Assembly (NCBI GenBank): GCA_964440555.1
Contig: CAYTSY010000012.1
Coordinates: forward strand, 1-37,806
Source: an uncultured Desulfobacteraceae bacterium
GTDB taxonomy: Bacteria; Desulfobacterota; Desulfobacteria; Desulfobacterales; UBA5616
Direction: 5' to 3'
Length of the DNA: 37,806 nucleotides
Below, one piece after another: positions 1 to 37,806 of this stretch. Position 1 is the stretch's first letter; every line of letters begins with the position of its first letter. The position numbers and the translations under genes are program-made. Under the pieces are notes generated by a model. It saw only the letters and a program-made list of their open reading frames with translations. It was not told where the DNA came from and made no database searches.

Positions 1-224
1 GTCTTATTCCCATCATGTTCAGCCACGGCACGGGCGCCGATGTGATGAAGCGGATCGCGGCGCCGATGGTAGGGGGCGTTATTACCTCAACTATCCTCGA
101 GCTGGTTATCTATCCCGCCATCTATATGGTCTGGCGGGCCAGGGAATTCCGCCCCAGGAAAAGCGCCGGGAAATTCAGCAACGTCAACTTTCAGGAAGAG
201 GTGAATGCTTTTAACGCCGATTAA
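1..224 (+). CDS. 3' end of a CusA/CzcA-family heavy-metal efflux RND transporter; the 5' part lies upstream of the window
   Basis: Frame 3 is open from the window edge. The translation LIPIMFSHGTGADVMKRIAAPMVGGVITSTILELVIYPAIYMVW matches the conserved last transmembrane segment of CusA/CzcA-type pumps (recalled family motif ...GxGxxVMxRIAAPMxGGxxT...). Stop TAA at 222-224. Confidence 0.85.
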   Translation, partial: LIPIMFSHGTGADVMKRIAAPMVGGVITSTILELVIYPAIYMVWRAREFRPRKSAGKFSNVNFQEEVNAFNAD

Positions 225-307
225 TACCTATATTTTTCGAGAAGTTAGCAAATTAACCTTTTTGGTTCCAGCTAGTCCGGTTAGGTTTAAAAAATAAAGG
301 AGATACT

Positions 308-1372
308 ATGAAGAGCATTAAAGTTTGTTCAGTTTTCTTTATTATCACGTTAGGTTTGTTTGGCTATATGGGTAACAGGCTTTTAGCAGCCACGTCTTTA
401 CAACAAGAGCCGGTTCAGGGAACCGTATGGGTTGCTAATGAAAAAGGGAATAGCATTACCGTAATAAATGCTGGTACCAACAAAGTCGTTGCCACACTTA
501 CCGGTATTGAAGGACCTCATAATCTTCAGGTATCACCGGATGGCAATAGTATCTGGGTTGTCAGCGGGCATATGTCTCAGGCGATTATGATTGATGCTGC
601 AACATATAAAGTGCATGGTGTAATCCCTACGGGGAAACAGCCAGCCCATATTATTGTTACTCCTGATGGAAAGACTGTTTATGTAACCAACGGCGCCGAT
701 AATTCTGTCAGTGTTATTGATGTTGCCATGATGAAAACCATTACTACAATACCGGTTGGACAGTATCCGCATGGGCTTCGTCCCAGTCCTGATGGAAAAT
801 GGGTTTATGTAGCTAATATAAGCAGTAACACAATAAGTGTATTTGACACAAAAAGCCAAACTAAGGTTGCTGATATAAAAGTCGGTCAAAAACCTGTACA
901 GATTGGCTTTTCACCGGACAGCGAATTTGTTTATGCTTCGCTTAATGCCGATGACGCTGTGATTAAAATTGATGTGGGAAAACGTATTCCTGTCGGAAAA
1001 GTTAGAGTCGGAGTCGGGCCTGTCCAGGTTTTTGTTACGCAGGATAACAAGTATGTTGTGGCAGCCAATCAGGGAACTAAAGACAAACCGAGTAATACGA
1101 TTTCAATCATTGATACAGCCACTTTTTCAGTTGTAACCACAGTAAAAACTGGCAAAGGGGCTCATGGGGTTGTCGTTGAACCATCCGGCAGATATGTCTA
1201 TATTACCAATATTTATGGAAATGATGTGAGTGTGATTGATCTTCTAACTCGTAAAGTGGTTGCAACGGTTCCGACAGGAGATGAGCCAAACGGAATCAGT
1301 TTTTCCTCTTTTACAAATGTTCCATCTTCAGCAGCGATCGTTCCTCTTATGCTGGATAATATGAAGCAATGA
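308..1372 (+). CDS. Secreted YVTN-family beta-propeller repeat protein
   Basis: 354-aa ORF with an AAAGGAG RBS just upstream and an N-terminal hydrophobic signal-like segment. It has repeated ~40-aa units carrying the YVTN signature (TVYVTNGADNSVSVIDV, WVYVANISSNTISVFD, YVYITNIYGNDVSVIDL). It is visibly more AT-rich than neighbouring genes. Confidence 0.85.
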   Translation: MKSIKVCSVFFIITLGLFGYMGNRLLAATSLQQEPVQGTVWVANEKGNSITVINAGTNKVVATLTGIEGPHNLQVSPDGNSIWVVSGHMSQAIMIDAATYKVHGVIPTGKQPAHIIVTPDGKTVYVTNGADNSVSVIDVAMMKTITTIPVGQYPHGLRPSPDGKWVYVANISSNTISVFDTKSQTKVADIKVGQKPVQIGFSPDSEFVYASLNADDAVIKIDVGKRIPVGKVRVGVGPVQVFVTQDNKYVVAANQGTKDKPSNTISIIDTATFSVVTTVKTGKGAHGVVVEPSGRYVYITNIYGNDVSVIDLLTRKVVATVPTGDEPNGISFSSFTNVPSSAAIVPLMLDNMKQ

Positions 1373-1438
1373 AGCAAAGCATACCTGACAGTGCGCTGCA
1401 TCCGGCCGGCTAAAGCCGCTGGTAGGCTTTCACGGTAG

Positions 1439-1582
1439 AATTTCAAAACTGGGACTCAATACCTTGACCTTGCCTATGAGAAATGGCACAAGGAAAAGAA
1501 GGCGCAAAGTACAGGCGATCTCCGTGAAGCGATCATGCGTGGCGCCGTAAATAGGATACGGCCTAAAATTATGACCATATGA
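1439..1582 (+). pseudogene. Remnant of an RND (CusA/CzcA-like) transporter gene
   Basis: A short open frame bounded by TAG 1436-1438 and TGA 1580-1582, with no credible start or RBS. It translates to ...STGDLREAIMRGAVNRIRPKIMTI*. This is the conserved GAVxRxRPKxMT segment that in CusA-type pumps lies about 10 residues N-terminal to the region encoded at 3-224. More than 90% of a pump gene is missing. Confidence 0.5.
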
Positions 1583-1606
1583 AACGTGAATAAGAGATAA
1601 AGGATC

Positions 1607-4081
1607 ATGTCCAATCAGCCTCTTGACGATATCAAGGTGATCGAGTTAGCGACCATGGTTTCCGGCCCGTATTGTGCCAAGCTGCTGGCGGACCTGGGAG
1701 CGGATGTGATAAAAGTCGAGTCCCCGCAGGGCGACCCGGCCCGATCGTTTGGCCCTTTTCCCAAAAGCGGCCCCCATCGGGAGCGCAGCGCCCTGTTTCT
1801 TTACAACAACACCAGCAAACGGGGAATAACGCTTGATTTGAGGACTTCCGAGGGTATCGTCGAATTCAAACGCCTTATTCAATGGGCCGATGTTTTAATC
1901 GACAACCATCCGCCGGATGTACTTGAAAACGCAGGGCTTGGCTGGGAAACGCTTCACCTGATGAATCCGGCTCTGGTTTACACTTCGATTACGCCATACG
2001 GGAGAACCGGCCCACGGGCGGGATTCAAGGCCGGCGAACTGACGATAATGCATGCCGGAGGATTGGCCAACCTCTTGCCGGCCCGTTCGGTTGACGTGGA
2101 TCATCCCCCGGTCAAGCTGGGAGGCTTTCAGGCTGCCTATCATGGCGCCATCGCCGCGGCCCTGGCCACACTGGCGGTCGTAACAAACCGGTCGAAAACA
2201 GGGGGAGGCAAACTGATCGATATTTCTTTGCAGGAAGTTATTCTGGCCATGGTTTCGCCGAATGTTTCCAGCAGCCGTTACCATGATGCCACCTGGAGCC
2301 GTGTTCCGGACAGGCCTCCGGCCATGGGCCGGATGGAGACTAAGGACGGTTACATTCAATTCGGCGCGGCTGACGACCATCACTTCAGGGCCTTCCGGGA
2401 AGCGGCGGGAAAACCGGACTGGCTTGCCGGGGATGAATGGGACAACCGGGATTACCGCTTCTTTCATTTGATGGACATTGCGCCTCAGATGGACGCATGG
2501 ATGCTTGAACAAAAAAAAGAAGACCTGCACCAATCCCTCGGTAAAAGAGGCATCCCCATTGGCCCTCTCAATACGGCCAAAGAAGTGATGGAAAACCGTC
2601 AGTACCTGGCCCGGAAATATTTTGTTGAAGTGGACCACCCTGAAGCGGGAAAATACGCCTATCCCGGTTGGGCATATCACATGTCCGTCTCCAGTCCGGC
2701 AATCAGCAGACCAGCGCCCTTGCTGGGCCAGCATAACGAAGACGTCCGTAGCGGACTGCCTGTCAACGATCCTGCAATCGATACGCGTCGACAATCTCGC
2801 ATATCTCCTTTGCGCAGCGGCACTGTGTTGCTTCCGTTGACCGGAGTTCGCGTGCTTGACTTCAGTTGGGTTTACGCCGGCCCCTATGCCTGCATGCTTT
2901 TAGCGCAACTGGGCGCGGAAGTGATCAAAATAGAAGGCCACAAGCGGTCTGATTTAACGCGGCGGGCCGTGATGTGGCCCCAGCAGGAGACCGGCCCCAG
3001 TCTGCTGCTCCCAAACCAGGGCATGCCCTACAATGTCCTTAACCAGAATAAAAAAAGTCTGACCCTTGATCTCAGCAGACCGGAAGGCGTTGCGCTTGCC
3101 CGACGGCTTGCAGCCAAAAGCGACATCGTTATTGACAATATGCGGCCGGGCGCCATGTCTAAACTCGGGCTCGGATATGAGGATTTAAAGAAGATACGGC
3201 CCGACATCATCGATATCGTGCTTTCCAGCAGAGGGTATAACGGGCCTGAAACGGATTATCTCGGGTTTGCCGTCATCCATCAGGCGATCGGCGGTCTTGC
3301 CTATATCTCGGGATATCCGGACGACCATCCGACCCATGGTTCCGGAGGCGATGCGGACATTATGAATGCCCTTCTCACGGCGTTCATGGCCGTGACTGCG
3401 CTTCATCATCGAAACCGGGCCGGAGAGGGACAGTTTATCGATATCTCTCAATGCGAAAGCGTGACGTCTTTAATCGGGGAGACTATTTTAGAATACCAGA
3501 TGACCTCAAAAATTCCCCGGCGCTTGGGAAATGCCCACCCGTATTTTGCGCCGCACAGCGTTTACAGATGCTGGGGCGTGGATCGTTGGCTGGCCATTGA
3601 GATCCACACCGATGAAGAATTTTGCATTTTTGCAGAAGTCATCGGCCGGCCGGACCTTTCCGCAGACCCGCGCTTTGCCGATATGGCGGCCCGTAAAAAT
3701 AACGAGAAGGAACTCGATGCCATAATTCTTGAATGGACCCGCCAACGGGACCGTGACTGGATGGTGAATGAGCTGTGCAAAGCCGGTCTGGCCGCAGCCC
3801 CGTCCCGGGATGCCAAGGATCTGTATGCGGACCGTCATCTCATGGCCCGAAACGCCTTTGTGAAAATCATTCATCCTGAAATCGGAGAACTCGAATTGAT
3901 CGCTCCCCCGTTTAAAATTTCCGGTATCGAAATGAAAGCGGCATGTGCGCCTATGCTGGGAGAACACAATGAAAGCGTTCTCAAAGAACTGCTTGATCTG
4001 AGCGACGTAGAAATCATGGCGCTGCGCAAAAAAGAAATCATCATGCAAGACGGACAAAGCAGCCGGCCCCTTGATCGATAA
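1607..4081 (+). CDS. Tandem-fused family III CoA-transferase (two CaiB/BaiF-type domains in one 824-aa chain)
   Basis: There are two copies of the family III N-terminal signature. One is at aa 8-38 (DIKVIELATMVSGPYCAKLLADLGADVIKVE) and one at aa 414-443 (VRVLDFSWVYAGPYACMLLAQLGAEVIKIE). Each is followed by about 400 aa of CoA_transf_3-like sequence. RBS AAAGGA lies upstream of the ATG. Confidence 0.9.
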   Translation: MSNQPLDDIKVIELATMVSGPYCAKLLADLGADVIKVESPQGDPARSFGPFPKSGPHRERSALFLYNNTSKRGITLDLRTSEGIVEFKRLIQWADVLIDNHPPDVLENAGLGWETLHLMNPALVYTSITPYGRTGPRAGFKAGELTIMHAGGLANLLPARSVDVDHPPVKLGGFQAAYHGAIAAALATLAVVTNRSKTGGGKLIDISLQEVILAMVSPNVSSSRYHDATWSRVPDRPPAMGRMETKDGYIQFGAADDHHFRAFREAAGKPDWLAGDEWDNRDYRFFHLMDIAPQMDAWMLEQKKEDLHQSLGKRGIPIGPLNTAKEVMENRQYLARKYFVEVDHPEAGKYAYPGWAYHMSVSSPAISRPAPLLGQHNEDVRSGLPVNDPAIDTRRQSRISPLRSGTVLLPLTGVRVLDFSWVYAGPYACMLLAQLGAEVIKIEGHKRSDLTRRAVMWPQQETGPSLLLPNQGMPYNVLNQNKKSLTLDLSRPEGVALARRLAAKSDIVIDNMRPGAMSKLGLGYEDLKKIRPDIIDIVLSSRGYNGPETDYLGFAVIHQAIGGLAYISGYPDDHPTHGSGGDADIMNALLTAFMAVTALHHRNRAGEGQFIDISQCESVTSLIGETILEYQMTSKIPRRLGNAHPYFAPHSVYRCWGVDRWLAIEIHTDEEFCIFAEVIGRPDLSADPRFADMAARKNNEKELDAIILEWTRQRDRDWMVNELCKAGLAAAPSRDAKDLYADRHLMARNAFVKIIHPEIGELELIAPPFKISGIEMKAACAPMLGEHNESVLKELLDLSDVEIMALRKKEIIMQDGQSSRPLDR

Positions 4082-4113
4082 TGCGTTGAACCTTCAGCCT
4101 TCTCAGGCATTAT

Positions 4114-5439
4114 TTACTCATTTTTCAGCAGCCCCTGTCCTGTAGCTTCCAGAACGCTTCTCCAGAGCATTCCCTGCGGATCCACCTGCTTGCGTTTTCC
4201 CACGGTGGCATCAAAAGGGATATGGACAAAATGGTCATTCCAGTGGCCGATCAGCATTCTGGTTTTTCCGGCCACCCCCGCATGAACCGCATTTCTACCC
4301 AAAAAACTGCAAAAGACGCTGTCATTGGCATTGGCAGGGAGGCTTCGGATCATGTAACTCGGGTCGATGTATTTCAATGATGTCTCCACCTTTTTATCAT
4401 TAAAATACCGGGTGATCTCTTCTTTGAGATACATGCCGATATCCTTTAAGCGGACATTGCCGGATTCGTCGCAGTTAAGGGTGTCGCATTCAAAAAATTT
4501 CTGGCCCGCGCCTTCGGCAACAACGATCACCGCATGATTTCTGGCTTTCAGGCGTTTTTCCAGGCTGCTCAATAAGCCATAGGGACCCTCTAAGTCAAAA
4601 TCAATTTCCGGTATTAAAACAAAGTTGACGTCCTGCTGAGCCAGGGCCGCTGTTGCTGCAATAAACCCGGAATATCTCCCCATGAGTTTGATCATACCGA
4701 TTCCGTTGGGATAACTTTCAGCTTCATTATGGGCGCCGATAATCGCCTGGGTGGCGACATCCACCGCCGTGTCAAAACCAAAAGACTTGGATACCATAAA
4801 AATGTCGTTGTCGATCGTCTTGGGGATGGCGATCACGCTGATGTTCAACCGTCTTTGGGAGATAAATTCCGCGATTTTCGAGGCAGCCATGATGGTTCCG
4901 TCCCCACCGACCATGAACAGGATGGACACGTTCATTCTTTCCAGGCAATCAACAATTTCATCAATGGGCTGAGGCCCCCGTGAAGATCCGAGAATCGATC
5001 CCCCCATCTGCAGAATGTTAGTCACCGCCTGCGGTTTGAGTTCGATGAAGTCATGCCCGAACTTGGGAATAAAACCCTGGAGACCGTAACGGATACCGAA
5101 AATGTGCTTTACCCCGTATCCGTAGTAAAGTTCCAGAACGATGGCGCGGATAATGTCATTTAATCCCGGACACAGCCCGCCGCAAGTGACCAGGGCGCAT
5201 TTGAGCTTGCTGGAATCAAAATAGATTTTCCCCCTCGGCCCGGCCATCTCAAAGGAGGGGATAGGTTCGCCGCTTTGGATTTGCCTGGTCAGGCTGCCGG
5301 CATTCACATCCAGCAATATCCGGTCCTCATCGGAAACAAAATGAATGATATGGGAATTGTTTTCCTCCATTTTCACGGGGGAGGAAATTTTTGCTTCCCC
5401 GAGGGAGGCGATCTGTGTGGAAATGGATCCGTAGTTCAT
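4114..5439 (-). CDS. pfk: 6-phosphofructokinase (long PfkA-family form)
   Basis: Motifs TCGGLCPGLNDIIR, MVGGDGT and IPKTIDNDI are present. The ORF is open to 5493, but ATG 5439 (MNYGS...) is preceded by an AGAGGA RBS and is the more likely start. Confidence 0.88.
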   Translation of the reverse strand: MNYGSISTQIASLGEAKISSPVKMEENNSHIIHFVSDEDRILLDVNAGSLTRQIQSGEPIPSFEMAGPRGKIYFDSSKLKCALVTCGGLCPGLNDIIRAIVLELYYGYGVKHIFGIRYGLQGFIPKFGHDFIELKPQAVTNILQMGGSILGSSRGPQPIDEIVDCLERMNVSILFMVGGDGTIMAASKIAEFISQRRLNISVIAIPKTIDNDIFMVSKSFGFDTAVDVATQAIIGAHNEAESYPNGIGMIKLMGRYSGFIAATAALAQQDVNFVLIPEIDFDLEGPYGLLSSLEKRLKARNHAVIVVAEGAGQKFFECDTLNCDESGNVRLKDIGMYLKEEITRYFNDKKVETSLKYIDPSYMIRSLPANANDSVFCSFLGRNAVHAGVAGKTRMLIGHWNDHFVHIPFDATVGKRKQVDPQGMLWRSVLEATGQGLLKNE

Positions 5440-5534
5440 GGTGTCCTCTTTGGGCGGCATATGGATCAATCGTTTTGGGTTATTTTTACGCAATTAAACC
5501 GAGAGTCAATCTCTCTCACTCTTCACTTTTCAGG

Positions 5535-6515
5535 TCAGCCGGGTTTTCCGTTAAATTTGAACTCCCCTTTACCTAAAATATCGTGCAAATGCAATATCCC
5601 GCTGACTTTTCCTTCAGGATCGGTTACCGGCAAAACCGTTATCTGGTAATGTTCCATGATGTTGAGCGCATCGAATGCAGGCGAGTCCGGTTTCACGGAT
5701 TTGGGATTCCGGGTCATCACCTCCCCGATACGCAAGTCAAATACAGGCTTTTTGCCGGCCACCAGCCGGCGGATATCGCCGTCTGTTATTATTCCCTTCA
5801 GATTTTTATTTTCTGAGAGGATAAAGGCCGCTCCCAATCCTGCGCGGTCAATTTCCTTCACCACGTCTTCCATGGACTGGTTTTCAAAAGCCAGAGGGAT
5901 TGCATCTCCGGACAACATCAAGTCGGAAACGCTGTCGGCCAGCCGCTGGCCCAGGCTCCCGCCCGGGTGGATTTTTTTGAAATCGCTGGTCTGAAATTGA
6001 TTTTTGTTGATGAGAACCACGGCCAACGCATCACCCATGGCCAGCATGGCGGTCGTGCTGGCCGTCGGCGCCAGACCCAGCGGACAGGCCTCTTTTTCCA
6101 CGCCTACATCAATGACGATGTCGCTGTGCCGGGCCAGATTGGAATGAAGATTTCCGGTAAAAGCGATAATTTTGCAGCCGATTTTTCCAATACTCGGGAT
6201 CAGGATATTTAATTCGTCGGTTTCCCCGCTGTAGGAAAGGGCCAAAAATATATCTTCCTTGGACACCATCCCCAGGTCGCCGTGCATGGCCTCCACCGGG
6301 TGCAAAAAAAGCGACCGCGTTCCGGTGCTGTTTAACGTGGCAACAATTTTTCTTCCGACGATTCCGGATTTTCCGATTCCGCTGACAATGACCCGCCCTT
6401 TGGAGTGGTATATGGCGTTCACCATGTCTGAAAAACCTGCTCCGATTTTTTGGGTCAGATGTAAGATGCCGTCCGCTTCAATTTTAAGAACTTCAATGGC
6501 CTGGTCGATTATCAT
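5535..6515 (-). CDS. kdsD: KpsF/GutQ-family arabinose-5-phosphate isomerase (SIS domain plus CBS pair)
   Basis: 326 aa. The SIS motif GRVIVSGIGKSGIVGRKIVATLNSTGT is present. The C-terminal tandem CBS region (VMTRNPKSV..., ITVLPVTD...) is typical of KdsD/KpsF. Confidence 0.9.
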   Translation of the reverse strand: MIIDQAIEVLKIEADGILHLTQKIGAGFSDMVNAIYHSKGRVIVSGIGKSGIVGRKIVATLNSTGTRSLFLHPVEAMHGDLGMVSKEDIFLALSYSGETDELNILIPSIGKIGCKIIAFTGNLHSNLARHSDIVIDVGVEKEACPLGLAPTASTTAMLAMGDALAVVLINKNQFQTSDFKKIHPGGSLGQRLADSVSDLMLSGDAIPLAFENQSMEDVVKEIDRAGLGAAFILSENKNLKGIITDGDIRRLVAGKKPVFDLRIGEVMTRNPKSVKPDSPAFDALNIMEHYQITVLPVTDPEGKVSGILHLHDILGKGEFKFNGKPG

Positions 6516-6674
6516 GTTTTATTCATGTTCCCGGATAAAAACAGTTTTCATTCAAGGATGGTTGCACCCTTTGCGCATGATTATTTCAGCGTATCCTAAT
6601 TGAAACTGTTTTTTTATTCAAACTGAAAATTACGCTACCGGGTAAAATGGACGAATGTCACCGGCATGGAGGGG

Positions 6675-8126
6675 TCACTTTGGATGGTTTGCCGTTTCCG
6701 CCGCCGATTCCCATCCGCCGCCGAGCGCTTTGTACAGTTGAATCAGATAGGCAATGACCGCACCCTGACTTTCGGTTGTCTGATCTGCGATGGACAGCAG
6801 GGATTTCTGGGACTCCAGTACGCTTTGAAAGTCGATTAAGCCCGCTTCATAACGGGCCAGGGCCAATTCCATGGTTTCGGACGCCGATTGCCCGGCTTTA
6901 TTCAAGGATGCCAGACGCTCCTGCTCCCGGGTAAACGCCGTGAGCGCGTTTTCCACTTCTTCCAGGGCGGTCAAAACGATTGACTGATATTGGAAAAAGG
7001 CCTGGTCGGCGACCGCTTCCTGAGCCTGTTCCGTCCGTCGCAATGCGTTTGCATCAAAGATCCGCCATGACAGGCGGGGGCCGAAGCTGTGGGTGCGGCC
7101 GTTCCCGGCAAACAAATCGCCTGCGGACAGGGCTTCCAAACCGATGGATCCGGCCAGGATCAGTTTGGGGTAGCGCTGGGCACGGGCAACGCCGATTCTT
7201 GCCGTCTGGGCGGCGAAGTTTCGTTCCGCGGCCCGGACGTCGGGCCTTTGCAGCAAGACCTCCGCCGGGATTCCCATGGCGATATCCAAAGCAGCGGCGG
7301 GGATTGTGTCAGCGTCTGCAAGCGTCTTGTCCACGGCCCCGGGAAAGTCGCCCAGAAGGACGGCTATCCGGTTTTTTGCCTGTGCAAGGCCTGTATGTAA
7401 AACGGGGATGCCGGATTGCGATACTTCCAGATTGGTTTTGGCCTGATGCACCGCGACGGCGTCGGCTGTGCCGGCCTGGTATTTGGTCCGGGCCAGATGT
7501 AGAAGGTCTCTCTGTTTTTGAAGGGTTTTTTCAGCCGTCAACAGCCGGGCTTCAAAGGTCCGAACATCTGAGTAATTTAAGGCCACCTCCGAAATCAGGG
7601 TGACCATAACGTTCCCATGGGAATATACGGCAGCATCAAGGTCCGCGGAAGCAGCCTCTATCGAACGCCGGACCCCGCCGAACACATCGATCTCCCAGGC
7701 GGCATCAAAACCTGCGGAATACAGCTCTCGTGTGGAGGCCTGGCCCATATTGGCGCTACTGCGGCTTGTGGTTTGCGAAACCGCCATATCGATTACGGGG
7801 AAGCGGCCGGCCAGGCCGATGCCTCTTCTGGCCCTTGCTTCCCGGATCCGGGCCACGGATTCTTTAACATCCAGGTTGTGGGTAATCGCCCGCTCAATAA
7901 GACCGGACAAGACAGGATCATTAAAATGCATCCACCATCGGGAAAGAGATCCCGCTTCGGGGGTTTCACGCGATTCGTCCTGAATTGCGGCGGCATGCCA
8001 ACGGGAGGGGACGTTCAATTTCGCCGGGCTATAATCCGGACCCACTGCGGCGCACCCCGTCAGAAGAAGCGTTGAAATCAGTGCTGCCAGGACCGGCCAG
8101 TTGATTGGGATCTGTTTTACTTTCAT
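6675..8126 (-). CDS. NodT-family outer-membrane efflux lipoprotein (OMF/TolC-like)
   Basis: Lipobox LLTGC follows a signal peptide, and the two-repeat OEP architecture ends with a conserved ALGGGW C-terminus. The ORF track starts at 8207, but that extension only translates the heptamer repeat (ELKAESLKLKVES). ATG 8126 (MKVKQIP...) is the plausible start. Confidence 0.88.
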   Translation of the reverse strand: MKVKQIPINWPVLAALISTLLLTGCAAVGPDYSPAKLNVPSRWHAAAIQDESRETPEAGSLSRWWMHFNDPVLSGLIERAITHNLDVKESVARIREARARRGIGLAGRFPVIDMAVSQTTSRSSANMGQASTRELYSAGFDAAWEIDVFGGVRRSIEAASADLDAAVYSHGNVMVTLISEVALNYSDVRTFEARLLTAEKTLQKQRDLLHLARTKYQAGTADAVAVHQAKTNLEVSQSGIPVLHTGLAQAKNRIAVLLGDFPGAVDKTLADADTIPAAALDIAMGIPAEVLLQRPDVRAAERNFAAQTARIGVARAQRYPKLILAGSIGLEALSAGDLFAGNGRTHSFGPRLSWRIFDANALRRTEQAQEAVADQAFFQYQSIVLTALEEVENALTAFTREQERLASLNKAGQSASETMELALARYEAGLIDFQSVLESQKSLLSIADQTTESQGAVIAYLIQLYKALGGGWESAAETANHPK

Positions 8127-8145
8127 ATCATTTTTCAACCATCCG

Positions 8146-8180
8146 CTTTCAACTTTCAACTTTAAACTTTCAGCTTTCAA
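8146..8180. repeat. Five tandem heptamers CTTTCAA (minus strand TTGAAAG) in the permease-to-OMP spacer
   Basis: Read directly: ctttcaa ctttcaa ctttaaa ctttcag ctttcaa. The array lies between the macB-like stop (8185) and the OMP start (8126). Confidence 0.9.
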
Positions 8181-8184
8181 CTCC

Positions 8185-9393
8185 CTACTCATACCGCAAC
8201 GCCTCAATCGGGTCCATCCTGGCGGCCTTCCGAGCCGGGAAATAGCCGAATATCACTCCGACCGCAGCGGAGAAAAAAAACGCCACAACGATAATCATCG
8301 GGTTAAAGACAAAGGGAACCTGCAAAACCCGGCATAATCCGATGGAGGCGGCAATCGCTGCGAGGATTCCAAAAATGCCGCCGAATGAGGCCAGCACCAC
8401 CGCTTCCACCAGAAACTGGGTGAGGACGTCTCTTTCCAGAGCGCCGATCGCCAGACGCGTACCGATTTCACGGGTTCTTTCGGTTACCGAGACCAGCATG
8501 ATGTTCATGATGCCGATGCCCCCCACCAAAAGGCTGACGGCGGCGACGGCTCCCAGCAGGGCGGTGAGGACCTTGGTTGTTGCGGACAGGGTATTGGCGA
8601 TTTCTTTCATGTCGATGATGGTAAAATCAATGCTTTTATCCGGACTTATCCGGCGCTGGTCTCTTAACAGGCGCGTGATGTCGGCCTGGGCTTTTTCCGT
8701 AGACTCGCCTTTCCTGACGGAGACCTGGATCATCCCGATATCCGTGTTGCCCGATATCCGTCTTTGAAAGGTGCGAAGGGGAACAAGGATCAAATCATCC
8801 TGATCCGTTCCAAATCCGGACTGTCCTTTTTCACCGAGGATTCCGATGACTTCGCAGGAAAGCCTGTTCAATCGGATGGGGATTCCCAATGGATTCTGAC
8901 CCCCGAAAAGTTCTTTTTTCACCGTTTGTCCGATAATGCAAATGGTCCTGCCGGCTTTCATTTCCCCATCGGAAAAAGGCCGGCCGGCGACCAGTTCCCA
9001 GTTTCTTGCCGTTAAAAAATCATTGTTTGTACCGGTGACCATGACGGACCGGTTGACATTGGAAAAAACCGTTGTTACGCTTTTTGAAGCAGACGGGGCA
9101 ACGGCCGAAACAGAGCTGATTTCACGGGAAATGGCCTCGGCATCCTTGATGCTGAAGGGAGCGGCCTCGGAGGGGCCGCCGCCCGGCCCCCGGTGCTGGC
9201 CCGGCCGTATCATCAGCAGGTTGCTCCCCAGTTTCTCAATGTCCTGCGTAACCTTGGCCGTGGCGCCGCTGCCGATGGTCACCATGATGATGACGGCTGC
9301 AACGCCGATGACAATGCCCAAAACCGTCAAAAAGGAACGCAGGACGTTTTTTTTGATTTCCCGCAATGCCAGCAAAAATGCATTCCATCCCAT
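8185..9393 (-). CDS. MacB/FtsX-type ABC efflux permease with a large periplasmic domain
   Basis: The typical N-terminus MGWNAFLLALREIKKNVLRSFLT is present, with one TM, a ~220-aa periplasmic domain and a C-terminal FtsX 3-TM bundle (...PARKAARMDPIEALRYE). The track start at 9492 translates repeat DNA ([13 protein letters not shown]). ATG 9393 is preferred. Confidence 0.9.
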   Translation of the reverse strand: MGWNAFLLALREIKKNVLRSFLTVLGIVIGVAAVIIMVTIGSGATAKVTQDIEKLGSNLLMIRPGQHRGPGGGPSEAAPFSIKDAEAISREISSVSAVAPSASKSVTTVFSNVNRSVMVTGTNNDFLTARNWELVAGRPFSDGEMKAGRTICIIGQTVKKELFGGQNPLGIPIRLNRLSCEVIGILGEKGQSGFGTDQDDLILVPLRTFQRRISGNTDIGMIQVSVRKGESTEKAQADITRLLRDQRRISPDKSIDFTIIDMKEIANTLSATTKVLTALLGAVAAVSLLVGGIGIMNIMLVSVTERTREIGTRLAIGALERDVLTQFLVEAVVLASFGGIFGILAAIAASIGLCRVLQVPFVFNPMIIVVAFFFSAAVGVIFGYFPARKAARMDPIEALRYE

Positions 9394-9397
9394 AATT

Positions 9398-9514
9398 TTA
9401 CTCGTAAATCGTGAATCGTGAATTGTAAATCGTGAATCGTGAATCGTAACGAGTAAATTGTGACGGGTTTTGTTTTTGCTTCTTCTTGTCACGATTCACG
9501 ATTTACGATTCACG
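9398..9514. repeat. Inverted arrays of the heptamer TGAATCG (6 copies at 9405-9446; 3 reverse copies ACGATTC at 9491-9511) in the ATPase-to-permease spacer
   Basis: Read directly: taaatcg tgaatcg tgaattg taaatcg tgaatcg tgaatcg, flanked by the 8-bp inverted pair ttactcgt/acgagtaa. The right arm acgattc acgattt acgattc is the reverse complement of the left unit. Confidence 0.9.
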
Positions 9515-10223
9515 GCATTTCAACATGCCCGTCCCTGAAACGGATGATCCGGTTTGCGTAGGCCGCCATGTCGGGCTCATGGGTCACCATCACCACCGTA
9601 ACGCCGTGATTTTCGTTAAATGAGCGTAAGAGCGCCATGATTTCAAGACTTTTTGCAGTATCCAGGTTGCCCGTGGGCTCATCGGCCAGTAAAACCGCGG
9701 GCCGGGTCACCATGGCCCGTGCAATGGCCACACGCTGCTGCTGGCCGCCTGACAGTTCGCCCGGGGTGTGATGTTCCCAGCCGTCAAGCCCCACCATTTT
9801 GAGTGTTGACACCGCCAGCGACCTTCGGCGGGAAGCGGGCAGACCGCGGTAAATCAACGGCAGTTCGACGTTTTCCACGGCGGTTGTCCGGTTGAGGAGA
9901 TTAAACCCCTGAAAAACAAACCCCAGATAATGCCGCCGCAACAGGGCCCGCTGATCGCGGGTCAGGGCGCCGACATCGATGCCTTTAAACCAATAGACGC
10001 CTTGGGTCGGGGTATCCAGGCATCCCAAAATATTCATGCAGGTGGATTTACCCGAACCGCTCGGGCCCATGATGGCGACAAATTCGCCCTGTTTTATACC
10101 AAGCTGCACATTGTCCAGCGCGTAAACAGCCGTATGCCCGCTGCCGTAAACTCTGGAAATGGCATCAAACACGACGATATCGGCCGTAGCATCGATCGGC
10201 CCGGTTTGGGTTGGTGGTTTCAT
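9510..10223 (-). CDS. ABC transporter ATP-binding protein (MacB/LolD-type ATPase)
   Basis: Walker [10 protein letters not shown], signature LSGGQQQR and Walker B LLADEPT are present. The start ATG overlaps the upstream adaptor gene's stop (ATGA at 10220-10223). Confidence 0.95.
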
Positions 10224-11500
10224 TTTTGTGCCTTCGCCTGATCCACCACAAGGCTCATCCCGGGTGTAATTTCTCCTGATACAACTTCAGTCCATGTTCC
10301 GTCCGTCGCACCAATGGTTACCTGAATCGGCTTTAAAACCCCCTTTTCCACGATCCAAACCTGGTTGGCATTGCCTTTTGGGGCCGGAGGTTCTTCATTC
10401 TGGCGCGATGGCCGTGGGAAAAGGCTCCCGACAATGCCCCTGGACGGCATGGCTTTCTTTTCGGCTGCCGGAGGCGTAAACCGTAAGGCGGCATTGGGCA
10501 GCAGCAGGGCACCGGCAACCTCCTTTACCGTAATGTCAGCGGTTGCCGTCATGCCGGGGCGAAGCAGCAGGTCCTTATTGTCCACGGACATCAGGGTTTC
10601 ATAGGTCACCACGTTGTTTTCCGTCTCGGAGGCATAGCGGACCTGGGTGATTTTAGCCGGGAAGAAGCGGTCAGGGTAAGCATCAACCGTAAATGTCGCC
10701 CTTTGCCCTTCCCTGACATCTCCTACATCGGCTTCATCCACACCGACATGAAGCTCCATGACCGCCAGATCTTCCGCCAGAGTGAATAACACCGGCGTCT
10801 GCAGGGACGCAGCCACGGTTTGCCCGGGTTCGACGCTCCGGGTCAGAATAATCCCGGAAATGGGGGCCCGGATCACCCCTTTATCCAGATCGCTGCGAAA
10901 GGCATCCAGGGCAGCCCGCGACTGGGCAATCTGTGCTTTGGCCGAAGCCTCCTGGGCCTGTGCGCGTTTAAGGGCCGCTTCCGCTGCATCCATTTCATAT
11001 AAGGACGGCGCCTCGCCTTTGCTTAATTCTCTTGCATGCCTGAAACGTCCGAGGTTGGCGTCAGCTTCAAAAACCCCGGCCCGTGCCTGAAGCAGGGCCG
11101 CTTCGGAGGATGCAAGGGCCGCCTCGGATTGAAGGACCTGGGCCTTGAGCTTGGCGGTATCCAGCGTGGCCAGCACCTGACCTGAAACAACCCGGTCATT
11201 ATAGTCCACGTCCACGCTTTTAATAGTTCCCGAAACTTCTATTCCGACATCCACCTGCTTGACCGGTTTTAATTCGCCGGTGGCCGTGACCGTGACAGTC
11301 AGATTGCCTTTCCGGGTTTTCAGGGTTTTGTATTCAACGGAAGACCGGCTCCGGGGGCCCAAAAGCAGCCATCCTGCGGTTGCGGACAAAAAGAGAAGAG
11401 CCAGGCCGGTCCAAAGAAAATACCGCCTGCGGCGGCTTTCGGATTTTTGAGGTTTAAGCAATCCGTGAATCGGGCTTTCAGCGTCTGGGGAAAAGGTCAT
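10220..11500 (-). CDS. Periplasmic adaptor (HlyD/MacA family membrane fusion protein)
   Basis: An N-terminal TM anchor (YFLWTGLALLFLSATAGWLLL), a barrel-sandwich motif (VDVGIEVSGTIKSVDVDYNDRVVSGQVLATLD) and an Ala/Gln-rich coiled-coil hairpin are present. It is the first gene of the efflux operon. Confidence 0.9.
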   Translation of the reverse strand: MTFSPDAESPIHGLLKPQKSESRRRRYFLWTGLALLFLSATAGWLLLGPRSRSSVEYKTLKTRKGNLTVTVTATGELKPVKQVDVGIEVSGTIKSVDVDYNDRVVSGQVLATLDTAKLKAQVLQSEAALASSEAALLQARAGVFEADANLGRFRHARELSKGEAPSLYEMDAAEAALKRAQAQEASAKAQIAQSRAALDAFRSDLDKGVIRAPISGIILTRSVEPGQTVAASLQTPVLFTLAEDLAVMELHVGVDEADVGDVREGQRATFTVDAYPDRFFPAKITQVRYASETENNVVTYETLMSVDNKDLLLRPGMTATADITVKEVAGALLLPNAALRFTPPAAEKKAMPSRGIVGSLFPRPSRQNEEPPAPKGNANQVWIVEKGVLKPIQVTIGATDGTWTEVVSGEITPGMSLVVDQAKAQK

Positions 11501-11647
11501 TTCGTATATCCGTTTCTCATGCGTGATCGTTTTGTTAATGCCGGTCTTAATTGTTTTTGCAGACGAAAAAACACCGGGATTTGTTTACAGGGTTTTTCAA
11601 CTGCCCATCCTGTGCCATATGACCCGGAAAGTTAATATTTTTGGGCT

Positions 11648-11676
11648 ATAATAGATGCCCCGCGTTTTGTTGGCAA
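11648..11676 (-). promoter_or_regulatory. Candidate sigma70-type promoter for the efflux operon
   Basis: On the minus strand, TTGCCA (11676-11671) is followed by a 17-nt spacer and TATTAT (11653-11648), about 140 nt upstream of the adaptor start. Confidence 0.4.
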
Positions 11677-11744
11677 CGCATTTTTTATATTTTTATGGAA
11701 GACCCGACAGGGGAACCGGAAAGGAGAAACTCACAACGATTTCA

Positions 11745-11773
11745 TTGACATAAAAGTTCGTTGTCACTATACT
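11745..11773 (+). promoter_or_regulatory. Near-consensus sigma70-type promoter for the FAD-oxidoreductase/ACAD genes
   Basis: TTGACA (11745-11750), a 17-nt spacer, then TATACT (11768-11773). An AAGGAG RBS and ATG 11798 follow directly. Confidence 0.6.
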
Positions 11774-11797
11774 TTTTTCAACAAAAAAGGAGAAAAA

Positions 11798-13339
11798 ATG
11801 GCTGAAAACAACAAAGACCCATACGATGTGATTATTATCGGCTGCGGAATCGCCGGGGCTACGGCCGGAGCCTTATTGGCTTCAAGGGCGAAAAAAAAAG
11901 TTCTGGTACTTGAAAGAGCAACGCGCACAGGAGGGAGAACCATTTCCTTCAGGGGGGAAGGGATCAAAACCACGGACGATTATCAGAAAGACCTCGCGGT
12001 TGCGGCCAACACCCGAGTCAGCGAACACACAAAGCCGCCGCTCAAAGAGATCATCGCCGACAAACTCCTTGACGGGTATGTACTGGAGTCCGGGGGCAGA
12101 GCCGGATGGTACACCAACCGCGGCCGCGTGAGCCATTTTCTCGCTGCCTTCAACAAACCTTCCATTTTTTATCCCAACGTGGGATTCGTATGGTTTGATC
12201 ATGAGTATAGGCTTTACGACGTCAAAAGAGGCGCCGGCTTCGAATGGATGTCGCACGAAGATATGGCGGAAACCAAGAAGATCGGCAGGGCGATATTATC
12301 CGTCGGTACCCCGGAAAATGCCGAAAAATATGACCGTGTCTCTGTAAAAGAATTTATGGACGCAATCACCGACAATCCCATGGCCCGGGAATTTTATAAC
12401 AACGTGTGCACCTTCCACACCGTCGTCAATGACCCCTGCCTGATGAGTATCAAAGAATCCATGAAGGCGACCTTAATATCCGAATGGGCGAAATGTTATC
12501 AAAATTATGGGGCGTGGGCTTTTTGCGGCGCACCAGGTCATGGGTATATCGTGGATAGCCTTGCCGATGAAATAAGACAACATGGCGGTGAGATCCTTAC
12601 CGGGGTCCGTGTCAAGGAAATCCTCATTAAAGACGGGCAAGCCCATGGCGTGGCGGTTGAGATGGATGGACAGATATCGGAAATATATGCGCCGGTGGTC
12701 ATTTGCACCGCTCCTCCGGATCGGTTGTTGGAAATTGTCCCCCAAGAGGCCTTGTCGCAGGATCTGTTTGTCCGTCTGAAAAACACGACCAAAGCAGGCT
12801 GCATCACCATCTGGCTGGGCATGAACAAACCGCTTACCGGTTTTACGGAAACGCCGATCAACCTAAGGAGTTTTTTTGTCGCTCCCGTAATCGCGACCGC
12901 CGAAGAGGGCTTTCAGGGAAATGTGCCCCTTGTTGGAGTCGATATATCCAGCATCGCTCCGACCATGGCGCCTGAAGGAAAGTATCTGGGGGTGATGGTG
13001 GCCAATATCCTCGGCCCGGAAACCCGGGACAAAGACAAGGTCTCTCTGATCATCCAAAGAATGCTTGATTTCGCGGATAAGGCGTTTCCAAATTATACGT
13101 CGGCGGTGAACTGGCGGATCGTCGCCATTACGGAAACCGCCTTATGCTGGCGCAAACCCGAAGATAAAAAGCCGGAGAACGTGTGCAGCACGGTTAAAGG
13201 GCTCTATTTTGCCGGCGATGCATACGGAGAAAAGGCCAACACCGGCGGAATCGAGGCTGCCTGTCATTCCGGAATACTTTGCGCCAATGAAATCACCGGG
13301 ATGAATTTCCTGGAGCTATTGCCGTCTATTCTTCGTTGA
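11798..13339 (+). CDS. FAD/NAD(P)-binding oxidoreductase, phytoene-desaturase (CrtI)-like family
   Basis: The N-terminal dinucleotide-binding motif YDVIIIGCGIAGATAGALLA...VLVLERATRTGGR is present, with the C-terminal GLYFAGD motif typical of amine-oxidase/CrtI-like flavoproteins. Confidence 0.85.
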   Translation: MAENNKDPYDVIIIGCGIAGATAGALLASRAKKKVLVLERATRTGGRTISFRGEGIKTTDDYQKDLAVAANTRVSEHTKPPLKEIIADKLLDGYVLESGGRAGWYTNRGRVSHFLAAFNKPSIFYPNVGFVWFDHEYRLYDVKRGAGFEWMSHEDMAETKKIGRAILSVGTPENAEKYDRVSVKEFMDAITDNPMAREFYNNVCTFHTVVNDPCLMSIKESMKATLISEWAKCYQNYGAWAFCGAPGHGYIVDSLADEIRQHGGEILTGVRVKEILIKDGQAHGVAVEMDGQISEIYAPVVICTAPPDRLLEIVPQEALSQDLFVRLKNTTKAGCITIWLGMNKPLTGFTETPINLRSFFVAPVIATAEEGFQGNVPLVGVDISSIAPTMAPEGKYLGVMVANILGPETRDKDKVSLIIQRMLDFADKAFPNYTSAVNWRIVAITETALCWRKPEDKKPENVCSTVKGLYFAGDAYGEKANTGGIEAACHSGILCANEITGMNFLELLPSILR

Positions 13340-13365
13340 CGTAAAAAATATAAAGAGGAGTCCCT

Positions 13366-14571
13366 ATGGAAATCTGTTTTACCGAAAAGGAACAGGCCTT
13401 TTATGATGAGGTGGAAGCGGCACTGAAAAGTATTTTGCCGCCGGACTGGGGCGACCGCCTCGTTGCCTGGCCTCACGATTACAGCGCGACAGGTTTTACT
13501 GATGAAGAAAGTCGCGCCATAGCCGCAAGATTCATGAAAAAGGCGATTGAAAAGGAATGGCTGACCATTTCCTGGCCCAAGGAATATGGGGGCAAGGCAT
13601 TCACCCATATGGAACAGGCCATATTCGACGAACGAACCAGTTATTATCGTATGTTAAACGCCGATGTCATTGCCGCCGGGATTGTGGGGCCCACGCTTTT
13701 AAGAATCGGATCAAAGGCCCAGCAGGAAAAATGGATCCCCAAAATCGCCTCGGGAGAGATTACGATGTGGCTCGGGTATAGCGAGCCCAACGCGGGTTCG
13801 GATCTGGCGGCACTCGAAACAACTGCCACGGAAGACGGGGATGCGTATGTGATCAACGGGCAGAAAGTGTGGTCGAGCACGGCCCATCATACGGACTGCG
13901 CCTGGCTGATCGCCCGCACCGACCCCGCCGCCGCCAAACATCGCGGGATCAGTTTTTTTATCGTGGACAACAAGACGCCGGGCATCTCGATGCGACCTTT
14001 GCCCAATATCATGGGCGAACACCATTTCAACGAGGTGTTCTTCGACAATGTCCGGGTTCCCAAGGAAAACCTGATCGGTGAGAAAAACAAGGGATTCTAC
14101 CATCTCATGACGGCATTGGATTTTGAAAGAACCAACCTGGTGGGTATCGGCGCATTCAGACGCATGTTTGAAGAACTGACAGACTATGTCAAGACCGCCC
14201 AACGCAACGGTAAACCGCTGGGCAATGCCTTGTCGGTAAGACATAAAATGGCGGACATCGCCACCCGGATCGAAATCGGGTACATGCTTTTCTGGAGAAT
14301 TGCGGAGATGCTGGACAAGAAACAGGATCCCAACGTTGAATCCTCCATCCTCAAGGTTGTCGCCACGGAACTGGCCCGGGATATGGCCGAGGCCGCCATG
14401 GATATTCTGGGGCCTTACGGCCATTTATATGAACAAACACCCTGGACGCCTTTACGGGGTCAGGTTTCCCGCGGGTTTTTGACCAGCATCTCCGCCACGA
14501 TAGGCGCGGGCACGTCTGAAATCCAGCGAAACATTATCGCCCAAAGAGGCCTGGGGTTGGCCAGGGCATAA
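13366..14571 (+). CDS. Acyl-CoA dehydrogenase family protein
   Basis: 401 aa with an ACAD N/M/C domain pattern (GYSEPNAGSDLAAL, INGQKVWSS, C-terminal GAGTSEIQRNIIAQRGLGL). Confidence 0.9.
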   Translation: MEICFTEKEQAFYDEVEAALKSILPPDWGDRLVAWPHDYSATGFTDEESRAIAARFMKKAIEKEWLTISWPKEYGGKAFTHMEQAIFDERTSYYRMLNADVIAAGIVGPTLLRIGSKAQQEKWIPKIASGEITMWLGYSEPNAGSDLAALETTATEDGDAYVINGQKVWSSTAHHTDCAWLIARTDPAAAKHRGISFFIVDNKTPGISMRPLPNIMGEHHFNEVFFDNVRVPKENLIGEKNKGFYHLMTALDFERTNLVGIGAFRRMFEELTDYVKTAQRNGKPLGNALSVRHKMADIATRIEIGYMLFWRIAEMLDKKQDPNVESSILKVVATELARDMAEAAMDILGPYGHLYEQTPWTPLRGQVSRGFLTSISATIGAGTSEIQRNIIAQRGLGLARA

Positions 14572-14606
14572 CATACCAGGGCATACCATAAAGGACAAAG
14601 ACGAAC

Positions 14607-15725
14607 ATGGAACTTGATTATACTGCGGAACAAAGACTTCTGAAAAAATCAGCCGTTGATTTCTTAAAAAAGGAATGCCCCGGAGAGCTTGTCAGGCAAA
14701 GCCGGGATGCAGCAGCAAATTATCCTGAAAAGCTCTGGAAGAAAATGGCCGAACTCGGATGGATGGGGGTTGCCGTCCCGGAGGAATACGGCGGCGCCGG
14801 CGGCGATTTTATCGATCTGAACATTCTGATGGAAGCCATGGGAGAAGCCTGCCTGCCCGCGCCTTTCTTTTCCACCGTGGTCATCGCCGGGACAGCGCTT
14901 TTGTCATCACATGCGGCGGAGTTGAAAAAAGAGCTCCTGCCGCAACTCGCCGCCGGAGAACTGATTTTCTCCTATGCGCTTATCGAACCGGATAACACCT
15001 ATGGTTTTTCAAACATTCAAACCACGGCCGTTAAAGCAGAAGACGGTTATACCCTTTGCGGGACCAAGCTGTTTGTGGAGTATGCGCAATCATCGGACTT
15101 TCTCCTTGTGGTCGCAGAAACGGCCGGACAGGGATTAGGGATATTTGTGGTAAAAGCAGATCTTCCGGGCGTTGAAATGAAAATGTTTAAAACTCTGGAC
15201 TATGCCAGGCAATGCGAGGTGGTCTTGGACAACGTCAATGTCAAAGACAGGTATTTGCTGGCCAAAGGTCCGGATGCCGAAAAGCTTCTCCAGGCCCTGG
15301 AGGAAAGGGCCTCGGTGGCCAAATGTGCTGAAATGCTCGGCGCCATGCAAACCGCACTGGAGATGACCGTGACCCATGCCAAAAACCGTCACCAGTTCGG
15401 CCGTCCCATCGGTTCTTTCCAGGCCATTGCCCACCATTGCGCCAATATGGCCATTGACGTGGATTGTTCCCGGTATATTATAAACCTCGCGGCGTGGAAA
15501 ATTTCGCGGGGGTTGCCCGCGGCAAAAGAGGCGGCCATGGCCAAATCCTATACCGGCCCGGCCTCAAATCGCGTTATAAAACTGGGACATCAGGTTCATG
15601 GGGCGGTTTCATTTTGTGATGAACACGACATGCATCTTTTCCTGCGCAAATGTAAGGCTGCGTCAATTGCGTTCGGAGACGCGGACTACCACCTGGAAAA
15701 AGTCGCTCAGGAACTCGGTCTTTAA
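14607..15725 (+). CDS. Acyl-CoA dehydrogenase family protein (second, divergent paralogue)
   Basis: 372 aa with an ACAD-like pattern (WKKMAELGWMGVAVPEEYGG, ALIEPD, GTKLFVEYA, RHQFGRPIGSFQAI). It lies 35 nt downstream of the first ACAD. Confidence 0.88.
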   Translation: MELDYTAEQRLLKKSAVDFLKKECPGELVRQSRDAAANYPEKLWKKMAELGWMGVAVPEEYGGAGGDFIDLNILMEAMGEACLPAPFFSTVVIAGTALLSSHAAELKKELLPQLAAGELIFSYALIEPDNTYGFSNIQTTAVKAEDGYTLCGTKLFVEYAQSSDFLLVVAETAGQGLGIFVVKADLPGVEMKMFKTLDYARQCEVVLDNVNVKDRYLLAKGPDAEKLLQALEERASVAKCAEMLGAMQTALEMTVTHAKNRHQFGRPIGSFQAIAHHCANMAIDVDCSRYIINLAAWKISRGLPAAKEAAMAKSYTGPASNRVIKLGHQVHGAVSFCDEHDMHLFLRKCKAASIAFGDADYHLEKVAQELGL

Positions 15726-15929
15726 TCTGTTTCATTTGCCAAGATGCCCTTGACTCCAGCGGGTTATCGGTTTATGGAAAAGGACTTATTTTTTTTAAAT
15801 CAAATATTCATAGGAGCAGGGCATCATCCGCCATGGGCAGAAAAGACCCGGTACAAATCAATAAGGATCAGCACATTTTTTTGATTTGTTGTCCGGGCGC
15901 TGATTTCGCCCTTGCGGCCCTGGTTGTAT

Positions 15930-16775
15930 ATGCGCCATCATCCGGAGTGGCTTAAACGACCCGTACCTGATTTGCAGGCCATTGAAGGCATGGAAAAGAT
16001 GCTTGGCCGGCTGCATTTGTCCACGGTCTGCCAAAGCGCCCATTGTCCCAATCTCGGGGAATGTTTTAACCGCGGCACCGCAACGTTTATGATTTTGGGA
16101 GATCAGTGTACGCGAAATTGCCGGTTTTGTGCGGTTGCGCATGCCGAAACGCCGCCTGCTCCCGATGAAAATGAACCGGAGCAGGTAGCCCGGGCCGCGG
16201 CTGAATTGGGCCTGCGCCATGTCGTGGTCACCTCCGTAACCCGCGATGATCTGGTTGACGGCGGGGCCGGACAATTTGCCAGAACCGTTGCGGCGATCCG
16301 AAAAATATGCCCGGAATCGGCCGTTGAAATTCTGGTTCCGGATTTCAACGGAGACCCCCGGGCTCTGGGCGCGGTTTGTGATGCACGGCCGGATGTTTTC
16401 AACCATAACGTGGAGACCGTTCCCCGCCTGTATCCGGAGGTCAGGCCCCAGGCCGTTTATGAAAGATCGCTGGCGGTTTTGGAATACGCTGTCGGCGCTG
16501 GGTTGACAACCAAATCCGGTTTAATGCTGGGATTGGGAGAAACACCGGATGAGCTGGACCTTGTCTTTGCCGACCTGGTGCATGCGGGCTGCACCATCTT
16601 AACCATGGGTCAGTACCTGGCCCCGTCAAAGGCCCATGCGGCGGTCAAACGCTATGTGCCGCCGCAACAATTTGACGACCTGGGCGAACGGGCCCGCAAG
16701 ATGGGGTTTAAAGCGGTCTTTGCCGGCCCCTTTGTTCGAAGCTCTTACCGGGCGGATGAAATTTATCAAAAATGA
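15930..16775 (+). CDS. lipA: Lipoyl synthase (radical SAM)
   Basis: PEWLKRP and the auxiliary cluster motif CPNLGEC are present, plus the radical-SAM CTRNCRFC within GTATFMILGDQCTRNCRFCAV. The ORF opens at TTG 15912. ATG 15930 was chosen as the start. Confidence 0.93.
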   Translation: MRHHPEWLKRPVPDLQAIEGMEKMLGRLHLSTVCQSAHCPNLGECFNRGTATFMILGDQCTRNCRFCAVAHAETPPAPDENEPEQVARAAAELGLRHVVVTSVTRDDLVDGGAGQFARTVAAIRKICPESAVEILVPDFNGDPRALGAVCDARPDVFNHNVETVPRLYPEVRPQAVYERSLAVLEYAVGAGLTTKSGLMLGLGETPDELDLVFADLVHAGCTILTMGQYLAPSKAHAAVKRYVPPQQFDDLGERARKMGFKAVFAGPFVRSSYRADEIYQK

Positions 16776-18535
16776 AACGTCTCGCATTCTTATATTTCCT
16801 TTGGATATTGCTGACGGGCTGCTTTGAGGCACAGGCGTCATGGGTGATTGATCCCGACCGTTTCCATGCCTCGGTTCATGGACAGACCACCTGCGTCGAA
16901 TGCCATGGGACCATGGCAAAGGATAAGCCTCATCCGGATCCGGGAAATGTAAATAACAAAATCGAAGATTTTTTTACTCCCGATACCTGCGCCGGGTGCC
17001 ATGAGACGGTTGAGGATTACCTTGAAGCCGGGACTCACGGCGGGGTCGATGTCGGGAAACCCGAAGATATCCGAAATTGCATCCGTTGCCATGATCCGCA
17101 TTATGAGCGCACCGCAGCCGCCGGCGATACGAAATTTGATCCGGCGGTTCCCATTGACCGGCAATGCGGGGCCTGCCATGATGCCCGGGAGCAACTGCCG
17201 GCGCCGGCCAAAAACGACATCGCGTGTTTGTCCTGTCACCGGCGTTTTAAATCGGGACAGCCCGAAGAAGTAAAACGGGAAGCCTCGCTTTGCTTTTACT
17301 GTCATGCCGGGGAAAATGCCGCCGATTTGTCGGCATCCATTCCATTTATCGATGCCAAAGGCCATAGCCGGACGCCCCATGGCAATTTATCCTGCCGGAC
17401 ATGCCACCCGAAATCGGCTCAATACGGTCATGCAAATCAGCCGGTTACGAATTGCCGCGCGTGTCACCTTCCCCATGACGAAAAAGTCGCCCATGACGCT
17501 CATATTCCGGTTTCGTGCGAAGCCTGCCATTTGACCGGTGTTTCCGCGCGGAGAAATAATACAAACGGACGGATCGAGGCTGTCAGGAACCGCTTTGGCG
17601 GATCAGCCGGAAACATTCACCATATGGCCATAACCGATAAAGAGGCGTCCTGCGGCAGGTGCCATTATTCAGGAAATACTGTCGGCGCATCGGCCATGGT
17701 GCTTCCGGCCAAAAGCATACTGTGTATGCCCTGCCATACGGCGACGTTTTCCGTGGGAGACACTGTGACGCTGTTGTCTCTGGCGGCTTTTGGCCTGGGA
17801 ATCTTTTCCCTGATGGTTGCGCTGCTTTCCGGCGGTTATGGCGATGGTGCGCCCAAAGGCCGGGCCGTAACGCTGGCTTTGGCCCTGCGGGATGCGGCAT
17901 CGACGATATTTTCCCGTAAAATCGGCGTCATCTCTAAATCCCTGGTCTTCGATGCCCTGCTCCAGAGGCGGCTTTTTGCCCAATCCCCATCCCGATGGGG
18001 GATTCATGCACTGATATTCTATCCGTTTGTCCTGCGTTTTTGCTGGGGGATGGTTGCTCTGATCCTTTCTCTTGTATATCCCCAAGGGGCGTTGACGCGG
18101 ATCTTGCTGGACAAAAATCATGCGGTTACCGGGCTTGTATTCGATCTGACCGGGCTGACGGTTTTATTGGGGGTCGGTCTGGCGGTTGCCCTGAAGAGCC
18201 GCAGGCCTGCCGAACAGTTTACGGGGCTGCCGAAAACGGATTGGGCCGCATCAGCCCTGCTGGGCGGCATCGTGGTGGTGGGGTTTGTCCTGGAGGGGAT
18301 GAGGATCGCCATGACCGGATTTCCGGCAGGCGATTCATGGGCGTTTTTGGGATACGCCATTGCCAAAACATTTGCCGGCATGACCGGGCTGTCCGATATT
18401 TACGGTTATATATGGTATCTGCATGCGGTGTTGACCGGGCTATTTATGGCGTACCTGCCCTTCAGCCGGATGCTGCACATGATTGTTGCACCGGTCGTCC
18501 TGGTGATGAACCGGTTAAAAGAAGAAAGGAAATAA
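16772..18535 (+). CDS. Fusion protein: signal peptide, 11-haem c-type cytochrome domain and C-terminal NarI/DsrM/HdrE-like membrane (cytochrome b-type) domain
   Basis: Eleven CXXCH motifs are present (CVECH, CAGCH, CIRCH, CGACH, CLSCH, CFYCH, CRTCH, CRACH, CEACH, CGRCH, CMPCH). They are followed by about 6 predicted TM helices ending in YLHAVLTGLFMAYLPFSRMLHMIVAP. This resembles the NarI-family FSRLxHxxxxP motif, with two His 18 residues apart. The start overlaps the lipA stop (ATGA). Confidence 0.85.
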   Translation: MKRLAFLYFLWILLTGCFEAQASWVIDPDRFHASVHGQTTCVECHGTMAKDKPHPDPGNVNNKIEDFFTPDTCAGCHETVEDYLEAGTHGGVDVGKPEDIRNCIRCHDPHYERTAAAGDTKFDPAVPIDRQCGACHDAREQLPAPAKNDIACLSCHRRFKSGQPEEVKREASLCFYCHAGENAADLSASIPFIDAKGHSRTPHGNLSCRTCHPKSAQYGHANQPVTNCRACHLPHDEKVAHDAHIPVSCEACHLTGVSARRNNTNGRIEAVRNRFGGSAGNIHHMAITDKEASCGRCHYSGNTVGASAMVLPAKSILCMPCHTATFSVGDTVTLLSLAAFGLGIFSLMVALLSGGYGDGAPKGRAVTLALALRDAASTIFSRKIGVISKSLVFDALLQRRLFAQSPSRWGIHALIFYPFVLRFCWGMVALILSLVYPQGALTRILLDKNHAVTGLVFDLTGLTVLLGVGLAVALKSRRPAEQFTGLPKTDWAASALLGGIVVVGFVLEGMRIAMTGFPAGDSWAFLGYAIAKTFAGMTGLSDIYGYIWYLHAVLTGLFMAYLPFSRMLHMIVAPVVLVMNRLKEERK

Positions 18536-18539
18536 GAAA

Positions 18540-18962
18540 ATGGAAATTGAAGGCTACACCCTGCCGGAGGATTTGTATTACGAGGAAAACCATTACTGGG
18601 TAAGGGTTGAAGGCGATATTTTGGTGATGGGAATGGATGATTTTGCCCGGAAGATGGCCGGCGACATCGTGTTTGTAAAGCTGCCGCCGGAAGGCAAAAC
18701 GATTGAAAAAGGAAAAAAATTCGCCCAGGTGGAGTCAGGAAAGTGGCTGGGCAAGGTTTATGCCCCGGTGAACGGTGAACTGGCGGGGGTAAACGAGGAA
18801 CTGGAAACCAATCCGGGCCTGATCAATCAGGATTGCTACGGCAAAGGCTGGATGTATAAAATTAAACCTGCTGATATGGCGGAAATAAACACCCTGATCC
18901 ATGCGCCGGGAGACATCGAGAAATGGGTCCTGGCCGATATCGAGAAGTATAAGCAGGACTGA
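18540..18962 (+). CDS. GcvH-fold lipoyl-carrier-like protein
   Basis: 140 aa with the H-protein pattern YYEENHYWVRVEGDILVMGMDDFA...VESGKWLGKVYAPVNGEL...NPGLINQDCYGKGWMYKIK. The lipoyl-lysine position is retained (K68, codon 18741-18743). It starts 4 nt after the cytochrome gene. Confidence 0.85.
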   Translation: MEIEGYTLPEDLYYEENHYWVRVEGDILVMGMDDFARKMAGDIVFVKLPPEGKTIEKGKKFAQVESGKWLGKVYAPVNGELAGVNEELETNPGLINQDCYGKGWMYKIKPADMAEINTLIHAPGDIEKWVLADIEKYKQD

Positions 18963-18963
18963 T

Positions 18964-20151
18964 ATGCCGGATAAAAATTATTCTGTCGGGGATTTGCTGG
19001 CCATGGAGGCCTGCACCAGGTGCCGCCTCTGCGCGGAGGTCTGTCCGGCGGTTCTGGCGTCGCAAAACGGGCGGTTGTCCGGGGTGTATCGCCTGGAAGA
19101 ACTGCGCAGGATCACCCGCAAACGCTCGGGATTGCTCTCTCGCTTTTTCGGCCGGAAACCGCTTTCCCCGGAAAAAATGAAACCTTTCAGCGAGACGGTT
19201 TTCAGATGCACGTTGTGCGGCAACTGCCAGGAAGTCTGCCCCGTCGGGATTCATTTGAAGGATATCTGGCTTTTGCTTCGTCAGGACCTGGTTTCCTCAC
19301 AGGCCTACCCGAAACAGATCGACCGGATACGGGACAACCTGTTTAAAAGCCACAATGTATTTAATGAAGACAACGAAGAGCGGGCCGACTGGGTTGAGGA
19401 TATGGATGATCCGCCGGATCACGGGTTTATCCGGGATAACGCCGAGGTTGTTTATTTTACCGGATGCGTAAGCGCCTACTTCCCCATGGCCCAGCAGATT
19501 CCCATATCTTTGGCAGAAATTTTTACGGCCGCAGAAGTGGACTTCACCTTATTGGGCGAAGACGAATGGTGCTGCGGTTTCCCCCTGCTGGGCGCGGGAC
19601 TCAAGGGCCGTTCGGCTGATATTATCGCTCACAACGTGGAAGCGGTCCGGAAAAAAAATGCCAAAACCGTGGTATTTGCCTGCCCGTCGTGTTTTCAGAT
19701 GTGGCAGGAACATTACCCCCCTGAATTTGAAATGATTCATGTCACGCAGTACCTGCACCGGCTGATTCAGGACAACCGCCTCCCGTTTCGGCCCCTGAAC
19801 CTGAAAGTCACCTATCATGATCCATGCGACCTGGGCCGAGGCGCCCGCGTGTTTGATGCGCCCAGGGAAGTGATCCGCAGCATTCCCGGCGTGCAGCTCA
19901 TTGAAATGGAACATAACCGGGAGAATTGCCGGTGCTGTGGAGGAGGGGGAAACCTCGAAATGATCGATGCCGGTCTTTCCGGGGACATTGCCGGCCAAAA
20001 AATCCGGGAGGTCCTGAAAACCGGCGCTGATGCCGTGGTCACGTCCTGTCAGCAATGCGTGCGCACCATGAAGACCTATGCACGCCGGAATCAGGTGGAT
20101 CTTAAAGTCATGGACATCACGGAGTTTTTGAAAGACGCCCTGAAGCATTAA
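18964..20151 (+). CDS. HdrD/DsrK-like iron-sulfur protein (two 4Fe-4S ferredoxin motifs plus two CCG domains)
   Basis: CTRCRLCAEVCP and CTLCGNCQEVCP are present. CCG domain 1 reads ...FTGCVSAY...WCCGFPLL. CCG domain 2 has a complete CX35CCX36CXXC signature (CDLGR...CRCCGGGG...SCQQC). ATG 18964 lies 1 nt after the GcvH-like stop, and the longer ORF-track start (18901) overlaps that gene. Confidence 0.85.
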   Translation: MPDKNYSVGDLLAMEACTRCRLCAEVCPAVLASQNGRLSGVYRLEELRRITRKRSGLLSRFFGRKPLSPEKMKPFSETVFRCTLCGNCQEVCPVGIHLKDIWLLLRQDLVSSQAYPKQIDRIRDNLFKSHNVFNEDNEERADWVEDMDDPPDHGFIRDNAEVVYFTGCVSAYFPMAQQIPISLAEIFTAAEVDFTLLGEDEWCCGFPLLGAGLKGRSADIIAHNVEAVRKKNAKTVVFACPSCFQMWQEHYPPEFEMIHVTQYLHRLIQDNRLPFRPLNLKVTYHDPCDLGRGARVFDAPREVIRSIPGVQLIEMEHNRENCRCCGGGGNLEMIDAGLSGDIAGQKIREVLKTGADAVVTSCQQCVRTMKTYARRNQVDLKVMDITEFLKDALKH

Positions 20152-20153
20152 TT

Positions 20154-21377
20154 TTAATTTTTCAACATTTTTTTCGTCCTCACCCCCAACGCCCCTGCAA
20201 TGGCCGTCAGCAGAATGAACAAAAAAAATACCGGTACATAGGAGCCCGCATAATCATAGACGGCCCCGGCCAGCCATGCGCCGATTCCCGCACCGAAGAT
20301 ATTAAACAGGCTTAAGATGCCGAAAATCGAACCGAAATAGGCCAGACCAAAGCAATCGGCCGTCAATGCGGGGTTGATCATCAGCGGAGCGCCGATGGCA
20401 TAGCCGTAAATCAGCGCAAAAACAACCGCCACCAAAAGGGTATTGGATTTCATCAGGATAAGAATGCCGATAATAATGACGGCGCAGGCCAGGACCACGA
20501 CTCTTCGAATTCCCCAGCGGTCTGCGAAAATCCCCATGGACACTTTGCCCAAAACCGTCATCGCGGAAATAATGCTGATGATCATTCCGGCAGTGATTTG
20601 TGCATGACCGATGTCCGTCAGATACGGTATCAGGTGAAGCCCCAGCCCCATTCCCACCATCCCCAGGAGGAACATCATTGCGGAAATCAGCCAAAATGAT
20701 CCGGTTTTAAGCGCAGGGCCAACCGGCAAACCGGCCTGCAGAACAGGCCCCGCCTGCGGGACAATGACGCCGCCGTCGGGTTTCAATCCCATATCCGATG
20801 GGCTTGTCTTGATAAAAATAAAGCAAAGGGGCGCCATGGAAAGGATGACCCACCCCATGATGAAGTATGAGGCCCGCCAGCCCCAATTGACCACGATCCA
20901 GCTCGTAACGGGCACCATGACCATCGATCCCAGACCGGTTCCCGTCATCACGATGCCGAGCGCCCTCCCCCTTTTTAAATTAAACCAGTTTGAAATAACC
21001 AGAGAAATGGGGATCAGCGTAGTTCCGGCCTGTCCGGCGCCGCTGATCATGAATAAAAGATAAAAAGCCCACAGGGACTGGGCCTTTGATAATCCCAGGG
21101 TGCAGGCGCCGATAATCAGCGCCCCCACGGTCATGATGAGTCTTGCGCCGATCCGGTCGATCAGTCGTCCCACCAAAGGGGCCATGATTCCCATGCAAAG
21201 CGACGCCAGGGTAAGTCCCATGGAAAATTGCGCCCTTGTCCACCCCATGGCCGTGGAAACCGGTTTGACGTAAACCGTGAACGTGTTGACCGATATCCCG
21301 AAGACGATGAAGTTGATCACAAAACACACGGCCACGATAAACCAGCCGTAAAATATTTTTGTTTCCTTGCTTGTCAT
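20154..21377 (-). CDS. MFS transporter (oxalate/formate antiporter-like family)
   Basis: 407 aa with about 12 predicted TM helices. The N-terminus KIFYGWFIVAVCFVINFIVFG and the loop motif GRLIDRIGAR are typical of OFA-type MFS proteins. Confidence 0.85.
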   Translation of the reverse strand: MTSKETKIFYGWFIVAVCFVINFIVFGISVNTFTVYVKPVSTAMGWTRAQFSMGLTLASLCMGIMAPLVGRLIDRIGARLIMTVGALIIGACTLGLSKAQSLWAFYLLFMISGAGQAGTTLIPISLVISNWFNLKRGRALGIVMTGTGLGSMVMVPVTSWIVVNWGWRASYFIMGWVILSMAPLCFIFIKTSPSDMGLKPDGGVIVPQAGPVLQAGLPVGPALKTGSFWLISAMMFLLGMVGMGLGLHLIPYLTDIGHAQITAGMIISIISAMTVLGKVSMGIFADRWGIRRVVVLACAVIIIGILILMKSNTLLVAVVFALIYGYAIGAPLMINPALTADCFGLAYFGSIFGILSLFNIFGAGIGAWLAGAVYDYAGSYVPVFFLFILLTAIAGALGVRTKKMLKN

Positions 21378-21392
21378 GCGCGGACTCCTTTT

Positions 21393-21451
21393 TGAATTGG
21401 GGTGAATCGGGAACAGTTGGCTGTTAACCGTGGACCTTGAACTGTGAACTG
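21393..21451. repeat. Related heptamer element (TGAATTG, TGAATCG, TGAACTG x2) between meaB and the MFS gene
   Basis: Read directly. It shares GTGAATC-N2-GA-N2-AGTTGGCT with the copy at 29415-29442. Confidence 0.7.
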
Positions 21452-21488
21452 CGACGGATCGGATGAACCTCTTTTAGCGGCTTTGTGA

Positions 21489-22415
21489 TTACAATATGTC
21501 GCGCTTAACCGTTTGGCATAGTGCGTCGGTCAATTGCTCAAAGCCGGAAAACGGATTGGCCATGTCATAGCGTTCTATTTTTTTGAAAACGTGCGCTTCA
21601 CCGCCTAAGCGGTCAATGCCGAAACTGCCGAAACGCTCCTGAAAAAGCAAAAAAATCCAATAGATGCGATGCCGGCGGCGAAGTTCTGCCATGCCGTGTT
21701 GGGCAAGGTGATGATAGTGGGCGCTGCATGCACAGACCAAGTTGTCCTGGCCCCAGCCTTCCAGGGCCGACGTCATCAGTGCTTCCGGCTTCCAGCCCTG
21801 GTCATCGGTCCGGTTAAATGATCCGATGGCCTTTAAATCGTTGTATGCTTTAAGCGCCAGTGATTTTTGATCCGACTTATTGATCACCAGGATATGGGGA
21901 ATCTCCATGATTCCGGCTTTCATAAACTGAAGGGCGTCTCCGGAGCCGGGCTGAACCACGAAAATCACCGTGTCCACCACTTCATCGATTTCCGTCTCAG
22001 ATTGCCCCACGCCCACGGTTTCAATGAGGATCACATCAAAAGCCGCTTCAAAGACCGTGAGACAATGACGGGTTCGCCAGGCCAGCCCGCCGAGATGCCG
22101 GCCCGCCGCCATGCTTCGGATAAAAATGCCCTGATCCGTCGGATCATAGCTGATGCGGGCCCGGTCTCCGAGCAATGCGCCCCCGCTTTTCCGGCTGCTG
22201 GGATCAACAGAGATCACGCCGACCGTCTGATTTCGTTGACGGTACTCGCGGATAACTCTGGAAATCAGCGTGGATTTGCCGACTCCCGGAGGACCGGTAA
22301 TGCCGATGACATGACGGCCCGGCCGGGCCTGCAGGCTCAAGCGCTCAATCAACGCCTTTATGCGGTCAAATTCCTCCGGCCTTGAATTTTCAAGGAGGTT
22401 GAGGGCCCGGGCCAC
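21489..22415 (-). CDS. meaB: MeaB/ArgK-type G3E GTPase (methylmalonyl-CoA mutase-associated chaperone family)
   Basis: P-loop GITGPPGVGKST, ETVGVGQSE and VINKSDQ are present. The annotated start is GTG 22415, but homology appears to continue upstream (see findings). Confidence 0.85.
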   Translation of the reverse strand: MARALNLLENSRPEEFDRIKALIERLSLQARPGRHVIGITGPPGVGKSTLISRVIREYRQRNQTVGVISVDPSSRKSGGALLGDRARISYDPTDQGIFIRSMAAGRHLGGLAWRTRHCLTVFEAAFDVILIETVGVGQSETEIDEVVDTVIFVVQPGSGDALQFMKAGIMEIPHILVINKSDQKSLALKAYNDLKAIGSFNRTDDQGWKPEALMTSALEGWGQDNLVCACSAHYHHLAQHGMAELRRRHRIYWIFLLFQERFGSFGIDRLGGEAHVFKKIERYDMANPFSGFEQLTDALCQTVKRDIL

Positions 22416-22466
22416 GGACAGTTTGTTCCCGGAAGAAATGTCGTCAATGCGATTGATGTCGATGTC

Positions 22467-23348
22467 TCACTTTACCGTGCTTTTCAAAGTTCCATCTGCA
22501 TTATACTCATACCAGCCTTTTCCGGTCTTCCGCCCCAGATGGCCGGCCAGCACTTTTCTGCGAAGGATCGTAGGCGGATAAAACCGGAAGTCCTTTTCCT
22601 CTTCATACACGTTGTTGTAGGCCATCAACTGAACATCGAGACCGACCAGATCGCTGGTTTCAAGGGGGCCCATCTTCCGGCCAAAGGCCAGCCTGGCGCC
22701 CTTATCAATATCTTCAGGCGTAGCCACCCCGTTTTCCACCAGGCGCATGGCCTCCATATTGGTCAGCATGTTCATCCGGTTTAAAACAAAGCCGGCGATA
22801 TCGCGATAAACCATAATGGGTTCCTTGCCGATAAACCGGACAAAATCGGCGCCCGCTTCCAATGTCTGGTCGCTGGTGCAAATGCCTTTGATGACTTCGA
22901 CCGCCATCATCATGGGGACCGGATTAAAAAAATGAACCCCGACAAACTTTTCCGGTTTTCGGGTTGCGGCCGCGAGCTGGCTGATGGGGATGGCGGATGT
23001 ATTGGAGGCTACGATGGCGTTCGGGCTGATGACGTCATCGAGTTTTTTGAACAATTCATGCTTGACGTTGATATTTTCAAACACGGCCTCGATAACCAGA
23101 TCTGCGTCCTGGGCCGCCTTTACGTCCAATACCGGGATGATGCGCGCCATCACCTGGTCGAGGGTGTCTGATATTTTCTGTTTTTCAACGAGCTTGGATA
23201 CCGACCAGCGGATTTTTTTAACGGCATTGTCCAGTAACTCCTGCTTGATATCGTACATCACGACCGATAATCCGTGCTGAGCGCAAACCTGGGCAATTCC
23301 GTTTCCCATGGTCCCGCATCCCGCAACAAAAACTTTTTTAAATTCCAT
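22467..23348 (-). CDS. hbd: 3-hydroxybutyryl-CoA (3-hydroxyacyl-CoA) dehydrogenase
   Basis: Rossmann motif KVFVAGCGTMGNGIAQV is present, along with SNTSAIPIS, HFFNPVPMM and the C-terminal GRKTGKGWYEY. Confidence 0.92.
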   Translation of the reverse strand: MEFKKVFVAGCGTMGNGIAQVCAQHGLSVVMYDIKQELLDNAVKKIRWSVSKLVEKQKISDTLDQVMARIIPVLDVKAAQDADLVIEAVFENINVKHELFKKLDDVISPNAIVASNTSAIPISQLAAATRKPEKFVGVHFFNPVPMMMAVEVIKGICTSDQTLEAGADFVRFIGKEPIMVYRDIAGFVLNRMNMLTNMEAMRLVENGVATPEDIDKGARLAFGRKMGPLETSDLVGLDVQLMAYNNVYEEEKDFRFYPPTILRRKVLAGHLGRKTGKGWYEYNADGTLKSTVK

Positions 23349-23523
23349 GCCAAAATCCTCCTTTTATTCGGAATTTTTAAGATTATCTACACGCATAACA
23401 ATTTCCGGTATGATATGCAAATTGTATTTCGCGTCCATCCGGAAATGGTATCTGTTGACTCAGCGCCTGCCTTTTGTTATGCCCTGCTGAACTTAATCTT
23501 GATAAGAAAAGGATGGGCAGCCC

Positions 23524-23943
23524 ATGGAAAGAACATTATCGATTATCAAACCCGACGGCGTCGGACGAAAACTCACCGGCGACGTGATCCGGATGCTTGA
23601 GCAAAACAATTTACACATCATCGCGATGAAAATGATCCGGATGGGCAAACCCCAGGCCGAGGGATTTTACGCGGTTCATCGGGAACGGCCTTTTTTTAAA
23701 AGCCTGACGGCGTTTATGACGTCCGGCCCCGTGGTGGTTATGGTTCTTGAAGGCGAAAACGTGATCGAAAGATACAGAAAGCTGATGGGGGCCACCAATT
23801 ACAAGGACGCCGAAGAAGGCACCATCCGAAAGGCGTTTGCAACCGACATTGAAAAAAATGTGGTTCACGGGTCCGATTCGCCTCAGACCGCGGCCTTTGA
23901 AATCGGCTATTTTTTCAACAGCTTTGAAATTGTGGGCGGATGA
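23524..23943 (+). CDS. ndk: Nucleoside diphosphate kinase
   Basis: [13 protein letters not shown]..., the active-site NVVHGSDS and a 139-aa length all fit. Confidence 0.97.
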
Positions 23944-24713
23944 CGGAAAAAAATCGCCTGGACCATATTTCAATCGTATTGCATAAGCCCCGGTTTCCGG
24001 AAAATATCGGCGCCGCGGCCCGGTCCGCCATGAATATGGGCATCGGGCAAGTCGTGGTCGTTGATCCGGCCAATTATGATCTTGAAAAGGTTCGCATGAT
24101 GGCTACCCACGCGGCAGCCGATGTCGTGGAAAAGATAATCCTGCGCCAGCACCTGAAAGAGGCGCTGGCCGATTACAGTTGCGTCGTGGGCACCACTGCC
24201 CGTTTGGGAAAGGAACGCCCGGGTATTTACAGTCCTTCTCAGATGGCACAAAAACTTGTTCCCATTTCCCGGGAAAATCAGGTTGCAATCGTTTTCGGGC
24301 CGGAAGACCGCGGGCTTGCCAACGAAGACATCCGGTTGTGTCATTATCTGGTCAATATCCCGACAGCCGGGTTTTCTTCAATCAATCTGGCTCAGGCCGT
24401 GATGATCCTGTGTTATGAAATTTTTTCGGCCGCAATTGAAAAGGACGACCCATTCGTCCCCCGGCTGGCCAACCGGTACGAATTGGACGGCATGTACGAT
24501 CAGCTTAAGGAGATACTGATCCGGATCGATTACATCAAGCCGGACAACCCGGATTACTGGATGAACCATATCCGCCGCTTTTTTTCCAGAACCGGCCTGA
24601 GGGCCGGGGAAGTCAGCATTATCCGGGGGGTGTGCCGACAAATCGACTGGTACGGAAAAAAATGCTGCCAGGATGGGTTACGCAATAAAAACAAAAACAT
24701 CCCTCCCTCCTGA
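23940..24713 (+). CDS. SpoU/TrmH-class RNA 2'-O-methyltransferase, TrmJ-like
   Basis: [34 protein letters not shown] and the INLAQAV knot motifs are present. The start overlaps the ndk stop (ATGA at 23940-23943). Confidence 0.85.
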
Positions 24714-24764
24714 CCCTCACCTGCCTTCAGGCCCTCGCTTTATCCCGATTCTTCAAAAATTTCA

Positions 24765-26516
24765 TCAGGGCGCGATGCTTGCAGCCCGAAACCCGAAGTA
24801 GGGCGCCACATAGGTCGGAGGTCTAAGCATCCGTTCATAACAGCGCAGAAAAACATCCCCGTATGTATAGGCGCCCCCCCGTCTTACCCGGTAAAAATTC
24901 GGGTGCGAATCCGGTCCCCGGGGATTGACAATTCCGTCCCAGGCCCAACTGTAATCATTCGAGCCGAAATCCCAGGTCCACTCCCAAACGTTTCCTGTCA
25001 TATCATACAGGCCGAAACCGTTTGGCGGGTAAATGCCCACCGAAACCGATCTTCCCATGTTGAAATTGGCGTTGGCGGTCCCCCCCAGGTCATCTCCCCA
25101 GGGATACCGTTTTCCTGTCAGGCCGCCGCGGGTCGCCTTTTCCCATTCCGCCTCCGTGGGGAGCCGATATCCGTCAGCATCCCAGTCCACCAATTCGCTG
25201 GTCAGATCGGCTTTTCCTGTCCGGTAAACAGAAGTATGACCGCTATCAGTATAATAGACCTGAGTCCGTCCCTCTTTTTCCGACCGGGCATTGAGCCATT
25301 TCACCACATCATACCAGGTCACGGCGGTTACGGGAAGATTGGTTCCGATGCCGTGGCTTCCGTTCAAACCCGGGTTATCAAACCCGTATCCGTTTACGAT
25401 AGCCCAGTCATATACGGTTTTCCACAGCTCATAGGTGGTTTCATATCGATCAATGTAAAAGGCATCGACAACCACCCGGTGTACGGGAAGAGCGTATGCC
25501 GTACCATCCAGGTTGTCGCCCATCTGAAATTCGCCTGCCGGAATTTCCATCAGTTGATGCACCGGCTTTTGTGCCAGCGGGGTGGCCGATACGGTCGCGG
25601 ATTGCACGCTTTCCCCGTATGAATTTTCCGCAGTCACAAATAGAAAATAGGCTGTTTTGTTCGTCAGGCCGGGGATGGTCACTGGGGAATTGCCGATATC
25701 GGTGATTTTGGTTCCGGTTTCCTTATCCAGGTACAGATCTGTGGCATAATACACGTTATAGGTCCGGGCGTCATTGACAGCAGACCAGGTCAGGGTAATT
25801 TTGCCGTTTCCTTCAACCGCCGTCACATCAGCAGGCGACAGCGGTGGTGGCACGGATAGCGGGATAGCGCTGACTTCAAAGGATGCGGCACTTTCCCCAT
25901 TGGCATTTTCGGCCGTCACCACAAAAAAGTAAGCCGTTTCGTTTAAAAGAGACCCCACCATCTGAGGACTTGCAGCATTGGAAACCTGAACCCCCGTCAA
26001 AGGGGTGACGCCCGGCGCTGTGCCGTAATAAATCGTGTAATTGTTTGCTCCGGTGGAGGCCGACCAGCTTACCCGAATCCGGCCCGACTCGCTTGCAGCC
26101 ACAATATCTCCCGGCGCCGGGGGAGGCGCAGTAGCCGAAGGAATGGCAAAAACTTCGTGAGAAAACGGTCCCTCACCATGCGTATTAACCGATGCGACCG
26201 CGAAATAATAGGTTTTTCCGTTTTGCAAGTCCCTGTGGGTATAGGGGCTGTGCATATCTTCAACCAGTATCCCGTTTTCAAAGGTCACGCCCGGTGTATC
26301 GGCGTAATAAACATTATACGTCTCTGCGTCGGCCACAGGAGACCACCGCAGAATCACTCTGGCATTCCCCGCATCGGCGATGATAGCGCTTGGCGCATCC
26401 GGCAACAGCTCATTTGCGACAGGTGCGGTTTCATTGCCTCCCCCCCCTCCACACCCTGGGATCCACATCACGCTCAAACAAAAAAGGACAATACGGATAA
26501 GTCTGTTCCCCGGCAT
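24765..26516 (-). CDS. Lipoprotein with three fibronectin-III-like repeats and a C-terminal FGE-sulfatase (SUMF1/PvdO)-fold domain
   Basis: The lipobox is MWIPGC. Three ~90-aa repeats are present (...RWSPVADAETYNVYY..., ...SWSASTGANNYTIYY..., ...TWSAVNDARTYNVYY...). The FGE-fold motifs follow (GEFQMGD, FYIDRYETT, PVTAVTWYD, YRLPTEAEWEKA, GNVWEWTWD, RVRRGGAY). ATG 26516 with a GAGAGGA RBS is preferred over the track start 26570. Confidence 0.8.
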   Translation of the reverse strand: MPGNRLIRIVLFCLSVMWIPGCGGGGGNETAPVANELLPDAPSAIIADAGNARVILRWSPVADAETYNVYYADTPGVTFENGILVEDMHSPYTHRDLQNGKTYYFAVASVNTHGEGPFSHEVFAIPSATAPPPAPGDIVAASESGRIRVSWSASTGANNYTIYYGTAPGVTPLTGVQVSNAASPQMVGSLLNETAYFFVVTAENANGESAASFEVSAIPLSVPPPLSPADVTAVEGNGKITLTWSAVNDARTYNVYYATDLYLDKETGTKITDIGNSPVTIPGLTNKTAYFLFVTAENSYGESVQSATVSATPLAQKPVHQLMEIPAGEFQMGDNLDGTAYALPVHRVVVDAFYIDRYETTYELWKTVYDWAIVNGYGFDNPGLNGSHGIGTNLPVTAVTWYDVVKWLNARSEKEGRTQVYYTDSGHTSVYRTGKADLTSELVDWDADGYRLPTEAEWEKATRGGLTGKRYPWGDDLGGTANANFNMGRSVSVGIYPPNGFGLYDMTGNVWEWTWDFGSNDYSWAWDGIVNPRGPDSHPNFYRVRRGGAYTYGDVFLRCYERMLRPPTYVAPYFGFRAASIAP

Positions 26517-26539
26517 GAATGACTTTATCCTCTCTGATT

Positions 26540-28174
26540 TTACCATAAAGAGATCGCACTGATAAAACAAATATCCGAATTGTGGGAGGGGGTTGATCCC
26601 ACCCCGGGCGCTGCGGGATCTTGTATTTGTCCGTTTTTGACGCCATCCTCATCTTCGGGTCCGCCATCCATCAAGGTGACTTCAATGTAGGTGTAAGGTC
26701 CTCCTTCCGGCATGAGCCGCATCGGAACATCACCCTGACCTCTCCATTCACCGTTGCGGATCTTAAACCAGCTCAGACCGTCTTTGATGGTTCCGTCAGC
26801 ATTTATAAAACTGTCAGGATTATCCGGATCCAATGCATCTTTAGGCGGTATGATCTTAAGAATGGCCTCTCCGCCTACCGGGACATTATTCAACGTAAAA
26901 TCAAATGATCCGATAGGAAGACGAACCGGGTTGCCCATCGTAGCCCGGCCATTATTGCCGTGGATTGCGCCTGAAATCGTGACGCCGTCTGTCGCTTCAA
27001 GTGTGACGAATCCTTTCTTCTGTATCGGGTAATCCGGTTCGGCCGTATCCGGGAGTATCTTTTTGGTGCTCTCCGTACTTGGATCGGCAAAGCCCAGGCT
27101 CATAAGAACCCAGGATGTGCTCATAATTGCGCTGGGATCAAGCCACTCCCCTTTGTACCAGTAGCAGTCGGCTTCCCTGTCATCTGTGGCAACCCTGTCT
27201 GTTTTCATACCCATCATGGCCTGCTTTAAATCCGTAACCCAGTCATTTTCTTGATTCGAGAATTTGTAATCGGCGGGAATAAGGCCTGTCAACCCCTTGG
27301 TCATGCCGTAAATACCGTAATAGTAGGCCTGAAAATTACCATAACCGGCGGTTTCCGTCCATGTATAATTATCGCCAAACCAATTCAGTGCATCATCAAC
27401 CGCCGGATCCGATTTGTCAGTATTGAGCATGGCAAGACACCATAGACCTGCGCCTGTCATGGGCGCGCCTTGAAAGCTGGAGCTGGTTGGGGCGTATTGG
27501 AAAACACCGGTGGCCGACTGGGATGCCCTTACAAAATTCTCGATTGACGCCTCAACATCTGCGGGCAACGGCTCGTCGAGTACGTAATGGTAGGCATACC
27601 ACAGCCCCATGACGGCAAACTGGGTATTGGAAAGATCAGTCCAACTGTCGTCGGCCTCATATCCCCACCCGCCGTTCGCATTCTGACCATTCAGGAGATA
27701 ATCAACCGCCGGCTGGATATAGGTATCTATAAAAACCGGATCCTGGGGATTGACGGAATGATACAGGGAAAGGGCGACAAGCGACAACCCGTTTTCATAG
27801 GTATCGTTATTGTCATATATGCCGCCAGTCTCCCTCTTGTAATCCTTTATCAATTCGATGGCCTTGTCTATTTGTGCTTTATAGAGGGGATCTCTGTATT
27901 TTCCGGTTTCGATAAGGGCCGCTACTGCCGCTGCTGTTCCATTAAGATTATTGGCATAGCTATGATTCAAATAATTGTAATAACCCGTGTCGCCGTCGTC
28001 ATGAAAGTTGTTGAAAAGAAACTGCTGCCCACCGGTCACTGCCGCGGCGACCTGTTCATCCAGGGTCACATCTGAATAACCGCTTACAGGAGTCAAAAAT
28101 AGGGCTGTAATTAAAAAAAATACAACAGCCGTCACACGCCGCTTAAACTTTGTTTTTTGCTTTTCCATGGGCAT
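26540..28174 (-). CDS. Secreted protein with a prenyltransferase/squalene-cyclase-like alpha/alpha-toroid repeat domain and a C-terminal beta domain
   Basis: A signal peptide (VVFFLITALFLTPVSG) is present. Repeats of the type NANGGWGY...LSNTQFAVMGLWYAY follow. The C-terminal domain ends in the acidic motif DGGPEDEDGVKNGQIQDP plus a short hydrophobic tail. Confidence 0.7.
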   Translation of the reverse strand: MPMEKQKTKFKRRVTAVVFFLITALFLTPVSGYSDVTLDEQVAAAVTGGQQFLFNNFHDDGDTGYYNYLNHSYANNLNGTAAAVAALIETGKYRDPLYKAQIDKAIELIKDYKRETGGIYDNNDTYENGLSLVALSLYHSVNPQDPVFIDTYIQPAVDYLLNGQNANGGWGYEADDSWTDLSNTQFAVMGLWYAYHYVLDEPLPADVEASIENFVRASQSATGVFQYAPTSSSFQGAPMTGAGLWCLAMLNTDKSDPAVDDALNWFGDNYTWTETAGYGNFQAYYYGIYGMTKGLTGLIPADYKFSNQENDWVTDLKQAMMGMKTDRVATDDREADCYWYKGEWLDPSAIMSTSWVLMSLGFADPSTESTKKILPDTAEPDYPIQKKGFVTLEATDGVTISGAIHGNNGRATMGNPVRLPIGSFDFTLNNVPVGGEAILKIIPPKDALDPDNPDSFINADGTIKDGLSWFKIRNGEWRGQGDVPMRLMPEGGPYTYIEVTLMDGGPEDEDGVKNGQIQDPAAPGVGSTPSHNSDICFISAISLW

Positions 28175-28233
28175 TCGTCTCCTTAAGTTAATAGAAGTGA
28201 GATTTTATTAATTGAAGTGACTATCATTATTAA

Positions 28234-28262
28234 ATAATATAGATAAGCACAAAAATTGTCAA
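28234..28262 (-). promoter_or_regulatory. Candidate sigma70-type promoter for the two secreted-protein genes
   Basis: On the minus strand, TTGACA (28262-28257) is followed by a 17-nt spacer and TATTAT (28239-28234), about 55 nt upstream of ATG 28174 in an AT-rich spacer. Confidence 0.5.
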
Positions 28263-28440
28263 CGCCAAAACAAATATTTTACATGCATAACCGGGTTCCC
28301 GGTATTTTTTCTTGACCCGTGCACGGCACGGCATGTAACATTGATACAGTAGAATACACAGGATGAGTTTGTTGGATAGAAACCCTAAAAACCGTGTAAC
28401 CCGAGTAAACCGTTTTTTTTAATGAATCAGGAGGCGCACC

Positions 28441-29409
28441 ATGAAAACAGCCATCACGCAAATGCTTCAGATTGCCTACCCCTTTATCGGCGGAACCATG
28501 GCGAATATTTCAAATGCCGAATTCGTCGCCGCAGTTTCCGATGCCGGAGGTCTCGGCATTCTGGCATCCACGCTTTACGATGACCGGGAGAGTTTCAGAA
28601 CCGCATTAAAAACCATCAAGGACAAAACAGACAAGCCCTTTGCCGTCAACCTGAATCTGTTCCCTTCCATGCGGCCCATTGACAACGATGCGCTTATGGA
28701 TGTTTTGCTGGAAGAAGGGGTAAAGACAGTTGAAACCAGCGGCGCACGGGCCCCGGACGACATCATCAACCGCCTTAAACCCGAAGGGGTTAAATTGATG
28801 CATAAATGCGTGGGCGTCAAATATGCCGTAAAAGTAGAAAGGCTGGGGGTGGATGCGGTCACTGTTGTGGGATTTGAAAACGGGGGCGCCACCGGCATGC
28901 TCGATATCACCACGCTGTGTCTGGTTCCGGCAGTTGTCAACGCGGTGCGCGTGCCGGTGATCGGCGGCGGCGGCGTATCCACGGGACGCGGCATTGCCGC
29001 AATTCTGGCCCTCGGCGCCGAAGCCGTCATCATGGGAACCCGGCTGCTTTTGACCGAGGAGTGCCCCATTCATGACAATTTAAAGCAGGCCCTGCTTTCC
29101 GCCACGGAAACCGATACGGCACTGATCCTGCGTTCCATTAAAAATACGCACCGGTGCTGGGTCAATGACACCGTCCTCAAAGTCCAACAGATGGAAAAGG
29201 AAAACGCCGCGCTTGAAGCCCTTTTACCGGTGATTTCCGGAGAAGAATCCCGGAAAATGTATGCGGACGGGGATCTTTCCAGGGGATATATTTCCTGCGG
29301 CCAAGGCGTGGGTCAGATCCATAAGATCATGCCGGTGAAAGAAGTGTTTGCGCAACTGGCTGAAGAGCTCAAATCGGCAAATCAGCGACTGACGCAGGTT
29401 CTCAGTTAA
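28441..29409 (+). CDS. Nitronate monooxygenase / FabK-like FMN-dependent TIM-barrel oxidoreductase
   Basis: GGTMANISNAEFVAAVSDAGGLGILAS and VIGGGGVSTGRGIAAILALGAEAVIMGTR are present. RBS GGAGG lies upstream. Confidence 0.85.
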   Translation: MKTAITQMLQIAYPFIGGTMANISNAEFVAAVSDAGGLGILASTLYDDRESFRTALKTIKDKTDKPFAVNLNLFPSMRPIDNDALMDVLLEEGVKTVETSGARAPDDIINRLKPEGVKLMHKCVGVKYAVKVERLGVDAVTVVGFENGGATGMLDITTLCLVPAVVNAVRVPVIGGGGVSTGRGIAAILALGAEAVIMGTRLLLTEECPIHDNLKQALLSATETDTALILRSIKNTHRCWVNDTVLKVQQMEKENAALEALLPVISGEESRKMYADGDLSRGYISCGQGVGQIHKIMPVKEVFAQLAEELKSANQRLTQVLS

Positions 29410-29410
29410 A

Positions 29411-29527
29411 GACGTGAATCGTGAATCCTGACAAGTTGGCTATCGGGGTCAGACCATCACCCCATACCGGCAAATTTATTTCTCTGTCTATTGCTTGTCA
29501 CGATTTACGGTTTACTCGTCACGATCT
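29411..29527. repeat. Second inverted copy of the CGTGAAT/CACGATT element in the NMO/leuD convergent spacer
   Basis: The left arm is cgtgaat cgtgaat (29413-29426). The right arm is cacgatt tacggtt tactcgt cacgatc (29499-29526). The string cttgtcacgatt is identical to 9485-9496. Confidence 0.85.
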
Positions 29528-30052
29528 TCAGTACTTCCCGTCCGCATATTCCAGCCAGCCTCCGGCCTTGACCAGTGCATAGTCAAACTCGCTGACCGAA
29601 AAGGAGATATCGGCTTGCCTGCCGTTTCCCCTGATTTTCAAAATTCCGTTTTTCAGATCCGTTTCCGCGACCGTGTCCGGCCCCTGGAACGTGGAAAAGA
29701 GCTTGTCGATGGTTTCTGCATCGAGTTCCACCGCCATCATGCCGCAGTTGAACATATTCTGCCTGAATATCCGCGCAAAACTTTCCGCGATGACCAGATT
29801 GATGCCATTCATCTCAAGGGCCCAGGGCGCATGCTCACGGGACGACCCGCACCCGAAATTGGAGCGGGCGATAATTACGGAAGCCCTTTGAATATCGGTT
29901 TTCGGGTCAAACTCTTCCATTTGGAGGTCTTCCAGTAAATGCGGTGTAAGTTCTTCCTTGGTAACGCCGGTCAAATACTTTGCCGGGATGATTTCATCCG
30001 TATTGATGTCGGATCGATCCAGAAAAAGGACCCGCCCGCTGAAATTTTTCAT
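29528..30052 (-). CDS. leuD: 3-isopropylmalate dehydratase (aconitase-family) small subunit
   Basis: GRVLFLDRSDINTDEIIPAKYL and GCGSSREHAPWAL are present. ATG 30052 has a GGGAGGGAGGAG RBS. The track start GTG 30082 lies inside repeat DNA. Confidence 0.88.
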   Translation of the reverse strand: MKNFSGRVLFLDRSDINTDEIIPAKYLTGVTKEELTPHLLEDLQMEEFDPKTDIQRASVIIARSNFGCGSSREHAPWALEMNGINLVIAESFARIFRQNMFNCGMMAVELDAETIDKLFSTFQGPDTVAETDLKNGILKIRGNGRQADISFSVSEFDYALVKAGGWLEYADGKY

Positions 30053-30076
30053 ATCCGTCTCCTCCCTCCCGTCTCC

Positions 30077-30104
30077 AATCACTCCTCACTGATCACTGAT
30101 TACT
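30077..30104. repeat. Four tandem heptamers NNTCACT spanning the leuC stop and the leuC-leuD spacer
   Basis: Read directly: aatcact cctcact gatcact gattact. Confidence 0.75.
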
Positions 30105-31385
30105 CTGAAAAAGCTTCGAGTTGACGATGCGGCCCGCAATGGCCGAGGCCGCCGCCGTGGCCGGGCTCATAAGGTGAATCATGCTGCCTTTTCCCATCCG
30201 GCCGTAAAAGTTCCGGTTGGTGGTGGAGGCGCACACTTCTCCTTCGGCCAGTACGCCGTTGCTCATCCCCAGGCAGGCCCCGCAGGTGGGATTGGTGATG
30301 CAAAATCCGGCATCGGCGAATATCTTCAAAAGCCCTTCTTCCAGGGCCTGATGATACACGCCGGTGGTGGCCGGCGCGAGGATTCCCCGGACCGAGTCGC
30401 TGATTTTTTCACCGGAAAGCACCCGGGCCGCGACCCTGAGATCCTCGATTCTGCCGTTGGTGCAGGATCCGATATATACCTGATCGAGGTTGATCTTCGA
30501 CATTTCCCTTACGGGTCTGACCTGGTCGGGCTTAAAGTCAACGGTCGCCAGCGGCTCAAGCATGCTCACATCATGATCGATCACGGCATCGTATTCGCAA
30601 TCCGCGTCCGAAACATACTGCCGGTATGCTGCAAGGGCCGTGTCCCTGGTGTTAAATTCGTTTTGAATGAATGGCCAGAGGTAGTCCACCGTGGTTTTAT
30701 CCGGAAGGCAGATCCCGGATGTTCCCCCGGCCTCGATGGCCATGTTGCATAAGGTCATCCGGGCCTCCATGCTCATGACGCCGATCACCGGCCCTGTAAA
30801 TTCAATGACCCGGTCGGTTGCGCCGTTGACCCCGATGCGGCTGATGACGGAAAGAATCACGTCCTTGGCAAACACCCCTTCGGGCAATTCACCTGTCAGA
30901 TGGATGCGAAGGGTCTTCGGGCTTTTAAACGCACAGACGCCTTTTAAAATGCCTACTTCAAGATCCGTGGTGCCCACGCCCGCGGCAAAGGCCCCGAATG
31001 CGCCGTGGGTGCAGGTGTGGGAATCGCCCATGATGATGGTATAACCGGGCCGGACAAATCCTTTTTCCGGAAAAATGGCATGGCAGACCCCGTTTCGGCC
31101 GATATCAAAGAAGTCCTTTATCCCGTTGCGCCTCACCCATTGCCGCAGGATTTTCCCCTGCAGGGCCGTGGCCGAATCTTTCGCCGGAGACACATGATCG
31201 ATCACCGCCTTGATCCGGCCGGGGTCAAATACCCGGTCTTTGCCGCGGCGGATCAGATCGTTAATGGCGATGGGAGTGGTAATCTCATGGCAAAATACCG
31301 CATCGAGCGACAACACATACATGTCGTCTGCGGGCCGGTCCACACAATGGGCGTCGAATATTTTCTGAGCAATGGTTTTTCCCAT
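30093..31385 (-). CDS. leuC: 3-isopropylmalate dehydratase (aconitase-family) large subunit
   Basis: MGKTIAQKIFDAH, GDSHTCTHGAFGAFAAGVGTTD, IGSCTNGRIEDL and the CGACLG cluster ligands are present. The ORF opens at TTG 31403, but ATG 31385 is more likely the start. Confidence 0.9.
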   Translation of the reverse strand: MGKTIAQKIFDAHCVDRPADDMYVLSLDAVFCHEITTPIAINDLIRRGKDRVFDPGRIKAVIDHVSPAKDSATALQGKILRQWVRRNGIKDFFDIGRNGVCHAIFPEKGFVRPGYTIIMGDSHTCTHGAFGAFAAGVGTTDLEVGILKGVCAFKSPKTLRIHLTGELPEGVFAKDVILSVISRIGVNGATDRVIEFTGPVIGVMSMEARMTLCNMAIEAGGTSGICLPDKTTVDYLWPFIQNEFNTRDTALAAYRQYVSDADCEYDAVIDHDVSMLEPLATVDFKPDQVRPVREMSKINLDQVYIGSCTNGRIEDLRVAARVLSGEKISDSVRGILAPATTGVYHQALEEGLLKIFADAGFCITNPTCGACLGMSNGVLAEGEVCASTTNRNFYGRMGKGSMIHLMSPATAAASAIAGRIVNSKLFQSNQ

Positions 31386-31422
31386 AACGGCTCCAGTCTT
31401 CAACGTTGGTTACATACCACAA

Positions 31423-31475
31423 GCACACGAAGCCAAAGAATACAACTTTTAAGTCCCTTCGTGCTCTTCGTGTCC
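31423..31475. repeat. Inverted repeat CACGAAG / CTTCGTG (right arm duplicated) in the lepA-leuC spacer
   Basis: gcacacgaag at 31423-31432 pairs with cttcgtg at 31457-31463 or 31466-31472. Confidence 0.7.
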
Positions 31476-31492
31476 GCGGTAAAAATAAGTTG

Positions 31493-33289
31493 CTACTCCG
31501 AATCGGTCTTGAGAACCGCCAGGAAAGCCGACTGGGGGATCATCACCTGCCCCACCATTTTCATTCGTTTCTTTCCTTTTTTTTGCTTTTCCAGCAGTTT
31601 CCGTTTTCGGGTGATATCCCCGCCGTAGCATTTCGCCGTCACATCTTTTCTCAAGGCCGAGACGGTTTCCCTGGAAATAATGTTCCCGCCGATGGCCCCC
31701 TGGATGGCGATTTTAAACAACTGCCGGGGAATTTCTTCCTTTAATTTTTCGCAGGCAATTCTGCCCCGGGACACGGCGTTGTCCTTATGAACCAGTTGAC
31801 TTAATGCGTCCACGCGATCGCCGTTGATCAGGATATCGAGTTTCGCCAGGTCGGTTTGCCGGAAATCGATGATATCGTAGTCAAAAGAACCGTATCCCTG
31901 GGTGATGGATTTGAGCTTGTCGTAAAAATCATACACCACTTCGGCCAGCGGCAGTTCAAAGATCATTTCCAGGCGGTCGCTGGTCAGGTACTGGTAGTTT
32001 TTATTGATGCCCCGGCGATCCAGACAAAGCTTCATGACCGCGCCCATGTATCGATCCGGCACGATAATGGAAGCCCGTATAAAGGGCTCCCGGGCGTATT
32101 GTATCTTTGTGGGGTCCGGATACAGGGCGGGATTGTCGATGGTCGTCTCCGATCCGTCATTCATGACGAGTTGGTATTGGACCGAAGGGGCCGTTAAAAT
32201 CAACGACAGATCGAATTCACGCTCAAGACGCTCCTGAACCACCTCCAGATGAAGCAGCCCCAGGAACCCGCAGCGAAAGCCGAAGCCCAAGGCAGCGGAG
32301 CTGTCTTTTTCATAAATCAGTGAAGCATCGTTTAGCTTGAGTTTTTCCAATCCAACAGCCAGGTCTTCGTAGCCGTCCGACGCCACCGGGTAGATGGATG
32401 AAAATACCACGGGCTTGGATTCCCTGAATCCGGCCAGCGGCGCGTCGCAGGGGTTGTTTTTCAAGGTCACCGTGTCTCCGCATCGCGTATCGCTGACCGT
32501 CTTGATGCCCGCAATGATGTACCCCACCTCTCCGGCGGAAAGTTTTTTCTGGGGGACGCGGATCAACCTGAAAAAACCCACCTCTTCGACCTTGTAGGAG
32601 GCGTCGTTATACATAAATCGGAGTATGTCGCCGGGTTTGATTTCTCCGTCAATAAGCCGGATATAGACGATGGTGCCCCGAAAAGCATCATAATGGGAAT
32701 CAAATATCAGGGCTTTCAACGGTTTGTCCGGATTCCCCGAGGGCGGCGGCAGCCGCTTGACAACGCCTTCCAGCACCTCCCGGATGCCGATGCCTTCCTT
32801 GGCGGATGCCAGAATGGCCGATTCCGCATCAAGGCCGAGATCTTCTTCAATCTGGCCTTTTACCCTCTCGATATCTGCGGAAGGCAGATCGATCTTGTTG
32901 ATGACCGGGATGATTTCCAGATTATGCTCCATGGCCAGATACAGGTTGGCCAGGGTCTGGGCTTCCACTCCCTGACTCGCGTCGATCAACAGCAAGGCCC
33001 CTTCGCAGGAAGCCAGGGCACGGGAAACCTCGTAGGTAAAATCAACATGGCCCGGCGTATCGATCAAGTTCAATAAATAGGACTGGCCATCCACGGCCAG
33101 ATACGGAAGGCACACGGTCTGGCTCTTGATGGTAATGCCGCGTTCCCGTTCAATATCCATAGTGTCGAGGATGTGATCCTTGAAATCACGTACCGAGACA
33201 ATGTCTGCAAACTAAATCAGACGATCGGTCAATGTGTATTTACCAGGATGGATGTGGGCTATTATGCTGAAATTTCGTATATGTTTCAT
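31493..33289 (-). pseudogene. lepA: Elongation factor 4 (LepA) interrupted by an in-frame TAG (33212-33214), with a non-canonical P-loop
   Basis: ORFs 33212..33394 (...MKHIRNFSIIAHIHPGKYTLTDRLI*) and 31493..33160 ([12 protein letters not shown]...DTPGHVDF...INKIDLP...) are in the same frame. They are joined by 17 sense codons. Together they give a 598-codon LepA-length reading frame with a single internal stop. Confidence 0.6.
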
Positions 33290-33377
33290 ATTCACAGGGT
33301 GGTAAAAAAAGCGTGCACGCCAATTTAAACACGTTAAACAAATTAACAGATCAGGGCCAAAACCGTTGAAAAGCCGG

Positions 33378-33406
33378 TTGACACGCTCTATCATTCCAGA
33401 TATATA
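33378..33406 (+). promoter_or_regulatory. Near-consensus sigma70-type promoter for the REC-GGDEF gene
   Basis: TTGACA (33378-33383), a 17-nt spacer, then TATATA (33401-33406). It would give a ~115-nt leader containing several 6-7 bp hairpins (e.g. GCCGGA...TCCGGC, GTTGCCG...CGGCAAC). Confidence 0.55.
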
Positions 33407-33527
33407 GCCAATTTACAATCAAAAAAAGCGTCTTTTATCAAACGTCGCAGCCGGATGTCAAGTCCGGCAGCCCCCTCTCCGGCAAAATGTTGCCGAAAGG
33501 AGTAGACACGCGGCAACAGGCAAACAC

Positions 33528-34427
33528 ATGATCGATGCCCACATTCTTATCGTTGACGATGACCCCGACGTCAGAACTCCGCTTGAAGAGTTCATTGTAC
33601 AGTCGGGTTTCAGCGCCTCTACGGCGTCTTCCGCTGAAGAGGCGATGGCAATCTTGGAGTCGAACTCCGTGAATCTGGTAATCACCGATATTTCCCTTCC
33701 GGGAATGGATGGACTTGAATTTACGGATTTGATCAAAAAAAAATTTGATGCGGACGTCATCGTCATCACCGGGTACAGTGCCGACTATTCTTATGAAGAG
33801 GTCATCAATAAAGGCGCCAGCGACCTTATCTTCAAACCGGTCCGTTTCAGGGAGCTGATGCTGAGGCTCAAGCGGGTGTTGACGGAAAGGCAGCTCAACC
33901 AGGAAAGGCTCCGGATGCTGGCAGAGCTTAAAAACCTCGCCATCACGGACGGCCTGACGCGGCTTTATAATTCCCGGCATTTTTACAGTCAGGTCGAGCT
34001 TGAGATGGACCGATCCGTCCGGTACCGGCATCCCCTTTCCCTGGTGTTGTTCGACATCGACCATTTTAAAAATTACAACGATACATACGGTCATCTGGAA
34101 GGCGACAAGGTTTTGCTGCGGATCGCTCAAACCGCCAAATCCTGCCTGCGCGCCATGGATACGGCGTACCGTTACGGGGGCGAGGAATTCACCGTCATCC
34201 TGCCGGAAACCGTGGGCACGGAAGCCTTGAAGGTCGGGGAGAGAATCAGAAACGCCATTGAAAAAGAAAAGTTTATCCAGAATTCCCACATTGTCACGAT
34301 TACTATCAGCGTCGGGGTGACCCAGCACATCTACAATGAGAGCGCCTCCTCCTTTGTCAAACGGGCGGATCAGGCCATGTACCTGTCCAAGGAAAAAGGG
34401 CGCAACAGGGTTTCGCTGCTGACTTAA
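33528..34427 (+). CDS. Response regulator receiver fused to a GGDEF diguanylate cyclase (PleD/WspR-like)
   Basis: The REC domain shows ILIVDDDPDV...DISLPGMDGLEF...KP. The GGDEF domain shows DGLTRLYNSRHF, FDIDHFKNYNDTYGH, an active-site GGEEF, and an RAMD I-site (RxxD) five residues upstream. Confidence 0.92.
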   Translation: MIDAHILIVDDDPDVRTPLEEFIVQSGFSASTASSAEEAMAILESNSVNLVITDISLPGMDGLEFTDLIKKKFDADVIVITGYSADYSYEEVINKGASDLIFKPVRFRELMLRLKRVLTERQLNQERLRMLAELKNLAITDGLTRLYNSRHFYSQVELEMDRSVRYRHPLSLVLFDIDHFKNYNDTYGHLEGDKVLLRIAQTAKSCLRAMDTAYRYGGEEFTVILPETVGTEALKVGERIRNAIEKEKFIQNSHIVTITISVGVTQHIYNESASSFVKRADQAMYLSKEKGRNRVSLLT

Positions 34428-35395
34428 AGCTTCAGCTCAACCCGAAGCAGCAGATCCCCTCTTTGTCCGTCGGGCATTATTTTCCCAAGTCCTTTGAGCC
34501 TCAACAGACTGCCTTGCTTTACTCCCGGCGGAATAGTGACGTTGACCAACCGCTTTTGAAATCCCCAGGGGATGTTCACTGTCTTTTTGGCCCCGGCAAG
34601 GGCCTCGTAGTGGGTGATGGTGATGGCGCCGTATAAGTCGGCATTCTGTTCCGGGATACCGGGCCGGATCACCTGAAGCCGGGGAGATGTTTTCCGGGCT
34701 GTTTTCCCCCGGATTTTTTCATTCATCCCTGAAACCGGCATTTTCATAAAAAGCTTCAGCAAAACAATCCCGAAAACAAACCCCCCGATATGGGCCCACC
34801 AGGCAATGCCGGCGCCTCCACCGGTGCTTCCCGCGGCGCTTAGAACTTGCAGGACGAACCAGAGACCGATGAATACAAAAGCCGGAATCTCAACAAACCA
34901 GGGAATAAAAATAATGGGAATGAGCGTCAATATTCTGGATCGGGGGTAAAGGATGAAATATGCGCCCATGACCCCGGCGATGGCGCCGCTCGCCCCGATG
35001 GTCGGGACATTCGAGTATGCATTCGACAGCAGGTGGACTAAGCCCGATGCGATGCCGCTGAGAACATAGAACATCAGATACCGGAAATGTCCCACCCGGT
35101 CTTCCACGTTGTCGCCGAAAATGTACAAGGACCACATGTTGCCCAGCAGATGCACAAACCCGCCATGCAAAAACATAAAAGAAAACAAGGAGAAAAATTG
35201 CTGCCCCAGGGGAAAATAGGAAGAAATCTGTGGAACGACGTAACGGGCCGGAACCAGTCCGTAAACATAAATAAATTTTTCCAGATCCGGGCCCTGGGCC
35301 ATCTGAGCCATATAGACCAGGACGTTTGCGGCGATGAGGGATAGGTTGACCACCGGATAATTGCTTGAAGGGCTTGTGTCTCGCAGTGGGATCAT
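34424..35395 (-). CDS. Rhomboid-family intramembrane serine protease with a C-terminal DnaJ-C-terminal-like domain
   Basis: The rhomboid core shows HGGFVHLLGNMW, catalytic GASGAIAG and AHIGGFVFG. The C-terminal ~70 aa (ITHYEALAGAKKTVNIPWG...VTIPPGVKQGSLLRLKGLGKIMPDGQRGDLLLRVELKL) resemble DnaJ/CbpA CTD. Confidence 0.85.
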   Translation of the reverse strand: MIPLRDTSPSSNYPVVNLSLIAANVLVYMAQMAQGPDLEKFIYVYGLVPARYVVPQISSYFPLGQQFFSLFSFMFLHGGFVHLLGNMWSLYIFGDNVEDRVGHFRYLMFYVLSGIASGLVHLLSNAYSNVPTIGASGAIAGVMGAYFILYPRSRILTLIPIIFIPWFVEIPAFVFIGLWFVLQVLSAAGSTGGGAGIAWWAHIGGFVFGIVLLKLFMKMPVSGMNEKIRGKTARKTSPRLQVIRPGIPEQNADLYGAITITHYEALAGAKKTVNIPWGFQKRLVNVTIPPGVKQGSLLRLKGLGKIMPDGQRGDLLLRVELKL

Positions 35396-35401
35396 GATTA
35401 T

Positions 35402-36244
35402 CTATACAGAGTCGCCGGATCTCAGGATCTTCATGCTCAAATCCACGGATCTGGCCGAATGGGTCAAAGCGCCCGATGAGATGATGTCTGCGCCCGTACC
35501 GGCAAGTTCGGCGAGCCTTTCCTTTGTGACGTTCCCGGATACTTCCACGACGGCCCGATGGTTGATAACGGCGACGGCTTCCCGGATCCGCTCAAGATCC
35601 ATGTTATCGAGCATGACCACATCGACTTTCGCCCGCAACGCTTCCCGGACCTGATCCAGATTCGATACCTCAGCCTCGATCTTGACCAGATGGTGGACTT
35701 CACGCCTGATTTTTTCAACGGCGTTTGTAATTCCGCCGGCGGCGGCGATATGGTTGTCCTTGATCAATACCCCGTCATAGAGCCCCATGCGGTGGTTACA
35801 GGCGCCGCCGACCCGCACGGCGTATTTTTCCAGAAACCGAAGCCCGGGCGTGGTCTTGCGGGTGTCCACCAGCTTTGCCCGGCTTAAGCCGAGTTCCCGG
35901 ACCCAGGACCGCACCAGGGTCGCGATTCCGGAAAGATGCTGCAAAAAATTCAGCGCCGTCCGCTCGCCCATGAGCAGGGTTCTCATTTTACCTTCGATTT
36001 CCAGCACAATATCGCCTTTTTGGATTTCATCGCCGTCGCAAAACGAGGAAGTAAATTCCACCGGCGTCCCCAGGTATTCGAATACCCGCTTGGCCACCTC
36101 CAAACCGGCAATAATCAGGGGTTCCTTAGCCACGATCACAGCCCTGCCCGTTTCGGCAAAAGAAACCAGATTCTCCGTCGTGATATCCGCGGGACCGATA
36201 TCTTCCGCCAGCGCGATTTTAATCAGATCGTCTATTGAATGCAT
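35402..36244 (-). CDS. nadC: Nicotinate-nucleotide pyrophosphorylase (quinolinate phosphoribosyltransferase)
   Basis: ALAEDIGPADITT, DTRKTTPGLR, IKDNHI and MLDNM are present, and the length is 280 aa. Confidence 0.93.
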   Translation of the reverse strand: MHSIDDLIKIALAEDIGPADITTENLVSFAETGRAVIVAKEPLIIAGLEVAKRVFEYLGTPVEFTSSFCDGDEIQKGDIVLEIEGKMRTLLMGERTALNFLQHLSGIATLVRSWVRELGLSRAKLVDTRKTTPGLRFLEKYAVRVGGACNHRMGLYDGVLIKDNHIAAAGGITNAVEKIRREVHHLVKIEAEVSNLDQVREALRAKVDVVMLDNMDLERIREAVAVINHRAVVEVSGNVTKERLAELAGTGADIISSGALTHSARSVDLSMKILRSGDSV

Positions 36245-36250
36245 AGGATA

Positions 36251-36314
36251 GGTTATGGGTTATGGGTTCGAGGAAACAATGTTGTGTTTATTGACTCATC
36301 ACTCATCACTGGTC
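36251..36314. repeat. Two heptamer arrays (GGTTATG x2-3; ACTCATC x2-3) in the valS-nadC spacer
   Basis: Read directly: ggttatg ggttatg ggttcga (36251-36271) and actcatc actcatc actggtc (36294-36314). Confidence 0.8.
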
Positions 36315-37806
36315 TATGCCAGCGCCCGGATCTTGTCCAGATTGGCCTGGAGTTTTTGTTGCTTTTCAAGAAAATCCGCTTCTTTTTCCTTTACCTTTTC
36401 CTTCACATCCCCGGGGGCCTTGGCCAGAAAATCGGCGTTGTTTAGCTTTTTGGCGACCTGGGTCAGATCTTTGGCAATTTTATTGAGATCTTTCTCAAGC
36501 CGGTCCGTTTCTTTTGCAAAATCAATCACCCCTGCAAGCGGAACCCATATCGTAGCCCCGCTCACAACTGAAAACGCCGATGATCGGGGGCGCTCCCCGG
36601 CCGACCGGATATCTGCTCTCGTGAGACGGGCCAGGTTGCACAGGGTCTCCTGCTCTGCAGCCAGAAGATTTCGGATCCCCTCTTCCGGGCAATCCATGAT
36701 AACCTCCAGGGCCATTGACGGTGAAATATTCATCTCCCCCCGGATATTGCGGATCCCGGTGATGACGTCCGCGATGATTTTCATGTCAGACTCCGCAGGT
36801 TCATCGATCCCGCGCCCCATATCAGGCTTCCGGTCGGAAAGCCAAGCGGCACGCATGATCGAGCCCTCCGTCCCCGGGAGCTTATGCCAGATTTCCTCGG
36901 TCACAAAGGGGATAAACGGATGGAGCAGAATCAGCGTTTCCTTTACCACATGCCATAGCACAGCCAGGGCCGCATTCTTTTTCTCTTCCCCTTTGTCTCC
37001 GTATAAAACCGGCTTGACGGCTTCCAGGTGCCAGTCGCAGAATTCATGCCAGACAAACTGGTACAGGGCTCCTGCAGCCTCGTTGAACCGGTAATTGTCC
37101 AGGGCCTCTTCAACGATTTGCGCCGTCCGGTTAAGCCGGGACAGAATCCACCTGTCAAAAAGCGACACGTTGTCAAAATCGATATCTTCATACCCACGCT
37201 TGAGGTGCATCAGGGAAAAACGGGCCGCATTCCATATCTTATTGATAAAATGGCGGTAACCCTCAACGCGTTTTTCCGACATCTTGATGTCTCTTCCCTG
37301 GGCGGCAAAAGCTGCCAGCGTAAACCGGAACGCATCGGTCCCGTAGGATTCGATCACGGTCAACGGGTCGATGACATTGCCCTTGGACTTGCTCATTTTT
37401 TTTCCATCCTCGTCGCGGACCAGGGCATGGACGTAAACGTCTTTAAAGGGAACGTCTCCCATGAAATGAATTCCCATCATCATCATCCGGGCTATCCAGA
37501 AAAAGAGAATGTCAAAGCCGGTGACCAGAACAGCGGTGGGATAGTATTTTTTCAATAAATCGGTTTGCTCCGGCCACCCCATGGTGGAAAACGGCCACAG
37601 GGCCGAGCTGAACCAGGTGTCCAGAACGTCGGTTTCCTGAATCAGAGCGCTGCTCCCGCAGGCGGGGCAGGTTCCCGGCGATTCCATTTCAACGATCACT
37701 TCGCCGCAGGCCTCGCAGGTCCAGGCGGGAATCCGGTGTCCCCACCAGATCTGACGGCTGATGCACCAGTCCCGGATATTTTCCATCCAGTCAAAATAGG
37801 TTTTGG
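36314..37806 (-). CDS. valS: Valyl-tRNA synthetase, C-terminal ~497 codons (5' part lies beyond the window end)
   Basis: The frame is open to the window edge (...[28 protein letters not shown]). KMSKSKGN and a C-terminal coiled coil ([25 protein letters not shown]) are present. Stop TAG at 36314-36316. Confidence 0.95.

Follow-up and report, generated by a model that had tools for sequence, protein, structure and literature searches.

In several described systems, iron-sulfur proteins with CCG clusters are combined with NarI-like membrane cytochromes: HdrDE of Methanosarcina, the DsrMK(JOP) system with its carrier DsrC, Tmc and Hmc of sulfate reducers, and EtfD of M. smegmatis, whose partner is ETF. 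The sHdr-LbpA sulfur-oxidation system (Cao et al. 2018, PMC6067878; Tanabe et al. 2023, PMC10332631) links the gene of a GcvH-like lipoyl protein to those of Hdr-like CCG-cluster proteins.

Here, four adjacent genes were analysed in a window of 37,806 nucleotides (the whole stretch of DNA under study) from an uncultured Desulfobacteraceae bacterium. They encode a lipoyl synthase, a fusion of an 11-haem cytochrome c with a NarI-like membrane domain, a GcvH-like protein and an HdrD-like protein (HdrD1). The last three make up a gene set that is conserved in sulfate-reducer-type bacteria and for which no described module of such composition was found in the searchable literature. We consider it rather probable, albeit without biochemical evidence, that the products form a transmembrane complex of the HdrDE/DsrMK/Tmc type, which the lipoyl arm of the GcvH-like protein would serve as cytoplasmic thiol/disulfide substrate.

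Gene organization and encoded domains

The four genes, all on the + strand, are spaced by −4, 4 and 1 nt (Table 1). The TGA of lipA (16773-16775) overlaps the ATG of the cytochrome gene at 16772, the cytochrome stop (18533-18535) precedes the gcvH-like ATG at 18540, and the gcvH-like stop (18960-18962) precedes the hdrD-like ATG at 18964. Just before the unit come two genes for acyl-CoA dehydrogenases. The window encodes no ETF gene and no obvious partner dehydrogenase for the GcvH-like protein.

Table 1. Coordinates of the four-gene unit in the window.
Feature	Position	Strand	Description
lipA	15930..16775	+	Canonical radical-SAM lipoyl synthase, 281 aa; stop overlaps next start by 4 nt
Signal peptide and periplasmic 11-haem cytochrome c domain	16772..17746	+	Cytochrome c domain spans aa 24 to about 325
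NarI/HdrE/DsrM-like five-helix membrane domain of the fusion protein	17747..18535	+	aa about 326-587
GcvH-like lipoyl-carrier protein	18540..18962	+	140 aa; GCV_H 140 bits
HdrD-like cytoplasmic iron-sulfur protein (HdrD1)	18964..20151	+	395 aa; Pfam CCG 112 bits, Fer4_8

In profile-HMM searches, the LipA (NCBIfam TIGR00510, 372 bits vs a cut-off of 310, together with a Pfam Radical_SAM match), GCV_H and CCG assignments were confirmed, and Nitrate_red_gam fell short of its gathering score. A predicted signal peptide with an AxA-S site occupies about aa 1-23 of the fusion protein, which carries CXXCH motifs at aa 41, 73, 103, 132, 152, 174, 208, 228, 249, 294 and 318, all 11 of which are invariant across 25 homologues. 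Eleven motifs are likewise present in 74 of the 76 homologues counted, and other versions carry 6, 7 or 10 haems. Pfam Cytochrome_C7 and Cytochrom_c3_2 match this part of the protein. Within the membrane domain, H412, H551, H569, R408, W409 and R422 are invariant. The NarI assignment is weak for this protein: PF02665 scores 19.9 bits against a gathering score of 22.9, and of the four histidines typical of NarI one appears to be replaced by Arg422. Beside the sub-threshold match, the assignment rests on precomputed PF02665 matches in many homologues and on weak fold similarity. Foldseek searches of the AF2 model (pLDDT 70-89 in the membrane part) returned EtfD (PDB 9ojn; prob 1.0, E 0.066) as the best match, followed by NarI chains with TM about 0.40.

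HdrD1 has no signal peptide, and its two CX2CX2CX3CP motifs are accompanied by two complete CCG motifs (C168-X34-CC-X35-CXXC and C288-X35-CC-X36-CXXC), with 18 of 18 motif cysteines invariant in 49 orthologues. Its best solved relative is again EtfD (9ojn, E 3e-40), with HdrB next.

An earlier note, made from the letters of this DNA alone, had proposed the tightly spaced four-gene unit, a canonical lipoyl synthase, a GcvH-fold protein retaining the lipoyl-lysine motif, and paired ferredoxin and CCG motifs in HdrD1, all of which agree with the reading frames and profile matches. Its statement that only the second CCG motif is complete was mistaken, and of its description of the fusion protein the signal peptide and the 11 haem motifs stand, whereas the NarI-type domain rests on a sub-threshold match and weak fold similarity.

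A specialised GcvH-like subfamily

The presumed lipoyl-lysine, Lys68, lies within VESGKW (codon 18741-18743), as part of the subfamily signature GKKFAxxESGKW(L/V)G(K/T) plus DCYG (Cys99). ESGKW and DCYG are kept in 61 of 61 orthologues, in place of the ES(V/T)K(A/S/T)(A/V)SD and DPYG of canonical GcvH. The lipoyl hairpin carries five Lys/Arg residues vs one or two in canonical GcvH, and the charge around the lipoyl-lysine is reversed: acidic residues flank it in canonical H-proteins, an invariant basic/Trp motif does so here, which argues for different docking partners. The orthologues form one 50%-identity cluster, separated from other GcvH by a score gap, and, judged by sequence, are a distinct, specialised subfamily, although public databases label them as ordinary GcvH and a second, housekeeping gcvH in the same genome has not been established. 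LbpA is defined by a pair of conserved cysteines that this protein lacks.

That the protein is a genuine H-protein of glycine cleavage or glycine synthase, with HdrD and the cytochrome replacing or supplementing the L-protein and tying glycine metabolism to the membrane, is unlikely, given the altered hairpin and the absence of GcvT and GcvP from all neighbouring gene clusters with at least four members across 80 genome loci. This possibility draws on the NCBIfam gcvH equivalog model, whose cut-off the protein passes (TIGR00527, 119.6 vs 115.85 bits), on the public naming and a 48%-type similarity to T. thermophilus GcvH, and on frequent neighbours of the cytochrome-GcvH-HdrD1 triad, namely a class-V (glyoxylate-type) aminotransferase and a GlcD-like gene (glycolate-oxidase-like, 475 vs 568 bits); in one locus (L169), GCV_T fragments also lie 5 kb from a related GcvH. 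An H-protein of this kind would be a special case of the lipoyl-carrier model, with P- and T-proteins as partners.

Conservation of the triad and its neighbours

Of the 45 species genomes in which the flanks of a cytochrome homologue were long enough, 42 carry orthologues of both GcvH and HdrD1. In a second, independent anchoring on the GcvH-like protein in metagenome loci, the HdrD1 gene directly follows the gcvH-like gene in 53 of 55, the other two being without HdrD, and a cytochrome of at least 38% identity lies upstream in 24 of 27; in the remaining three, the identity is 37% or the gene is located on the opposite side. The earlier note had asked for conserved neighbourhoods of this kind and had named an adjacency restricted to this contig as a ground for refutation, which these counts rule out. 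A 90%-identical relative has the four-gene unit, including a lipA of 281 aa with the same −4 overlap, in a different upstream neighbourhood, without the acyl-CoA dehydrogenase genes. With the unit kept in this relative and the triad in well over 100 independent loci, the arrangement is confirmed to lie far beyond chance.

Commoner architectures add either a GlcD-like flavoenzyme with a second HdrD (HdrD2) or PDH-type E1/E2/E3 genes. The former pair is found inside the cluster in most relatives, where a TRAP transporter and a LarA-like racemase are common additions; none of these genes occurs in the window. Beyond these relatives, an ESGKW-type GcvH accompanies an HdrD1-type protein in a Firmicute locus (40-41% identity range, adjoining, without the cytochrome), in locus L165 (41%, with a 7-haem/NarI fusion of 27% identity) and in an archaeal contig (40-41% identity range, with a stand-alone NarI-like protein), and one Anaerolineae polypeptide fuses GCV_H-fold, GlcD-like and HdrD-like domains, its GCV_H domains being without the lipoyl-lysine.

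The gene order in L165 (7-haem/NarI fusion, HdrD, DsrE, DsrE, DsrH, GcvH-like, TusA, DsrE, CCG protein) would suit a sulfur carrier of the kind proposed for LbpA in sHdr or DsrC with DsrMK, in which the dihydrolipoyl arm binds sulfane sulfur to be oxidised or reduced by HdrD and the cytochrome, as would the Lpl(AB), LipT-, LipS1- and LipS2-like genes beside the triad, which also accompany shdr-lbpA (PMC10332631). We regard this as doubtful, and as less likely than a glycine-cleavage role: homologues of DsrE, DsrH and TusA were not found in the window or in 160 Desulfobacterota-type loci, the neighbours there belong to carbon metabolism (PDH-type E1/E2/E3, GlcD-like, LarA-like and TRAP transporter genes), and the LbpA-defining cysteines are missing.

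Lipoylation genes are almost always near the triad, in four kinds (LipA; LipB-LipA; Lpl(AB); Lpl(AB) with LipT/LipS1/LipS2-like genes) that vary in type and position beside a constant triad. The gene lipA itself adjoins the cytochrome gene only in close relatives and in locus L001, with other lipoylation genes in its place elsewhere. Least likely of all is that the GcvH-like protein is a lipoyl-relay scaffold serving E2 subunits, as GcvH is for cofactor assembly in Bacillus and mitochondria, with the cytochrome and HdrD as an independent respiratory or ETF-type module or an oxidiser of nascent dihydrolipoyl, for although lipoylation genes are close by, E2 genes are near in some loci, both redox subunits find their best solved relative in EtfD (ETF:menaquinone oxidoreductase) and two acyl-CoA dehydrogenase genes precede the unit here, the gcvH-like gene is the fixed element between those for the cytochrome and HdrD, an E2 gene is lacking in many loci, the window has no ETF gene, the acyl-CoA dehydrogenases are not kept in the 90% relative, and the archaeal and Firmicute cognates retain GcvH with HdrD.

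Proposed electron transfer through a protein-bound lipoyl group

A membrane complex acting on the lipoyl arm is preferred because the four genes are tightly coupled and travel as a unit in the 90% relative, the triad co-occurs under both anchorings, and lipoylation genes swap beside it; because the CCG and ferredoxin motifs are invariant and the GcvH hairpin is remodelled yet invariant; and because the membrane domain and HdrD1 both match EtfD, a NarI-like/HdrD-like fusion, GcvH-HdrD1 pairs recur in the Firmicute, L165 and archaeal cases, and the Anaerolineae polypeptide joins such domains. The domains, the conserved triad and the specialised GcvH thus lend support to the HdrDE/DsrMK-like module on a lipoyl-protein that had been proposed earlier. 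Against it stand the absence of biochemical and expression data, the lack of an obvious partner dehydrogenase for GcvH in the window, the lysine-less Anaerolineae GCV_H, the weak NarI assignment and the two loci without HdrD.

In this complex, the fusion protein and HdrD1 would form one transmembrane redox unit. LipA (in relatives Lpl(AB), LipB-LipA or LipS1/S2-like enzymes) would make the lipoyl group on K68, a modification that is inferred, as are docking and complex formation. The two non-cubane CCG clusters of HdrD1 could then interconvert dihydrolipoyl and lipoyl on the GcvH-like protein, its inferred substrate, and electrons would pass through two cubane [4Fe-4S] clusters to haem b of the membrane domain and from there to menaquinone and/or the 11 periplasmic c-haems; reverse flow is also allowed. 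The direction is inferred too, and dihydrolipoyl oxidation is favoured, in the absence of biochemical evidence, since the potential of lipoamide (about −290 mV) is far lower than that of menaquinone (about −74 mV). The GcvH-like protein would be a mobile two-electron carrier, analogous to DsrC, linking the membrane to cytoplasmic enzymes, which in relatives may be a PDH-type complex together with an E3-like flavoprotein, or else a dehydrogenase of the GlcD-like/HdrD2 kind. With the latter, reduction of lipoamide by a 2-hydroxyacid (about −190 mV) would be uphill, which leaves the donor side unclear. GlpC, GlcF, LutA and EtfD are CCG proteins too, yet disulfides are not the substrate of all such proteins, so HdrD1 could also be a plain electron-transfer subunit. 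If the reading is true, it suggests that a protein-bound dithiol provides an undescribed route by which electrons cross the membrane.

Comparison with known systems

With the glycine cleavage system, the module shares the GcvH fold and the lipoyl-lysine, and the reoxidation of the dihydrolipoyl arm by the L-protein (dihydrolipoyl dehydrogenase) is the reaction proposed here; the acceptor, however, would be FeS, haem and quinone where the L-protein has FAD/NAD+, and the module also differs in its altered hairpin motif and in lacking a recurrent linkage to gcvT/gcvP in the 80 genome loci. The GlcD-like flavoenzyme with HdrD2 in most relatives' clusters recalls the GlcD/GlcF-type 2-hydroxyacid dehydrogenases (LdhAB, Dld-II) of sulfate reducers, yet the known enzymes have neither a lipoyl protein nor a multihaem/NarI fusion.

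Among solved proteins, EtfD/EMO comes closest to the membrane domain as well as to HdrD1, structurally and by sequence, and likewise combines a NarI-like with an HdrD-like part, but it is a single polypeptide that works with ETF, whereas the module consists of separate proteins with an added cytochrome c domain and is linked to a lipoyl protein, with no ETF gene. The sHdr-LbpA system resembles the module in tying a GcvH-like lipoyl protein to CCG-cluster proteins and in its dedicated lipoate-assembly genes (Lpl(AB), LipT and LipS1/S2-like in the module's relatives). It is cytoplasmic, whereas the module is membrane-bound with haems b and c, lacks an HdrA flavoprotein and sulfurtransferases, and has a GcvH-like protein that, without the LbpA cysteines, is much closer to canonical GcvH.

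The plan shared with DsrMK(JOP)-DsrC and with Tmc/Hmc combines a multihaem cytochrome in the periplasm, a cytochrome b of the NarI-like type, a CCG protein in the cytoplasm and, as carrier, a small protein that has two redox-active sulfurs. HdrD1 scores far below the DsrK, TmcB and HmcF equivalog cut-offs (103/400, 89/735 and 70/750), however, the c- and b-type parts are fused, and the carrier is a GcvH-fold lipoyl protein instead of DsrC. HdrDE of Methanosarcina has the same HdrD-type subunit (two [4Fe-4S] motifs, two CCG motifs) with a NarI-like membrane cytochrome b and would similarly couple a cytoplasmic disulfide/dithiol to a membrane quinone-type carrier; the module differs in its bacterial host, its extra 11-haem periplasmic domain, a substrate that would be protein-bound lipoyl instead of CoM-S-S-CoB, and scores that reach no HdrD-specific model threshold. 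The complex would best be described as a lipoyl-protein:quinone/cytochrome oxidoreductase, similar to HdrDE and Tmc.

A four-gene unit encoding a lipoyl-protein and its putative redox partners

Four plus-strand genes, with intergenic spacings of −4, 4 and 1 nt, encode a lipoyl synthase (LipA), a cytochrome c/NarI-like fusion, a GcvH-like protein and an HdrD-like protein (HdrD1). The open reading frames and spacings were re-derived and agree with those of the earlier note, which had proposed a membrane redox module using the lipoyl-protein as dithiol-disulfide carrier. Its assignment of the first gene was likewise borne out, as the product passes the LipA equivalog cut-off and satisfies the lipoyl synthase criterion, which pairs that score with a radical-SAM and auxiliary-cluster architecture, and profile searches with the third and fourth products returned the expected domains.

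Genes of the unit and supporting profile matches
Gene	Position	Strand	Evidence
lipA	15930-16775	+	TIGR00510, 372 bits (cut-off 310)
cytochrome/NarI-like fusion (587 aa)	16772-18535	+	11 CXXCH; PF02665, 19.9 bits (gathering score 22.9)
GcvH-like (140 aa)	18540-18962	+	GCV_H PF01597, 140 bits
HdrD-like (395 aa)	18964-20151	+	Fer4_8 and two CCG domains; Pfam CCG, 112 bits

The surrounding genes are unrelated to the unit: those for an FAD oxidoreductase and two acyl-CoA dehydrogenases lie upstream, and MFS, MeaB and 3-hydroxyacyl-CoA dehydrogenase genes lie downstream on the opposite strand. No gcvT, gcvP, ETF, dsr or sulfurtransferase gene was found in the window, no CoM/CoB genes were seen there, and Rfam and tRNA scans of it gave no matches. 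A promoter and terminator scan of positions 15600-20400 returned no more sites than shuffled sequences did and is thus uninformative on the transcript.

Several other features of the window were recorded. The plus strand at 1607-4081 encodes a fused double CoA-transferase of 824 aa, both of whose domains belong to family III (636 bits over two stretches). At 11798-15725 (plus strand), two neighbouring acyl-CoA dehydrogenase genes, which may encode a heteromeric pair, come after an FAD amine-oxidase/phytoene-desaturase-like gene; these genes directly precede lipA and are not kept there in a 90%-identical relative. On the minus strand at 24765-28174, the gene of a 601-aa protein with fn3 repeats and a formylglycine-generating-enzyme (FGE-sulfatase) domain overlaps the start of that of a 544-aa protein with only a weak squalene-cyclase-like match.

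Conservation of the linkage

The cytochrome/NarI fusion family comprises 877 protein clusters (E ≤ 1e-5), with relatives in 227 species-level genomes, nearly all of them metagenome-assembled genomes (MAGs) of Desulfobacterales, Desulfatiglandales and Syntrophobacteraceae. Among the best 80 loci anchored on the cytochrome, 45 extend at least 6.5 kb downstream of its gene, and in 42 of these a GcvH orthologue (61-81% identity) is accompanied by an HdrD orthologue (58-74%). The GcvH-like protein, used as an independent anchor against metagenome contigs, gave at least 560 matching stretches, the best 80 of which were analysed. Where the flank was sufficient, an HdrD orthologue lies directly downstream of GcvH in 53 of 55 loci and the cytochrome lies upstream at ≥38% identity in 24 of 27; in the remaining three it is either 37% identical or located on the opposite side. 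The linkage is therefore conserved beyond this contig, and the main ground on which the earlier note would have abandoned its proposal, an adjacency unique to the contig, does not hold.

In the 90%-identical relative, the lipA-cytochrome-gcvH-hdrD unit and the identical 4-nt overlap are intact beside a different upstream neighbourhood; thus the four genes travel together, independently of the acyl-CoA dehydrogenases. Two homologous loci were exceptions to the linkage: L138:178-3754 holds E2, an E3-like gene and an ESGKW-type GcvH without cytochrome or HdrD, and at L145:788-1207 GcvH is followed by a beta-lactamase-fold gene. In a search for a cultured host, the best 120 GcvH matches all came from MAGs or metagenomes, apart from one 'Desulfococcaceae bacterium HSG7'. 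Complete MAG chromosomes bearing the module are OY762721.1, CP070694.1, CP070697.1 and OY759352.1.

The GcvH-like protein as a specialised paralogue

The GcvH-like protein meets the fold, lipoyl-lysine and equivalog criteria of H-proteins, passing TIGR00527 narrowly (119.6 versus 115.85 bits) and NF002270 (141 versus 117), and public annotation labels it 'glycine cleavage system protein H' throughout (2,435 clusters at E ≤ 1e-20). On these grounds it could be a true glycine-cleavage H-protein, served by a membrane 'L-protein'. That reading has to contend with the remodelled surroundings of the lipoyl-lysine: GKKFAxxESGKW(L/V)G(K/T) and a DCYG motif are found in all 61 orthologues, where canonical GcvH of E. 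coli, T. thermophilus and M. tuberculosis has ES(V/T)K(A/S/T)(A/V)SD and DPYG instead (three reference sequences only, two of them taken from PDB alignments). The lipoyl hairpin, acidic in canonical GcvH (four Asp/Glu, one or two Lys/Arg), is basic in this subfamily (five Lys/Arg), although the protein overall is still acidic, and a single Cys (C99, in DCYG) is present in 59 of 61 sequences. Moreover, no GcvT or GcvP family recurs around the gene in 80 loci, so the criterion of a canonical acidic hairpin together with gcvT/gcvP association is not met. When 1.8 billion representatives were searched exhaustively, the subfamily formed one 50%-identity cluster (240 bits), separated by a gap in score from the next full-length matches at 120-137 bits, many of which carry ESGKW(V/L)G(R/K). 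Judged from its sequence, the GcvH-like protein is a specialised paralogue.

HdrD1 and the fusion cytochrome

In HdrD1 the cysteines of both [4Fe-4S] motifs (C17/20/23/27 and C82/85/88/92) and of both CCG motifs (C168-CC203/204-C240/243 and C288-CC324/325-C362/365) are invariant in all 49 orthologues, which satisfies the HdrD criterion of two CX2CX2CX3C plus two complete CXnCCXnCXXC motifs and corrects the earlier claim that only the second CCG motif is complete. These motifs (8 + 10 Cys) are predicted to hold the full HdrC plus HdrB cofactor set. HdrD1 has no signal peptide and is thus inferred to be cytoplasmic.

All 11 CXXCH motifs of the cytochrome are invariant in its homologues. A Sec signal with an AxA-S site precedes the haem domain, which is followed by five predicted helices with Lys/Arg-rich cytoplasmic loops; the haem domain must be periplasmic. 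The NarI-type identity proposed for the membrane domain has weaker support than the earlier note assumed: PF02665 is recorded for many homologues, but the window protein itself falls below the gathering score. A NarI-type cytochrome b would offer four His ligands for two haems b; only three His are invariant in this domain, H412 and H569 at cytoplasmic helix ends and H551 toward the periplasmic side, and Met514 is present in 72 of 76 homologues. The spacings of the candidate ligands (18 residues for H551-H569, 10 for H412-R422) match those of the NarI ligands, in which case a distal haem ligand of NarI might tentatively be considered replaced by Arg, with M514 a possible substitute.

A Foldseek search with the membrane domain ranked EtfD (9ojn) and NarI at the top with weak scores and no match at E ≤ 0.001. 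Only this ranking was used from the fold search, and the haem domain was poorly modelled (pLDDT < 50), as expected for a model without haems. The solved protein closest to HdrD1 by sequence is also M. smegmatis EtfD (9ojn; E = 3e-40), one polypeptide that joins NarI-like and HdrD-like parts. That the membrane domain and HdrD1 are both closest to this fused protein supports the cytochrome and HdrD1 as one complex.

A constant triad with variable lipoylation genes

The module recurs in two forms: (i) a short form, including that of the window, with the order cytochrome-GcvH-HdrD, often preceded by genes for PDH-type E1alpha, E1beta and E2 and for a divergent dihydrolipoyl-dehydrogenase-like flavoprotein; (ii) a long form (~60% of loci), in which genes for a GlcD-like FAD oxidase and for another HdrD-like protein (HdrD2; 28-30% identical to HdrD1, same cysteines) are inserted between the cytochrome and GcvH genes, often flanked by genes for a LarA-like 2-hydroxyacid racemase, a TRAP transporter, a GntR regulator and a class-V aminotransferase. 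The long form is present twice in the MAG MFD00032.bin.1.156, each time on a separate contig (loci L035 and L042).

The lipoylation genes near the triad of cytochrome, GcvH and HdrD1 vary among LipA (the window and the homologous locus L001), a LipB-LipA fusion, an Lpl(AB)-like ligase, and an Lpl(AB)-DUF116 fusion accompanied by GG-reductase/LipT-like, LipS1-like and LipS2-like genes. For this last set in the relatives, the GG-reductase family exceeded its cut-off (209 versus 159), and the LipS1-like and LipS2-like proteins were both just under theirs (219 versus 230 and 216 versus 270). In the window, LipA stands in place of the dedicated lipoate-assembly genes (sLpl(AB), LipT, LipS1 and LipS2) that belong to sHdr-LbpA clusters. 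The triad is the constant element and the route of lipoyl-group synthesis the variable one. The number of c-haems also varies among modules (6, 7, 10 or 11), with the membrane domain retained. Six CXXCH motifs rather than 11 were seen in the cytochromes of six loci (L082, L090, L098, L102, L132 and L158), mostly beside PDH-type E1 genes, and ten in that of another (L088).

Cognates in other lineages

HdrD1 shares more identity (40-41%) with the HdrD-like proteins found beside ESGKW-type GcvH elsewhere than with HdrD2 of its own clusters. A locus from a Desulfitibacter-like Firmicute (L161:4375-12155) encodes GlcD-like, HdrD-like, GcvH-like, Lpl(AB)-DUF116 and LipT-like proteins and two radical-SAM proteins, and is a soluble version without cytochrome or membrane subunit. 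On an archaeal contig with a TBP gene nearby (L170:7001-9364), the gene for a NarI-like membrane protein (225 aa; PF02665, 19.6 bits) stands directly between those for a GcvH-like and an HdrD-like protein, with Lpl(AB)-DUF116, GG-reductase(LipT)-like and radical-SAM genes upstream. In a further locus (L166), genes in the order E2, AhpD-like, GcvH, GlcD and HdrD are followed by several for LplA and radical-SAM proteins and by another GcvH. In an Anaerolineae MAG, a 1,391-aa protein (P0122, MFQ6102322.1) unites three GCV_H-fold domains with a GlcD-like FAD oxidase and an HdrD-like part (Fer4_8, two CCG); its GCV_H domains carry QPT, QPM or QSM in place of the ESxK motif and, lacking that lysine, are probably not lipoylated. 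Since HdrD/GcvH pairs are kept across lineages with differing partners, the HdrD1-type/GcvH-type pair looks like an evolutionary core that is coupled to a flavoenzyme, a cytochrome b or a cytochrome b/c fusion.

As a side observation, L166:979-12553 is an unusually dense lipoate-centred locus, with two GcvH-like, three LplA-like and three radical-SAM genes (one LipA-like, 58% identity) besides its AhpD/CMD-like, E2 and GlcD-HdrD genes.

A sulfur-carrier role for the GcvH-like protein draws support only from one distant context, L165:465-5926 (Logan SRR22388171), where genes for a 7-haem/NarI fusion (27% identity to that of the window), HdrD (41%), DsrE, DsrE, DsrH, a GcvH-like protein (motif ESGKWVGR), TusA, DsrE and a 243-aa CCG protein are clustered. 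This cluster resembles a membrane-bound version of the sHdr-LbpA sulfur system, which is itself cytoplasmic. For the subfamily of the window, however, the sulfur-relay reading was rejected, as tblastn found no DsrE, DsrH or TusA in the window or in 160 loci.

Proposed electron transfer through the lipoyl arm

HdrB performs dithiol/disulfide chemistry on CoM-S-S-CoB at its CCG clusters. In the most economical reading, HdrD1 would carry out such chemistry on the lipoyl arm of the GcvH-like protein at its two CCG clusters, with both lipoylation and activity being inferred. FeS clusters and haem b would carry the electrons between HdrD1 and menaquinone and/or the chain of periplasmic c-haems, and the GcvH-like protein would act as a DsrC-like shuttle. 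Given textbook potentials of about −290 mV for lipoamide, −190 mV for lactate/pyruvate and −74 mV for menaquinone, dihydrolipoyl oxidation would be the downhill direction; lipoamide reduction by a 2-hydroxyacid, in the GlcD-HdrD2 context, would run uphill. Where PDH-type genes adjoin the unit, GcvH could receive reducing equivalents by way of the E3-like flavoprotein, either from E2-bound dihydrolipoyl or from NADH. These would then have a route to the respiratory chain or periplasmic cytochromes that does not depend on NAD. Reverse flow, from periplasmic H2 or formate via the c-haems and lipoyl-GcvH to NADH, as proposed for Tmc/Hmc, would be equally compatible with the sequence data.

The GcvH-like protein might also do no more than act as a scaffold for lipoyl relay, next to a respiratory module with which it has nothing to do; neither this nor the H-protein or sulfur-carrier readings explain as well the constant placement of a remodelled GcvH between two redox genes across phyla. 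With the case for and against evenly balanced in our judgement, the module may represent an unrecognised class of electron-transfer module, in which a dedicated lipoylated GcvH-fold protein, functionally analogous to DsrC, serves as a mobile dithiol/disulfide carrier between cytoplasmic dehydrogenases and a transmembrane conduit of HdrDE/Tmc-like type, with 6-11 c-haems leading on into the periplasm.

Such a module would bear on two long-standing gaps: the route by which reducing equivalents from the cytoplasm get to cytochromes of the membrane and periplasm in sulfate reducers and syntrophs, and the thiol/disulfide substrates of the numerous HdrD-like CCG proteins that are still orphans. For a CCG/cytochrome complex in hundreds of uncultured Desulfobacterota, it offers a concrete candidate substrate in the lipoyl arm of a specialised GcvH; the module is spread over at least 227 Desulfobacterota species genomes and has cognates that are soluble (Firmicute) or free of cytochrome c (archaeal). 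If true, it would add a fourth general role of lipoate to those in 2-oxoacid dehydrogenases, glycine cleavage and sHdr. Confirmation would widen lipoate biology, correct a systematic mis-annotation (more than 2,400 clusters labelled glycine cleavage protein H), possibly explain how PDH-type complexes run anaerobically without NADH inhibition, and tie the module to sHdr-LbpA within a broader partnership of lipoyl-proteins and CCG enzymes.

Comparison with known systems

The module resembles HdrDE, DsrMK-DsrC, Tmc/Hmc, EtfD and sHdr-LbpA, and the membership tests of the last four are not met. Known HdrD uses CoM-S-S-CoB with methanophenazine in a methanogen; the relatives here are Desulfobacterota MAGs. 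HdrD1 does not meet the equivalog of DsrK (103.5 versus 400 bits), and no dsr genes (dsrM, dsrJOP or dsrC linkage) were found in the window or homologous loci. Nor does it reach the cut-offs for TmcB (88.8 versus 735) or HmcF (70.4 versus 750); in Tmc/Hmc, moreover, cytochromes c and b are separate (TmcA/HmcA and TmcC/HmcE), whereas they are fused in the window protein. EtfD/EMO is the closest solved relative of HdrD1 plus the membrane domain, but its ETF-partner criterion is not met, with no ETF genes in the window or among recurrent neighbours. The acyl-CoA dehydrogenase genes upstream had suggested a link to ETF, but a reading of that type was rejected on this ground and because that upstream context is not conserved.

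LbpA is defined by a conserved lipoyl-Lys together with two conserved Cys towards its N and C termini (PMC6067878); the GcvH-like protein shares the former but is missing the two Cys, and so does not meet the criterion. The sHdr-LbpA criterion of linked sHdrA/B/C and a sulfurtransferase (TusA, DsrE, Rhd) is likewise not met, and no HdrA-like family was found among recurrent neighbours of the loci.

A full-text literature search returned no published description of the module, an absence that is not proof, as most subscription journals were outside its scope; the D. autotrophicum genome paper lists hdrD loci and no cluster of this type. We rate the module as not categorically new: it joins two known kinds of system, the CCG/cytochrome membrane complex and the partnership of a lipoyl-protein with an Hdr-like enzyme.
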